Assembly: GCA_964358175.1 (NCBI GenBank)
Contig: CAYHOI010000001.1
Coordinates: 1-60,028 of the forward strand
From: an uncultured Candidatus Marinamargulisbacteria bacterium
GTDB lineage: Bacteria > Margulisbacteria > Riflemargulisbacteria > GWF2-35-9
Direction of reading: 5' to 3'
Length of the DNA: 60,028 bases
Shown here: one piece after another, positions 1 through 60,028 of the stretch
Layout: the number at the start of each line of letters is the position of its first letter
Numbering within the stretch: the stretch's first letter is position 1
Notes under the pieces: model-generated
Told to the model about the DNA's origin: nothing
Database searches by the model: none
The model's input: the letters and a program-made list of their open reading frames with translations, nothing else
Position numbers and translations under genes: made by a program

Positions 1-3000
1 AATAATACGTCCTTAAACTATGGACTCCCATGGAAACCTAGCTTCTCGCAGTTGGGAGAAGGCACCAATGATATCACCTATGTGATCAGCGATAATGCCG
101 GCAATGTATCAAGCGCGTGGGTGTGTAAGATCCTGAGGGACAGCTTGCCGCCTACCTGGTCGCCACTATCGGCTCCAGCCTCCTTTAATCTCTGGTATCG
201 CGTAACGCCGGATATGGTTACCATGGATATCGATTTTGCCGATCCGAGTATCGCGCATTCGGGTATTCAGCAGCTTGCGTATCGGGTGTCGAACAATGGG
301 GGGCTGTCGCTGTCAGTCTGGAAAACGATTACCAGTGGTGTAATCCTGGACAAGTATACGAAGGATTGGCTGGTTGACTGGAGCCTTTTGGGCAATGGCA
401 CCAATGATATTCTGGTTGGGGTGCTGGATCGGGCTGGCAATGGGGCGACCTACACAGTTCGCTCAATCCTGAAAGATACCCAAAAGCCGTCATTCAATTA
501 TACGGCAGGTGTCGGGTACAACAAATGGTATCATTCCATCCCCCAAAATTTGCTTCAAATTCCCATTACACTTGAGGATGCGGGCGGTTCACTCCTTGCG
601 GGCTACTCGTGGGGATTTATAAATTCGACGACGGCCAACGAGTACAATGTGGACAACAACATTAACCAGTTGACAATGAGAACGACGATCAACTTGGATG
701 AGAACTGGATTCTCAATGGAACAAATAATATTTTTATCATCATAAGTGATAACGCGGGCAATCAAATCACGTTTAACGCATTTAATCTCTTAAATGATGA
801 TACCACTCCCGATTTTATGCCAATTCCGGTTGCCTCATATAATTATTGGACGAGAACAATCCCTTCATGGCTGAGCGTTCCGGTGACGCCACTTTTTACG
901 GATGCGGGAGGGTCACTTCTGGCGACCGTGAATATCACACTGATGACGACAGGCGCAACGACGACTTATTCTCTTGTACTGTCGACGAACCAAGTTGCCA
1001 CCTACGACACCCCATTTGTCCTGACATGGAACCTGCTTGGTAACGGTACAAATAATATTTATATAAAACTGATCGACGGTACGGGGACAGCCACAGAGAA
1101 TCGATGGTTTTTTGTACTGAAGGATGAGATACCTCCTCAGATAAAAGCACAGATAATCTCCACGGATGCAAGGTACATGAGCTGGCTCAATAGTTCCGGA
1201 AATCTCTTTAATGATTTAGCCATTAGCGTCACCGATAATGGCTATTCCCTGTTGGATGCTTTTGTGTGCGTGGTGAGCAATAATCGAAGCGATGCGTGGG
1301 TGAGTCCGCATGTTCTTGCGACACAGATCAATCGCACATCATACCCTGTTGACGGAGGGATTAACATTAACTGGGAAACCCTGAGTAACGGCACCAATGA
1401 CATCTTCTTTGTCGCGAGCGATAACGCGGGCTGGGTGGTGACGAGCTCGGTGTTTTTTCACATTCTCAAAGACGTGGTTCCTCCAATAATTTATGTGACG
1501 ATAAATACGGGTGCTACCAAAAACTTTGGCGCGTGGCACGCAACCGCGCCTCCTTGGCTGAACAGAGCTTCTGTGGATGCCTACGACACGGGTTACTCGA
1601 ATATCTTGTCTATTTCCTATCGGATTTTGAGGCAGAAGGATAATACGTACTCCCCGTGGCAGGCGGTGACCACGAATTACAAACAACCAACCTGGAACAG
1701 AGGCATTAGCGTAGACTGGCTTCTTCTTTTCAACGGAACCAATGATGTCTTTGTCGAGGTGAAAGACAGCGCGAACAATGTGAATAGCGTCACCTACTCG
1801 TTTTCGTTACTCAAAGATACCGTGAGTCCCAGCATCGTCATCGGGAGTGCCGTGAGCGGTTATACTACGCAAAACTGGTATCGCTCAGAGACTGCGCCTG
1901 CGTTTCTGCAAAGCGTGCAGGTAACGGTCTCGGACACGGGCAGTTCGAATATCAACCAGCTGGAATACGGGGTGAGCGCGAACGACGCGGGATGGAACGC
2001 GATCTCGTGGAATATTCTCGTGAGCGCGTCTCGCATTCAGACGACTGGAAACTGGGCGGTCTCTTGGGGCAGTCTGGCGAATGGGACGAATGATATTCTC
2101 GTTCGGGTCAGCGACAATGCGGGTTGGGTGGTCACCAGCGGGGTGCTGTTCAGGGTACTCAAAGATGATGTGGTTCCATCCTTTTCGTTGATAACACCCG
2201 TGGCCTCTTTCAATGCATGGTACAGGCAGGCACCCGACTGGTTCACATGGATCAGCGTAGACGCTTCGGATAGCGGTCATTCTACCATCGCCACGTTCAG
2301 CTATCAGGTCACTCGCCTGGTGGATGGTTCGGTGAGTGTCTGGCAAACCATTACCTCAAATTATCAAAAAAACATATATTCTGCCGGAGTCTCCCTTGAT
2401 TGGAATCTGCTTAGTAATGGAAGTAACGATATCACGTTTCGCGTGCAAGACCTTGCGGGAAACACGACACAAAACACGGCCTTCACGGTTCTCAAAGATG
2501 TGAACAGACCCAGCATCAACCTCGGAGAAACTTCTGTAGATGCCAAATTTTCTGCCTGGTATCGCCTGTCGCCGGCGTGGGCAGATTCAATACAGGTTAC
2601 CTTTAATGATACAGGTAGCTCCAATATCTCGGGGATTGATTACGGGGTGAGCTGGAATGGATCCCCTGCGGTCTGGCGCGTGATTACCTCAGCTTCTTCG
2701 GCAAGCCAGCACGGAGCTTGGAACCTTTTGTGGACAGATTTGCAGGACGGGACGAATGATGTTCTCGTTCGCGTGAGCGATAATGCGGGGTGGGTCGTCA
2801 CGAGCGCAGTCCTCTTTCGCGTAAAGAAGGATACAATTATTCCCGCAGTCACGCTGATTACGCCCTCAATGGCAGACGATACTGCAATGTGGCACAACCG
2901 TTCACCCGGCTGGCTCAGCTCGATAAAGGCACTTGTGACGGACGATGGCGGATCCGCCATCGCTACCGTTTCGTATCGTTTGGTTACCGGAGTCGGTGGC

Positions 3001-4180
3001 AGTGGCGGAGATCTTCTGTCTTCGAACGTCAATCAGACATCGTACGCAAAACCTTGGCAGCTCCTCTGGTCAGACCTGAGTGACGGGACGAATGATGTGT
3101 ACGTACGTGTGACGGATAACGCGTTTAACGCTGTTGATCAGTATGTGTTTCATGTGAAGAAGGACGTAACGGTTCCCAGCTATGATCTGTCTTTGGTCGC
3201 ACGCAGTTATCGAAATCCATTTGCGACAGTTCCTGAGGAAATGAGCCATATTACGATCAACTTCTATGACTGGGGCGGTGCCTTTATTCGCGATATCGAT
3301 TACGCGATTTCGATCAACACTATCCTGACCGGGCCGACAATCAACTGGTACCCGATTACCTCGAACTATAACGCGTCCACATTGGATGTGCCCTGGAAAA
3401 TTGACGGCAATCGGTTTCTTAATGGAACCAGCGATGTCTACGTGAGACTCAGCGATTATGCCGGAAATGCTGTGACGAGCGATGTTTGTTTCTCGATATT
3501 CAGGTCAGAGCCTGGGCTGACCTACAATTATGAGTTGTACGATCCGGGAGCGTACACAAGCTGGTATCGAGCCCCGCAGGAGTTTATGGCAAACACAATG
3601 ATTCGGTTCTACGATGTGTCCGGTCTCACGTTGCTAAAGACCCTTCAGTACGGTGTATCCGCGGATGGGCGTGTGACGTGGAATACGATCCGCGACAACG
3701 TAAACTACATGACCTATACTACGCCCTTTACGATCATGTGGGATACGCTCATGGAGGGTACCAATGATATTCTGATCTCATTCAACAACACCGATGGAGC
3801 TCAGATGACCTCCGGCGTACTCTTCACCTTGTTTAAGGATTCCCTCGCGCCGTTGATCGCGTTTGCCATACAGGCTCCAACAGGGTTCGCCAACGCCTCC
3901 AATCACGACTGGCTGAACCATCTCACGGTGAATGTCACCGAGAACGGGTATTCGGCTTTGAAGCGTCTGGAATGGGGGAAACGAACCCATTCGGCGTGGT
4001 ATTCCTACTCAACGATCCTCAGCGTCGCGGGGCAGAAGGTGGCATCGGCTCACTACGCAGTGCCGTGGGATCAGATGGAGGAGGCCTATAATGCCCTCAT
4101 TCTCGAGGCTGAGGACAATGCGGGCAATATCACGTCCGTGAATCTCTGCGTGGTCTCCCGCGATACAATCGCCCCCTATC
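1..4180 (+). repeat. block A: about 13 tandem ~112-aa HYR/Ig-like modules
   Basis: Each module ends with (N/D/E)G(T/S)(N/S)D(I/V)-x3-5-(V/L)xDxAGN-x12-18-(L/F)(K/R/N)Dx2-3P. An example is NGTNDILVRVSDNAGWVVTSGVLFRVLKDDVVPS at nt 2080-2181. The last boundary is SRDTIAPYP at ~4155-4181. Copies are clearly diverged at the DNA level, including synonymous sites. Confidence 0.6.
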
Positions 4181-7100
4181 CGGTGATGTATGATGTGGAA
4201 AACTCCGTTCTCTACCGCGATTTCATCACGAGCCAAAACCAGACAGAAGCCATAAGCTGGGTCGACCGGGGCGACATCGGGATCGCCGGCGTGGAGAAAT
4301 GGCTCTATTACTGGGGGCAGGATCCCAATGGAACTTCCGCCACGCAACACGAGTCCGCGAGTTTGCCACCCTTCACGGTTCCCGCGGGGACGGCGGGCAA
4401 TGGCATCTACCGTCTGCGGGTGTCGCCGGTGGACAGAGCCGGCAATCAGGGGGAATGGCAGCCGGTGTACAAGTACACGTACGACTCGCAGGTTCCGGCG
4501 CGATGGTACTACACGGATCATGACGGAAGGTATTGGTATCGGAGCCTCACGGACTTGAGTGCGTCCATCGGATGGTTCGGGCGGGATGACTGGGGCTTCG
4601 CGGGAGTGAAGCGGTACCATGTCCTTCTGACCACGAACGCCAACGTGAACCCCGTAGGCGATCCCAGCTCGAAAGTGACCACGGATATGCTGGTCGCGTG
4701 GCCCACACCGAGTCTTCAGAGCGAGGTGCGACACAAAGCCAGCTTTTACTGGACGATAGCTATTGAGGATTACGCGGGAAATATCGGGGTGAATGTGGCG
4801 GGAACAACGTATGATCGGTATTCGCTCTCTTCCTTCGGGCTGGATCTCCAGCCCCCATTGCTGGACGCGATCAATGCCGGATCTCCCTACGACCTCAGAA
4901 GTGCCTATACGGGACTTGCGCTGCCCCGTGGCGAATGGACCTCAGTGGATCAGTTCTCTATCGATGTCACCCCGAGCGCGCAGGATGACGCGTCAGGTGT
5001 TTCCTATTATCAATTCAATGTGGGGGTGAGTACGCCTGATTCGGCCCAGAACTACAGCTATAGCTACCAGATGGGCAGGAAATTTACCTCGATGCAGCTT
5101 CAACCTATGGAGCAGGGCAATATCTCCAAGGTATACGTGCGGGCGATAGACTGGGTTAACGCTATTAGCACCTGGTCGGTCGCTCTCGCGACGATCAATT
5201 ATGATGGGCTACCCCCCAACAAGGCGGGGCACTTTCTGATCGGGGACGGAGAGGCTTACTCCACGGGCAATAGTCTTATCATCAGCTGGGACGAGGCCTT
5301 CGATGAGGGTGGCTCGGGGGTCACGACGTATGATGTGGTGGCATACGCGATGAGTCCCGCGGGGGTCATCGTCGCTACGGAGTCTTTCTCGCTACCCTCC
5401 GTGAGTCGGCAAATCAAGATTGGAGCACTCGGAGACTCACCTAAAATACCCTTACTCAATGACGAATACATCTATTTTGCCCGTCTGCTGGTCTGGGACA
5501 GGGTGGGATGGAATAGTGCCAAGAAGTACGGATCCAACCGGATGGACTACGCCCAGCAGACAAACGTTATCCAGATCGACCGTAAGTCGCCTTTTTCGGT
5601 GAAGAATCCGAGAGAGGACGCTCGAACAAATGATCTGGTGACCTGGAAATGGGGACAGCCCGCGGACAATCAGGGAGGCTCCACTCCCGGCTCAGGCGTG
5701 GGGCAGTACCAGATTCGGATGTACTGGAAGGATCCGGTAACGGGGCTGAAAGCCGACTATTTCTCTACCTTCAATGTAGCGGACACGACCTATGAATATC
5801 CGATTGCCCCCGGGATGGAGTTTGGTGCGGAAATCCGCGCGATCGACAATGTGGGCAATCTCGCGGACAACTGGATGGCGATCCGGGAGGGGGTGCTGGA
5901 TAGTACCCCTCCCAACAACCCGCCCGTTGCCATTTCGCGGGATAGAAGCCTGTATTCCATCTGGGCGGGAGATGGAACGGGCAACGACATCAAAGTTCCC
6001 GCCTACACGACAGGAAACGTGAACCAGTTCCAGTTCATCTGGATGCCGGGAGAAGATGATGTGGTGGGCGTGAAGGGGTATTATGTTGCGTGGGGCAAGA
6101 ATCTGGTAACCCCCAATACCTATACAGGATATACCTTCACCACCAGCCGGACGATCTCTCTCTCGATCGCGGAAACGGTGACAGCTACCTACCGGCTCTG
6201 GCTGGCTGCTACGGACTATTACAATAACACCGCCAACTGGATGGAGGCCTATCGGTACACGTACAACGGTCTGGCGACAAAAAACACTATCCGACCTCTG
6301 GCTCCGGTGCTTTCCACGCGCTACATCAGTGCGAACAATCAAGGGGTGACTGTAACGCTTACGACAAAAAACGCCTCAGGGGTGACGTTGGGTTCGTTTG
6401 ACCACTACGAGGTTCGCTTGTACAGGGCGTTCAGTGAGGCGTTTGTGACGCAGAACCAGTTCGGCAGTTCGGCGAATGTAAAGAGCGATATCTTTCTGCT
6501 GAACAGCGTGGCACTGTCGCCGAATACCCAGTATTTTATCAAATACCGAGCGTATTACGGCATATCCAATTTTACTGAATGGAGCTACGCCTCCCCTTAT
6601 CTTTTTTATGACGACGTCCGACCCCCAACCGTGAACTCGGTGCTCCTGGAAGAAGGGGAGGATATCGTGACCAGAACCTCAGGGATTGCGGTGCGCTTCT
6701 ACGCGGCGAGGGACAGTAACGATGACAATGCCAGCTACGCGGGAAGCGGAATCGATCATTATGAGACCGTGCTGTTTGATTCCCCTTCGCCGGGGGAACA
6801 GTACAGCTCAGGAGCGGTTATTCCCCTCTTGAGTCCAGCCTATACGAATACAGGGGTTAAGCTGACGCTTACAGAACCACTGGCAGACGGACACCAGTAC
6901 TGCCTCAAGGTTCGCGCGGTGGATCGCGCTGGGAACGCAGGGCCATGGAGTGAAACGAGCAATGAACTCATGGTGGATATACGCGCACCGGATGTTCCTG
7001 TCGGCATCACCAATTCGTACGTGCCCACTGACCCTTCAGGGTATACCAATGTGTTCTCGTATATCTGGAGCTGGACACCTGCCACGGATGCGGGGGGCGG

Positions 7101-10100
7101 GGGAGGTGGCTACACGAGCGGTGTCAGGCAATACCAGTATTATTACGGGTACAGTATGCAGAGGGATACAGGCGCGGAAAATACGCTGGTGCAAACCAAC
7201 GCTACCGCAGTACAGGAGTGGGCAGGCTATAACGCGCAGGGACTGAGGAACAATCAGTCCACGGGTTGGCGTGCCAAATCGACCAGCCAAGGCGGTTCGG
7301 GGGATGTGAAGTACTTCTATGTGCGAGCGCAGGACTGGGCGGGCAACTGGAGCGACTGGTCAGCTTCTCCTGCTACGACGAAGGTTGATGTTTTCGCGCC
7401 GGCACATCCGATCCCCAATCCAAGCATGAATACGGTGGTGGGGACGACCAGCATGACCTTCAGCTGGTCACCGGTTTCGGATATCGGTGGCGGGGGACTA
7501 AAGTACTACCACGCAACCCTGTATGACAAAAACAAGCTACAAGTCGCCAGTAGCCGAAATATCCCTGCGACGAGGACATCAGTGACCTTTACGGGGCTTG
7601 CCACGGACAATGCGTATGTGCTGAAGATGGATGCGGAGGATGTTTTCGGCGAGAAGATCCCAGCGTACCCCTATTTCTCGCAGGGAATGGTGCCCCGGTG
7701 GGACGCCGACCTTCTATCCGCCTGGGTGATGGTGGATGCCACGCCTCCCGCGCCTCCGAACTATATCAGAAGAAGCGTATGGGCGTTTAACACCAACACG
7801 GCGGATGATCCCCCCGGGCAGATCATGTACAGTGCCATCTTGGATTCGGTGGGATCCGCTGAGTTTGGCAACAATTTCAGGGCGGATTACGGATCGAATT
7901 ACTGCTACTACGGTGCCAATAAAGAGATGAGCGACTATCTGAGTTCCTATGAGGACAAGATCAATGCGAATCTTATTTACTACCGGAATGGGTCAGTGTC
8001 GGACGCGGAGCTGGGTGCCATTTCCTACTCTCTCGGACGTGGTGATTACACTGGAGCGCAATTGCGTCAACTGCTGGTGGATATGGCTTATCTGAAAGGC
8101 GAGGCGCATACGGATCAGTCAGGAGCCAATCCGCGCTACGCTATCAGCGACTATTATGTGAACAATTACCGACCCACGCTGAATATCCCGAATCAGGGCG
8201 GATATTATTATAACGGGGTCTTTCAAAACAGCGAGATCAATACCGTTCAGACGTACGTTAACGGGAGACTGTCGGGGTCTGAGGTCATGAACGCGCTGAA
8301 ACTCAGTGATTTTGGAAGTATTTTGAGTGACGGGAGCTCGTTTCGCGTAACGAATTTCACGCCGGGAATGAATTATGACGATTTCAGGCGCAGCTTGATT
8401 TCCTCACAGCCAAAGCTCAATGGCGTGGTTCTGGTCGGCGATCTGGTCGGCATCAGTGTCAACCGGACGCCGACCGACGGAGTGGCTGTTTTTGACCGAC
8501 TGAAGAGCAAAGGATACCTGGACGTTGCGGGTGTGATTAACCCACTATACGACTTCACGCAAGGGGATCAGGTGTCCGGTGTCAAAAAAACGACTTGGAA
8601 TATTACGAACGCGGATATCTCGAATCGGCTGAAAACAATACAGAGCGACTATCATTCAAGCGCGCTGGCATCAAGTGTGCTGAAAAAACTGTATACGGAT
8701 ATGGGCGCGCAATACGACGAATTGCGCATGGAGCTGAATACAATGCTCACGAGCAACCGTCGCGTGGCCAATCCAAATAACCTTACCACCACCCTGGCGG
8801 ATATCGTGTCGCGATCCCATGGCTATGTCTGGTTCTGGGGACGCGCCGCAGATGATGGTCTGGGCGGGAGCGGGGTATCCACTTGGGAGGTGCAGGTAAA
8901 AGAAGACGGACAGAATGAAGCTAGTCGCTCTCTTTCACTGCCCTATGACCAGCCGTGGCTCAACTGCGCGGGAAGCTATACGTCTTTCCCCGGTTTTAAT
9001 GGAAGTCCCGCGCTGAGTGTGAGCGCGTCGATGAGGCTTCGCGCGATGGACAACGCCGGAAACGCCGGCGAATGGTCGGACTGGCGGGGGGTGACGGCGA
9101 ACGGTCTGCGGGTCTGGTATCAGGCGCCTCCCGGAAACCGTTCTGTCTATGATACGGGGAGTTTGCTTGGCATTAAAAATGGTCGAAGCGATACGCAGTC
9201 CTTATGGGCACAGAATCGCGAGTTGAATCTCTTGTGGGATGGCTCGCAGATGTGGGGACCGGATCTTTTCTATGACTACAGCTCCAGCATGGGGCAGTCG
9301 GACTTGCCACAGGGGAGGACGAAATACCGCTTCCATGACGTGAATGATTCCACGATTTCGGGTGGCACGAACAGGATGTACGTGATGGCGTATAATGCGG
9401 AGAACGAGGGAACCAACGAACTGGTATACAGTCTGGATTACGATGCGTTGCCACCGGACAGACCGTCAATCAGCACTCCTTTAGCTACACAGAACGTCCC
9501 GAACAGCTACACCTTCAGCTGGTCGGGGGGAGCGGATCCGAATCCTGGTTCAGGTCTCAAGAGCTATCATGTGCAGATTGTCGATGCGGACGGAAATGTC
9601 GCGTACGAGCGAACGGACTTCACAGGGGACAGTTATCTGTTTACGGAGGGCAAGTCCGGCAAAAAGTATACCCTTCGGGTCAACGCGGTGGACAACGCCG
9701 GTCTTTCCGGTGAGATTGCGATGACGAACGCCTGGGTGGTGGTGGACAAAGACGCCCCCCCCGCCCCCGATATGCTGTGGGTCAATACCGGAAAGGTGTC
9801 GAACGGCTCGATGTGGAGCAGCAGCGCCAACTACAACGTGTGGCGGTGGGTGCTCCCCCAAGATACGGGCAGGAGCGGTCTTGCGAGCTATAATATTGCG
9901 ATTAACGAAAGCAACAAGGGCTGGCTCGAGGTCACATCGGGAATGATAGACAAGACGACGTATCTAAGCAACGCCCCGATTTTTGCGAAAATCAAATTTT
10001 CAGACAAGGCAGGCAATATCTCCGGGGAGAAGAACAGTTCATACCCGCTCAAGATCGACACCGAGGCACCGTTGATCGACTTAAGCGTGGCGGATATCAG

Positions 10101-13100
10101 AGAGCTTAACGGTATGGTGAACGATGTCTGGCAGACAAGTACGCGAAGCGTCATTTTCTCCTGGGAGCAGGCCAATAAGAACGCGGCGTCAGATGCCCTC
10201 AGCGGTGTGGTCGCGCTGGAATACTACTGGGGGCCGGAAGCCGACAAGACCTCTGGGTTTGCGATCAATACATTTGACAAGAAGGTGACGCCTGTCGGAC
10301 AGATGCCCGCGGGCGCGGAGACCATCTATTTCTTCAAAATGAGATCACAGGACAATGCCGGGAACTGGTCGCCGATGGCGACGCTGTATACCACCAAATA
10401 CGACAACTTTGTGAAATCGATTGAGGATGTGCGGCAGTCTGTGACGACAAACAGGTACTCGAATCAGCTCACGCAAAACTACAACTGGGGAAATGTGAGT
10501 GATTTAACGGGAATACAGTCCTTTGTTTTCTCCTTTTACGTTTCCGGCAATTTGCTTGACAGTATGGATGACGGGGTTCTTACGCGTGACGTGACGATAC
10601 CGTACGACAGTGCCATTTATGATTCTTCAAGTTCTCGGTTTATGGCTTCGGTGATGCTTGATAATCAGTTTTCAAGCCAAGATGTCTATGTCCGGATGCG
10701 GGTGAGAGACACCAATGGGAATGTCTCCATAGCTGGCAACAAATCCGAGAAGATGTGGCTGGATTTCACCGCGCCGAATGCGGTAGACGTCCCCACCATT
10801 GATAATGGGAGTATTATTCACGTGACCAGCAGAAATTTCGGCGTGACCTGGAACTGGACAGCCCCGAAAGACATCGGCGGGAGCGGGTTGTCCTCCTATG
10901 ACACGAAATTGCAGGTGTATTCTGACGCTCAAGCCGTATCCATCAATCCGAATGTGCCCTCGACGGTCAACAGGGCGGTCTACCCGCAAGTATTCACGGA
11001 CAACGTCTATGCATTCAGCATCAGCGCGCATGATCGTGCCGGCAATACAGGCAATATTTCTTTCGGTCAGCTCTTCGTGGTGGATACGGTTGCACCCTCC
11101 GTCAATCTTCAGCTACGAAACGCCTGTTCCGCTTACGGATGGAACCGGCCATTCAAGGAAAATATTTATTATCTGATCAGAGGCAATACTGTGGGACTAT
11201 CGATTTACATGAAGGACAAGGCCTCAGAGCAAATCGGGAATGTTGGCTCCGGCATCGCGTCAATGAAGCTTGAACTCTATGAGCTGGCGACACCGGATAC
11301 GGGTGAGTTTGCGCTGGCATCTGTTCCCACATTCAGTTTGTCAGCGAATAGTATTTGTACTTTTGGGATTCCGATGACCAGTAGCGTGATTCACACGTCT
11401 CAGAATACGCAGTTGTGGCGATACGCGCTTATTTCCGACGACATTGTGATCTCAGACAGCTATCTGTCCAGCCAGCAGTTTGTAGACCCGACCAGCAACG
11501 CGACAGCGAATTTCATTCAGATGACACTCAGCCGGAATTGGACGGGATTCTTCCGACTGTCTCTGAGCGTCAAAGATTTTGCGAACAATGAAACCTCACA
11601 AAACTATTACCTCTATTATGATCCTGTTCCTCCCTCCATTGATATGGGCTTTAGTGGCATGATCTTTCTTTCGACTAATGCGATGGTGTACATTCGCAGA
11701 TTGGATGGAGGACAGAGTGTCATACAGGAAGATGCTTCCAATGGTAGCAAATACGCAGATGAACGATCAAGGATGACCTTCTTCCCGATAGCGGGTTATC
11801 AGCTGTATGAGGTGAGCGGGGCGAATCAACAAAAACTGGGTCTCAACATCACAGGAAGCCGATATTATCCCTATTGTGAGCTTGAGCAGGGGGCGTGGGG
11901 TTCTGGTTTTATGGTACTCTCTACCAATGCCAAGTTTTATGTAAGGGTGTTTGATGAACTGAGCGAGGAAATTGGATTTTTCCAGGGAGGCGGGAATCAA
12001 CCGAATCGATCATGGGATGCCGCTGGGGACATCTTAATCTCAAGCGAATCCGGACGAATCAACGTGAATGGATACCAGCTACCTTTTGCGAAGTACGGTC
12101 TTATAGATGACTTTTACCAAAATGAGGCGACGAATCGTTTGACCCATAATCCGGAACGGAATGTAACATTCCTAGATTATGCCAGAGAGTGCTTGGAAGT
12201 ATCACTTAACGCCGATGTGGTTGATGGAACCAGATTGGTTCTAGGTGTCGCAGATATGGCCGGAAATGTGACCACCGTCAGTTCGCTACCGGTCTATCGA
12301 TCTTCGCCGATTATCTTGGTGACGGCAGATGCGTCGCTACAGTATCCTGTCCCACATTCCTATAACCGCCGCTACGGGACGCAATATTCTTGGGGGGATT
12401 ACACTTATGGTACACAGAGGGTCAGCGCAAGTTTCTATGTAGACACCGTCAACGTGTACGTATCGGCGAACATGACGGTGAGTAGCGAAGTGCACAGCCT
12501 GCGCGATGGTTTGCAACAACCCTTTTTCTTCGCACAAAATGGGGTCGAGATCAATCCGTACTCAGGACTTAGTGCCACGGGCTATAGCGTCTCAGGAAAG
12601 AGCACGATGAATTATGTTTACTGGGGGCAGTTCAGCGTGGTGACGCTCAGCACGGGTGCGCAAACCCCGCTTTTGAGCGGACAGGGAAAATACATTTCTA
12701 TCAATGTGCCCAATCGGTACGGGGACAGCGATGTATCCATTCGGGTGAGCTACAGCGTGGACGAGGATTATCCTTCGCTGACCGTAAACACCTTTTTTGT
12801 CTATCCGGCGATTCCCATCGTGAATCCGACGGTGGACAACAGACTTGGCGCGATGAGCATGACCACCAACAGGGTTGCCATTACTTCCGACGGGGTCGAT
12901 GAAATCTCCGGAATTTTTCCTTCCAGCTTTTTCGTGACACAGCTGTCTGAGTCGCTTCACAGCTTGAAAGAAGTGCTGTTTATCCGCGCCACGAACAGCC
13001 TCAGCACCCCCAACTGGATCAGCGCGAACAACGAAGGCAGTAATGGCGTATGGCTTACCGATAACGCGGGAGTGGGGCTGTCGGATACGCCTTTCCTACA

Positions 13101-16100
13101 CCGTTTACGTCAAAATGGCTTAATCACCACCGATTGGCAGGCGGGCTTTGAGGGGCTGTCCGGCACGGTGACGCTGGGTGTGAATGTAATGGATGTCATC
13201 TGGCGCGACAAGGCTGGCAACTATTCAGGCACCACGAATTTAGCGATTGTCTATGATCGTACGCCTCCTGAGCTTCTGGCGGTGAGCCTGAATGCGGACT
13301 GGGTCGATGCTGCGACGACGGTTTCGATGGTGTTCGAAAAGCCCTATCAGAGTATTCAGGGCGGAACGCCGATGCTTCCCAATGATCCGATCAATAGTTT
13401 GCATGCCTTCTACATGGATGGATATCAGGGACTCCGACTCTATTTTCGTATCAGCGATAACGCCAAGGTGAACGGATGGTTGTCAGCCGATGCCGCCGAT
13501 GTCAATACGGTTCGTGTCCAGTGGACGACAAACAACACCTACTGGCATTCGTACACGGTTAACGGGGGCAGTTTTAATGTCTATCAGCCCAGCGGGGATT
13601 TCGGGGTATTTAAGATAACCCAAAGCCATGAGATTGAGGCGCGAAGACCGGCACTGAATAATGGGGAAGCCTTTAATTATTGTTTCTTCGTAAGTGCCAG
13701 TATGATCATCAGCGATAATGCGCTTTTCGGATCAGGTATTCCGGAAATTGTGACGCAGAACCAGGCCTATGCCTTCAGAATTGATTTATTGGACTATGCG
13801 GGAAATGCTTCCCGTGCGACCGGCTCCTACACGGTGAATATCGATAATGACCGATCCAATCGCAGCGTTGAGCTGACCATCTCAGGGGACAGTACCGTCA
13901 ATACGGCCAACGCGAAGATCGTGACACAAAACAGTCATGGGGCGGGACTGCTTAACAGCGAGCTGTATACCCCGCAGGATTGTGATCCGTTTGCGGCTCC
14001 AAACGAGAAAATCTACAACGATGGCCAGATTTTCGCCAAGCTGGGAATCACTGTCAATACACTGGTCGGCAGAGAGTACGCGCTGGTTTGGACGACGATG
14101 AATCCGGTCGTACAGCCGTTGAATAAGCCCTCTTACGTGTATTATGCCTATGGGAAAATTGGCTGGGCGACCAGTAACTCAAACTTCGTTGGAACGGGTA
14201 ATTTCGCCTTCGACTTCTTTAATCCGACGCCGGATATCGGCAGAACGGGACTCAGTAGCGGTCTGCCCTACTATGCCACCAACAATGCCTTACTCACTTT
14301 GCCAACCACCGACACGGTGATTCATCTCTTCGTAGCCCCGATGGGGGTCGCGGGAAATCCGATTAACATCGATTCGGGAACATGGGCAACCATCACCATC
14401 GATCTGTCCGCTCCAATACTTTCCGGAAACAGTGCCCCCTTTTATCTGCATGATCTGGCCGGAACGACGCTGAATGCCCTGAAGGGATTGTACGTGTCCC
14501 GAAGCGTTATCGAAGGGGATTGCCCGGTTGCCCCGAGTTTTGACCCCATGGCACATTTGGATTTTCTGGGTCTCGGGAGTTACTTTTTCCAAGATGTACA
14601 CCGCTCTACGCATGTGCAATTCGGGCGTGGTGACTACGTGGATCTGCAAAGCGGTATGCCGACGAACAATACTTTTCTGCGCAAGAAGGTTTACCGCGCG
14701 GATGTGGCTGGAAGCAATGGCTATCTGTTTGAACAGCTTAGCAGTGAGCGGTACAGTAGCATTGCGAATATGATTGATACGGATCTGGCAGCCTTTGGAG
14801 AGGGTCTTTACCGATTTGATCTGTATACCAGCAACAAAGCAGGTCTGGTTACGAAATCGTCTTTTGCGGTGGTGATGGATGGCACGCCCCCGACGATCAA
14901 TCAGTTTGCCTTTGAGGTATCCGTTTCACAGGATTATGAGCCGGTTAGTGTTAACTATTATGGGAGCCAGAATATCCGAATTTCCTGGAGTGCGAGCGAT
15001 AATATGGGTGTTTCCTCCAATGGGCAGCTGACGGGGGGCGATTCGAGCGGGATATGGTTCTATGAGCTGAGGTTTGAGAATCTGACAACCCCCTCCGTAA
15101 AAGGATATGTGTTCAGTTCGCGCAACACGACGATTACTTGGGATCAAGGACTTGGACTTGCCTTTGTCCCCACCAAGGCGATTTCGACTACTTTGAATTG
15201 GCGTGATGTGGTTGGCATCATTAAACTTGGTAAAGTTCGATTCACCTTGAACGCCTACGATTATGCACTTTTGACGATTTCCCGTTCTCATGAAGTCTAT
15301 ATTGATTCCGGAAACGAGGTGCAATCCATGGTTAGCCTAGCCGACCCGCAGGAAGATAATGTGGACAACCAGCAGGATGGGGAGAGTCCCTCTGAATCCT
15401 CTCAGGGAGCCTCAGGATACTTTGATCAGACGAGCATCAATCTGGTGATTCAGTTTTTACCGACTGCGTTTGATACCACCCAGCTCAATCGTGCCTCACC
15501 GCAAAGGACTCATCTGCCGATAGAGGTCTTTCTGGTAACCCCCGGTTCCGTGGCGGCTGTTCCTATCAGCACCAGCCTTATTGTCGTGACGTACAGTAAT
15601 AGCGCGAATCTTGATGTACAGGGGGCTCCAACAGCAAATTTAGCTAATTACCGCCTGACACTGTCGGTGGTCGATACCAAGGAGTTCGTAAAAACAGGGG
15701 GCTATGAAGGACCGGTGACGCTCTCCTATAAGATTGTGGATGGAGCGGGATATCGATCCGCAATGACAAGCATTTTTACAAGGGTGACGATCGATATGTC
15801 CGCGCCTACAGGGAGCTATGGTTTTCATGAGGGGCTGAAATTTATCGGAAGCGATAATACTTATTTTCTGTACGGGGTCAGTGAGAATTTCGCCTTTGCG
15901 ACAACGACGAGTGGAACAAAAGTGTCTGCCAATTATGAGGATGCCCATTCAGGATTGTCATCGAAGCCCTATCGGTTTATGGTCAGCCTGAACAGTCTGG
16001 CCGGAGCCTATCAGGGAGTTGACAAAGACATGGGCTGGCAGGCCAGAACGTCCTCTCCGTTTGATCTGCTTTCTTCGGAAATTTCGACTTCAAACAAGTG

Positions 16101-19100
16101 GTACGCCGTCAAGCTGCGGGTTCGCAATCAAACCGGTGTGGTGGCCTATAATACGCTGAATGTGATTCTGGATACACAAACACCCAATATTTATTTCTTT
16201 GCTGTTTTGCAGGAAACCGCGAGTAACGAGTATGCGCGAAGTGCCGAAAACTTCGTGGGCAAACGGGCGACCACCATCAATTGGGGGGCAAGCGATAATG
16301 TCTTCAGCGAATCCTTCGGAAGTATTTTTGGTGTGACAGGAAACTCGCACCAGGGAATCCGGCAGTACCAGCTTTCATTTGCCACCCCGAATGTCAGAAG
16401 TATCAGCGCGGACATTTTTCCGGCGATCACAACGAACATTGTGACCGTCGGGTATACCGAGTTTGTGATCGGGGAGGGGGTTGTTCGCTATGTGATACGC
16501 GCCTTTGATTTTGCGAATAATGAAACGGTTGTGACCAAGGGCCCCTACTATTATGACTGGACAAACACCCTTCACAATCAGGTTGGCCAGATACTTGCCG
16601 TCACGGATAACACGGATGAGGATGGGGATGGGATATCGCCTGTGTCCGCCAATGGTGTTTCGGGGTATTTCGATCAGCCGACGATTAGTATTCAGTTGAT
16701 ATTAAGCACAACCGCTGATGACGCCACCCAGCTGAACTATTTGTCTGATGCGCACATTCCGGTAGAGGTATTTGCCGTGACGAACGCTGTGATGACCAGA
16801 ATTGCAGCCTCGCAAATCTGGGCGACTTATGATCACAAATTGCTGATCGACGCTCATCCGAATCTGGCGGCCTATAGCATTGCCATCACGATTAACCTAG
16901 CGGATATTGTGTCGCGGGATCGCTATCAGGGCGGAGTGACTCTATTCTTTAAGCTGATTGACGGCGTCGGGAATTTGTCGTTGACCACCAATACGCCTTT
17001 GCGTTTGACGGTGGATCTGAGCGCGCCGACCGGACAAATGCGGGTGCTATCGGGAGTGACATTTCAGGGAAGCACCAGCAACTTCGCACAATACGGGGTG
17101 AGTACGAATATGCTTTTTACCAGTGTGAATGCTGTCGCGATGGATCATCAGTATTCGGACGCACACAGCGGACTTGCGATCAGCTGGAACAAGGTGACCG
17201 TAATCCGTTATCCCCTTGAGGGAGGGGTGGGGACGGCTGTAAACCGTGACTGGTCAGATGTGAGCCAGGTCTCGATCAACAGCGTCCAAGCCATGATCTC
17301 GAACAACCTTTTTCTGGTGGAATCGGATATCCTCAATGGCGTTGGGGAAGTGGCACACTCGGCGACTTGGAATGTGGTCTTTGATACCGTGCCCCCCACG
17401 ATCAACGCAGAGGATTTTATGCTGACCTTCAACGTGCTGAGCGGAGGTTACGCGCCCTCATCCGTAAACTACCTCCAGAGTACGACACTCGACTTGGTCT
17501 GGGTGGCGACGGATAATGTTTTTGCCAGCTCTCCGAATCTGTTCGCTGTTTTAAGTCATCGGGGCGTGTACCAGTATCGCCTGTCTTTCAGTAAGGACGG
17601 TCAGACGTTTACCTCAGTCAGCGCAAATATGATGCCTGCGGTGAATAATCATCTTTATATTTCGCCGAATGAGCTACTGGGGACGATCGGGGAAGGCAGG
17701 GTATACTTCAAGCTGGAGGCTGTGGACTTTGCCGGAAATTGGAGTAGTCGGAACATAGGGCCGTATTTCATGGACTTGCAGAACACCCTGAATGAGCAGA
17801 TAGTGCGAATTGAGCCGGTAACTGCCAATAACGATAGTATGCCGGATTATTTTCAGAAGTCTCCTTTCGACGCGAGTGGCAAGAATGGTTATTTTGACCG
17901 GGTCAGTGTTGACTTTATCATTCACCTTTCGCCCAATGCGAGCGATTTGACCCAGCTGAGCTACCTTGAGGGAAGCTATATCCCCCTTGAGGTATATGTA
18001 GTGACGGACGGTGTGAAAAAGGCGCGGGTTTGGGATAGCGACATCCATGCGACCTATAACCGTGATGTCCTGCCCAGCCTTAACGCGACATCAAATCTGG
18101 CCTCGGTTCCGATTGCCGTGACCATTAACTTCAGCAATTACGTTGGGACAAGCAATTATAACGGGCGAATTCAGTTTTACTACAAGATTATTGACGGTGC
18201 GGGAAATGTTTCAGCGACAACCAATACAGATATGGCATTTTTGGATGTCACGGTAGATATGACAGCTCCGGTCGGAAACAGCCGGTTCGGGGAAGGGTTC
18301 ACGTTTGTAGGAAGCGGGAATACCTTCGGCTTGAACGGTGTGAGCGATGATGTTGCGTTTGCCAGACAACTAAGCAATCTGGTGATCAGCATGGATTATC
18401 AGGATGCTGAAAGTGGCCTTGCCATCAGCTCGAACTATTTTTCTGTATGGGAATACAGCCTTACTCATAATTATGTGACGAGCGGGAATCGTGGTTGGAC
18501 GAATGTGCCCACACTCAATCTGTCGGATATGGGAACGATTACCCAGAATCGCTGGTACAAGGTCGTTGGGTTTGCGGCTAACAATACCGGGGTGATCACG
18601 AAGGCGACGACGAGAAATGTGATTATCGATCTGGTGGATCCCGTGGTCGTGACGTTCTCCCTATCCGGAGAGCTTCAGAGCGGATCAGACTATGGCAGTA
18701 GCAGTCTCAACTTTGCGCAGGTTCAGACTCTGAATTTTGTCTGGACTGCTTCCGATAATATGTTCTCGGATCTCACGATTGGTGAGTTCAAGCAGAAAAA
18801 TCACCAAGGGATTTCCCTGTATGCCTTTCTTTACAAGGTCAACGGGATCGATTGGGTGACCCTGAACGGCTCGATTACCCCGACTGCGCAGAACGAATTT
18901 CAGGTGGATAAAACCACGGTGAATAGTCTGTTTTCAGGCAAGAAAGCCTTTTTTAAGCTGGTAGCCTATGATTTCGCGATGAACCAGTCTTCAAAGGAGT
19001 ATGGGCCTGTTTTCTTTGATTCAGGAACCGTTCTTGAGCAAGCGATATCTGCCTGTATTCTGGAAGACAAAACGGATGCCGATGACCTGGGAGGGTCACC

Positions 19101-22100
19101 GTTTGATGTTTCAGGACAGGGATACTTTGATCAATCCGTGCTTAAGATGAGGCTCCAGCTGATGGATACGGCGAATGACGTGACCCAGCTGAGCACCCTG
19201 CCTTCCGGAAATATCCCGCTGGAGGTGATGGCAACCTTTTACGGGAGTAACCGTGGTTCTCTTTACTTCTCAAAAGTCTTTCCGGGGAATTTGCAGAAAC
19301 TGTCGGCAACCTATAATTACGGTCGGTTGCCAACGATAGACGCAGCGAATAACCTGGGCGGGATCACGATAGATATTTTAACGCTGAATCTGTTCGATCA
19401 GATAGAAGGCTCGGGTTGGAATGGGGGTGTAGGTCTAAGTTTTAAATTGATTGACGGTGCGGGGAATTTATCAACCGATTGGTCCCGCGAGTTTCGTGTG
19501 ACCGTCGATGTTACCCCTCCGACGGTGGCTTTGTTGTGGGGAACGCGTGATTATTTTGTGACAGGGAACGATGAAACATTTGACCAGTTTGGATTTGGTA
19601 AAAGTTCTCAATATCCGGTGAAGTTCCCCTATGTGGGATTCAGTCGGCAGATCCAGTCTCTCAGGTTAAGCGGAAATGCTCAGGACCAGGATTCAGGGCT
19701 ACCGACAGGAGCTTATCGATATGATGTGACTCAGTTCGCCTTTTCCAACCTGAGTTCAACGGTGAATTCAGATTCAACGGGCTGGACAGCGACTCCGACC
19801 CTCAATCTGTCAGAGCGGTTCACGGGAATGATTGCTCCGAATTTCGCGTATCGGGTTGACTTGCATGCGCGCAATCAAGTGGGGCGTACGTCCATCTCGA
19901 CCAATCTGATTATTCTGGATGATGTCGCGCCCACTTTTCAGGCGATGAATCGCTCCGAACCAGTGGGGGGTGACTATTCAGCGACGAGCAAAGATCTTTA
20001 TTCGCTACAGGATGTTCTTCTGACCTGGCGGGCAAGCGACAATTTTTATGCAGAGAATGCCGGTGGCGAAGGAAACTTCTTCAACGCACGCGATCATCAG
20101 GGAGTCTATTTCTACCAGGTTTGGTATGAGAAAAATGGGGTAACGGCTTCTATAACGGAAAATATGCTGGCATATGCTGACAACGATTTCGTGGTATCGA
20201 AGGGGTATATCCGGCAAAGCATCGGCGAAGGAATCGTGACCTTCAGTATTCGAGCAACGGATTTCGCAGGCAACACCAGCGTTACCACCAGCCGCCTGAG
20301 ATTTGATTGGAGCAACACCATTAATCTTCAAATTGCTGACATGATTTCTGCGATGGACGCGACGAATAGCGATGAGGATCTGTGGGATAGAAGGCAAAGT
20401 GACAAGTGGGGCGACTTTGTTGATGATGTCTCTCCTTTTGACGCATCGGACGGACAGCTTGGGATTTTCGACCAGACGGTTATTCCCGTCCATATCCGAA
20501 TCGCTGAGAATGGATATGATATTTCTCAGATCAGCGAACTGACCCCGAATCACATCCCGTTTGAGGTCTATATTTCGCATGATGGACAGGTGCTGACGAT
20601 TAATCATGATCGAATTTGGGTGACTTATGACCGCAAAACAGATATCGAAAGCCCCTCGAACATTGCGAGCCGAAACTATTGGCTGACCGTGGATGTCGGA
20701 GAATGGGTTGGCGTTGAACCGCTCCATAGGGGTGCTTTCCAGCTTCTCGTGAAGGTCATTGACGGCGCGGGTAATCTCAGTAGCTTTGACACGAAGGAAT
20801 TCAGATTAACCGTTGACAGGACACCGCCTACGTCTGATGCTTCCGCTCCTTTTTATTTTAATGAACCGATAGGCTGGGTAACCTATAATCCCCTCTTTCT
20901 TGACGGGTATAATGGCGTGGCTTTCATCAATACGACCCATTTCAGTGCGCAGATGGTTTCCTTTAATGATGCGGAATCGGGGCTTTCAGAACAGCCCTAC
21001 TGGATGAAACTTGCTGGGGTGGGGTTCAAAGACGAAAACGAAAATCAAGCCGACAAAGGTTCTGTTCAGATAACCTGGCAGACACAGGAAGCCTTCACGG
21101 GGGTCAGTCTGAGCGAATTGGGATACCAAGGGCTGACCGGCGGTGGCGTTTTTGATCTGTTTTTTAAAGTTCGCAATAACGCGGGCATCGTGACGTACAA
21201 TCTGAATTACTTGTGTATCGATTTGCTTAAGCCGGTTCTGGTTACCTTCCAGCGCACCGAGCATATTGACGTCGATCAGGATGGCTACCTGCCCGAGGAG
21301 GATACCTATTATAACAAACAGGCAATATGGCTGACTTGGGATGCTTATGATAATCTGGGATACAGGGGCGATCAGCCGGCTGAAGTCGTTACAGGTGATC
21401 CGGATGCAATTTGGTTCTATACCCTGAGCTGGACATGCCGAAGCCTGACGGGGAATATGGTTTCCTCCGGCGATATTCTGACGCCAGGAATGCGCTTGGA
21501 TGCGAAGCAATGGTTCCTGCCTACCAGTGGGGTTTCTGTGATTGACGATGTATCCTATGGGATTTCGATCTCGGATAATCTCAAAGAGGGAAATGTTGAG
21601 TTTATTCTGGGGGCTGTGGATTACGCACTCAATGTGACAACGAAATCCATGCAGGTGGTCTTTGACTGGACGAATCGAGCAACGGCCAGTTCAAATTTTT
21701 ATTTTGTCGCGGATCAAACCGACAGTTCAACACCAGCTGACGGAGTCATCCCTGAAGCAGGCTACTTTGATCAGACAACGATGACCGTGGTCATAACGCT
21801 TGATCATGTGATTGAATTAACACAGTTATCGACCCGGAATTTGAAAGTGAATTATTCAACTGGGAATTCAGGCTCCGAACTTAGTGTAATGAATCCAGAG
21901 GATTATCGCTACAGCATCGAGGGTGTGGATGGGAAGTTTACGGTAACGATTGATTTTAATTTGGCACCTTATTTAATGACCTTGAATGTCGTTGAAGGAC
22001 AGCCAGTAAGGAGCGGGGTAGTTTCGTTAAACATTACGCTATTGGATCGAGCAGGCAACATGCCGAGTGTGCCTGCGAATATGGGGTGCAGGGTGACTGT

Positions 22101-25100
22101 GGATATGCAGTCTCCCTCTTTGGAATCGTCAGGTGTATTTGATGTTTATCTTTATCCAGACAAGGATTCGATGGGAGATGGGATTGATCCGGAGAACGGG
22201 TATCTGGACGATTCCTTGCCCTATATCACCGTGACGCTGAATAGTCGGGTTACCTCCAATGGTGCTGCGCAGATGGATCAGTGTCTCAATGTCCGGCTGT
22301 TTGATGATAGCCGGATACAGAAGGCTTCAGCGAATACTTTTGAGCTGATCTCAGAAAACAGATCCCTCATGATCGTTGTGACGATGGATAAGGGTGGATG
22401 GAGCGTTCCTCTGCAGGCTGATCAGCAGATTGCGACTCTTCCCTCGGAAAATAGCTATACGTATGAGTTTTACCTGAGAGATAAAGCGGGAAACATTTTA
22501 AGTAGAGTTGTGACGCTGAATTATGATCGGACTCCTCCTGTTTTGCGGGATCGGGCTTTTGTGTACAAAGTCGAGCCGGCTAAGGGAGAGGATCATGGTG
22601 GCGATGGAATTGATCCGCTTGCGGGATATTATGATTCGCCTTTCGCGACCGTCAACATCCAGCTGAACATCCCCAATTGGACAGTTGGATACGGGAACAG
22701 TCTGGCCTCCTCTTACAACGATGGTGTGTCAGAAAGTTATCACGGATCGGGAATTCGGAAACGACCCCTGTTTGTCAGGCTTGAGTCCCTGACTCCCTTG
22801 AATATTCCTGGGGTTTACGCAAGCGCGACTTATCCCGGCGGGCATTTCGGAGCTGAGCTGACCGCGAACCTGTTTGCTGTAGGGATTCCTCTGACGCGCG
22901 ATGCCGCGCGAATCATCGTGATGATGGCAGACCGAGCGGGGAATGTTGTGACCCTTAATGACACAAACAGGGTGACCATGGACGACAGAATGCCCTTCGG
23001 CATATCCTTCAACCTGGTGGATACGCGGGACGTGAGCGGTATCGGCATTTTTCCGGTGTACGGCTTTTTTAATCATCAGGTGATTACGTTTAACATTGAG
23101 GGTAGCCAGGTGGATAGGGGATTGTCGGGGCTTCGCGGGAACAGATTTGTTGTTTCCACGGCCAACGGAATCTGGAAGAATTACACCTATCAAAGTCGAT
23201 ATGTGGATCCAGAGCTAAAAGAACAAAATGAACCTGGGACAGACAGTCCGCTGATAGGTTCGCTACGCCTACCCACCGGAACCGTAACGGTCTGGGCAGG
23301 ACTTGTGGATCGGGCAGGGAATGTCGGGGTGATTTCTCAGCCCATTGTAGTGGATATGACCCCGCCCTCTATCAATTTATTTAGTTTGGACTTTGCCACC
23401 AACAACAAAGGTCTTCGAGGGGATATTGATTCTCACGGGGACGGCGTAGACCCCTATTATGGGTACTGGGATGAACCCAGCGTGAATATTGAGGTCGTCT
23501 CGCTCAGCTATGCCGAGGACTACCGGCGTAGCAATGACGTATTTGTGAAGGACTACAGATATACGCATGTTCCCGTGATGCATGACTTTGGGTTGGGTTG
23601 GGTGACGACCGAGAACAATATCGGACAAAGTTCCCGCGTTTTTCGTGAAATATATGTTCCGGAGGGCAATAGTCAGCCGATTGTTGTGTATGTGGCTGAT
23701 TTGGCGGGCAATGTGGTGTCTCGTCAGATTCTGGTTACGGTAGATCAGACCGTTCCCGCAGGGTTTGCCCAGATTGTTCTGGATGTTGATACAGACAGCC
23801 AGGGAGATGGCGTGGATCCTTTATATGGGTTCTTTGACAATGTCGAGGTCGGTCTGGTTATTTCAGAGAATACGGCTGATAGTAGCGGGTTTCGGGTGAA
23901 TCGCTACCTGATTCGGTCAAATTCCGCCAGGACTCTTTCCTATAATGTCCATGACTACAAAAACAAGGATAAGTCGGAGTCTTTGCACAGACCAATAGAT
24001 CTTGAGCAAGGGGATCAGGTGGCTTTCGGGCAGGATAGTTCTCAAATATTCAATTTCAAGCCTGCCAGCGAAGATGAAAAGCAGATTGAGATTGTTGCGG
24101 GAATCAGTGATTGCGCGGGGAATGTCCGGGAAGTGACGGCCTCCATTACCGTGGATACCCAGCCTCCGACCGGTGATTTTCAGGGAAAACTCATCACGGA
24201 TACCGATAGCGCGCTCGACGGCATAGATCCGCTGGAAGGGTATTATGACAGTCTTGCCGTGAGCGTACTGCTGTCTTCAAATGTTGTGGACAATATTGGG
24301 ATGAGAACCAATCGATATTTTATCAAAACAGGAGATGCCGGATTTCTGACGAGCTATAACGCTTATCCGTACGACGGCAACCATTACTTCTCAGAGGGAG
24401 CCGATGTGCCGGGTATAGGAAAGTTTGGTTCCGCGACAGGATCCATTACGGGAATTACCTATAACGCGCAGGGCGTGTACGAGGTTCATGTAGCGGTTGC
24501 GGACGGAGCCGGTAATCTTTTGGAGAAGACCGTCCGGGTGACCATCGACCTGACACAGCCATCCTCCGTTCCAATTGTTCGGCTTGCGCCATACCGCGCG
24601 GGCGGGAATCGTGTGGAGGCAGATGAGGGCTGGTATGGGAGCAATGAGGTTGATTTTTACGCGGAGTTCAGAAACGGAGCAACCGATGAATTGTCAGGAC
24701 TTCGCGATGTGCCTTACGTCGCGCGAGTGGTGACGCCCGGAACGAATCAGATTTCCTGGTTGCTTGAGCAAAGGGATCCTGCTTTCAAACAGATATGGGT
24801 TCCGGAAGACAGGAGTATTACAAAAAACAGTTCATTGTTCGTGGGACTCGTGGACCGCGCGGGGAATGTTGCGAGTGCATCTGTCCCGGTTCATGTAGAT
24901 CTGACCCCGCCGACCGGAAATTTATCTCTCATCATCCGCCCTGACAGCAAAAATGATGCCTCTCAGCTGATTCCGGAGAGTGGCTATTACAATGACAATA
25001 CAATGGACTTGCAATGGCAGATGGTTTCGGATTATTTGGGGTTAAAGAGTAGGCCGTTTCGAGTAAAGGCTAATGAGATGCCCTGGAGTGATAGCTTGAA

Positions 25101-28100
25101 TGTTACCAGCCTTGAAGATTTCAAGGTGAACAATGAAGGAACCGTTACGATTCAAATATTGGTCGCAGATCATGCAGGCAATATTCTCATTGAGACTGCA
25201 TCGATTATTGTGGATACACAAGTGCCAACGGGAATGGTGGTTTCAGTATTGTCTGACAATACGGATAGTGGTCAGGATGGCCTATTGCCCGAAGCCGGAT
25301 GGTACGATGATCCGCTGATTTCATTAAGTTGGACTGCCGCGACGGATAACGGAAGTGGCCTTCGAGATAAACCTTATCAAACGAAGAGTGAAGTTTCTAA
25401 TTATGACCTGCAACAGAGCACGACAACTGCAACGGTGGAAGCAAAGGTTAAATATACGTCCTACGAGGATCGGGTATCCTCTAAGTTATCAGTTCGTGCT
25501 GTTGATAGAGCCGGGAATATTTTGGAAGTGATGGCGTCAATCAACGTTGACCAGCGAGTTCCTGAACCCTATACGTTTACTGTAAAGCCTGATTCGCAAG
25601 AAAATCCGACCTATAATCCTTCTGCGGGTTGGTACAATGATCATACCCTAGAGTTGGAGTGGAGCGAGTCTCTTGATTTTGGTGGAATGCGCACATCTGG
25701 CAGTGTGTTGGCAAGAGTGGCCTCGGACATCCCATGGGTGACCTTGAATGAAAATGTGAGTCAGACCAATAATGACACTTTCTGGGTTTCTGAAGATGTT
25801 TCTGCAAGAACACTTGTTACAAGGATGGTAGACCATGCCGGAAATGTTCGGACGCAAGCAAGCAATGGTTTCAATGTAGATCTGACGCCGCCAACGTTTA
25901 GTCAGTTGGCTTTGGTTGGGGATGTCGATGTTCATGGCGTTGCGCTTGCGGCTGGATGGTATGACGATCAGATGGTTCGCTGGAAATGGTTTGGGGCGGA
26001 TAATGGGGGACTGTTTGATGCTCCGTATCGTTACCATAACTTGGTTTCCCCAAACTCACTTTGGAGTGATTGGAATGGACAGACGGGTGTTGAGATTTTG
26101 ACGACATGGGGGATTCCTCAGTTTTTTGAAGTAGAATTGCGCGATCAGGCGGGTAATCATATTACCCGAATAGAAAAGGTGAATGTCGCGGGATTTGCAC
26201 CGTCGGGAAATGTTAATTACTTTCTTAGCATAAATGTGACGGAGGTGACACCCGGATGGACAATCACTCCAAATGTAGGATGGTATGCAAGCCATACGTT
26301 GAATGTTGTGATCACCACAAATTATCTAAACCTCCTTGAACAGCAGAAGTTAACAGAGGACTTGACATACTATGTGTATAATACGAATGGTCAAACGCAG
26401 CCGATATATCAAGGAATTCCGACTTTTAGCAAGGTTATTTGTGGGGAGAGCGGCCGGGCAGGACTTACCGTTGTTTATGGTATTTTACTCAAGAGCGGCT
26501 TGAGGATTGAGGGGCGACAAATTATCTTTGTTGACACCCAGCCTCCGCAGGATTTTTCTGCAACTCTCCGAACGTGTACAGACCATGGAGGAGATGGTGT
26601 TTCACCGGAATCGGGATGGGTGGATACGATGAATTTCCACATTGATCTTCTTGCTCCGAAGGATGGGGGAATTCTAAGAGCTCAACCCTACCGGTATCGA
26701 TTTGCAGTCCCAACCGGTTCATGGAGTGATTACCAATCGTCAGAAAAAATTGAAAATCTTCAGATTTCCGAGAATCGAGCGTATATCGTTGAGGTCTCGG
26801 CAGTGGATTGTGCGGGAAATATTGCAACAGTTTCTGTTTGTGTAACTGTGGATACAATGCCTCCAACATTTAACGGCTTGGAGATTATCCTCATTCCGGC
26901 AACAAGTAATCAGGGAATTGAGCCTGTTCCGGGCTGGTATCGGAACGATAGTCTAAGTGGAAGTGTGACATGGAATCGAGTGACCGCAGATGACCTGAGA
27001 CAAAACTTTTTATATGTGAGAACAAATAGCGCGAAAACAGTAGGCAATTTTTCTGCTCTGACATTTGATGCCAAAGTGGTTCCGGCTGATATACTTCCAA
27101 TAAATATAGATGTATTTATTGCGGATCATGCGGGAAATGTTGCTCGATCAGCTAAGGTTATTTATTCAAAAGTGACCGTGCCAGGGAATAGTTACGTGAT
27201 TCTTAAACGAGACGGAAATCATAATCCGTGGTTTAAACCTGAAGAGGGATATTATGGCCGACTGAGCGTGGATGTTGAGTGGGCTGAGCCAATAGGTGGG
27301 GGGCTGAGAGGACGACCCTATCAGATCCAGAGCAGCTTATCCTCTAGTCGCAACTGGACGGCTTCTCAAGACGGGAAAGCCTACAATGGATATGCTGTGA
27401 GTGAAGGTGTTCAGGAGATTATTGTTCGTGCGGTGGATAAAGCTGCAAATATTGCAACGTTTTCAACCCTTGTTTCGGTGGATGTGACCGCGCCAGAGCC
27501 GATTGTTCTCTCTTTGGTGCAAGATCTTGACAACGATTCTGATGGAGCTGTTCCATTACAAGGTTTTGATGATGACGGGGTGATTACCGTTACATTTAAT
27601 CCTGTCTTTGATAATGTGGCATTGAGAGATAAGCCCTATTGTTCTTTATTGGGGGATTTAGAGGATATCCCGTCGGGGACAGTTCTGAGCCTTAGTCGTG
27701 AGGGTTATGCGACTCTGACAACTTCGGTAGAAGGAATACAAACTGTCTCGGTGGTAGCAGTGGATCGAGCAGGAAATTACCGAATTTCCATAGTAACCGT
27801 GAATGTGGAAAGAACGGTTTCAGAGTTTACGGTGAGCATTAATCGCACAGAGTTCCCCGTGTCGGCAAGCCTGATTGTTTCGGTGTCGATGACGAAGAGC
27901 ATTTCAAGAGTGCCGGGAGTGGTACTTTCGGTTGCTGGTGTGGATTACGGTCTTGCAGTGGTTCGTTCAGAGATTTCGCAGAATGTATTTATCGGAACCT
28001 TGGATGTGGGTGTGGTGGTGAGCGATGGTATTGGAATTCTTCGTTTCAGCGTCATCAATGATGCAGGGAAAATTGCCACCCAATCCATAGGCATGGTTTT

Positions 28101-31100
28101 ACCGATTTATATCCATCGGTTTGTCCCCGAGGAACCTGTAGTGTCATTCTTTAGTCCTTCGAATGGAAGCCGACAATATACCAATTCATTAAACGTTTTG
28201 GTGTCTTCAGATATGTCCCTGTCGCATCAGGATTATCTGTGGCTGATTACGGAGAATAGTACGCCTCCGACCCTTATGGATCCGAAGTGGACGACTCTAA
28301 ATGGGGAGTATCGCCTCGCAGAGGGTTCAGATGGCACCAGAAACTTATGGGTCTGGGTAAAGAATAGTTATGGGATGACTCTGCGGGCTGTTACTGCAAA
28401 TATTATGTTGGATCGTTCTTTGCCTACTGGGAACGTCAAAGTGGGACGAAGCGAGATTTGGTTTGGCAAGCAAACGTTCCTTCTGGAAACGAGTAAATTA
28501 CTGCCCGTGCCCCCTCAAGTCCTTCTCACCTTTGCTAGGGACGGAGTGACTAAATCTATGAATGTGAGTGGGGCGAACGGGAAATATCGAGCTGATTTCA
28601 CCTTTAAGGAAGATTTTGGTGAAGGGTATGTGACGATTCAGATTCAGATGGAAGACTATGCGGGGAATGTGTCTACCGTGAATATTGGCGCAACCAGGGT
28701 GCTCTTGAAGGTGATGTATCCCCACAGCCCGATTTTGAAAATAATGGATTTGGCGACTCATCAGTTGGATTATACGAACAACTTATCCAAAATCTATTGG
28801 AATTTGCTGGTGACCAAAAATAACTCAGAAGAAACATGGACTGACCAAAAATGGTACATCATCGACGATGTGACGGCCAATCGGCCTGAAGGCTACGATC
28901 CGAGATGGCTGGAATATTCTCCACAGCAAGGGGTTACCCTGCCTTCCGCATCCTATTTCAGGATGTATGGTGAGCAGGGCATCGAAACGAGTTCGTATAA
29001 TCCCCCAAAAGGCTATTTGAACAAGATGTTTTATGCATGGTTTAAAAATAGCGGAGGGTATGTAAGCCTACTGCCTTCAGTCGCAAGGATCACCGTTGAT
29101 GTGACTGCGCCCTCGGCGACCCTGAACTACCTCCCTTTACAGGGGACGACCGATGCACAGCTCAAGTTAACTCTTAACACTAGCGAGGGGGTAACGGTTT
29201 ACGGTTCAAAAATGATTCATTCAGATGGGGTGAATTCTTTTGAATTCATTGGATCTGGCAACCTATGGCTGACAACTAATTTGGGGGTGCGACCCTCAAA
29301 ACATCCTTTATTCTCAACTGTTATTCAGGATTATGCGGGGAATCAGACTACATTAGATGTTGATCTTCAACCCTATTTACAGATTTCAAGTATTAATTGT
29401 GTTACCCAGAGTGTTTCTCGGCTGGATAAAGATATCACTCTTCTTAGAATAGAAGTTTCTGCGTCAACTAAAGTGATTCTTTACGGACTTGTTATTCAAA
29501 AAACAGGAGATGATGGACACCGGACGCTGAGGACAATGCGATTGGTGAGTGGAAATACAGTGCTCAGCACTGCAACGTTCCCCAAAGACCAAATGACTGC
29601 GGAATTTGTCATGAAGGGTGGCGGTATGGTGATCACTCGACCCACTGTGCTAACCGTACGAGCTGATATTGAGGCGTCGGCAATGGAGCCGTTTGCTCTC
29701 AACGTTGATCGAAGTGGCTGGAAGGTGGATACCTATAACATTGCCTTAGAAGAGAACTTGCCATTTACTTCTGCCCCTTTCCAGATTATGGATGGAAGTA
29801 ATGAGCTGAGAATCTATCTTGAAGATAATTCTTGGCGTACTCAAACGGTGAAAGTCCATCAAAACGACAGAGATATTCTTCTTGGACAGTTCAATATGGA
29901 AAGTTACCCCTATAGTACGATGCTTAAGATGATTACCTTAAATATATCTGGAAATCTTACGACTCCTGGTTTGAGCGGGGTTCGGTTGATTCGAGATAGC
30001 AATTACAATGGGGTTTATGATCAACTCGAGGATGATCAGGTTGGCAATAGTCAAGCACAAGCACCAAAGCCAAGCACTTTATTGCTTAAGGGTCTTGATG
30101 AGAAAGTATCGCAAGTAGCGCAGAGGTATTTTATTGTGGGGGATATAGCATTAAGCGCGACCGTAAATAATTCTTTTCAGTTTAAAATTGCATCGAAAGC
30201 GGATGTTCAGCTGGGAGACAATCAATTTGTGAACGAGCGTGCACTGCCAATGTTGACCCAGACGAACACTGTGCTTCCTTATGTTCCAAAGGTCAGCCTT
30301 TCCGTTCGGAATGCTGTGAGCGAAGATGTTTTCCAGAGTCAAACCATTCAGCCCTATAGTTACTTGAGGTTTGCGACCGATTATCGTACGAGTAGTTTGA
30401 AAGAATTGGTCTTTAGAGTGTCCTGTAACATGTCTTATGACAATGTCGATATAATCAAGCTATTTATTGTAACTTCAGACAGTGCTGTGATTAATGTCTC
30501 GGATGAGCAATCTGCCAACACTCTAAAAGATCAAGATAAAATTAAAATGACCATGACGAATGAATTTCTCGTGACATCGAGTGGACGTTATTTGGCCGTT
30601 GGAATGAAGTTGAAGCCGGGTACTTCAACCGGACAGTTGCAATTGGTACTGCTTGCCGAAGGTATATCCTTCAATGAATCGGGCAAAAATGAGAATACAA
30701 GCAATCTTGACTTGGGACTTCTCAATATTGTGGATCTGCACCAGCCGATTTTTGATGGGGTGGATGTTCCACGGTATATCAATATAGCGGATCATGTGTC
30801 CTACAATTTTGATGTTGGCGTAAGTGCAGATCATACTGTGGTTGCTACCCTTGAAGTAGCGATTGGAAGTGATAGTGGACAGGAGAATGTAATGGCATGG
30901 ACTGCCTATGCTTTCAACCCACCAGCAGCCTATTTTGTGGACAAGGCCGGGGTGATGAATGGGCTTGCCTTGCAGCACAATCAATCGTATTTCATGAAAA
31001 TCCGTGCGAAGAGTTTTGATTCAGCAGGAGACTATGTGTCGACGCAGAAAATTCTGCCCTTCAAGGTGGATATGACGCCCCCGGTTGTGGCTCAAGGCGC

Positions 31101-31725
31101 AACGGTCTATGTCAATCAGACCGTTGGAGGTGCGCAATCGGCGTCTGCTCAGGGAGTTCGCAATACGCAGTATTTGACCTGGCCGGCGGCCAAGGATGAT
31201 GAGTCAGGGCTGAAGCGGTATGAAATTCAGTGGCAGAAGGGCACAAGCCTCAAGTGGGAGGTTCTGGAGTCGAATACGACGCAAAATTATTATAAACAGT
31301 CTAGCCTGGATCCTGCTCTGCGTTACAGGTACCGTGTAAGGGCTGAGAATAATGCAGGGAGCTACACGGATTGGCTTGTGTCATCGTATACGCAAGTGCA
31401 GAAGCCCAAAGAAGTCATCTACAATGTTTCGTTCTTTCCCAATCCTGTAAAGTCGCAGGAGCAGGATGGAACCCTCTATTATGAGCTGAATCAAGATGCG
31501 AATGTGACTATTAAGATTTACGATGCGCTTGGGCATTTTGTGCGCGAGATTAATTGTGTGTCTGGAAAAATGGGAGGCATGAGTTCCGAACCAAATCGAG
31601 TAATTTGGGGAGGCACCAATTATAAGGGCGAGAAAGTAGCAAAGGGGGGATACATTGTCGTCCTCTCTGCGGATAAAGAAGGGCCACAGAATATCGTCAA
31701 GATTACGGCAGGAATTCTGCGCTAA
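1..31725 (+). CDS. giant repetitive, predicted all-beta extracellular/surface protein, 5'-partial (at least 10,574 aa inside the window)
   Basis: Frame +1 has no stop from nt 1 (aat aat acg tcc tta aac tat gga ...) to TAA 31723-31725. Codons 1-17 (NNTSLNYGLPWKPSFSQ) already fit the repeat consensus that precedes each NGTND motif, so the TTG at 52 in the ORF track is an artefact of the window edge. The sequence holds dozens of modules ending D-x-AGN ... V-x-V-D-x-x-P-P and is very poor in Cys. No catalytic motif such as HExxH was seen. The C-terminus is a sorting-type beta-sandwich. Confidence 0.85.
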   Translation, partial: NNTSLNYGLPWKPSFSQLGEGTNDITYVISDNAGNVSSAWVCKILRDSLPPTWSPLSAPASFNLWYRVTPDMVTMDIDFADPSIAHSGIQQLAYRVSNNGGLSLSVWKTITSGVILDKYTKDWLVDWSLLGNGTNDILVGVLDRAGNGATYTVRSILKDTQKPSFNYTAGVGYNKWYHSIPQNLLQIPITLEDAGGSLLAGYSWGFINSTTANEYNVDNNINQLTMRTTINLDENWILNGTNNIFIIISDNAGNQITFNAFNLLNDDTTPDFMPIPVASYNYWTRTIPSWLSVPVTPLFTDAGGSLLATVNITLMTTGATTTYSLVLSTNQVATYDTPFVLTWNLLGNGTNNIYIKLIDGTGTATENRWFFVLKDEIPPQIKAQIISTDARYMSWLNSSGNLFNDLAISVTDNGYSLLDAFVCVVSNNRSDAWVSPHVLATQINRTSYPVDGGININWETLSNGTNDIFFVASDNAGWVVTSSVFFHILKDVVPPIIYVTINTGATKNFGAWHATAPPWLNRASVDAYDTGYSNILSISYRILRQKDNTYSPWQAVTTNYKQPTWNRGISVDWLLLFNGTNDVFVEVKDSANNVNSVTYSFSLLKDTVSPSIVIGSAVSGYTTQNWYRSETAPAFLQSVQVTVSDTGSSNINQLEYGVSANDAGWNAISWNILVSASRIQTTGNWAVSWGSLANGTNDILVRVSDNAGWVVTSGVLFRVLKDDVVPSFSLITPVASFNAWYRQAPDWFTWISVDASDSGHSTIATFSYQVTRLVDGSVSVWQTITSNYQKNIYSAGVSLDWNLLSNGSNDITFRVQDLAGNTTQNTAFTVLKDVNRPSINLGETSVDAKFSAWYRLSPAWADSIQVTFNDTGSSNISGIDYGVSWNGSPAVWRVITSASSASQHGAWNLLWTDLQDGTNDVLVRVSDNAGWVVTSAVLFRVKKDTIIPAVTLITPSMADDTAMWHNRSPGWLSSIKALVTDDGGSAIATVSYRLVTGVGGSGGDLLSSNVNQTSYAKPWQLLWSDLSDGTNDVYVRVTDNAFNAVDQYVFHVKKDVTVPSYDLSLVARSYRNPFATVPEEMSHITINFYDWGGAFIRDIDYAISINTILTGPTINWYPITSNYNASTLDVPWKIDGNRFLNGTSDVYVRLSDYAGNAVTSDVCFSIFRSEPGLTYNYELYDPGAYTSWYRAPQEFMANTMIRFYDVSGLTLLKTLQYGVSADGRVTWNTIRDNVNYMTYTTPFTIMWDTLMEGTNDILISFNNTDGAQMTSGVLFTLFKDSLAPLIAFAIQAPTGFANASNHDWLNHLTVNVTENGYSALKRLEWGKRTHSAWYSYSTILSVAGQKVASAHYAVPWDQMEEAYNALILEAEDNAGNITSVNLCVVSRDTIAPYPVMYDVENSVLYRDFITSQNQTEAISWVDRGDIGIAGVEKWLYYWGQDPNGTSATQHESASLPPFTVPAGTAGNGIYRLRVSPVDRAGNQGEWQPVYKYTYDSQVPARWYYTDHDGRYWYRSLTDLSASIGWFGRDDWGFAGVKRYHVLLTTNANVNPVGDPSSKVTTDMLVAWPTPSLQSEVRHKASFYWTIAIEDYAGNIGVNVAGTTYDRYSLSSFGLDLQPPLLDAINAGSPYDLRSAYTGLALPRGEWTSVDQFSIDVTPSAQDDASGVSYYQFNVGVSTPDSAQNYSYSYQMGRKFTSMQLQPMEQGNISKVYVRAIDWVNAISTWSVALATINYDGLPPNKAGHFLIGDGEAYSTGNSLIISWDEAFDEGGSGVTTYDVVAYAMSPAGVIVATESFSLPSVSRQIKIGALGDSPKIPLLNDEYIYFARLLVWDRVGWNSAKKYGSNRMDYAQQTNVIQIDRKSPFSVKNPREDARTNDLVTWKWGQPADNQGGSTPGSGVGQYQIRMYWKDPVTGLKADYFSTFNVADTTYEYPIAPGMEFGAEIRAIDNVGNLADNWMAIREGVLDSTPPNNPPVAISRDRSLYSIWAGDGTGNDIKVPAYTTGNVNQFQFIWMPGEDDVVGVKGYYVAWGKNLVTPNTYTGYTFTTSRTISLSIAETVTATYRLWLAATDYYNNTANWMEAYRYTYNGLATKNTIRPLAPVLSTRYISANNQGVTVTLTTKNASGVTLGSFDHYEVRLYRAFSEAFVTQNQFGSSANVKSDIFLLNSVALSPNTQYFIKYRAYYGISNFTEWSYASPYLFYDDVRPPTVNSVLLEEGEDIVTRTSGIAVRFYAARDSNDDNASYAGSGIDHYETVLFDSPSPGEQYSSGAVIPLLSPAYTNTGVKLTLTEPLADGHQYCLKVRAVDRAGNAGPWSETSNELMVDIRAPDVPVGITNSYVPTDPSGYTNVFSYIWSWTPATDAGGGGGGYTSGVRQYQYYYGYSMQRDTGAENTLVQTNATAVQEWAGYNAQGLRNNQSTGWRAKSTSQGGSGDVKYFYVRAQDWAGNWSDWSASPATTKVDVFAPAHPIPNPSMNTVVGTTSMTFSWSPVSDIGGGGLKYYHATLYDKNKLQVASSRNIPATRTSVTFTGLATDNAYVLKMDAEDVFGEKIPAYPYFSQGMVPRWDADLLSAWVMVDATPPAPPNYIRRSVWAFNTNTADDPPGQIMYSAILDSVGSAEFGNNFRADYGSNYCYYGANKEMSDYLSSYEDKINANLIYYRNGSVSDAELGAISYSLGRGDYTGAQLRQLLVDMAYLKGEAHTDQSGANPRYAISDYYVNNYRPTLNIPNQGGYYYNGVFQNSEINTVQTYVNGRLSGSEVMNALKLSDFGSILSDGSSFRVTNFTPGMNYDDFRRSLISSQPKLNGVVLVGDLVGISVNRTPTDGVAVFDRLKSKGYLDVAGVINPLYDFTQGDQVSGVKKTTWNITNADISNRLKTIQSDYHSSALASSVLKKLYTDMGAQYDELRMELNTMLTSNRRVANPNNLTTTLADIVSRSHGYVWFWGRAADDGLGGSGVSTWEVQVKEDGQNEASRSLSLPYDQPWLNCAGSYTSFPGFNGSPALSVSASMRLRAMDNAGNAGEWSDWRGVTANGLRVWYQAPPGNRSVYDTGSLLGIKNGRSDTQSLWAQNRELNLLWDGSQMWGPDLFYDYSSSMGQSDLPQGRTKYRFHDVNDSTISGGTNRMYVMAYNAENEGTNELVYSLDYDALPPDRPSISTPLATQNVPNSYTFSWSGGADPNPGSGLKSYHVQIVDADGNVAYERTDFTGDSYLFTEGKSGKKYTLRVNAVDNAGLSGEIAMTNAWVVVDKDAPPAPDMLWVNTGKVSNGSMWSSSANYNVWRWVLPQDTGRSGLASYNIAINESNKGWLEVTSGMIDKTTYLSNAPIFAKIKFSDKAGNISGEKNSSYPLKIDTEAPLIDLSVADIRELNGMVNDVWQTSTRSVIFSWEQANKNAASDALSGVVALEYYWGPEADKTSGFAINTFDKKVTPVGQMPAGAETIYFFKMRSQDNAGNWSPMATLYTTKYDNFVKSIEDVRQSVTTNRYSNQLTQNYNWGNVSDLTGIQSFVFSFYVSGNLLDSMDDGVLTRDVTIPYDSAIYDSSSSRFMASVMLDNQFSSQDVYVRMRVRDTNGNVSIAGNKSEKMWLDFTAPNAVDVPTIDNGSIIHVTSRNFGVTWNWTAPKDIGGSGLSSYDTKLQVYSDAQAVSINPNVPSTVNRAVYPQVFTDNVYAFSISAHDRAGNTGNISFGQLFVVDTVAPSVNLQLRNACSAYGWNRPFKENIYYLIRGNTVGLSIYMKDKASEQIGNVGSGIASMKLELYELATPDTGEFALASVPTFSLSANSICTFGIPMTSSVIHTSQNTQLWRYALISDDIVISDSYLSSQQFVDPTSNATANFIQMTLSRNWTGFFRLSLSVKDFANNETSQNYYLYYDPVPPSIDMGFSGMIFLSTNAMVYIRRLDGGQSVIQEDASNGSKYADERSRMTFFPIAGYQLYEVSGANQQKLGLNITGSRYYPYCELEQGAWGSGFMVLSTNAKFYVRVFDELSEEIGFFQGGGNQPNRSWDAAGDILISSESGRINVNGYQLPFAKYGLIDDFYQNEATNRLTHNPERNVTFLDYARECLEVSLNADVVDGTRLVLGVADMAGNVTTVSSLPVYRSSPIILVTADASLQYPVPHSYNRRYGTQYSWGDYTYGTQRVSASFYVDTVNVYVSANMTVSSEVHSLRDGLQQPFFFAQNGVEINPYSGLSATGYSVSGKSTMNYVYWGQFSVVTLSTGAQTPLLSGQGKYISINVPNRYGDSDVSIRVSYSVDEDYPSLTVNTFFVYPAIPIVNPTVDNRLGAMSMTTNRVAITSDGVDEISGIFPSSFFVTQLSESLHSLKEVLFIRATNSLSTPNWISANNEGSNGVWLTDNAGVGLSDTPFLHRLRQNGLITTDWQAGFEGLSGTVTLGVNVMDVIWRDKAGNYSGTTNLAIVYDRTPPELLAVSLNADWVDAATTVSMVFEKPYQSIQGGTPMLPNDPINSLHAFYMDGYQGLRLYFRISDNAKVNGWLSADAADVNTVRVQWTTNNTYWHSYTVNGGSFNVYQPSGDFGVFKITQSHEIEARRPALNNGEAFNYCFFVSASMIISDNALFGSGIPEIVTQNQAYAFRIDLLDYAGNASRATGSYTVNIDNDRSNRSVELTISGDSTVNTANAKIVTQNSHGAGLLNSELYTPQDCDPFAAPNEKIYNDGQIFAKLGITVNTLVGREYALVWTTMNPVVQPLNKPSYVYYAYGKIGWATSNSNFVGTGNFAFDFFNPTPDIGRTGLSSGLPYYATNNALLTLPTTDTVIHLFVAPMGVAGNPINIDSGTWATITIDLSAPILSGNSAPFYLHDLAGTTLNALKGLYVSRSVIEGDCPVAPSFDPMAHLDFLGLGSYFFQDVHRSTHVQFGRGDYVDLQSGMPTNNTFLRKKVYRADVAGSNGYLFEQLSSERYSSIANMIDTDLAAFGEGLYRFDLYTSNKAGLVTKSSFAVVMDGTPPTINQFAFEVSVSQDYEPVSVNYYGSQNIRISWSASDNMGVSSNGQLTGGDSSGIWFYELRFENLTTPSVKGYVFSSRNTTITWDQGLGLAFVPTKAISTTLNWRDVVGIIKLGKVRFTLNAYDYALLTISRSHEVYIDSGNEVQSMVSLADPQEDNVDNQQDGESPSESSQGASGYFDQTSINLVIQFLPTAFDTTQLNRASPQRTHLPIEVFLVTPGSVAAVPISTSLIVVTYSNSANLDVQGAPTANLANYRLTLSVVDTKEFVKTGGYEGPVTLSYKIVDGAGYRSAMTSIFTRVTIDMSAPTGSYGFHEGLKFIGSDNTYFLYGVSENFAFATTTSGTKVSANYEDAHSGLSSKPYRFMVSLNSLAGAYQGVDKDMGWQARTSSPFDLLSSEISTSNKWYAVKLRVRNQTGVVAYNTLNVILDTQTPNIYFFAVLQETASNEYARSAENFVGKRATTINWGASDNVFSESFGSIFGVTGNSHQGIRQYQLSFATPNVRSISADIFPAITTNIVTVGYTEFVIGEGVVRYVIRAFDFANNETVVTKGPYYYDWTNTLHNQVGQILAVTDNTDEDGDGISPVSANGVSGYFDQPTISIQLILSTTADDATQLNYLSDAHIPVEVFAVTNAVMTRIAASQIWATYDHKLLIDAHPNLAAYSIAITINLADIVSRDRYQGGVTLFFKLIDGVGNLSLTTNTPLRLTVDLSAPTGQMRVLSGVTFQGSTSNFAQYGVSTNMLFTSVNAVAMDHQYSDAHSGLAISWNKVTVIRYPLEGGVGTAVNRDWSDVSQVSINSVQAMISNNLFLVESDILNGVGEVAHSATWNVVFDTVPPTINAEDFMLTFNVLSGGYAPSSVNYLQSTTLDLVWVATDNVFASSPNLFAVLSHRGVYQYRLSFSKDGQTFTSVSANMMPAVNNHLYISPNELLGTIGEGRVYFKLEAVDFAGNWSSRNIGPYFMDLQNTLNEQIVRIEPVTANNDSMPDYFQKSPFDASGKNGYFDRVSVDFIIHLSPNASDLTQLSYLEGSYIPLEVYVVTDGVKKARVWDSDIHATYNRDVLPSLNATSNLASVPIAVTINFSNYVGTSNYNGRIQFYYKIIDGAGNVSATTNTDMAFLDVTVDMTAPVGNSRFGEGFTFVGSGNTFGLNGVSDDVAFARQLSNLVISMDYQDAESGLAISSNYFSVWEYSLTHNYVTSGNRGWTNVPTLNLSDMGTITQNRWYKVVGFAANNTGVITKATTRNVIIDLVDPVVVTFSLSGELQSGSDYGSSSLNFAQVQTLNFVWTASDNMFSDLTIGEFKQKNHQGISLYAFLYKVNGIDWVTLNGSITPTAQNEFQVDKTTVNSLFSGKKAFFKLVAYDFAMNQSSKEYGPVFFDSGTVLEQAISACILEDKTDADDLGGSPFDVSGQGYFDQSVLKMRLQLMDTANDVTQLSTLPSGNIPLEVMATFYGSNRGSLYFSKVFPGNLQKLSATYNYGRLPTIDAANNLGGITIDILTLNLFDQIEGSGWNGGVGLSFKLIDGAGNLSTDWSREFRVTVDVTPPTVALLWGTRDYFVTGNDETFDQFGFGKSSQYPVKFPYVGFSRQIQSLRLSGNAQDQDSGLPTGAYRYDVTQFAFSNLSSTVNSDSTGWTATPTLNLSERFTGMIAPNFAYRVDLHARNQVGRTSISTNLIILDDVAPTFQAMNRSEPVGGDYSATSKDLYSLQDVLLTWRASDNFYAENAGGEGNFFNARDHQGVYFYQVWYEKNGVTASITENMLAYADNDFVVSKGYIRQSIGEGIVTFSIRATDFAGNTSVTTSRLRFDWSNTINLQIADMISAMDATNSDEDLWDRRQSDKWGDFVDDVSPFDASDGQLGIFDQTVIPVHIRIAENGYDISQISELTPNHIPFEVYISHDGQVLTINHDRIWVTYDRKTDIESPSNIASRNYWLTVDVGEWVGVEPLHRGAFQLLVKVIDGAGNLSSFDTKEFRLTVDRTPPTSDASAPFYFNEPIGWVTYNPLFLDGYNGVAFINTTHFSAQMVSFNDAESGLSEQPYWMKLAGVGFKDENENQADKGSVQITWQTQEAFTGVSLSELGYQGLTGGGVFDLFFKVRNNAGIVTYNLNYLCIDLLKPVLVTFQRTEHIDVDQDGYLPEEDTYYNKQAIWLTWDAYDNLGYRGDQPAEVVTGDPDAIWFYTLSWTCRSLTGNMVSSGDILTPGMRLDAKQWFLPTSGVSVIDDVSYGISISDNLKEGNVEFILGAVDYALNVTTKSMQVVFDWTNRATASSNFYFVADQTDSSTPADGVIPEAGYFDQTTMTVVITLDHVIELTQLSTRNLKVNYSTGNSGSELSVMNPEDYRYSIEGVDGKFTVTIDFNLAPYLMTLNVVEGQPVRSGVVSLNITLLDRAGNMPSVPANMGCRVTVDMQSPSLESSGVFDVYLYPDKDSMGDGIDPENGYLDDSLPYITVTLNSRVTSNGAAQMDQCLNVRLFDDSRIQKASANTFELISENRSLMIVVTMDKGGWSVPLQADQQIATLPSENSYTYEFYLRDKAGNILSRVVTLNYDRTPPVLRDRAFVYKVEPAKGEDHGGDGIDPLAGYYDSPFATVNIQLNIPNWTVGYGNSLASSYNDGVSESYHGSGIRKRPLFVRLESLTPLNIPGVYASATYPGGHFGAELTANLFAVGIPLTRDAARIIVMMADRAGNVVTLNDTNRVTMDDRMPFGISFNLVDTRDVSGIGIFPVYGFFNHQVITFNIEGSQVDRGLSGLRGNRFVVSTANGIWKNYTYQSRYVDPELKEQNEPGTDSPLIGSLRLPTGTVTVWAGLVDRAGNVGVISQPIVVDMTPPSINLFSLDFATNNKGLRGDIDSHGDGVDPYYGYWDEPSVNIEVVSLSYAEDYRRSNDVFVKDYRYTHVPVMHDFGLGWVTTENNIGQSSRVFREIYVPEGNSQPIVVYVADLAGNVVSRQILVTVDQTVPAGFAQIVLDVDTDSQGDGVDPLYGFFDNVEVGLVISENTADSSGFRVNRYLIRSNSARTLSYNVHDYKNKDKSESLHRPIDLEQGDQVAFGQDSSQIFNFKPASEDEKQIEIVAGISDCAGNVREVTASITVDTQPPTGDFQGKLITDTDSALDGIDPLEGYYDSLAVSVLLSSNVVDNIGMRTNRYFIKTGDAGFLTSYNAYPYDGNHYFSEGADVPGIGKFGSATGSITGITYNAQGVYEVHVAVADGAGNLLEKTVRVTIDLTQPSSVPIVRLAPYRAGGNRVEADEGWYGSNEVDFYAEFRNGATDELSGLRDVPYVARVVTPGTNQISWLLEQRDPAFKQIWVPEDRSITKNSSLFVGLVDRAGNVASASVPVHVDLTPPTGNLSLIIRPDSKNDASQLIPESGYYNDNTMDLQWQMVSDYLGLKSRPFRVKANEMPWSDSLNVTSLEDFKVNNEGTVTIQILVADHAGNILIETASIIVDTQVPTGMVVSVLSDNTDSGQDGLLPEAGWYDDPLISLSWTAATDNGSGLRDKPYQTKSEVSNYDLQQSTTTATVEAKVKYTSYEDRVSSKLSVRAVDRAGNILEVMASINVDQRVPEPYTFTVKPDSQENPTYNPSAGWYNDHTLELEWSESLDFGGMRTSGSVLARVASDIPWVTLNENVSQTNNDTFWVSEDVSARTLVTRMVDHAGNVRTQASNGFNVDLTPPTFSQLALVGDVDVHGVALAAGWYDDQMVRWKWFGADNGGLFDAPYRYHNLVSPNSLWSDWNGQTGVEILTTWGIPQFFEVELRDQAGNHITRIEKVNVAGFAPSGNVNYFLSINVTEVTPGWTITPNVGWYASHTLNVVITTNYLNLLEQQKLTEDLTYYVYNTNGQTQPIYQGIPTFSKVICGESGRAGLTVVYGILLKSGLRIEGRQIIFVDTQPPQDFSATLRTCTDHGGDGVSPESGWVDTMNFHIDLLAPKDGGILRAQPYRYRFAVPTGSWSDYQSSEKIENLQISENRAYIVEVSAVDCAGNIATVSVCVTVDTMPPTFNGLEIILIPATSNQGIEPVPGWYRNDSLSGSVTWNRVTADDLRQNFLYVRTNSAKTVGNFSALTFDAKVVPADILPINIDVFIADHAGNVARSAKVIYSKVTVPGNSYVILKRDGNHNPWFKPEEGYYGRLSVDVEWAEPIGGGLRGRPYQIQSSLSSSRNWTASQDGKAYNGYAVSEGVQEIIVRAVDKAANIATFSTLVSVDVTAPEPIVLSLVQDLDNDSDGAVPLQGFDDDGVITVTFNPVFDNVALRDKPYCSLLGDLEDIPSGTVLSLSREGYATLTTSVEGIQTVSVVAVDRAGNYRISIVTVNVERTVSEFTVSINRTEFPVSASLIVSVSMTKSISRVPGVVLSVAGVDYGLAVVRSEISQNVFIGTLDVGVVVSDGIGILRFSVINDAGKIATQSIGMVLPIYIHRFVPEEPVVSFFSPSNGSRQYTNSLNVLVSSDMSLSHQDYLWLITENSTPPTLMDPKWTTLNGEYRLAEGSDGTRNLWVWVKNSYGMTLRAVTANIMLDRSLPTGNVKVGRSEIWFGKQTFLLETSKLLPVPPQVLLTFARDGVTKSMNVSGANGKYRADFTFKEDFGEGYVTIQIQMEDYAGNVSTVNIGATRVLLKVMYPHSPILKIMDLATHQLDYTNNLSKIYWNLLVTKNNSEETWTDQKWYIIDDVTANRPEGYDPRWLEYSPQQGVTLPSASYFRMYGEQGIETSSYNPPKGYLNKMFYAWFKNSGGYVSLLPSVARITVDVTAPSATLNYLPLQGTTDAQLKLTLNTSEGVTVYGSKMIHSDGVNSFEFIGSGNLWLTTNLGVRPSKHPLFSTVIQDYAGNQTTLDVDLQPYLQISSINCVTQSVSRLDKDITLLRIEVSASTKVILYGLVIQKTGDDGHRTLRTMRLVSGNTVLSTATFPKDQMTAEFVMKGGGMVITRPTVLTVRADIEASAMEPFALNVDRSGWKVDTYNIALEENLPFTSAPFQIMDGSNELRIYLEDNSWRTQTVKVHQNDRDILLGQFNMESYPYSTMLKMITLNISGNLTTPGLSGVRLIRDSNYNGVYDQLEDDQVGNSQAQAPKPSTLLLKGLDEKVSQVAQRYFIVGDIALSATVNNSFQFKIASKADVQLGDNQFVNERALPMLTQTNTVLPYVPKVSLSVRNAVSEDVFQSQTIQPYSYLRFATDYRTSSLKELVFRVSCNMSYDNVDIIKLFIVTSDSAVINVSDEQSANTLKDQDKIKMTMTNEFLVTSSGRYLAVGMKLKPGTSTGQLQLVLLAEGISFNESGKNENTSNLDLGLLNIVDLHQPIFDGVDVPRYINIADHVSYNFDVGVSADHTVVATLEVAIGSDSGQENVMAWTAYAFNPPAAYFVDKAGVMNGLALQHNQSYFMKIRAKSFDSAGDYVSTQKILPFKVDMTPPVVAQGATVYVNQTVGGAQSASAQGVRNTQYLTWPAAKDDESGLKRYEIQWQKGTSLKWEVLESNTTQNYYKQSSLDPALRYRYRVRAENNAGSYTDWLVSSYTQVQKPKEVIYNVSFFPNPVKSQEQDGTLYYELNQDANVTIKIYDALGHFVREINCVSGKMGGMSSEPNRVIWGGTNYKGEKVAKGGYIVVLSADKEGPQNIVKITAGILR
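4181..11100 (+). repeat. block B: about 16 FN3-like modules carrying a W..x..D..SG(V/L/I)xxY signature
   Basis: Recurrent signatures include DDASGVSYYQFNV, EGGSGVTTYDVVAY, PGSGVGQYQIRMYW, AGSGIDHYETVLFD, YTSGVRQYQYYYGY, GGGGLKYYHATLYD, PGSGLKSYHVQIVD, GRSGLASYNIAINE and GGSGLSSYDTKLQV. Each is followed by (R/A)A(I/V/Q)D.AGN..(E/D)W and a P-rich boundary. Confidence 0.55.
7800..8820 (+). other. unique ~330-aa non-repeat insert inside block B
   Basis: It lies between WAFNTNTADDPPGQIMYSAIL and HGYVWFWGRAADDGLGGSGVSTWEVQV. The sequence is Y/N/S/G-rich and includes the only clearly helix-like stretch seen in the protein (ADISNRLKTIQSDYHSSALASSVLKKLYTDMGAQYDELRMELNTMLTSNRR). I found no copy elsewhere in the ORF. 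Confidence 0.45.
11101..14879 (+). other. block C: ~1,260-aa weakly periodic central region
   Basis: D.AGN / D..PP boundaries still occur (KDFANNETSQNYYLYYDPVPPS, VADMAGNVTT, RDKAGNYSGTTNLAIVYDRTPPE, LLDYAGNASRATGSYTVNIDND), but spacing is irregular and the intervening sequence is not repeated. The one exception is a small internal echo (FLSTNAMVYIRRLDG / VLSTNAKFYVRVFDE). Confidence 0.4.
14880..22110 (+). repeat. block D: five complete and one partial ~1.22-1.31-kb super-repeats (~410-435 aa each, 4-5 subdomains)
   Basis: Unit boundaries (V-I-x-D-x-x-x-P) lie at ~14880, 16180, 17400, 18640, 19930 and 21235. Each unit contains W.ASDN.F...HQG(I/V).(Y/L)Y, then (S/N/Q)GYFDQ...TQL(N/S)...IP(I/L/F)EV, then (K/L)(I/L)IDGAGN(L/V)S...TVD(M/L/V)(S/T)(A/P)PT, then DA(H/E)SGL(S/A). 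The GYFDQ motif sits at nt ~15413, 16660, 17884, 19118, 20458 and 21758. Confidence 0.65.
22111..27830 (+). repeat. block E: about 16 tandem ~120-aa modules with an N-terminal acidic loop and a (G/A)(Y/W/F)(Y/F/W)D motif
   Basis: Loop examples are DKDSMGDGIDPENGYLD, GEDHGGDGIDPLAGYYD, DIDSHGDGVDPYYGYWD, DTDSQGDGVDPLYGFFD, DTDSALDGIDPLEGYYD, DNTDSGQDGLLPEAGWYD, CTDHGGDGVSPESGWVD and DLDNDSDGAVPLQGFDD. Each module closes with VDRAGN / ADHAGN ... V(T/I/H)VD(L/T/Q)(T/Q)PP. Confidence 0.6.
27831..29390 (+). repeat. block F: alternating A-B-A-B-A arrangement of two module types
   Basis: Type-B modules are PVVSFFSPSNGSRQYTNSLNVLV...YLWLITENSTPPTLMDPKW...GTRNLWVWVKNSYG and PILKIMDLATHQLDYTNNLSKIYW...KWYIIDDVTANRPEGYDPRWLEY...KMFYAWFKNSGG. 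Type-A modules end in NDAGKIAT, EDYAGNVST and QDYAGNQTT. Confidence 0.5.
29391..30740 (+). repeat. block G: three ~145-aa modules of a further, unnamed beta-sandwich type
   Basis: All three share one pattern. A condition-like strand is followed by a set-label strand: DKDITLLRIEVSASTKVILYGLVIQKTGD, DRDILLGQFNMESYPYSTMLKMITLNISGNLTTPGLSGVRLIRDSNYNGVYD and QPYSYLRFATDYRTSSLKELVFRVSCNMSYDNVDIIKLFIVTSD. Confidence 0.4.
30741..31416 (+). other. two FN3-like domains preceding the C-terminal domain
   Basis: The second domain is canonical FN3: YLTWPAAKDDESGLKRYEIQWQKGTSLKWEVLESNTTQNYYKQSSLDPALRYRYRVRAENNAGSYTDW. Confidence 0.6.
31417..31722 (+). other. C-terminal FlgD-Ig-like / T9SS type-A-like sorting domain (~100 aa)
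   Basis: The sequence is IYNVSFFPNPVKSQEQDGTLYYELNQDANVTIKIYDALGHFVREINCVSGKMGGMSSEPNRVIWGGTNYKGEKVAKGGYIVVLSADKEGPQNIVKITAGILR. It follows the known pattern (F/Y)PNP...L...V.I.IYD..G..V......G.....W.G.N..G..V..G.Y at the extreme C-terminus. Confidence 0.6.
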
Positions 31726-31797
31726 CCAATTTGGGTTTAGTCGTTGCCATGAAACTGACCTTTACATCTGACTTGTCTTTTTGTCCGTCTTCTGCGT

Positions 31798-31813
31798 TGT
31801 GAAATCTTTCACA
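31798..31813. promoter_or_regulatory. perfect CRP/FNR-family type palindrome TGTGA-N6-TCACA
   Basis: tgtgaaatctttcaca is a 16-bp perfect palindrome. It sits in the 209-bp spacer between the giant gene stop and cysE. Confidence 0.35.
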
Positions 31814-31920
31814 TAGCCAAACTATGCGAAAGATTCCAAGCCTTGAAGCCAAATCAAAAATACTGCGTGATCTGTAAAGGTTATTTCGTTCCAACTCCTT
31901 AGTCTAAATGTAAGATAATC

Positions 31921-31929
31921 TGGTATAAT
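31921..31929 (+). promoter_or_regulatory. extended -10 element TGGTATAAT upstream of cysE
   Basis: tggtataat lies at 31921-31929. It is 5 nt upstream of the TTG at 31935 and 11 nt upstream of the ATG at 31941. Confidence 0.35.
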
Positions 31930-31934
31930 AATTT

Positions 31935-32621
31935 TTGCGCATGGATATATTGATGCCTGTCTTTTTGTGTTGGGTCGTTCTGATGATCGGGATCGCGTTT
32001 TCCTATGGCGATGTTCAGGCAGTTTTTGAGGGAGATCCAGCGGCAAAAAATATTTTTGAAGTGTTGACGTACCCCGGGGTGTATGCCATATCCATGCACC
32101 GTGTGAATCATCTTATTTATAGACTTGGGGTTCCGTTTCTTCCACGCTTACTGTCACAAGTGATGAGGTTTTTGACCTTTATCGAGATTCATCCTGGAGC
32201 CCAAATAGGCAAGGCATTTTTCATTGATCATGGGGATGGTGTTGTGATTGGAGAAACGGCAGTGGTTGGAGATCATGTCATCCTCTATCATCAAGTGACG
32301 CTTGGAGGAACTGGTAAGCAAAAAGGGAAGCGACACCCAACGATTGGCAGTCATGTTATTATCGGGGCGGGTTCTAAAATATTGGGAAATTTGAAAGTGG
32401 GAGAGTATTGTAAAATTGGAGCTGGTACCATCGTCATTCATGACGTGCCAGAGCACTCAACGGTTGTGGGTAACCCAGCACGTGTCGTATCTGGACAGAA
32501 GGGCGATCCATTCCTTAATTTGGGGGATGTTCCGGATCCTATTCAGGAGAACTTTATTCGACTTGAGAAGGAAATTAGCGAGTTAAAGCGGGAAATAGCG
32601 AGGGATCGTCGTGATAAGTGA
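31935..32621 (+). CDS. cysE: serine O-acetyltransferase
   Basis: Motifs: DPAAKNIFEVLTYPGVYAISMHRVNH, IEIHPGAQIGKAFFIDHGDGVVIGETAVVGD, VTLGGTGKQKGKRHPTIG, and hexapeptide repeats. The protein is collinear with Bacillus-type CysE, including the C-terminal coiled tail. The start is ambiguous: TTG 31935, ATG 31941, 31953 or 31983. Confidence 0.85.
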   Translation: MRMDILMPVFLCWVVLMIGIAFSYGDVQAVFEGDPAAKNIFEVLTYPGVYAISMHRVNHLIYRLGVPFLPRLLSQVMRFLTFIEIHPGAQIGKAFFIDHGDGVVIGETAVVGDHVILYHQVTLGGTGKQKGKRHPTIGSHVIIGAGSKILGNLKVGEYCKIGAGTIVIHDVPEHSTVVGNPARVVSGQKGDPFLNLGDVPDPIQENFIRLEKEISELKREIARDRRDK

Positions 32622-33279
32622 GATCAAATATCGACGCATATTGAATGTTTCGGAGGATGCGACCATTGATGAGATCAAGCGAGCTACTAAGGAATTGCTC
32701 AAGAAATGCCATCCAGATAAGCATCATGCGCACCGAGGATGGGCTGAAACACAAACTAAGCGAGTTTTAGAGGCTTACCAGGTTCTGGTAAAGGATCAAA
32801 TCCAAGGCATGAAAATGATTAGAAAAGGTGTGCCTTCTCGCCCGCCAGTGCAAGTTATCTATAAGGAAAAGAAAGTAAATTTTATTGAAACAACGCTTCC
32901 AGACACTGGTGGGGATGCATTTCTTTGGCTTGATGTTGACATCATCCACCAGGTGGTTCACGGTAGTTCAGTTCAATGGTCAAAAACCCTGATCGTCGGC
33001 ATGCTGGGTAAGCAGCAATATTACTTTATCAATCCATTTATTACGCTGAGACATGCTCCATTTAATCCGAGCGATAAGATCATGTTGTTTAAAAAAGATC
33101 CAGCTTCTCAGAGGCATTTGGCTTATTGCTTTTCAACAGGAGGCAAATTAGTGGAGTGTGCCGAGAAAACACTAAATTCTACGCCAGTAGAGATTTGTGG
33201 GCAACTTGAATTGAAAGGACAGGGTGGACGTTATTACTTGGGGCATCAGGATTTGTTGGTAGTCGATCAGTTGTATTAG
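32611..33279 (+). CDS. J-domain protein with an uncharacterised, possibly CheW-like, C-terminal domain
   Basis: The N-terminus is YRRILNVSEDATIDEIKRATKELLKKCHPDKH (HPD motif). It has a GTG start overlapping the cysE stop. The C-terminal ~130 aa loosely follow the CheW pattern (see findings). Confidence 0.6.
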   Translation: MISEIKYRRILNVSEDATIDEIKRATKELLKKCHPDKHHAHRGWAETQTKRVLEAYQVLVKDQIQGMKMIRKGVPSRPPVQVIYKEKKVNFIETTLPDTGGDAFLWLDVDIIHQVVHGSSVQWSKTLIVGMLGKQQYYFINPFITLRHAPFNPSDKIMLFKKDPASQRHLAYCFSTGGKLVECAEKTLNSTPVEICGQLELKGQGGRYYLGHQDLLVVDQLY

Positions 33280-33332
33280 CTTTTCTGCGATTGTTGCGGT
33301 TCGGTCTCTAATCGATTATGATGAAGGAGACA

Positions 33333-33815
33333 ATGGTATGCATCAGCGTGGGATTAGCAGAGGTTAAGTTCTCAAAGACGTCGGGGGACGTTATCATGGC
33401 GCATGGGCTTGGGTCGTGCGTGGGGGTCGCTATTTACGATAAAATTATGCACTTAGGGGGCATGATTCATATTGTGTTGCCAAGTCATGAGATCCAGCGA
33501 GATGGGGCTTCTCCTGAACGATTTGCGGATTTAGGTGTGCCGATTCTTTTGGATAAGTTTGTGCTTTTTGGAGGGAATCTTTTGCAGGCAGTTATCAAGA
33601 TTGCGGGGGGAAGCAATATGTTCAAGCAGGAAAGTGCTTCAGTTCTTAATATTGGCGCAAGGAATGCTGTCGCGGTGTTGGAAGCACTCAAAAAACGAAA
33701 TATTGTTCCCCAGGCTCAGGATGTTGGGGGAACTAATGGAAGAACTTTCTCACTTCATATTGATACAGGCCGGATAACCTCTCGGATGATTGGGATGCAA
33801 GAAAAGGAGCTATGA
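33333..33815 (+). CDS. cheD: chemoreceptor glutamine deamidase CheD
   Basis: AHGLGSCVGVAIYDKIMHLGGMIHIVLPS is the CheD signature. The ATG at 33333 is preceded by a GAAGGAG Shine-Dalgarno sequence. The ORF track starts 15 nt earlier, at 33318. Confidence 0.8.
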   Translation: MVCISVGLAEVKFSKTSGDVIMAHGLGSCVGVAIYDKIMHLGGMIHIVLPSHEIQRDGASPERFADLGVPILLDKFVLFGGNLLQAVIKIAGGSNMFKQESASVLNIGARNAVAVLEALKKRNIVPQAQDVGGTNGRTFSLHIDTGRITSRMIGMQEKEL

Positions 33816-34618
33816 TGGAAGATTTATTTGATGTTGAATATGAGCGGTTTAAGCGAGATGTGAAGCAGTTCATCGGGGTAGACTTGACGCAATACAAGTC
33901 TGCGCAAATGAAACGGCGGATAAAGTCATTTATTACCAAACATCAGATACCGACCTTAACTCAGTTTACCCCTGAATTGGGGCGAAATCGCGAGTTGCTT
34001 GCTTTGTTTAAGGATTTTATTACCATCAATGTGACGGAATTTTTCCGCAATGAAGATAAGTTTGAGGATTTACGCGTCAAAATGATGCCTGAGTTGATCC
34101 GAAGAATGAAGGAGCAGCATCGGACAACTTTCAAAATATGGAGTGCGGGTTGCTCCACGGGGGCAGAGGCCTACACACTTGCCATTACGATGAATGAGTA
34201 TTTTCGGGGAGTACCCTATTCGATTTTGGCAACGGATATCGATACAACGGTGCTTGCAAAGGCAAAGCTTGCTGAGTATAAGGAACTCGAAATACGAAGT
34301 GTTCCCAAGCCTCTGCTAGAGAAGTATTTTGATTCTATGATTGAAGAAGAGAAGTGGAGGCTGAGACCGGATGTGAAACAGAATGTTTCATTCTCTATCA
34401 ATAATCTCTTGCAGGATCCTTTCCAGCGCGGGTTTGATTTGATTTTATGCAGAAATGTTGTCATTTATTTCACCGAAGAGGCCAAGGATCTTTTGTATAA
34501 GAAATTTTTTGATGCATTGGTCGAGGGGGGGGTCTTGTTTATTGGGGGAACGGAGAGCATCCTCAATGCTAAACAAATCGGATTTAAGACAAGTGCAAAT
34601 TTGTTCTATTACAAATAA
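33812..34618 (+). CDS. cheR: chemotaxis protein methyltransferase CheR
   Basis: CheR N-terminal helical domain plus a SAM-MTase core (FKIWSAGCSTGAEAYTLA, DLILCRNVVIYF). There is an ATGA start/stop overlap with cheD. Confidence 0.85.
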   Translation: MMEDLFDVEYERFKRDVKQFIGVDLTQYKSAQMKRRIKSFITKHQIPTLTQFTPELGRNRELLALFKDFITINVTEFFRNEDKFEDLRVKMMPELIRRMKEQHRTTFKIWSAGCSTGAEAYTLAITMNEYFRGVPYSILATDIDTTVLAKAKLAEYKELEIRSVPKPLLEKYFDSMIEEEKWRLRPDVKQNVSFSINNLLQDPFQRGFDLILCRNVVIYFTEEAKDLLYKKFFDALVEGGVLFIGGTESILNAKQIGFKTSANLFYYK

Positions 34619-34629
34619 GGAGCGGTCGC

Positions 34630-35499
34630 GTGGTTGATTCAAATAATGCACTCTTTAAGGAACTAGTCGATAGGATCGCCGATCTTATGCCGCTTCCTGT
34701 GACGCTACAAAAGATTATCCAGTTGACATCAGACCCGCAAACAGAGATCAAAGAATTGCTCCCCACGCTTGAACGAGACCAGGCAATGGTCGCTAGAATT
34801 CTCAAAATGGCCAATTCTTCCTATTATGGGTTTTCTCGTCAAATTCTAACGATTTCGCATGCTGTAGTTTGTCTGGGGTACAACACGATCAAGAATATTG
34901 CGTTGACCACCTCGACACAATCCTTTCTTCGTGGTCGGGTCATGAGCTATGCCCTGGAGGAGGGCGCCCTCTTTAAACATAGCTACGCAGTTGCGCTTGG
35001 CTCCCGAGCTATAGCGCGCAGGGTAGGGTATCCGAATCCGGAAGAGGTCTACGTAATGGGGCTTCTCCACGATGTAGGAAAGGTGATTTTGGATCAGTAT
35101 GCCAAGGATCGTTTTGTGGATGTGATTCGGGAATTTAAGAAGGGAGGACTTACTTTCCTGCAGGCAGAGGAGCAGGTGTTGGGATTCAATCATGGAGAAA
35201 TTGGCTCCGCAGTTACCCATAAATGGAACTTGAATTCTGAGCTGGTTGAAACGATCCGATTCCATCATGATCCTCAGGATGCCAGTATTCAGAACAGTTC
35301 TGTGCATATGGTGCATGTAGCAGATGTGATGGTAGAAATGATGGGGATCGGCTTGGGGTACGATGGGCTCAATTATGAGCTTCGGCAGGAGTCCATGGAT
35401 CGCCTACACTTGACGGAGACTGATATCGAGGCACTCATGATTCAAGTGATGGATGAATACAAGTCTGAAGAACTTTTTGAGGCGGCAATGAATGAGTAG
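34630..35499 (+). CDS. HDOD domain signalling protein
   Basis: Motifs: LPVTLQKIIQLTSDPQTEIKELLPTLERDQAMVARILKMANSSYYG and GLLHDVGKVIL. GTG start with an AAGGAG Shine-Dalgarno sequence 7 nt upstream. Confidence 0.75.
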   Translation: MVDSNNALFKELVDRIADLMPLPVTLQKIIQLTSDPQTEIKELLPTLERDQAMVARILKMANSSYYGFSRQILTISHAVVCLGYNTIKNIALTTSTQSFLRGRVMSYALEEGALFKHSYAVALGSRAIARRVGYPNPEEVYVMGLLHDVGKVILDQYAKDRFVDVIREFKKGGLTFLQAEEQVLGFNHGEIGSAVTHKWNLNSELVETIRFHHDPQDASIQNSSVHMVHVADVMVEMMGIGLGYDGLNYELRQESMDRLHLTETDIEALMIQVMDEYKSEELFEAAMNE

Positions 35500-36496
35500 C
35501 ATCCTATCACAAGAAGAAATTAACGCACTGCTTATGGGCGTCATGGAGGAGCAAAGCACAACTTCTCCTGGCCAGGAGGATGAAGGCGGACACGCGTCTA
35601 AATCAACGATTATGGAGGAGTTCCAGCATGTGACGAAATATGATTTTCGTCGACCGAATAAGTTCTCCAAAGATTTACTGCGAATTCTGAAGGGGTTTCA
35701 CGATAACATGGCGCGTTTGCTCAGTGCGTCACTTTCTGTTTATTTGCGTCAGGACGTGAAAGTGCACCTGACCTATATTGAGCAGCACACCTATCACGAG
35801 TACATCGAGGACTGCAGCGAGAAATCTCTTTACTATATTACCTCATTTATTGATGATCAGGCATTGCTCAGTTTGGACGTGAATATCGCACTTTTACTCG
35901 TTGAGAAGATATTGGGAGGACAGGGTGCCACTATTAATGTAGAGCGTCTTGATCCCACAGAAATCGAATTGACGATTATTCGTAATATTTTGGATAAGTT
36001 ATTTCAGCATCAGAAGGAGAGCTGGGGAGATGTTATGAAAGATTTACCTCGAATTATTACTGTGGAAAGTAATCCCCGAGTTATTCATTTGGTTCAACCT
36101 AATGATATTGTGCTGAAAATGGTCTTTGAGATTGTGATAGCTGATAGTGTAGGGATATTCACCTACTGTATCCCCTATATCGCTATAGACCATGTGATGA
36201 GCATGCTTCTGAAGAGTCAGTTTGTTCGAATGCAACATCAATACGTGAGAAAGTCTGATGAGATGCAAGACAATTTGGCAAACGCATTGGTGGATCTGAC
36301 CGCTGAACTTGGCCATACGGAAGCCACCGTTATGGATCTTTTGAATATTGAGGTGGGAGATGTGATCCCGTTGTTGACAAAGAGAAATCAGGATCTTCTG
36401 ATCAAGGTGGGTGGGATCCATAAATTTGGGGGGGAAATTGGAATCTCGGATAAACGGTATGCCCTGAAGATCAATCGGATTTATTTTACGACGTAG
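35492..36496 (+). CDS. fliM: flagellar motor switch protein FliM
   Basis: The N-terminal CheY-P binding peptide is MSSILSQEEINALL. Length is 334 aa, with a FliM middle domain and a C-terminal SpoA-like region. The start overlaps the HDOD gene by 8 nt. Confidence 0.85.
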   Translation: MSSILSQEEINALLMGVMEEQSTTSPGQEDEGGHASKSTIMEEFQHVTKYDFRRPNKFSKDLLRILKGFHDNMARLLSASLSVYLRQDVKVHLTYIEQHTYHEYIEDCSEKSLYYITSFIDDQALLSLDVNIALLLVEKILGGQGATINVERLDPTEIELTIIRNILDKLFQHQKESWGDVMKDLPRIITVESNPRVIHLVQPNDIVLKMVFEIVIADSVGIFTYCIPYIAIDHVMSMLLKSQFVRMQHQYVRKSDEMQDNLANALVDLTAELGHTEATVMDLLNIEVGDVIPLLTKRNQDLLIKVGGIHKFGGEIGISDKRYALKINRIYFTT

Positions 36497-37284
36497 AACT
36501 CCAAATCAACGATCTCATGAAATGCTTGGATGGAAGACGCTTGTCCGGCTGAAGATATTTCCATAAAAACATAATCTAAAATGCCCTGAGTGTCTTCTTC
36601 TGGAGGAGACAACTTTTCGGGTAGCGAGGTCAAAAACCGTCGCAAGACTGCTGAGGGCTCCATTCCAAGGATCGCGTGTTTTGCGCCGGACATTCCGACA
36701 TCTGTGATGTAGCCTGTATGACTGTTGAGAATTTCGGCATCAGCTGTTTGTACGTGGGTGTGGGTTCCGATCACAGCACTGACTCTTCCCGCGAAATGGA
36801 GTCCAAACGCAAGCTTCTCCGAGGTGGCTTCGGCGTGAAAATCCACGATGATGACGGGGAACGTCTGGAGATCATTTTTTAGGAGGGTTTCAAGTGCGTG
36901 AAAAGGGTTATCTATGGGGGGCATAAAAACCTGTCCCATGACGGATACCACAGCAACTTTTGTTCCCCCTAGGAGAGTGGTAAAAATACGAATTCCTGGG
37001 GTAACTTCCGGATAGTTAATCGGGCGAATCAGTGCAGGGCAGTTCCTGAGATGAGGAAGGATTTCCTTGTTGTCAAATACATGATTCCCAGAGGTAATAC
37101 AATGAACACCCTCATCCAGAAAATGATGGTAAATTTTGGAAGTAATGCCACGACCATTGGCAGAATTCTCACCATTAACAATGATAAGATCAGGGCTGAA
37201 CTTCCTTTTTAGACGGGGTAGTTCGGCAAAAAAGACGTCACGCCCTATTTTGCCGACGATATCCCCGAAAAAAAGTATATTCAC
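36481..37284 (-). CDS. ymdB: YmdB-family metallophosphoesterase (2',3'-cyclic-nucleotide 2'-phosphodiesterase type)
   Basis: MNILFFGDIVGKIGRD...IIVNGENSANGRGIT...GNHVFD, and the gene sits immediately downstream of rny as in Bacillus. Its 3' end overlaps the fliM 3' end by 16 nt. Confidence 0.85.
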   Translation of the reverse strand: MNILFFGDIVGKIGRDVFFAELPRLKRKFSPDLIIVNGENSANGRGITSKIYHHFLDEGVHCITSGNHVFDNKEILPHLRNCPALIRPINYPEVTPGIRIFTTLLGGTKVAVVSVMGQVFMPPIDNPFHALETLLKNDLQTFPVIIVDFHAEATSEKLAFGLHFAGRVSAVIGTHTHVQTADAEILNSHTGYITDVGMSGAKHAILGMEPSAVLRRFLTSLPEKLSPPEEDTQGILDYVFMEISSAGQASSIQAFHEIVDLEFYVVK

Positions 37285-37294
37285 TTCAAGATCC

Positions 37295-38836
37295 TTACTT
37301 TGCCACTTCTTGAGCGCGAGTTTCCCGAATGACGGTTACCTTGATGGTTCCCGGATACTCGAGTTCACTCTCGATTTTTTTTACAATATCACGAGCGAGC
37401 TTAGAGGCTAATTTATCGTTAATTTGATCTGGCTTGACCATCACCCTTACTTCTCTCCCAGATTGTATTGCAAAGGCCTTCTCAACCCCCTGAAAAGAGG
37501 TTGCGAGATTCTCTAGTGTTTCGAGTCGTTTGATGTAAGCTTCAATCGATTCTCGTCGTGCACCGGGACGGGAGGCAGATATGGCATCAGCCGTTGCAAC
37601 AAGGATGGCCTCAATCGTTTGGGGTTTGACCTCTTCGTGGTGTGCAATAATGGCGTGGACTACTTCTTCATTTTCGCCGTTTTTGTGAGCGAAATCTGCA
37701 CCAAGTCCTGCGTGGGTTCCCTCCTTTTCGAAATCTATGGCTTTCCCAATATCGTGAAGTAAACCTGCCCGACGAGCAAGCCGAGGATTGACTCCTAGCT
37801 CTTGCGCCATCAAGGAGGAGAGATGTGCGACTTCGATACTGTGCTGCAAGACATTCTGCCCGAAGCTGGTACGGTAGTGAAGTCGTCCCAGCAGATAGAT
37901 AATGGGCTGAGCCAGATTCTGTACATCTGCATCCAATGCACACTGTTCCCCAATGTCCATGATGGTTGTTTCTAGATCTTTCTTAACTTGGTGATAAACA
38001 TCCTCAATGCGAGTCGGATGAATACGTCCGTCCTGAACAAGTTTGACCAGAGTCATTCTGGCGACTTCTCGTCGAATGGGATCGAATCCTGATAATATGA
38101 CAGTCTCAGGTGTGTCATCAATAATCAGGTCTATGCCGGTCAGGGTCTCAAATGCACGGATATTGCGACCTTCACGACCGATGAGCCGCCCCTTCATATC
38201 GTCACTAGGGATGTTGACAACGGAAGTCGTCATTTCGACCACATTATCGACTGCGCAACGTTGAATGGCAGTGGCGATAATTTCTCGTGCTTTTTTCAGA
38301 GATGTTTTCTGGGCAAGGTCTTCTGTTTCCTTAATAATTTTCGCTGCATCGAATTTAACCTCACGTTCCAAATGATCCAGGAGGAGCTGTTTACCCTCTT
38401 CTCGGCTAAGTTGAGCCACTTTTTCAAGCTTGTCAACTTGTTCCTTGTAGATGAGCTCCAATTCAGTCTCGCGACGCTCAAGCAAAACCAACTTTTTCGC
38501 AGCTTCACCCTCCTTTAACTCGTAATTGGCTTCTTTTTGATCGAGGTGCTCCTCTCGAGTGAGAAGGCGATTCTCAAGAGCGAGTTGTTTGTCTCGTCTT
38601 TCTTTTAGCTCATGCTCAACTTCATTCCGAAGGCGAAGACATTCCTCCTTAGCCTCGATAAGTGCTTCTCGACGGATATCTTCTGCACGACGCTCAGCGT
38701 CTTTAAGGAGACGAGAAATTTTGCTTTCACTCTCTTGTTCCTTCAGGGAAAGATTCCGATTCTTAACAAAAGTTAAATACAGGGCGATTAGGATCGCGAT
38801 AACAGCAAACGATAACAATAAAGTAGTAATAAGCAT
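37295..38836 (-). CDS. rny: ribonuclease Y
   Basis: N-terminal transmembrane helix, long charged coiled coil, KH domain (GRLIGREGRNIRAFETLTGIDLIIDD) and HD domain (AGLLHDIGKA). Confidence 0.9.
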   Translation of the reverse strand: MLITTLLLSFAVIAILIALYLTFVKNRNLSLKEQESESKISRLLKDAERRAEDIRREALIEAKEECLRLRNEVEHELKERRDKQLALENRLLTREEHLDQKEANYELKEGEAAKKLVLLERRETELELIYKEQVDKLEKVAQLSREEGKQLLLDHLEREVKFDAAKIIKETEDLAQKTSLKKAREIIATAIQRCAVDNVVEMTTSVVNIPSDDMKGRLIGREGRNIRAFETLTGIDLIIDDTPETVILSGFDPIRREVARMTLVKLVQDGRIHPTRIEDVYHQVKKDLETTIMDIGEQCALDADVQNLAQPIIYLLGRLHYRTSFGQNVLQHSIEVAHLSSLMAQELGVNPRLARRAGLLHDIGKAIDFEKEGTHAGLGADFAHKNGENEEVVHAIIAHHEEVKPQTIEAILVATADAISASRPGARRESIEAYIKRLETLENLATSFQGVEKAFAIQSGREVRVMVKPDQINDKLASKLARDIVKKIESELEYPGTIKVTVIRETRAQEVAK

Positions 38837-38854
38837 TCTGTTTTGACCTCCTTT

Positions 38855-39853
38855 TTATTGGGTGGGGATACCGAGAATATCCTTCAATTTACCTTCCAAG
38901 TTCCCCATGATTTCAGGGTTGTTTTCGAGAAAAGATTGTGCGGTCTCTTTTCCCTGTCCAATTTTCTCACTGTTGTAACTATACCATGAGCCGAACTTTT
39001 CAATGAGTTTGTGTTCAACAGCCAAGTCCAATATCTCGCTAGACTTTTGGATGCCTTTTCCATAGATGATTTCCACCATAGCTTCCTTGAAGGGAATGGC
39101 TACTTTGTTTTTGACAACTTTTATTTTCGTCAGAGTTCCAATAAGGTCCTCTCCCTTTTTGATGCTTTCTTTTTTGCGAACATCGAGCCGAATAGAGGAG
39201 TAGAACTTGAGGGCTTTTCCGCCGGGAGTCACTTCAGGACTTCCGAACATGATGCCAACTTTTTCGCGAAGCTGGTTCACAAAGATCACAATGGTCGAGG
39301 ACTTGCTAACCGTTGCCGTTAGTTTTCGGAGAGCTTGGGACATTAGTCTCGCTTGAAGTCCGATATGGGAGTCGCCCATATCCCCTTCGAGTTCGGCCTT
39401 GGGAACCAGTGCTGCCACTGAGTCTACGACGATGACTGCAATAGCACCACTTCGAACCAAAGTTTCTGCAATATCGAGTGCTTGTTCCCCATTGTCGGGC
39501 TGGGATATCAAGAGTTCCTTGGTGTTCACCCCAATGTTCCTGGCATAGGTGGGGTCGAGTGCATGCTCTGCGTCAATAAAGGCGCAAATGCCTCCCTTTT
39601 TTTGGGATTCCGCAATAATATGAAGGGAGACAGTCGTTTTACCCGAGCTTTCCGGTCCATAAATTTCAACAACTCTACCCTTCGGAAGCCCCCCAATGCC
39701 CAATGCGGCATCTAATTTTAATGAGCCGGTTGAGACCACATCAAGACGTAGCGTCGTGTTCTCTCCCATTTTCATGATAGCGCCTTTTCCAAAATTCTTT
39801 TCAATCTGACTCATTACCAGTTCAACAGCTTTCTTGTTATCCGTGTCATTCAT
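38855..39853 (-). CDS. recA: recombinase RecA
   Basis: Motifs: [16 protein letters not shown], Walker [10 protein letters not shown], and [14 protein letters not shown]. Confidence 0.95.
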
Positions 39854-39875
39854 TTTTTTCCTCCTTTTTTATCTT

Positions 39876-40412
39876 TTATACTTCGACAAGCTCAGCATAT
39901 AATCGTGAAACATGATACCAAAGCAAATCTAGTGCCGTGAGTGTTGTTTGTTCAATGATCTCTACACGGTTCCCTGAAAACATGAAGGGTTTGACGACTT
40001 CTTGCCGCCCAGTGATCAGCCCAATGTATACGAGCCCCACCTTCTCTTGTTCTCGCTGCGGGCCAGCGAATCCAGTGGTGGAGAGCGATATTGTAGGCTG
40101 GAACTTGTGATGGATACCCTTTGCCATCTCAAGACACACTTGGCTGGAGACTGATCCAAAGTGCTGAATGGTTTTTGGGCTTACCATGCACTCGGAGACC
40201 TTTACGCGGTTGTTGTAAGCGATAATTCCGCCAATCAAAAAGTCCGATGCCCCTGGGATCTTCACAAACTTGGCACACAAATTCCCGCCAGTAATTGACT
40301 CGGCGATTGCTAACGTAGCGGCCTTGTCAGTTAATAACTGTGCCACCGTAGCCGGATTTGTTGAGGGGTGATGGAGCTCTCTGGAGGCTAGAATATCCTT
40401 GAAATTATCCAT
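39876..40412 (-). CDS. pncC: CinA C-terminal domain protein / nicotinamide-nucleotide amidohydrolase PncC-like
   Basis: LAIAESITGGNL motif, ~178 aa. The ATG at 40412 has a GAGG Shine-Dalgarno sequence 7 nt upstream and overlaps the pgsA stop (ATGGATAA). The ORF track uses the GTG at 40427. Confidence 0.7.
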   Translation of the reverse strand: MDNFKDILASRELHHPSTNPATVAQLLTDKAATLAIAESITGGNLCAKFVKIPGASDFLIGGIIAYNNRVKVSECMVSPKTIQHFGSVSSQVCLEMAKGIHHKFQPTISLSTTGFAGPQREQEKVGLVYIGLITGRQEVVKPFMFSGNRVEIIEQTTLTALDLLWYHVSRLYAELVEV

Positions 40413-40920
40413 GACGAAGCACCTCACGATATGCCCAAAAATAGTTCAATCCTGAAAGAAGAGAAAGGGCTACCGTCAACCAAACAAGGACGTCTACGAA
40501 AGGAAGCTCTGCGATGAGCCATCCGATGCAAAGAAACTGAGAAATGGTTTTAATTTTACCTCCCCAATCCGCTTTCATGACCGATTGTTTTAAGGCCGCA
40601 GCACTTCGGAGTCCAAGAACCGCAAACTCCCGGCCGAGGAGAAGGGCTACGGCTAAGAAGGCGATTTTGCCCTGGTTCATAAAAAATAACAGAAGCGTAA
40701 AGACGAGTATTTTGTCGGCCAATGGGTCGAGTAACATTCCAAGTGGGCTTACGGTATTGGTTTTCCTGGCGATCCATCCGTCTAAGTAATCTGTAAAGGC
40801 AAGTGCTATGAAAAAGGTTAAATTAAAAAGTACAGAGAAATAGTTTGGGTGCGAAACACAGATGACCAGGAGGGGAACTAGTACAATACGGAGTAGAGTC
40901 AGCCGTGTGGCCAGGGTCAC
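40405..40920 (-). CDS. pgsA: CDP-diacylglycerol--glycerol-3-phosphate 3-phosphatidyltransferase
   Basis: CDP-alcohol phosphatidyltransferase motif DYLDGWIARKTNTVSPLGMLLDPLADK. Multi-pass membrane protein in the pgsA-cinA-recA context. Confidence 0.8.
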   Translation of the reverse strand: MTLATRLTLLRIVLVPLLVICVSHPNYFSVLFNLTFFIALAFTDYLDGWIARKTNTVSPLGMLLDPLADKILVFTLLLFFMNQGKIAFLAVALLLGREFAVLGLRSAAALKQSVMKADWGGKIKTISQFLCIGWLIAELPFVDVLVWLTVALSLLSGLNYFWAYREVLRHG

Positions 40921-42209
40921 GTCACGATCCCAACCAAGTCGTATTCATGGGCTTGAGTGATCTGAACTGGCTTGATAGAGCCGATATCAGTGGATTTGAC
41001 ATCCTTTACATGGACAAACCCATCGATTTCAGGGGCATCAAAATAACGGCGGCCCCCTTCATGGTTGTCAATCATTACCGGTATCGTTTTACCAAGATAG
41101 GTCTCATTGAGGGAAGCGCTGATGCCTTTTTGCAAAAGCATGAGCTTATGCACACGAGCTTCTTTAGCTTTGTCGCTCACTTGACCCCTCATGTGAAAAG
41201 ACGGTGCTTCGGATTCGTTAGAATAAGCAAAAACCCCTAAATGATCAAACTTTGTTTCGGAGACATAATCGAACAATTCTTGGAACGACCGTTCATCTTC
41301 TCCAGGGAACCCCACCATCACGGTGGTTCGCAACTTAACGTCCGGTATCAGAGTGCGAAGACCCTGAATAGTCTTGGTAATCTCTTTCTTTGTAGTATGA
41401 CGTCTCATTGCAGTTAATATTGTATCATTGATGTGTTGAATTGGCATGTCGATATATTTCACAAGCTTACTGGACTGTTGCATGGCGTGTATGAGAGGGG
41501 CTGTTATTTTCCCTGGGTGGGCGTATAGGAGCCGGATCCACTCGAGATCTGAAATCGTTTCTAGTTGCATAATGAGATCAGCGAGGCTTTCGGCATTTTT
41601 TGACTGGTAACTAGTGGTGTCCTGGGAGATCAAAATGAGCTCCTTAACCCCTTGGCCAGTCAACTGTTTCGCCTCGGCAAGTATAGCCTGCAAAGGCTTG
41701 GATATGCCCGCCCCACGCAGTCTTGGGATGGTGCAAAAACTGCAAGCGTTACTGCAACCCTCACCGATCTTCAGGTAAGCATAATGGCTTGGAGTTGCTA
41801 GTTTTCGGTAAAGATTTCCTTCAAAGTTTTGGTTGCGGTGGGCTTGTCGAGAATCGTGGGAACATCCGCTGATTAGCCCTTCAATTAAAGAGGTTATTTG
41901 ATTTAGGGCTCCTGTGTTAAGTATTCCATCTATGAAAGGAAAGGATTCAAAAACAGAATCTTTCTGATCTTCAACGAAGCAGCCGGTTAAAATAATTTTT
42001 CTATTCCCTGTTTTCCACGACTGCAACTCATGAAGTGTAGCGATGGTTTCTTGGCGGGCAGCAGAGATAAAGCTACAGGAATTAAGCACCATAATATCAG
42101 CTTTTTCCATGGCGTTAACAAGGACATACTTGTTTCCAAGCTGGCCCATCATGGTTTCGGTGTCCGTTAAATTCTTCGGACACCCCAGGCTGATAAAGCC
42201 GATGTTCAC
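40917..42209 (-). CDS. rimO: ribosomal protein S12 methylthiotransferase RimO
   Basis: N-terminal MTTase domain (ISLGCPKN), radical-SAM motif CSNACSFC, and a C-terminal TRAM domain. Confidence 0.85.
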   Translation of the reverse strand: MNIGFISLGCPKNLTDTETMMGQLGNKYVLVNAMEKADIMVLNSCSFISAARQETIATLHELQSWKTGNRKIILTGCFVEDQKDSVFESFPFIDGILNTGALNQITSLIEGLISGCSHDSRQAHRNQNFEGNLYRKLATPSHYAYLKIGEGCSNACSFCTIPRLRGAGISKPLQAILAEAKQLTGQGVKELILISQDTTSYQSKNAESLADLIMQLETISDLEWIRLLYAHPGKITAPLIHAMQQSSKLVKYIDMPIQHINDTILTAMRRHTTKKEITKTIQGLRTLIPDVKLRTTVMVGFPGEDERSFQELFDYVSETKFDHLGVFAYSNESEAPSFHMRGQVSDKAKEARVHKLMLLQKGISASLNETYLGKTIPVMIDNHEGGRRYFDAPEIDGFVHVKDVKSTDIGSIKPVQITQAHEYDLVGIVT

Positions 42210-42216
42210 AAAAGGA

Positions 42217-43389
42217 CTAGAGTTCTTTTTTCAGAACGTTAACCTTATCGAGTTTTTCCCAAGAGAAGATCTCTCGTCCGAAATGCCCATAAGAGGCTGT
42301 TTTCTGATAAATAGGACGTCTAAGGTCTAGAGCGTCAATGATATCCTTTGGTTTTATCGGGAAATGTTTGTAGATCAATTCCGTAATCTTTTCGTTTGGA
42401 ATTTTCTCAGTGCCGAAGGTCTCAACGTAGATGGCAATAGGTTCTGCAACGCCAATGGCATAAGCCAACTGAACCTCACACTTATCTGCAAGATTCGCTG
42501 CAACTAAGTTTTTGGCGATATACCGAGCGGCATAAGCACCCGAGCGATCTACTTTTGAGGGATCCTTGCCACTAAAAGCACCTCCGCCATGACGACTCAT
42601 TCCGCCATAGCTGTCTACAATGATTTTCCGTCCCGTGAGTCCGCAGTCGCCCATCGGGCCACCAATGACGAAACGCCCCGTCGGGTTAATGTAAATGAGG
42701 TTATCTTGGAGACCCTCACGGAGGTTTGGAGGAATCACGGTATTAATGACGTGTTGAATTAAATCTTTTCGAATGGTTGCATGAATCGCTGATTCGCTAT
42801 GTTGTGTCGAAATAACAACGGAGTAGACATGATCTGGTTTGCCATTTTTATAGGCCACGGTGACTTGAGATTTGCTGTCAGGTTTCAGGTAGGGGAGGGT
42901 TCCATCCTTGCGAAGGTCGGATAGTTTGTGTAGAAGTTGATGAGAAAGCATGATGGGCAGAGGCATGTACTCGGCGGTTTCATTAGAAGCGTAGCCGAAC
43001 ATGATTCCCTGGTCGCCTGCCCCTTGTTCTGAGAAAAGCCCCTGGCCTTCTGAAACGCCCTGAGAAATATCTGCAGATTGTTTCCCTACAGATACGATGA
43101 CCCCGCAAGTTTGACTATCAAAGCCATCATCGCTGTGGGAGTACCCAATTTCTCGAATGGTACGTCGCACGATCTCTTCATAGTCCACGATGCCCTTAGA
43201 GGTGATTTCGCCTGAGACGATGACCAGGCCAGTTTTGATAAGCGTTTCACAGGCGACTCGAGAATGAGGATCTAGGGCTAGGTGAGCATCCAGAATGGCA
43301 TCGCTGACTTGGTCGGCTATTTTGTCTGGATGGCCTTCCGAAACACTTTCGGATGTGAACAAGTAGGTGTCTTTTGCAATTGGGATCAT
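42217..43389 (-). CDS. metK: S-adenosylmethionine synthetase
   Basis: Motifs: [29 protein letters not shown], and [16 protein letters not shown]. Confidence 0.95.
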
Positions 43390-43529
43390 GATGTTCTCCT
43401 TTTATTGAATGTTTAGAAATGACTTCTAGCGGGAATATTATAACTGAAAGTCGAAGTGGGGGGTAGAGGTGAATAAAGAAATAATGAAGGAGTCTCTGTG
43501 TGAATTGAATAGGCCTATTCATAAAAATA

Positions 43530-43558
43530 TTGACATCCCCATCCCAGTCTACGATACT
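43530..43558 (+). promoter_or_regulatory. sigma-70-type promoter TTGACA-17-GATACT
   Basis: ttgaca lies at 43530-43535 and gatact at 43553-43558. The ATG at 43566 sits 7 nt after the -10 element. The TTG start in the ORF track is the -35 box itself. Confidence 0.4.
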
Positions 43559-43565
43559 TTCGAAT

Positions 43566-45350
43566 ATGGAAGATCTGTTTCATGTCCAAATTGTTAGACT
43601 TCGCAAGGACTGTGAGAACCTGAAAAGCGAAGAGGATCTTGTGAGCGTGGTCTTTGACTTTCTCAAACAAGCGAATCTAATGACCTCTTTTTCAGCATTT
43701 CTGACCATTAACCATTTTGGTAGTGGTGTTCTCTACGGTAACAGCGAATTCCCAACACAGTTAATCAGTGAGCGACGCGAGCAAATACTCTCACGTTTTG
43801 AAAAGATAGGGAATGCAGATTTTAGGCATCGTCAATTGATGCTTTTTATCGAGGAACGGAACGGGGACCAGCATCAGAATTTTGAGGTTGATAATTTGGT
43901 TCTTTTTCCAATGGTGCTTGAGAATAAACTAGAGGGAGCACTACTCATCTATAGTCCCACGGGGATATTGCCGAATTATGATAAATATCAACTGGTGTCC
44001 TGGGTATTTCAGGAACACTATTTCATGATTTCTCGAAAACATCAGTCCTTGCTCTACAAGAAAATGGAGGCCATGAATGAGGCACGCGAGATGATTTACT
44101 GTGTGATGAGCATTGATGACATGTTGTCTATACTAGGGGACATCGTTCTGGGGCACGCCAAAGCGGATATGGCTTTCCTCGCACTATACGAGGGAGAAAA
44201 TAAACAGGTTGTGGTGCGAGCCAGCTGGAATTCGCCCTTGGGGAAGGTGACTGAAACCAGGATAAGTCACTTTGAGCGTGATTTTCCGGATAATTTGCCT
44301 TCTATAGAAATAGAAGATAAAGGGAATATGTTTGAGCTGGCAAAGAACAGTGCTACAAAAATATTGAAGCTTAACTCGGTGAAGCTTTTACGCTCAGATA
44401 ATCCTGACATCATTGACATTCTTATCCCAGAAATGTTGTTTATTCCGCTGGTCATCCGTGAACGTGAAATTGGATTTCTATGTGTGATTCGAAGAATGTT
44501 TGCTCGAGAGAAAATTTCTGATACAGATATATCCATTCTTGAAACTATTATTTCTCTTGCAGCTTCATCCATTGAGAATAATAGGCTTTATGAGCAAACT
44601 CTCAAGGAACAGATTACCCAAAAGGAGCTCCAAGTGGCTCAAAGCATCCAAATGGGCCTGCAAGCTAAAATTAAGCCGAAACTCAGAAATTTTCAGATCT
44701 TTGCCATGTCATTACCTGCTCGAGTCATCGGGGGAGATTATTATGATTTCTTTCCTTTATCAGAATCACGGTTGGTGGCTACGCTGACAGATATTGTTGG
44801 GAAGGGCATCCCTGCTGCTTTAATTATGGCTTTTTTTAAAGGTATTATGCAGTCTTCCGTGTTTGGCCAGGGCGGTCCCGATCAGATTTTATCGGTGATT
44901 AATGAGAACTTATGTAAGAGCAAGAGTGTTAAGAATTATATCCCGAGCGTTTTTGGGTTGATAAATGATGATGACTGTACCTTCACGTATTCGAATGCAG
45001 GACATGAAACCCCTTTATATTTTCATGCGGGAACTCAGTCCTTTAAACTGTTGGATAAGGGTGGGCTTCCTTTGGGGGCGATGAGTGACAGTACGTACGA
45101 GCAGGAGTCCGTCTTTATGGAGACAGGAGATATTGTTATGATGTTTACAGATGGGGTAACGGAAGCCAGAAATAAAGAAGGTGTGGACTATGGCTCTGAG
45201 CGGGTTCACAATTTTGTTAGGCAGTATCAATCCCTGACGGCTGAACAATTTGTTGATAAGCTTTCAGAAGAGATCCTGAGCTATTCCCAAGATGTACCCC
45301 TTCATGATGACATGACTATTGTTGTTATTAAGCGGACAGAGGCTTCCTAA
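43566..45350 (+). CDS. GAF-domain PP2C (SpoIIE/RsbU-type) serine phosphatase
   Basis: The C-terminal PPM domain contains VIGGDYYDFF, DIVGKGIPAALIM, NAGHETPLYF, FTDGVTEA and HDDMTIVVIK. The N-terminal ~380 aa are GAF-like. The start is taken at MEDLFHV; the maximal ORF starts at 43530. Confidence 0.75.
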   Translation: MEDLFHVQIVRLRKDCENLKSEEDLVSVVFDFLKQANLMTSFSAFLTINHFGSGVLYGNSEFPTQLISERREQILSRFEKIGNADFRHRQLMLFIEERNGDQHQNFEVDNLVLFPMVLENKLEGALLIYSPTGILPNYDKYQLVSWVFQEHYFMISRKHQSLLYKKMEAMNEAREMIYCVMSIDDMLSILGDIVLGHAKADMAFLALYEGENKQVVVRASWNSPLGKVTETRISHFERDFPDNLPSIEIEDKGNMFELAKNSATKILKLNSVKLLRSDNPDIIDILIPEMLFIPLVIREREIGFLCVIRRMFAREKISDTDISILETIISLAASSIENNRLYEQTLKEQITQKELQVAQSIQMGLQAKIKPKLRNFQIFAMSLPARVIGGDYYDFFPLSESRLVATLTDIVGKGIPAALIMAFFKGIMQSSVFGQGGPDQILSVINENLCKSKSVKNYIPSVFGLINDDDCTFTYSNAGHETPLYFHAGTQSFKLLDKGGLPLGAMSDSTYEQESVFMETGDIVMMFTDGVTEARNKEGVDYGSERVHNFVRQYQSLTAEQFVDKLSEEILSYSQDVPLHDDMTIVVIKRTEAS

Positions 45351-45355
45351 GATTA

Positions 45356-45384
45356 TTGACAAGGGGTTGGGGCTAGTATAGTAT
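45356..45384 (+). promoter_or_regulatory. sigma-70-type promoter TTGACA-17-TAGTAT
   Basis: ttgaca lies at 45356-45361 and tagtat at 45379-45384, ~24 nt upstream of the STAS gene ATG at 45408. Confidence 0.4.
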
Positions 45385-45407
45385 CAATGTTGAGAGAGAT
45401 AAAGTGA

Positions 45408-45794
45408 ATGAAAGAGGGTGAGCTCTTGGAAGTTGTAAAGGAATTTCGGAATAATGTATCGGTTGTGATATTAGGAGCGAAAAAAGAAGGCCAGAGTGTT
45501 TCTGGTGAGATTGAGCTTGATGTTGATAATAATTATCAGCTTACAGAGGCTGTTGAGGGAGAATTGGCCGCAGGTCATTTGAAAATTCTTCTTAATATTA
45601 AGCTTGTAAGCTATGTGGATTCATCAGGCTTGGGTGCCATTTTTGATAGCTATAAACAGACCGTTGAAAAAGGTGGGCAGTTTAAGTTAGTAAGCACCAA
45701 TATCGAGGTTCGAAGGATCCTCGATATTACGAAGATTTCAAAGAAGATCGAAATATTTGGTTCAGAGGATGAAGCTCTTCGTACTTTTGGTTAG
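45408..45794 (+). CDS. STAS-domain anti-sigma-factor antagonist (RsbV/SpoIIAA-like)
   Basis: 128 aa. The segment YVDSSGLGAIFDSY carries the conserved phosphorylatable Ser context (DSSGLG). Confidence 0.75.
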   Translation: MKEGELLEVVKEFRNNVSVVILGAKKEGQSVSGEIELDVDNNYQLTEAVEGELAAGHLKILLNIKLVSYVDSSGLGAIFDSYKQTVEKGGQFKLVSTNIEVRRILDITKISKKIEIFGSEDEALRTFG

Positions 45795-45797
45795 TCC

Positions 45798-46160
45798 TTA
45801 GATCGAGAGAGACTGTTGCACTTTATCTAACAATTCAGTTGCCCTGAACGGTTTTGAGAAGTGATCATTGAAGCCTTGTCGAATAACTTCCTGTTTATCC
45901 CCTTCGTAGGCTTTTGCGGTAAGCGCAATGATGTAGGAATCCTTGTTTAGTGAAATTTGTCTAATTTCCTTTAAAGTGTCGTAGCCATCCTTGCCCTCCA
46001 TCATCAAATCCAAAAAAATAAGGGGGAATGACTGTTCACGGCAAAGATCAATAGCGGAGTTCCCATTGTTTGCAGTGGTGACTTGATAGCCATCTATTTC
46101 TAATATAGCTTGAACAAGCGTTAGGATATCTTGTTTATCATCAACCACAAGAATGTTCAT
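45798..46160 (-). CDS. single-domain response regulator (CheY-like REC)
   Basis: MNILVVDDKQD...LIFLDLMMEGKDG...ALTAKA...KPF. The start overlaps the cheV stop by 4 nt. Confidence 0.8.
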   Translation of the reverse strand: MNILVVDDKQDILTLVQAILEIDGYQVTTANNGNSAIDLCREQSFPLIFLDLMMEGKDGYDTLKEIRQISLNKDSYIIALTAKAYEGDKQEVIRQGFNDHFSKPFRATELLDKVQQSLSI

Positions 46161-47104
46161 AATATCTTTTGAATGGACTCCAGGAGAGATGTCGCATTAA
46201 ATTTTGTTAGGAAATCTGTCGCCCCAACAGCGGAACCCCGATCTTGTATGATTGATCGGCTAAGGGAAGAGTGCAGGATAACTGGCAACTCGCGCAACAG
46301 AGGGTCTTCCTTAATGCGACGGGTGAACGTAAATCCATCCATGAGGGGCATCTCTATATCGCTGATGACGATTCCGATTTCGTCTGTGATTGAGCGATTC
46401 TGGGTGGCCGCCTTTTGTGAAAGATCGTGTAAAATGTTTAACCCCTCTATACCGTTGACTGCCTCAATAACGGTATACCCTGAATCCTCGAGCACTTTTC
46501 GCGCCATTTTCCTTGCTATACCAGAATCGTCAACACAAAGCAGGGTGGTCGGCTTTACCACTTTTACTGGATTGGGTGTCGAGTCCGTGAGAGAGTCCAC
46601 ATAGGCAAGATTCATGTCGCCGATGATTTTTTCAAAGTCTAAGATAAGCATAATGTCTTTGTTTTCAAACAGAGTAATGGAGGTCACAAGATCCCCGAAT
46701 TCGCTTCTGATCTCTTCTGGCGGACTGACGATTTCGCTCCAGGAAATGCGGCAGATCTTCTTGATTTCATCAACCATGAATCCACAAGTAATATCGTTGA
46801 AAGAGGTGACGATGAGATAGTTCGCTCTGCTGCCGGAAAAGGTATACCCTAGTTTCTTCCGGAGATTAATGATGGGAATGATGTGGCCTCGAAGATTAAT
46901 CATGCCCTCCAGGAAATCATTTGAACTTGGAACTTTTGAGATATTTTCAGGATTGAAGACAACTTCTTTGACTTTGTAAACGTTGATGCCGAAGATTTGT
47001 TCCTGATGGCCTGTAGGCTTAAGTGGATTAAGTAAGCGAAAATCAATCATCTCAATCGTATTTTCTGTATCTTTAACGGATTCGAGTTTATTTAGACCGG
47101 CCAT
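46157..47104 (-). CDS. cheV: chemotaxis protein CheV (CheW-like domain + REC)
   Basis: The N-terminal CheW-like domain contains IFGINVYKVKEVV...GMINLRGHIIPIINLRKKLG. The C-terminal REC contains LLCVDDSGIARK...ISDIEMPLMDG. Confidence 0.8.
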   Translation of the reverse strand: MAGLNKLESVKDTENTIEMIDFRLLNPLKPTGHQEQIFGINVYKVKEVVFNPENISKVPSSNDFLEGMINLRGHIIPIINLRKKLGYTFSGSRANYLIVTSFNDITCGFMVDEIKKICRISWSEIVSPPEEIRSEFGDLVTSITLFENKDIMLILDFEKIIGDMNLAYVDSLTDSTPNPVKVVKPTTLLCVDDSGIARKMARKVLEDSGYTVIEAVNGIEGLNILHDLSQKAATQNRSITDEIGIVISDIEMPLMDGFTFTRRIKEDPLLRELPVILHSSLSRSIIQDRGSAVGATDFLTKFNATSLLESIQKIL

Positions 47105-47143
47105 TGTGACACCCCTTCGCGTAAGCTTTTATACTTCGACCGA

Positions 47144-47179
47144 ATTGGTTTTCGGTTTTTCCAAAACCTGAAAACCAAT
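47144..47179. other. 16-bp interrupted hairpin in the tsaC-cheV spacer
   Basis: attggttttc-ggtttt / tcc loop / aaaacc-t-gaaaaccaat. No flanking U-tract on either strand. Confidence 0.3.
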
Positions 47180-47190
47180 AGCTCAGCATA

Positions 47191-47254
47191 ACTAAGACTA
47201 GTTCGACAGGCTCACTACAAGGAAAATTGATCCGAAAATCAATTAAGTCTTAGT
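47191..47254. other. nested inverted repeat in the tsaC-cheV spacer
   Basis: The outer arms are actaagac (47191-47198) and gtcttagt (47247-47254). The inner arms are aattgat (47225-47231) and atcaatt (47238-47244). Confidence 0.3.
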
Positions 47255-47260
47255 ATATCA

Positions 47261-47875
47261 TTATAGAGGATGTTGGCCTATTAATGAAGTAAAAAAGAAA
47301 ACATGGCCTTGTCGAAGTACTGTCGGGGTTTCTCCTGATAAATCAACGATAGTGGAAGGCACATTGGACAATTCTTGTTCCCACGGAATGACATAATCTA
47401 GTTTTCTAACCAGAAGTTGGGGGATATCGAGGTGGCGACAGATGGGGGGTTCACCGCTTTGATTGAGACTTGTTACAACGAGAGCCTTCCCGTAAAGACG
47501 AAGGACGTCTAGTGTGAGACGATGATTTGGAATCCGAATGCCAATGGTGTTGCTTTGACATGGAAGGCGAAGGAACTGTTTCTTTTTGAAAATGAAAGTG
47601 ATTTCTCCTGGCCAGTACTTTTGCAAGAGTTGAAGGGAAGTATCAGAGAGGTGCGAGGAGTCGACTAGATCAAAAAGTTGATCGGTTGAATGGACTTGAA
47701 GGATTAAATGTTTATCAGCCCCGCGGTTTTTGAAGGCATATATTTTCTCAATGGCCTCTGGGTTGTAGGCATCGGCGGCTAGACCGTAGACCGTATCCGT
47801 GGGGATGGCAATGATCCCTCCGTTTGCAAGTGCTTTGCAGGCAGACCCAAGATGTTCAGATTTAGTGATGCTCAT
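47261..47875 (-). CDS. tsaC: L-threonylcarbamoyladenylate synthase, short TsaC/YrdC type
   Basis: GGIIAIPTDTVYGLAADA motif, 204 aa, with no Sua5 C-terminal domain. Confidence 0.8.
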   Translation of the reverse strand: MSITKSEHLGSACKALANGGIIAIPTDTVYGLAADAYNPEAIEKIYAFKNRGADKHLILQVHSTDQLFDLVDSSHLSDTSLQLLQKYWPGEITFIFKKKQFLRLPCQSNTIGIRIPNHRLTLDVLRLYGKALVVTSLNQSGEPPICRHLDIPQLLVRKLDYVIPWEQELSNVPSTIVDLSGETPTVLRQGHVFFFTSLIGQHPL

Positions 47876-48557
47876 TTCTGGCCAGTTTAATAGGGATAAG
47901 CTTTATGACCAATGGACAGCTGATCAGGCTGCTCCCGATTAGAATTAAGGCGAAAAACAGGCGTGTAGATTCGCTGGTTGTGGGCGCTAACAGAAAATAG
48001 CTGAGCGTGAGGAAAAGGATATGAACCGGGATGAGAATAATCTCATATTTCCATCGAGTGCGAATCAGAAAGAAGAGGAACAAGAGCGTTAAGTAGCTGA
48101 ACTGGAGAAGACTGTGTGAAACCATGTATATGAATAGGTTAGGCGGCACCAGATGAGTTTGGGTGAAATAAGTCAAACTAGTCATGAATGCAAAGAAGTT
48201 CACGAGGCCGAGGGCAACTCCTTTCATAAATAAGTACCCTATGATAAAAAAAATCCAGTTTGAAGGCGGAGCCAGATGGTGAGTTTCCTTATGAACGAAC
48301 CATCGAACAGCCCCTTCGATGGCGATAAAAATCGTGATACTGTAAAAGGGCTCGGGGATGGGTGTATGTCCAATCAGGAATAAAAACTTGATGGCTGTGA
48401 ATAGGCTTAATCCGACGCCTAACCAGAAGTAACGGGTTTTGGGACTGGCGTGGTGTTGGTAGTAAAGAATCAATAACAGGGGAATCCCCACCAAGAGGAG
48501 TTCCGAAATCATTGTAGAAACGAGGAGCCATCGTAATGCAGAGGGAACGGGTGTCAC
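47862..48557 (-). CDS. hypothetical polytopic membrane protein
   Basis: 231 aa with roughly 7 hydrophobic segments. GTGA start/stop overlap with cheY and a 14-nt overlap with tsaC. I recognise no family. Confidence 0.5.
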   Translation of the reverse strand: MTPVPSALRWLLVSTMISELLLVGIPLLLILYYQHHASPKTRYFWLGVGLSLFTAIKFLFLIGHTPIPEPFYSITIFIAIEGAVRWFVHKETHHLAPPSNWIFFIIGYLFMKGVALGLVNFFAFMTSLTYFTQTHLVPPNLFIYMVSHSLLQFSYLTLLFLFFLIRTRWKYEIILIPVHILFLTLSYFLLAPTTSESTRLFFALILIGSSLISCPLVIKLIPIKLARNEHH

Positions 48558-48922
48558 GTGTTATTTATTTGAGACAGAGCCTTTTCGATTGCACCAAGCA
48601 CCTTTCTCGGTTCGAATGGTTTTGTAACGTAGTCTATTGCGCCTGCCCCGGTAGCTTCAATGATTTTTGACTGTTGTCCCATGCTACTCATAATAACAAT
48701 CTTGGCCTGTGGATAGGACGCGAGAATCTGCTTCATCGCGGAGATTCCATCAAGATCAGGCATCAGAATGTCCATAAAGACCAAGTGGGACTGGTGAACT
48801 TTATAAAGCTCAAAAGCCTCGGGGGACTTCAGGCAAGTGATGACCTCATGTTGATGATCAATCAAAAAAGCCTTCAGCCTTGAAACGAATAAAGGGGAGT
48901 CGTCAACTATGAGTATATTCAT
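48554..48922 (-). CDS. cheY: chemotaxis response regulator CheY
   Basis: MNILIVDDSPLF...VFMDILMPDLDG...IVIMSS...YVTKPF, 122 aa. The start lies inside the last 20 nt of cheA. Confidence 0.8.
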   Translation of the reverse strand: MNILIVDDSPLFVSRLKAFLIDHQHEVITCLKSPEAFELYKVHQSHLVFMDILMPDLDGISAMKQILASYPQAKIVIMSSMGQQSKIIEATGAGAIDYVTKPFEPRKVLGAIEKALSQINNT

Positions 48923-51236
48923 AAGCGGATTCTGCCTCCTGGGGCTGTGTCGACTCCCTTTGGCTGATGACGAGATTCATGAGGGAAGTTACATCCAGAA
49001 TAAGCCCTATGTCTCCGGTTCCCATGATTGTCGCTGACTGGATAATATAGTATTTTGAGGAAGCAGAGTCAATGTTTTTTATGACTATTTCTTCTTCTCC
49101 TAGGAGCTTGTCTACAAGGATTCCTGTGAGGGCATCATTGTAGTTTACGACGACAATAAACAGTTTCTTCTGAATACGAATATCAAACTCTTTTCCATAA
49201 AGAAGTTGTCCTAGATTTACCAAGGGAATGAGGTTTTCGCGAAGGAGAATGTGGGGTTTCTGGTTAATAAAACGAACATCTTTGCCCGAACAACGCATGA
49301 CCTCATCCACGAAGCTGATGGGAATGATAAAAGTGCGTTTCTGACAAAGAGTGACCAGCCCATGGATGATTGCCATGGTGAGAGGTAGACTGATACGAAA
49401 ATGGGTGCCTTGTCCAAGCGTGCTTTCAACGGTAATCTGTCCTCCAAGTTTTTGAACCTTGTTTTGGACTACATCCATGCCGACGCCACGCCCAGAAATA
49501 TCCGATACGGCTTCCTTTGTAGAAAACCCTGGATGAAAGATATAGTTGATAACCTCTGTATCAGAGAGGCTTTTTGCAATGGCCGGTGTAACAAGATCTT
49601 TCTTGATAAGGGATTTTCGGATAATATCCGGGTCAATGCCCTTTCCATCATCTGAAACCACAAAAGTGGCTTTATCATGTTTTTGATAAGCTTCGATTCT
49701 GATAAGCCCCATTTCTTTTTTCCTGTTACTGATTCGAACGGCAGGTTCTTCAATGCCATGGTCAATTGCATTTCGGATCAGATGGATCATCATGTCGTTG
49801 AGATGTCGAAGGATCATTCGATCCAGTTCTACTTGCTGTCCGACGATATCAAGTCGAACTTTTTTGCCAAGCTTTCTGGCGAGGTCACGAATTAATCTGG
49901 GGTATTTCTCAACGATATTGCTGAGGGGGATCGTTCTGATATTGAGTAGTTCTGTTTGAAGATGATAGGTAATTTGCCCAAGATGGTTAACAAGGCTGAG
50001 AAGCTCAACGACATGGGGATTGAGGGTATACTCTTCCTCAAGTTTGAGAATGTTTTGCGCGATTTTGTTTCGGTCGATGAGAATCTCTCCTAGTAAATTA
50101 ATGAGAGAATCTAGTTTTTTGATGTTTATTTGAACCTCTTGCGCTTCCTCTTGTACAATAGGGGGGGAGGCAGGACCGATTGGTTGAGCTTCATCGATAA
50201 CTTGGGGTGGCGGAGGAGTGTTCGGTGAAGACCAATCAACCTTTATGATCCCCTCTGTATTATGAATTTGTTCGACAAGAGATTGAATCTGTTCAGTAGG
50301 AATCTCTTGTTCAAAGTAGATGGTTAAAGGAGGCTGGGCTTTGCCGCCCTCAATTTCTTGGATGGAAGGAGTTGAGTGAAAAGAAACCTTGTGTTTATTC
50401 AAGACTTGGAGCACCTGAAACATACGTACAGCGGGGAGTGATTCATCTGCATTTAGACGTATTAACAGACCCCCGCCATCAAATTCCGAAAGGGCTGGGG
50501 GCAATCCTAATGTTTCTGTGGGGAGGGGAGCGATCCAGTCGATCTTTTTGATCCCATCTATGTGTTGAAGCTTTTCGATGAGAAGCTGGTATTGCTCAGC
50601 GGGAATTTCTTGTTCAAGATGGATCGTCAGTGGAGGTTGGGCTTTGCCGCCCTCGATTTCTTGGCTGGAAGGGTTAGACTGGAAAGGAATCCTTTGTTCG
50701 TTCAATACTTGGAGTACCTGAAACATGCGTACACTGGGCATGAGTTCATCAGCAAGAAGCTCAATCATCATCCCACCTGCCTGCGTGAGTTCAGAAGAAA
50801 TACTTGGCTTTAAAATTGGGGGTGGTGTGCTGGACGCAGGTGTAAGGTTTTTGAAATCATTGATTAGACTGGAAATCTCTCGCTCATCAAAATCCTTCTT
50901 TGGGTTGATAATAGCCTGATGCATGGTATTCATCCCATCTAATGCCCTAAAGAGTAAGTCAAGAAACTGTGCGGGGATGGTGGTGGTGGTGGTGTCCCGA
51001 TATCTTGATAGAACACTCTCAATTTCGTGTGAAAATTGACTTAGAAGCATAAAGTCAGCTATTCCTGCATTTCCCTTGATCGTATGAAAACTTCGAAAAA
51101 GCTGCTCAATCGAACCCGCTCGGTCTGTGTCTTGTTCAAGGGAGACGAGACTGTTTTCGATTTCGTGCAGATGAGTAAGCAGATCATTAAGGAAAATGTC
51201 ACGTTCCTGAGGGGTTAAAGCCAGTTTAACTTTCAT
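48903..51236 (-). CDS. cheA: chemotaxis histidine kinase CheA with two tandem P2-like inserts
   Basis: Hpt site FRSFHTIKGNAG, N box HLIRNAIDHGIE, G1 DDGKGID, G2 GRGVGMDVV, and a C-terminal CheW-like P5 domain. Confidence 0.9.
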   Translation of the reverse strand: MKVKLALTPQERDIFLNDLLTHLHEIENSLVSLEQDTDRAGSIEQLFRSFHTIKGNAGIADFMLLSQFSHEIESVLSRYRDTTTTTIPAQFLDLLFRALDGMNTMHQAIINPKKDFDEREISSLINDFKNLTPASSTPPPILKPSISSELTQAGGMMIELLADELMPSVRMFQVLQVLNEQRIPFQSNPSSQEIEGGKAQPPLTIHLEQEIPAEQYQLLIEKLQHIDGIKKIDWIAPLPTETLGLPPALSEFDGGGLLIRLNADESLPAVRMFQVLQVLNKHKVSFHSTPSIQEIEGGKAQPPLTIYFEQEIPTEQIQSLVEQIHNTEGIIKVDWSSPNTPPPPQVIDEAQPIGPASPPIVQEEAQEVQINIKKLDSLINLLGEILIDRNKIAQNILKLEEEYTLNPHVVELLSLVNHLGQITYHLQTELLNIRTIPLSNIVEKYPRLIRDLARKLGKKVRLDIVGQQVELDRMILRHLNDMMIHLIRNAIDHGIEEPAVRISNRKKEMGLIRIEAYQKHDKATFVVSDDGKGIDPDIIRKSLIKKDLVTPAIAKSLSDTEVINYIFHPGFSTKEAVSDISGRGVGMDVVQNKVQKLGGQITVESTLGQGTHFRISLPLTMAIIHGLVTLCQKRTFIIPISFVDEVMRCSGKDVRFINQKPHILLRENLIPLVNLGQLLYGKEFDIRIQKKLFIVVVNYNDALTGILVDKLLGEEEIVIKNIDSASSKYYIIQSATIMGTGDIGLILDVTSLMNLVISQRESTQPQEAESAYEYTHS
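50224..50777 (-). repeat. tandem ~303-nt (101-aa) duplication inside cheA between P1 and P3
   Basis: Copy 1 (50527-50777) is GGMMIELLADELMPSVRMFQVLQVLNEQRIPFQSNPSSQEIEGGKAQPPLTIHLEQEIPAEQYQLLIEKLQHIDGIKKIDW. Copy 2 (50224-50474) is GGLLIRLNADESLPAVRMFQVLQVLNKHKVSFHSTPSIQEIEGGKAQPPLTIYFEQEIPTEQIQSLVEQIHNTEGIIKVDW. By eye the DNA copies are roughly three-quarters identical. Confidence 0.8.
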
Positions 51237-51238
51237 CT

Positions 51239-52318
51239 CTATACCTCGTGTAGATAGCCCCGCAACTTTTTAAGGCGGGAGGGATGTCGCAGCTTTTTGA
51301 GTGCCTTTGCTTCGATTTGCCTGATTCTTTCCCGAGTCACGTCATAGACCTTTCCGACTTCTTCAAGGGTTCTCGGACGATCATCCACGAGACCGAATCT
51401 TAGTTTAATGACCATGCGTTCGCGTTCAGAGAGCTCTGACATGATCTCATCTAAGTCTTTGCGAAGTAGATTGCGAAACAGGTTGCTTTCTGGAGATTCG
51501 GTTTTATCATCTTTGACAAAATCTCCAAGCTTGGAGCTATCTGCTTCATCGCCGATAGGTGTTTCTAGTGAAATTGGAGTTAAAGAGGATCGGAATATCT
51601 CGCGAATTTTTTCAACTGGCATGTCCATAAATGTTGAAATTTCTTCCTCCGTGGGTTTTCGGCCTTTTTCTTGCATGAGTGTTCTGGAAGCTTTCCGAAG
51701 TTTGCTCATGGTCTCTCCCAAATGAACGGGAATTCGAATCGTGCGGGACTGGTCGGAGATTGCTCGGGTAATCGCTTGGCGAATCCACCACGTTGCGTAG
51801 GTTGAAAATTTGTATCCCTTACGGTAGTCAAATTTTTCAGCAGCTCGAATGAGTCCGATATTGCCTTCCTGAATAAGATCCAAAAAGGCCATTCCTCTGC
51901 CAATATATTTTTTGGCAATACTGACGACTAAGCGAAGATTTGCATCAATCAACTGTTGTTTGGCAACAGGATCGCCCTCAGCAACCAGTTTGGCAATCCG
52001 CTGCTCATCCTGAAGATTGAGCAGGCTGACTTTTCCAATTTCTTTGAGATACATTTTGACGACATCAGAGGTTTTGGTCTCCATTTCATCTGCGGGTTCG
52101 CTGATTTCGGCCGCAGGTGATCCCTGCCCCTCCTCAGAGGGATCAGGTGGAGCTTCTTTAACGATCTCAACCCCCTGATTAAGGAGATTGTCCAGCTGAT
52201 CCATGTTGTTTTCGGGCTCAGCGATAATCTCCAGAATGTCATCTGGTGTTAAGTAATTCGGAGAATAAAGAGGCTCACTTTCTCCGAGATCGAATTCTGG
52301 ACTACCTTCAAATACCAT
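51239..52318 (-). CDS. rpoD: primary RNA polymerase sigma factor (sigma-70 / SigA type)
   Basis: Motifs: [59 protein letters not shown] and region 4 [30 protein letters not shown]. Acidic N-terminus, 359 aa. Confidence 0.9.
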
Positions 52319-52441
52319 TGATGTTCCTTCGATGAATCGTGAAGTATTCCACGATTTCAGTCATGTGTTATGCCCCGGTGATCCTGCATGGGGGATACAC
52401 TTCATATTAAACAAAGTATAGCGTTAAGTAAAGGGACTCTC

Positions 52442-52624
52442 TTATAAGGAGATGGCTTCAACTGGGCAGGCTTCGATTGCTTCTTCGATTTCTGAATCGG
52501 ATGCTCCTCCTGCATTCTTGACGATGGCGACCCCTTTGTTGTCATCCATTTCAAATACATCATCGAGCATCGAACTACAGACTCCACAACCGATACACTT
52601 GTTCTCATCTATTTGCAATGCCAT
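52442..52624 (-). CDS. small single-cluster ferredoxin (60 aa)
   Basis: CIGCGVC ... CP gives four Cys. The ATG at 52624 is preceded by a GAAGGAGG Shine-Dalgarno sequence. The ORF track start at 52669 is probably too long. Confidence 0.75.
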   Translation of the reverse strand: MALQIDENKCIGCGVCSSMLDDVFEMDDNKGVAIVKNAGGASDSEIEEAIEACPVEAISL

Positions 52625-52698
52625 GAATAATTCCTCCTTCTGGAAGTTGATCCTTGGGGTAGTATACAAAAAAAGGGGATAGAATGCAATCGTCCTGG

Positions 52699-53241
52699 CT
52701 ATATCAGAAGCATTTTCTCTGTGATAATCACATCAAGCTGGATATCATGGGATTCGACAGGGAGATGGTCAACGAGCTGGAAGTCGTAGCAAAAACCGAT
52801 TTTTAAGGTTTTTTTGGTCAAAAAGCGATCATAATATCCTTTTCCGTAGCCAAGCCGGTAGCGATGTTGGTCGCAGGCCAGGCAGGGGATGATGGCAACA
52901 TCAGGAAGTATGGGTGCGAAGATAGTTTCCGGGGCATCCGGAACCGGGATGTGGTGAGGCCCTTCTTTTATCGCTGAATCGGGTGTAAAGCGAATCGGAT
53001 AGAGCTGATCCCCCCTGATTCCTGGAAGAAAGAGGGCTTTGTTTTGTTTCCAGAAATAATCAAACATTATGGTCGTATCTACTTCGTGGTGAATGGGATA
53101 GTAAATCAGCATGGAGTCAAAAGATTTGTTGTGCAGATAGCCTTTTAACCGAGCAAAGATTGCTTGACTGAGTGAGTAAATCTGGTCTGACGACAGTGCT
53201 CTTCGCTCGGTAAGGATACGGTTTCGCAGAACGGTTTTCAT
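52699..53241 (-). CDS. 5-formyltetrahydrofolate cyclo-ligase
   Basis: RYRLGYGKGYYDRFL and HDIQLDVIITE match the MTHFS C-terminal signature. 180 aa. Confidence 0.75.
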   Translation of the reverse strand: MKTVLRNRILTERRALSSDQIYSLSQAIFARLKGYLHNKSFDSMLIYYPIHHEVDTTIMFDYFWKQNKALFLPGIRGDQLYPIRFTPDSAIKEGPHHIPVPDAPETIFAPILPDVAIIPCLACDQHRYRLGYGKGYYDRFLTKKTLKIGFCYDFQLVDHLPVESHDIQLDVIITEKMLLI

Positions 53242-53536
53242 GATCCCTTATATGATGTGCTCATGAAAGGAGTATTCCAGCTCTTGCAATAATTTTTTCT
53301 GGCGATCATTCATACCGGATACCCTAGTTTTCATCCTTCGTTCAGTATACCCATGTCATTTGCAAAAAGTAAAATGCCGATCATTATTTTACGACGCCAT
53401 TGCCGATAAAGGTTCGCTGGTAGCTTTGTGGCGTTCTCAAACAGCGTTCTGCCGTTTACTTGGAGGAGTCCAGCTCGTCAAGCCATTTGCCAAAATGCTA
53501 TGTCTTTTGTCCAATGATTTGATAAAATGATATGAT

Positions 53537-53707
53537 ATGGGTTTATATTTTCAAACGGAGGGAGCCAGCGACTATGTCATTGAAATCGGAGGTAAGGGAA
53601 AAGGTCGCGAGCAATTTAAAGGCATAGCCCTTTCTAAATCCATCATTCTGAGCCACAGTGATGACACACAAGGCATCAAACGTCCGTTGGTCTTGGCGGG
53701 ATACTAA
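53537..53707 (+). pseudogene. 56-codon ORF resembling only the C-terminal tail of an AAA-type ATPase family (probable gene fragment)
   Basis: The ORF reads MGLYFQTEGASDYVIEIGGKGKGREQFKGIALSKSIILSHSDDTQGIKRPLVLAGY*. From memory, the pattern (F/I)E(V/I)GGK.K...Q(I/F)K.I......(D)D...G....PL.L.G(F/Y) is the conserved C-terminus of a family of ~380-aa bacterial ATPases. I saw no N-terminal part here. This was not verified by search. Confidence 0.3.
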
Positions 53708-53722
53708 GTCATTGTCATTGTC

Positions 53723-53832
53723 ACGAAATAACCTGCTCATCATGATAACCAGCCCATAGTCCCACTATGAGCTGGTTATCATGCCTGAAAGTCAATTCAG
53801 AAATATGGCGCGATCTGAGCAGGTTATTTCGT
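53723..53832. other. long nested inverted repeat (17-bp outer stem, 13+6-bp inner stem)
   Basis: The outer arms are acgaaataacctgctca (53723-53739) and tgagcaggttatttcgt (53816-53832), perfectly complementary. The inner arms are catgataaccagc (53741-53753) and gctggttatcatg (53771-53783), extended by catagt/actatg around a ccc loop. A 32-nt one-sided bulge spans 53784-53815. A further 7-bp pairing links 53707-53713 with 53851-53857. Confidence 0.45.
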
Positions 53833-53883
53833 TCCAGTCCCTAGGCTGAGAATGACTATTATTCAACGCATTGAAATATAGTC

Positions 53884-53913
53884 TTGACTTTTGTGCAATA
53901 CATTGATAAAAAT
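53884..53913 (+). promoter_or_regulatory. sigma-70-type promoter TTGACT-17/18-TAAAAAT
   Basis: ttgact lies at 53884-53889 and taaaaat at 53907-53913. The ATG at 53920 sits 6-7 nt downstream. The TTG start in the ORF track is the -35 box. Confidence 0.35.
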
Positions 53914-53919
53914 ACAGTC

Positions 53920-55047
53920 ATGGAAAGACAACTGGAATCACTTATACTGAAAGATTTAAAGAAGAAAATGGTGTTCTTGACTGGACCAAGACAAGTCGGA
54001 AAAACCTATTTGGCAAAAGAAATAATGACATCTTTTGCCAGCCCAATCTATCTAAACTACGATCAGGTTAATGATGCTCGCACTATACAATCGCAGAGTT
54101 GGCCACTTACCGCTGATATACTTGTATTTGATGAAATCCATAAAATGAAAAACTGGAAAAACTATCTAAAAGGAGTCTTTGATACTAGGCAACCAAATCA
54201 AGCAGTTCTTGTTACGGGGTCGTCCCGGATGGAAACATTCCGACAAACAGGATCATCCCTAGCTGGGCGATATTTTCATTATCGTCTTTATCCCTTTTCG
54301 GTAAAAGAAATGAAGGCTCCAAGTTCAGTCAATGAAAGGCTGGAAAAGCTTAATCAACTGGGAGGATTTCCTGAACCCTTGTTGTCGGATTCAGAGCAAG
54401 AAGCCTCTCGTTGGAGGAATCAATATGCCACAGATCTCATTCGAGAAGATATCCTAGACTTCAGCCAAATCCATGAGGTTCGTGCTATGAGATTATTATT
54501 AGAGCTACTGAGGAGCAGGGTCGGTTCAAGTCTTTCATATAAATCTCTTGCAGAAGACCTTCAGATTTCACCAAATACGGTTAGAAAATATGTTTCGATC
54601 CTTGAGAGTCTCTATATAGTATTTCTGATCACTCCGTATCATCGTAATATCGCGCGTTCGATTTTAAAGGAACCCAAACTTTATTTTTACGATACGGGTA
54701 TGGTTAATGGGGATGTGGGGAAGCAACTCGAAAATACCTGTGCAGTTAGTTTACTGAAGCATGTTCATTTTTTACAGGACTCACAAGGCAAGATTATTAA
54801 CCTTCATTATATTCGGACCAAAGAAGGCAAAGAGATTGATTTTGTTTTGACTGAAGAGGAAGCACTCCGAATGCTCATTGAAGTGAAAACATCTGATGAG
54901 AGCCCGTCAAAGATGCTTCAGTTGGTTCATGAGCGTTTCCCAGCTACAGAAGCTGTTCAACTCGTTCAACATTTGCGTCAGTCCAAAAGGGATGGGGCGA
55001 TTCAAATTGTTAACGCAGCCAAGTGGTTGTCAGAGTTATCGGCATAA
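53920..55047 (+). CDS. AAA ATPase (AAA_14 + DUF4143-like architecture)
   Basis: Walker A LTGPRQVGKT, Walker B ILVFDEIH, and a C-terminal restriction-endonuclease-like EIDFVL...LIEVKTS. The maximal ORF starts at 53884. Confidence 0.7.
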   Translation: MERQLESLILKDLKKKMVFLTGPRQVGKTYLAKEIMTSFASPIYLNYDQVNDARTIQSQSWPLTADILVFDEIHKMKNWKNYLKGVFDTRQPNQAVLVTGSSRMETFRQTGSSLAGRYFHYRLYPFSVKEMKAPSSVNERLEKLNQLGGFPEPLLSDSEQEASRWRNQYATDLIREDILDFSQIHEVRAMRLLLELLRSRVGSSLSYKSLAEDLQISPNTVRKYVSILESLYIVFLITPYHRNIARSILKEPKLYFYDTGMVNGDVGKQLENTCAVSLLKHVHFLQDSQGKIINLHYIRTKEGKEIDFVLTEEEALRMLIEVKTSDESPSKMLQLVHERFPATEAVQLVQHLRQSKRDGAIQIVNAAKWLSELSA

Positions 55048-55116
55048 GAACCGCAATATTTTCATGAATAAAGTGAGAAGTTCCAGGCATAAGTTAAGTG
55101 AGACGAATCATTTAAA

Positions 55117-56049
55117 CTATAACCCTAGCGTCACCAAGAGTGCGAGAATGCCGATCATCCAGAAGCGAACGACGATTTTGTTCTCAGTCCAACCGCAAAG
55201 CTCAAAGTGGTGATGGAGGGGAGACATTTTAAAGAGTCGCTTTCCTCCGGTGAGCTTAAAGAAAGAGACTTGAAAGATCACGGATAATGCCTCCGCCACG
55301 AATACGATGCCTAGGATAACGAGGGGTAATTCTTTGTGTAAGATGATGGAAATGCCTGCAAGAAGAGCCCCCAGCGAAAGAGAACCCGTATCCCCCATAA
55401 AGATTCGGGCAGGATTAATGTTAAACCACAGAAACCCGAATAATGCCCCTAATATAGCGACGATGAAGGTCAGTAGCTGGTAGTTGGATTCGTAAAATGA
55501 GAAAAGCAGTAGTCCCAGGAAAGCAATGAGTAAGTTGCCGGCTACCAGTCCGTCCAAGCCGTCTGTGAGGTTTACCGCGTTCGAGGTGCCGACGATAATA
55601 AACACCAGCAACAGATAGTAGCCTATAGGGCCGAGTTGTTTGAGCAGTTCAGGCGCCGTGGAATAATGGTTGGCGGCGGCAAGAAGGCCCACAAAAATCG
55701 ATGCCACCACGATTTGGAAGAAAATCTTATGTTTCCCACTCAGTCCTTTGTTTTGCTTTTGAAAGACCTTTTGAAGATCATCGATGAGTCCGATGAGTCC
55801 ATACCCTATGAGAAGAAAAAAGGGAAGAAGAACCCAAGGATCAGCGTGGATGGGTTGGGTGAGCAGAACGACGAGGATCGAAAGCAGTATCGCAACCCCG
55901 CCCATTGTGGGAGTTCCCTCTTTGATCAGGTGTGTTTTGGGTGCGTCTCGAAGAATGTATTGTTTGATATGGCGTTCGCGAAAGTAGTTGATTGCAAAAT
56001 TGGTTAGGAAAAGACAAAGACAACAGGAAATAAGAAATGTGCTAATCAT
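55117..56049 (-). CDS. mraY: phospho-N-acetylmuramoyl-pentapeptide transferase
   Basis: Motifs: KEGTPTMGG, IGLIDDL, NAVNLTDGLDGL, and PLHHHFE. 310 aa, polytopic. Confidence 0.9.
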   Translation of the reverse strand: MISTFLISCCLCLFLTNFAINYFRERHIKQYILRDAPKTHLIKEGTPTMGGVAILLSILVVLLTQPIHADPWVLLPFFLLIGYGLIGLIDDLQKVFQKQNKGLSGKHKIFFQIVVASIFVGLLAAANHYSTAPELLKQLGPIGYYLLLVFIIVGTSNAVNLTDGLDGLVAGNLLIAFLGLLLFSFYESNYQLLTFIVAILGALFGFLWFNINPARIFMGDTGSLSLGALLAGISIILHKELPLVILGIVFVAEALSVIFQVSFFKLTGGKRLFKMSPLHHHFELCGWTENKIVVRFWMIGILALLVTLGL

Positions 56050-57179
56050 GGTGATGTCAACATAGAGATAATGTCTTCCATTTGCAAAGAGCGCGATCCC
56101 TTAAACAAGAGCACATAATGATGCAGGTGATTCTCCTTTATGGCACGAAAAACGTCTTCCCTACTGGCTGAATAATAGCACTTCACGGAACTTTTCACAA
56201 ATTTTTTGTAGGGTACTCCATAAAAGAAAGCATGAGCTATTTGAGGGTGTGATTTCACGAGTTTGACCAAGTCTTGATGGGCTTGGTCTGTGTGAGAGCC
56301 GAGTTCACGCATTTCACCAAGCACCACTGCAAGTGAACGGTGGGGGTGATCAGCTAAAAGTTTATGGATTGCATATTTCATGCTTTCGGGGTTGGCATTG
56401 TAAGTGTCGTCTATCAGCAAATTGTCTTCCCAGGTTATGAGCTGTTGGCGATGAGCACTTTCCGTGGAAAACAGATCAAAGACTTCTTTTGAAGCAGTGG
56501 CAGGGATGCCCAGGTGTTGCGCTAGAGCACCTGCCAGCTTGAAGTTGGAGAGCAGCTCCGAGGGCTCATCTATGCTAATCACTTGAAAACCATTTTTTAT
56601 GGCGATGGATCTGACCAGTTCGAAGTAAGGCATTTGTTCATTGAGAAAGGTAATATAAGGTTGCCCGGACTGTTTAGGAAAGCGATAGATCTCTGCTTTG
56701 GCCAGTGCGATGTTTCGACGAGTTTTGAGAAGTTCAAGGTGAGTAGAGCCTAGACTGACGATGATGACATAATTGGGTCTTGCGATTTGTGTGAGTTCGA
56801 GGATTTGCCCCCGTCCGCGCATCCCCATTTCGCAGACGAGGAACTGTGCTGTTGGTGGAGTATTGAGAAGGGTGAGGGGAACGCCGATTTCATTGTTCTG
56901 ATTCTGGGAAGTTTTATGTACGGAGAACTGGGTTTTGAGGATCTCGCTGACCAGATCCTTGACTGTGGTTTTGCCGGCACTCCCAGTGATTCCAATTACT
57001 TTTGCGCTGAAACAATTTTGGCGAACGTGACGGGCATAGCTTCGGAGAGGAACATCGAGTACTCTGGCAACACCCTTTTGTAGCGCCTGTTCGATGAAGT
57101 CATGGCCGTCGAAGCGGTCTCCTTTGATGGGGATGAAAATATCCCCCGGCTTTAATGTGCGACTATCGATGCTGTACAT
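56046..57179 (-). CDS. murF: UDP-MurNAc-tripeptide--D-alanyl-D-alanine ligase
   Basis: MYSIDSRTLKPGDIFIPIKGDRFDGHDF and GITGSAGKTT. The start is taken at ATG 57179. The ORF track extension to 57299 would overlap murE by 137 nt and has no MurF-like sequence. Confidence 0.85.
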   Translation of the reverse strand: MYSIDSRTLKPGDIFIPIKGDRFDGHDFIEQALQKGVARVLDVPLRSYARHVRQNCFSAKVIGITGSAGKTTVKDLVSEILKTQFSVHKTSQNQNNEIGVPLTLLNTPPTAQFLVCEMGMRGRGQILELTQIARPNYVIIVSLGSTHLELLKTRRNIALAKAEIYRFPKQSGQPYITFLNEQMPYFELVRSIAIKNGFQVISIDEPSELLSNFKLAGALAQHLGIPATASKEVFDLFSTESAHRQQLITWEDNLLIDDTYNANPESMKYAIHKLLADHPHRSLAVVLGEMRELGSHTDQAHQDLVKLVKSHPQIAHAFFYGVPYKKFVKSSVKCYYSASREDVFRAIKENHLHHYVLLFKGSRSLQMEDIISMLTSP

Positions 57180-58341
57180 GGGGTTCCTTTTCCTTTGATC
57201 GAAGGAGTCCTTGTGCAATCTGTACGTCGTCAAAGTGCAGGGTTGTGTCGGCGATGATCTGACAGGTCTCATGCCCCTTCCCTGCGATGACCACAACATC
57301 TCCCGTGCTTGCTATATCTAGCGCGTGTGCTATGGCCTCCCGGCGGTCTAGAATCATAAGGGGTTGGTGGCGAGATATTCCCGAATGAATAGCGGTTAGG
57401 ATGGTTTGAGGATCTTCGTGGCGGGGGTTGTCATTGGTAAGAATGATCTGGTCTGCCAGAGTATCTGCCGCTTTGCCCATCAGGGGACGCTTCGTTTGAT
57501 CTCGATTTCCGCCAGCCCCGAAGACCACGATGAGCTTGTTCTGGGCCAGTTTACGAGCGGCTCTCAGAATGTTTATAAGGCCATCAGGTGTATGAGCATA
57601 GTCAACGATGACCTGAAAGGGTAAGGTCGTTTCGATGAGCTGGAATCGACCTTTTGGCGGCGTGGCGTTTTCTAGAGCTGATTGAGTGACGGCGTTTGGA
57701 ACACCCAGTTCACGAGCAATTGCATAGGCGGCCTGAGCGTTGGCTCGATTAAAGGAACCTTTTAAGGAAAGGGGGAAGTCGATCATAATTTTCTTGTAAT
57801 CACGTGGGTAGATTGTTGTTCCGCTTTGGCGAAGAAACGACATTTTTGCCTGTACGTAGGCACGAAAGGATTTGTGGTAATCGAGGTGGTCTTGTGTAAT
57901 ATTCGTAAGGCACTTGACGGCAAAGGGAAGGCCCGCGATTCGGTTTTCTGCAATGCCGATGGAGGAAACCTCCATGATGAGGTACTGTTCACCAGACTGG
58001 ATCATTTCCCGCAGGATGCCTAAGAGAGAAAAAGGTTCGGGAGTTGTGAGCGAAGAGTTGATCGTTCCGATGACGCGACAGGGTTTGCCCCAGGCTTGCA
58101 GAATTTGAGCAACAAGCCAGGTGGTGGTCGTTTTGCCGTTGGTTCCGGTTACCCCGATTATTTTTACTTTAGACAAATCAAGCTCCCAAAGTTGCGTTAA
58201 GTAGCAACAGACCTGTTCTTTGCGAAGTTTAACAATTTTGGAAACGCATGAAACAAGGAGGCTATCGATGAACCGAACCCCGTTGTCGACAGCTAGGAAA
58301 ACGTCGCCAGGCTTTATTTTTCGGGTGTCATCATGTATCAT
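57163..58341 (-). CDS. murE: UDP-MurNAc-L-Ala-D-Glu--2,6-diaminopimelate ligase
   Basis: GVTGTNGKTT, and LTNDNPRHEDP (the DNPR motif is associated with meso-DAP-adding MurE). Only 392 aa, with a shortened N-terminal domain. Confidence 0.85.
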   Translation of the reverse strand: MIHDDTRKIKPGDVFLAVDNGVRFIDSLLVSCVSKIVKLRKEQVCCYLTQLWELDLSKVKIIGVTGTNGKTTTTWLVAQILQAWGKPCRVIGTINSSLTTPEPFSLLGILREMIQSGEQYLIMEVSSIGIAENRIAGLPFAVKCLTNITQDHLDYHKSFRAYVQAKMSFLRQSGTTIYPRDYKKIMIDFPLSLKGSFNRANAQAAYAIARELGVPNAVTQSALENATPPKGRFQLIETTLPFQVIVDYAHTPDGLINILRAARKLAQNKLIVVFGAGGNRDQTKRPLMGKAADTLADQIILTNDNPRHEDPQTILTAIHSGISRHQPLMILDRREAIAHALDIASTGDVVVIAGKGHETCQIIADTTLHFDDVQIAQGLLRSKEKEPHVQHR

Positions 58342-58404
58342 GTTCTAGCAGTGATTATAAGGATAAAATCAAACGGTTGACAATAGCGGCATGGGGTAAA
58401 ATAA

Positions 58405-59166
58405 TTGTCCGAAAATAAGAAACTTTTTGAAGCTTATCTGGAATCAAAAGATCCCGCCCTAAAAGAACGTATTGTAGAGAGACATTACAACCTAGTGGTT
58501 TATGTTGCTCGTCGTTTTATGGGGAAGGGGGAAGCCCTAGATGACCTTATTCAGGTTGGTATTATGGGAATGCTCAAAGCAATGGATAATTACGACCCCA
58601 GCTTGAATGCCGAACTTGCCACCTATGCAATGCCGATGATTATTGGTGAAATCAAACATTATTTCCGAGATCATGTTCGACTGGTCAAATTGCCTCGTCG
58701 ATTGCATGAAGTGAATGCTCAAGTGAAGAAGGTTGTTTTCGGGTTTCAGCAGGATCAGAATCGTTCACCGTCAATTCAGGAGATTGCGCAGGCCGTGGGG
58801 ACGACGGAGGATGAGGTGCTGGAAGCGATGGAGGCTGGAGAGGTGACCCGGGCGCTTAGCCTGGATGCGCCCTCTTTCTTGTCAGACCGAAGCGGGGAAG
58901 TCGTCACAACAGGGAGAGCTTCGCTTATCGATTCATTGGGTGGAGATACTCTTGATACCAAAATAATTGACCGAGAGACCCTCAAGTATGCGATTGCCAA
59001 TATTTTGGATCGCCGAGAACAACGAATGATTTATATGCGTTATTATGACAATCTTTCTCAACAAGAGATGGCCGAATACCTGAATCTTTCCCAAATGCAC
59101 GTTTCACGTGTACTTCAGCATGCGGTAGAGAAGCTCTCTAAATTTATTAAGAAGGAATGTCTGTAA
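58405..59166 (+). CDS. group-3 sigma factor of the SigB/SigF/SigG type
   Basis: Motifs: LVVYVARRFMGKGEALDDLIQVGIMGMLKAMDNYDP, GEIKHYFRDHVRLVKLPRRL, and region 4 LSQQEMAEYLNLSQMHVSRVLQHAVEKL. TTG start, divergent from murE. Confidence 0.8.
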   Translation: MSENKKLFEAYLESKDPALKERIVERHYNLVVYVARRFMGKGEALDDLIQVGIMGMLKAMDNYDPSLNAELATYAMPMIIGEIKHYFRDHVRLVKLPRRLHEVNAQVKKVVFGFQQDQNRSPSIQEIAQAVGTTEDEVLEAMEAGEVTRALSLDAPSFLSDRSGEVVTTGRASLIDSLGGDTLDTKIIDRETLKYAIANILDRREQRMIYMRYYDNLSQQEMAEYLNLSQMHVSRVLQHAVEKLSKFIKKECL

Positions 59167-59399
59167 AGTCACAGTCACGGTTATTTTTTTCCAGTTCCAA
59201 AGTCGACAATGATCGGGCGAGCATTATTTTTTTGCAATCCCCCAACGCCTAATTCGAGCTGGACAGAGTGGAGATAAGGGGAAACCCCATTCTTTAAGAA
59301 AAAAGTGTAGGCTCTATTTTTCCAAAAAATATTCTTTTATCTGAAAGTGTTGAGTATAATGAATTTACATTTTATTCGGGGACTAGGGAGATAATCACT

Positions 59400-60028
59400 A
59401 TGGAAGAACTAATTCGATTGAGACTGGACGAGTTAAATCGGTTGAGACAGGATTTGATACACAAACAAAAAAAGGATTTGCAGCGCATTGAGGTTCGAAT
59501 GCAGGAGCTGACACGTCTTCTTGGAGACAAGGAGCTTTCTTTCGGACAAGAAGATGAAATTACGGCAGAGATGAATCTGCCGTTTGAATTGGATGAAGAT
59601 GAATCGTTACCCAAGCAGGTACAGGATGAAGCCGTTGTCATGGAGTCTCATGTTTCACAAGGGATAGAATTTACAATGGACGAGACTGAGAATGCTCAGG
59701 TTGCACAGATAACTCCGCTCCAGATTGTTCTCGATGAGACGCAATGTTGTGATGAAACCGTCAGTGATGATGCACTGGATACTGCCCCCGAGCCTGACAT
59801 GCCGGAATTGCCTGGGATGGATGAGGAAGATCCGGTGGTAGAAGCGGCAGGAGTGGTGGATTCTGAGCTGGCAGCGATGATGGGAGAGGAAGCATCTGAC
59901 ATGCCGGAATTGCCTGGGATGGATGAGGAAGATCCGGTGGTAGAAGCGGCAGGAGTGGTGGATTCTGAGCTGGCAGCGATGATGGGAGAGGAAGCATCTG
60001 ACATGCCGGAATTGCCTGGGATGGATGA
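59400..60028 (+). CDS. acidic coiled-coil/repeat protein, 3'-partial
   Basis: The ATG at 59400 has GGGAG 9 nt upstream, and the frame is open to the window end (209 codons). The N-terminus is MEELIRLRLDELNRLRQDLIHKQKKDLQRIEVRMQELTRLL, followed by a D/E-rich region and 34-aa repeats. Antisense ORFs (59696-60004) are also open across the repeat, so the strand call is not certain. Confidence 0.55.
   Translation, partial: MEELIRLRLDELNRLRQDLIHKQKKDLQRIEVRMQELTRLLGDKELSFGQEDEITAEMNLPFELDEDESLPKQVQDEAVVMESHVSQGIEFTMDETENAQVAQITPLQIVLDETQCCDETVSDDALDTAPEPDMPELPGMDEEDPVVEAAGVVDSELAAMMGEEASDMPELPGMDEEDPVVEAAGVVDSELAAMMGEEASDMPELPGMD
59796..60028 (+). repeat. perfect 102-bp tandem repeat, 2.3 copies, truncated by the window end
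   Basis: The unit is gacatgccggaattgcctgggatggatgaggaagatccggtggtagaagcggcaggagtggtggattctgagctggcagcgatgatgggagaggaagcatct. Units start at 59796, 59898 and 60000, and all visible bases are identical. The unit encodes DMPELPGMDEEDPVVEAAGVVDSELAAMMGEEAS. Confidence 0.9.

What the first reader, a model, noticed from the sequence alone, without database searches (positions are those of the whole stretch)
30741..31725. The giant protein ends in an FN3 pair plus a FlgD-Ig / T9SS-type C-terminal domain, but no secretion genes are nearby
The last ~100 aa (FFPNP...VTIKIYDALGHFVREI...VIWGGTNYKGEKVAKGGYIVVL...KITAGILR) follow the pattern of C-terminal sorting domains of type IX secretion cargo and of the related FlgD-like Ig domains. 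The latter terminate many huge surface proteins in FCB-group and candidate-phylum genomes. This is the only targeting signal visible, and it predicts export and covalent or non-covalent surface attachment. The downstream neighbours are cysE and chemotaxis genes, not porU/porV-type components.
Basis: partly seen in the sequence, partly recalled or inferred. Interest (0 to 1): 0.6.

Follow-up and report, generated by a model that had tools for sequence, protein, structure and literature searches.

The report
Type-IX-style tail without type IX machinery
A giant (about 16,500-residue) surface protein of a groundwater Margulisbacteria genome ends in a domain of the kind that type IX secretion uses as a sorting tag. 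The genome and 20 relatives lack the type IX pore, motor and sortase, but carry many PorV/PorQ-like outer-membrane barrels, mostly encoded right beside such tagged genes, so the tail most likely docks the protein onto a barrel.

Summary

The last ~105 aa form a 7-stranded Ig-like C-terminal domain (CTD):
- Pfam FlgD_ig scores 36.7 bits against a cut-off of 27.
- The T9SS type-A model scores 22.9 against 23.
- The best sequence and fold match in the PDB is the uncleaved CTD of PorU, followed by FlgD and PorZ.

The organism is a Margulisbacteria-type MAG, not an FCB-group bacterium. SprA, GldK/L/M/N and the PorU peptidase part were not found in it or in 20 relatives. The SprA search was validated on a Zixibacteria genome.

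All 21 genomes carry 4-17 PorV/PorQ-family 14-strand barrels. In this genome, 6 of 8 CTD genes directly abut one. Across the relatives, 48 of 149 CTD matches have a barrel gene starting 78-491 nt downstream, where chance predicts fewer than 1.

The window's giant gene has no adjacent barrel, and neither do its orthologues. Its 5' half, with a signal peptide, lies on contig C4.

Best reading: Sec export, then non-covalent anchoring of the uncleaved CTD on a PorV/PorQ-like barrel, as in the PorZ-PorQ and PorU-PorV pairs. How the protein crosses the outer membrane is unknown.

This is a new variant of a known kind. Other agents in this scan have already noted the same pairing in other lineages.

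The parts
1..31725 (+). 3' part (10,574 codons plus stop) of a giant surface-protein gene, cut at its 5' end by the contig end. The 5' half (5,885 codons, with a signal peptide) is the ORF on contig C4 at 3..17657 (-).
   Evidence: ORF list. The C4 ORF has the same ~110-aa repeat module. The N-terminus of the 16,438-aa orthologue in G004 aligns collinearly to the C4 ORF at 37% identity, and the upstream ferritin, desulfoferrodoxin and rubrerythrin genes are syntenic. The 528-aa tail is conserved over its full length in ORFs of 11,991-16,989 aa in relatives.
30736..31128 (+).
   Evidence: No Pfam hit at E<=10, no PDB sequence hit, and no similarity to the confirmed FN3.
31165..31365 (+). Fibronectin type III domain.
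   Evidence: Pfam fn3, 28.6 bits against a cut-off of 25, at P0001 residues 343-409.
31408..31722 (+). C-terminal domain (CTD): a 7-stranded Ig-like beta-sandwich of the T9SS-CTD / FlgD_ig kind, closest to the PorU and PorZ CTDs.
   Evidence: FlgD_ig 36.7 bits, over the cut-off; TIGR04183 22.9 against 23. Profile against PDB sequences: PorU 6za2 residues 1055-1153, E 6e-9; PorZ 5m11 CTD, E 4e-5. AF2 model pLDDT 82; Foldseek top hit PorU 6za2, TM 0.73, rmsd 2.2 A, 26% identity.
31935..32621 (+). Serine O-acetyltransferase (cysE); unrelated neighbour.
   Evidence: TIGR01172, 219.4 bits against a cut-off of 210.65.
32611..36496 (+). DnaJ-domain protein, CheD, CheR, HDOD protein and FliM. These are chemotaxis and flagellar neighbours, not secretion genes. 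The order giant-DnaJ-CheD-CheR-HDOD-FliM recurs in relative G004.
   Evidence: Pfam scan. For G004 (locus L121) the gene names are my reading of ORF sizes and visible motifs; no profile search was run on them.

Best explanation
The window holds the 3' two-thirds of a gene of at least 16,459 codons for a repeat-built cell-surface protein. The organism is a groundwater Margulisbacteria-type (Riflemargulisbacteria-related) bacterium.

The protein starts with a Sec signal peptide, encoded on contig C4. It ends in one FN3 domain followed by an Ig-like C-terminal domain that is homologous to the type IX secretion CTD. The closest relatives of this CTD are the CTDs of PorU and PorZ, which are not cleaved in Porphyromonas.

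This lineage has no detectable T9SS translocon (SprA), motor or ring (GldK/L/M/N), or sortase (the PorU peptidase part). It does have a multigene family of PorV/PorQ-like 14-strand outer-membrane barrels, usually encoded immediately next to a CTD-bearing gene.

Inferred mechanism:
1. After Sec export the protein reaches the cell surface.
2. Its uncleaved CTD binds non-covalently to the outer face of a PorV/PorQ-like barrel. This anchors the fibre to the outer membrane, as PorQ holds PorZ and PorV holds PorU.
3. Several barrels carry periplasmic SLH, SPOR or TPR extensions that would tie the anchor to the cell wall.

The giant in this window has no adjacent barrel, and neither do its orthologues. 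It would use one encoded elsewhere; the unpaired barrels on C32 and C21 are the candidates.

Shown: domain identities, gene pairing, and absence of the T9SS core. Inferred: CTD-barrel binding, surface location, and lack of cleavage. Unknown: the route across the outer membrane.
For: CTD identity:
- Profile hits to FlgD_ig and the T9SS CTD models.
- Best PDB sequence matches are the PorU and PorZ CTDs.
- The AF2 model's best fold match is the PorU CTD.
- All 8 CTDs of this genome hit the PorU CTD region, and 7 of 8 hit TIGR04183.

Terminal position: the domain closes 8 of 8 proteins. Signal-peptide-like N-termini are visible on the six whose start lies on a contig; C67 and C138 are cut at the contig end.

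Barrels:
- NF033709 (PorV/PorQ family) scores 97-148 bits over its full length in relatives (cut-off 90), and 78 bits in this genome.
- The AF2 model shows an N-terminal hatch plus 14 strands. Its best fold match is PorV (8gl6_F, E 1e-9, TM 0.72).

Pairing:
- 6 of 8 CTD genes in this genome abut a barrel gene on the same strand.
- 48 of 149 CTD matches in 21 genomes have a barrel match starting 78-491 nt downstream, against a chance expectation below 1.

T9SS core absent in 21 genomes. SprA was found at 560 bits in the Zixibacteria control.

Barrel extensions: SLH, SPOR and TPR.

Literature: the PorU and PorZ CTDs are uncleaved and PorQ anchors PorZ (PMC10947112).
Against: - No binding, localisation or expression data exist.
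- The giant's own gene and all its orthologues lack an adjacent barrel, so its partner is a guess.
- No outer-membrane translocon has been identified, so surface exposure is inferred.
- The GldK/L/M/N and PorU searches had no T9SS-positive control genome.
- The best barrel in this genome scores below the NF033709 cut-off (78 against 90 bits).
- The giant's CTD misses the TIGR04183 cut-off by 0.1 bit, and only its N-terminal half aligns to that model.
Confidence: 0.6

Rival explanations
1. Minimal or proto-T9SS. The CTD and its barrel are not only an anchor but part of a stripped-down export route. The barrel would collect the CTD from a not-yet-recognised outer-membrane pore, with no GldLM motor and no sortase. 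One candidate pore is the conserved ~1,700-residue OMP-like protein that shares a ~65-aa domain with SprA.
For: - 16,000-residue proteins must cross the outer membrane somehow, and no known translocon was found.
- A conserved family of ~1,430-1,800 aa has a signal peptide and a C-terminal ...GKLIF beta-signal. It is present in most relatives and lies 3-10 kb from the ~2,550-aa CTD gene in several of them.
- hhalign to an SprA profile gives 96% probability for the repeated domain.
- The same cargo-barrel pair exists in a T9SS-positive Zixibacteria genome, where SprA is present.
Against: - Outside the ~65-aa repeat, the similarity to SprA is no better than a shuffled control: 10% against 5% probability.
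- There is no PDB sequence hit.
- The synteny is loose.
Confidence: 0.2
2. Ordinary T9SS cargo. The genome has a normal type IX system that was missed because the MAG is incomplete or the components are too divergent.
For: - The MAG is 95% complete and in 154 contigs.
- The CTD and PorV/PorQ families are otherwise T9SS hallmarks.
- The GldK/L/M/N searches had no positive control.
Against: - Seven component models failed in 21 genomes, including one closed and several ~99-100% complete genomes.
- The same pipeline finds SprA at 560 bits in distant Zixibacteria, and picks up 20-bit partial similarities elsewhere.
- The PorU model matches only through its CTD part, in about 150 places.
Confidence: 0.07
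3. A passive structural Ig domain. The FlgD_ig-type domain is just the last bead of a beads-on-a-string fibre, with no sorting or anchoring role.
For: - FlgD_ig is a generic Ig-like fold.
- The giant's gene has no adjacent barrel.
- FlgD and C5a-peptidase domains are also fold matches.
Against: - The domain is strictly C-terminal in 8 of 8 proteins that are otherwise unrelated: a GH8-PKD enzyme, a probable protease (my reading of the sequence, no profile run), and giants.
- Adjacency to PorV/PorQ barrels is enriched more than 100-fold.
- The best matches are CTDs that bind such barrels.
Confidence: 0.1

Closest known systems
PorU-PorV and PorZ-PorQ sub-complexes of the Porphyromonas gingivalis T9SS attachment complex
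   Same: An Ig-like CTD that is retained and held by a 14-strand PorV/PorQ-family outer-membrane barrel. PorU and PorZ are the best sequence and fold matches of this CTD, and PorV is the best fold match of the barrel.
   Different: No SprA/Sov, PorK/L/M/N or PorU peptidase is detectable in this lineage. The barrels are multicopy (4-17 per genome), mostly one per cargo gene, and often fused to SLH, SPOR or TPR extensions. The cargo proteins are adhesin-like giants and enzymes, not machinery parts.
Type B CTD cargo with adjacent PorP/SprF-like barrel (e.g. SprB/SprF in Flavobacterium johnsoniae; PG1035-PorP)
   Same: The logic of one cargo with one cognate barrel encoded next to it, and surface anchorage through the barrel (PMC9143113, as cited). 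SprB is also a giant repeat adhesin; this last point is from my own knowledge.
   Different: The barrels here are of the PorV/PorQ family, not PorP/SprF: TIGR03519 and PF11751 give only marginal hits. The CTD is nearer to type A and the PorU/PorZ CTDs than to CHU_C (18.6 against 27 bits). No T9SS is present to export the cargo.
T9SS type A CTD cargo (TIGR04183 / PF18962) of FCB-group bacteria
   Same: Shared motif layout (PNP strand, G-x-Y strand, hydrophobic-basic last strand) and C-terminal position. 7 of 8 CTDs in this genome hit TIGR04183. An equivalent CTD-protein plus barrel pair is found in a T9SS-positive Zixibacteria genome.
   Different: The giant's CTD scores 22.9 against 23, and only over the first half of the model. 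The host phylum lies outside the FCB group and lacks the machinery. Cleavage and lipid or LPS attachment are not expected without PorU.
FlgD hook-cap Ig-like domain (PF13860)
   Same: The Pfam model is passed (36.7 bits) and FlgD structures are the second-best fold matches.
   Different: This is not a flagellar hook-cap protein. The domain sits at the end of secreted multidomain proteins and is paired with outer-membrane barrels.

Membership tests
FlgD_ig (Pfam PF13860) | Profile score at or above the gathering threshold (27 bits) | tested here: met
   36.7 bits on the last 104 aa and 33.5 on the 528-aa tail. 5 of 8 CTDs in this genome match.
T9SS type A sorting domain (TIGR04183 / PF18962) | Profile score at or above the curated cut-off (23 / 27 bits) | tested here: not met
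   TIGR04183 gives 22.8-22.9 against 23, covering only model positions 2-36 of 72. PF18962 gives 18.3 against 27. 7 of 8 paralogous CTDs match TIGR04183 at E<=0.01, best 7e-10.
T9SS type A sorting domain (TIGR04183 / PF18962) | Extreme C-terminal position and a 7-strand Ig-like beta-sandwich | tested here: met
   The domain ends 12-18 residues before the stop in 8 of 8 proteins. The AF2 model has 7 strands and pLDDT 82, and its best fold match is the PorU CTD at TM 0.73.
T9SS type A sorting domain (TIGR04183 / PF18962) | Removed by the PorU sortase after export | not testable with these tools
   No PorU peptidase region was found in 21 genomes. Cleavage can only be tested by proteomics.
Type IX secretion system (whole system) | SprA/Sov translocon present | tested here: not met
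   TIGR04189 finds nothing in this genome and nothing over the cut-off in 20 relatives. PF14349 finds nothing in 21 genomes. Positive control: 560 + 134 bits in Zixibacteria CP070813.1.
Type IX secretion system (whole system) | GldK/L/M/N (PorK/L/M/N) ring and motor present | tested here: not met
   GldL and GldN give 0 of 21. GldM gives 2 marginal 18-20-bit hits. GldK gives only partial FGE-sulfatase-type hits in 6 relatives and none in this genome. No T9SS-positive control genome was run for these four.
Type IX secretion system (whole system) | PorU C25-type sortase present | tested here: not met
   NF033707 matches about 150 places in 21 genomes. All lie in model positions ~865-1095 (the CTD region), apart from one 49-bit hit to positions 341-540 in G012.
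PorV/PorQ family outer-membrane barrel (NCBIfam NF033709), for the partner genes | Full-length profile match at or above 90 bits | tested here: met
   Relatives score 97-148 bits over positions 1-326 of 326, and 19 of 21 genomes have a match over the cut-off. The best match in this genome is 78 bits (E 1e-21, full length), which is below the cut-off.
PorV/PorQ family outer-membrane barrel (NCBIfam NF033709), for the partner genes | 14-strand FadL-like barrel with an N-terminal hatch | tested here: met
   The AF2 model of the C24 barrel from this genome has pLDDT 80 and 14 strands. Foldseek's top hit is PorV (8gl6_F, E 1e-9, TM 0.72), followed by TodX, TbuX and FadL.
PorV equivalog (NF033710) / PorQ equivalog (NF033711) | Score at or above the equivalog cut-off (250 / 220 bits) | tested here: not met
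   Best scores are 23-47 bits for PorV and 39-104 bits for PorQ. These are family members, not orthologues of PorV or PorQ.
fn3 (PF00041) | Profile score at or above 25 bits | tested here: met
   One domain scores 28.6 bits at window 31165-31365. The claimed second copy was not detected.

The most novel reading that the evidence does not exclude
Margulisbacteria may run a stripped-down relative or precursor of type IX secretion, with one carrier per cargo. The same pair was seen in one Elusimicrobia locus, where no machinery search was run. The system would consist of a CTD tag, a dedicated PorV/PorQ-like barrel that is often wall-tethered by SLH, SPOR or TPR domains, and an unrecognised outer-membrane pore. 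It would have no GldLM motor and no sortase. A candidate pore is the conserved ~1,700-residue OMP-like protein that shares a repeated domain with SprA. The system would display proteins of up to ~17,000 residues.
Probability: 0.2. Interest if true: 0.85.

Novelty: new variant of a known kind. Interest (0 to 1): 0.6.

Why it matters
Published surveys and reviews place type IX secretion, its CTD tag and PorV-type carriers in Bacteroidota or the FCB superphylum only (PMC4793230, PMC11205867). I found no paper that links Margulisbacteria with type IX secretion.

Here the two substrate-handling parts, the CTD and the PorV/PorQ barrel, occur as tightly linked gene pairs throughout a Cyanobacteria-related phylum that lacks the pore, motor and sortase. 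Three consequences follow.

1. The CTD-barrel interaction could be studied as a self-contained surface-anchoring module.
2. It bears on how the T9SS attachment complex evolved.
3. It warns annotators that a "T9SS sorting domain" hit does not imply a T9SS.

It also gives a concrete hypothesis for how the largest proteins of these small genomes are held on the cell surface.

Tried and rejected
- **Word-index homologue search with the CTD region:** 26 candidates, none significant.
- **Genome-collection scan with the 6-CTD alignment:** RecA was used instead and gave the taxonomy, but no FCB genome to serve as a control.
- **Second FN3:** no Pfam, PDB or internal similarity. Rejected.
- **The ~1,700-aa OMP-like family as a divergent SprA:** profile-profile comparison gives 96% probability, but only for a ~65-aa repeated domain. 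The N-terminal part without that domain scores like a shuffled control, and the C-terminal part gives nothing. There is no PDB sequence hit. Kept only as a lead.
- **A link between CTD loci and flagellar-motor paralogues:** C18 has FliF-like, FliG-like, MotA and MotB genes after a CTD-barrel pair, and C15 has two FliG-like genes before a CTD gene. This was not seen at seven CTD-barrel loci of relatives, so it is not part of the explanation.
- **Literature searches:** FlgD-Ig C-terminal sorting, Margulisbacteria plus T9SS, and Termititenax secretion all found nothing relevant.
- **Exact contig overlap between C4 and C1:** none found. The join rests on orthology and synteny.
Full report
**1. Observation**

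The window is the whole of contig C1 of a 1.94-Mb, 154-contig MAG that is 95% complete and has 44.5% G+C. Frame +1 is open from base 1 to the stop at 31723-31725.

- On the last 104 aa, Pfam FlgD_ig scores 36.7 bits (cut-off 27).
- The T9SS type-A model TIGR04183 scores 22.9 against 23 and aligns only to its first half.
- CHU_C (type B) scores 18.6 against 27.
- The best NCBIfam hits are the C-terminal ends of PorZ and PorU.
- One fn3 domain lies at 31165-31365 (28.6 bits). The supposed second FN3 has no support.
- The downstream genes are cysE, a DnaJ-domain gene, cheD, cheR, an HDOD gene and fliM.

**2. The organism**

RecA is 78% identical to a Candidatus Riflemargulisbacteria MAG, and no more than 66% identical to anything else. 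NCBI names orthologues of one of this genome's barrel genes "[Candidatus Margulisbacteria bacterium]". The contigs come from Hainich groundwater well H43. This is not an FCB-group organism.

**3. The whole gene**

Contig C4 carries a 5,885-codon ORF that runs off the 3' end of its contig. It begins with a signal-peptide-like N-terminus and is built from the same ~110-aa module as the first 1,400 residues of the window's ORF.

In relative G004 a single 16,438-codon ORF has a tail that matches the window (45% identity). Its first 1,344 residues align collinearly to the C4 ORF at 37% identity, and the upstream ferritin, desulfoferrodoxin and rubrerythrin genes are syntenic.

The gene is therefore at least 16,459 codons long. 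Orthologues in the same order are 11,991-16,989 codons and keep the same 528-aa tail.

**4. The CTD**

An HMM iterated on this genome, together with the PorU-model hits, finds eight proteins that end in this domain, always 12-18 residues before the stop. Signal-peptide-like N-termini are visible on the six whose start lies on a contig; C67 and C138 are cut at the contig end.

- All eight hit the CTD part of the PorU model, 7 of 8 hit TIGR04183, and 5 of 8 hit FlgD_ig.
- A profile of the eight finds the PorU CTD as the best PDB sequence (6za2 residues 1055-1153, E 6e-9). FlgD follows, then the PorZ CTD (5m11), then a free T9SS CTD (8glj_D).
- The AF2 model (pLDDT 82) is a 7-strand sandwich. Its best structural match is again the PorU CTD (TM 0.73, rmsd 2.2 A, 26% identity), followed by FlgD.

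**5. T9SS machinery**

Results in this genome and 20 relatives from 11 families of the phylum, one of them a closed genome:

| Component | Model | Result |
|---|---|---|
| SprA | TIGR04189 | nothing over the cut-off |
| SprA_N | PF14349 | 0 of 21 |
| GldL | TIGR03513 | 0 of 21 |
| GldN | TIGR03523 | 0 of 21 |
| GldM | TIGR03517 | two 18-20-bit hits |
| GldK | TIGR03525 | partial FGE-sulfatase hits in six relatives, none here |
| PorU | NF033707 | matches only through its CTD region |

The same SprA search finds SprA at 560 + 134 bits in a Zixibacteria chromosome that I reached through a barrel homologue. That serves as a positive control in a distant T9SS-bearing lineage. The other components had no such control.

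**6. The unexpected part: PorV/PorQ barrels**

The weak PorV hits turned out to be members of NCBIfam NF033709, "PorV/PorQ family". They score 97-148 bits over their full length in relatives, and 78 bits in this genome. There are 4-17 per genome in all 21 genomes, and eight in this one.

An AF2 model of one barrel from this genome (pLDDT 80) shows an N-terminal hatch and 14 strands. Its best structural match is PorV from the substrate-bound T9SS complex (8gl6_F, E 1e-9), followed by the FadL family.

Gene pairing:
- In this genome, 6 of 8 CTD genes directly abut a barrel gene on the same strand: C72, C30, C67, C138, C24 and C18.
- Across the 21 genomes, 48 of the 149 listed CTD matches have a barrel match starting 78-491 nt downstream, and about 19 more have one just upstream. 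Chance predicts fewer than 1.

Several barrels carry C-terminal TPR, TPR+SPOR, or Ig+3xSLH extensions. These fit periplasmic wall tethers.

The same pair, a large protein ending in a CTD (preceded by an FN3-like stretch in the Elusimicrobia example, by my reading of the translation) followed at once by a barrel, occurs elsewhere too. It is present in an Elusimicrobia MAG and in the T9SS-positive Zixibacteria genome.

**7. The window's own gene is an exception**

It has no adjacent barrel on either side; the C4 upstream genes are ferritin, desulfoferrodoxin and rubrerythrin. Its orthologues have none either. This genome has two unpaired barrels, on C32 (420 aa, conserved across the order) and on C21. 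Which one serves the giant, if either, cannot be told.

**8. Mechanism**

[quoted passage not shown] Type B cargo proteins are anchored by adjacent PorP-like barrels (PMC9143113, as cited there).

By analogy, the best-supported reading is Sec export followed by non-covalent docking of the retained CTD on a PorV/PorQ-like barrel. How proteins of this size cross the outer membrane without SprA is unexplained.

One lead is a conserved OMP-like family of ~1,430-1,800 aa, with a signal peptide and a C-terminal ...GKLIF. It shares a repeated ~65-aa domain with SprA. Outside that domain the similarity is no better than a shuffled control.

**9. Novelty**

Surveys and reviews restrict T9SS to Bacteroidetes or the FCB group, and no paper links Margulisbacteria to it. 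Earlier notes of this scan describe the same CTD plus PorV-like pairing in Elusimicrobia, a Margulisbacteria-type contig and other lineages. My results were obtained before I read those notes, and they agree.

I rate this a new variant of a known kind. It uses known parts (a T9SS-type CTD and a PorV/PorQ barrel) in a new arrangement (one barrel per cargo, wall-tethered, without the T9SS core), in an unexpected phylum.

**10. Verdict**

Confidence in the anchoring explanation is 0.6. Interest is 0.6.

Noticed in passing
genome contig C4 3..17657 (-), joined to window 1..31725: The giant gene is split by the assembly. C4 holds its 5' 5,885 codons, with a signal peptide. Synteny and collinearity with the 16,438-codon orthologue in G004 support the join. 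No exact sequence overlap between the two contig ends was found.
   Followed up: yes
genome C32 16666..18078 (+) plus C65 1..3630 (+); L107 2647..7782 (-), L108 1357..6753 (-): A conserved OMP-like family of ~1,430-1,800 aa, with a signal peptide and a C-terminal ...GKLIF / ...GTIFF. It has 3-4 copies of a ~65-aa domain that is also present once in SprA (model positions ~590-670) and resembles DUF2460 / phage distal-tail domains. In several relatives it lies 3-10 kb from the ~2,550-aa CTD gene. Homology to SprA is not shown beyond that domain.
   Followed up: partly
genome C18 7082..20500 (L122 1095..14504): A co-directional run of genes: a GH8-PKD-CTD protein (1,820 aa), a PorV-like barrel, a FliF-C-like protein, a FliG-like protein, MotA, MotB, an unknown 180-aa protein and two TPR proteins. 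The genome has 4 FliG-like genes and 5 MotAB pairs. This linkage was not seen at seven CTD-barrel loci of relatives.
   Followed up: partly
genome C15 12438..22262 (L092 6451..16266): Two FliG-like paralogues (493 and 267 aa, far below the FliG cut-off) overlap head-to-tail with the start of a 2,513-aa CTD protein, which has no adjacent barrel. Conservation in relatives was not checked.
   Followed up: no
window 32611..36496 and L121 (G004:C52): The gene order giant - DnaJ-domain - CheD - CheR - HDOD - FliM is conserved between this genome and G004. In G004 the names are my reading of ORF sizes and visible motifs, with no profile search run. cysE is present only here. The window's FliM is the only FliM in the genome.
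   Followed up: partly
genome C67 7977..9851 (-), C138 476..2671 (-), C72 7346..9319 (-); L001, L005: PorV/PorQ-like barrels fused to C-terminal extensions. Profile-tested: TPR on C72, TPR+SPOR on L005, and an Ig-like domain plus three SLH repeats on L001. On C67 and C138 the Ig/SLH-like extensions are read by eye only. This suggests outer-membrane barrels tethered to the wall polymer, an arrangement different from the N-terminal SLH of OmpM-type tethers (that comparison is from my own knowledge).
   Followed up: partly
L102 1..7881 (Elusimicrobia MAG) and L106 341..7791 (Zixibacteria CP070813.1): The same cargo-CTD then PorV/PorQ-like (+TPR) barrel pair exists outside this phylum. One example is in Elusimicrobia: a 3,520-aa protein with a 4-nt overlap to the barrel gene. 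The other is in a Zixibacteria genome that does have SprA.
   Followed up: partly
G012:C28:23031-23630: The only match of the PorU model outside its CTD region: positions 341-540, 48.9 bits, inside a 3,856-aa ORF of a same-class relative.
   Followed up: no
window 4001..10000: G+C reaches 54-57% in this part of the giant ORF, against 44.5% for the genome and ~45% in the ORF's 3' end and flanking genes.
   Followed up: no
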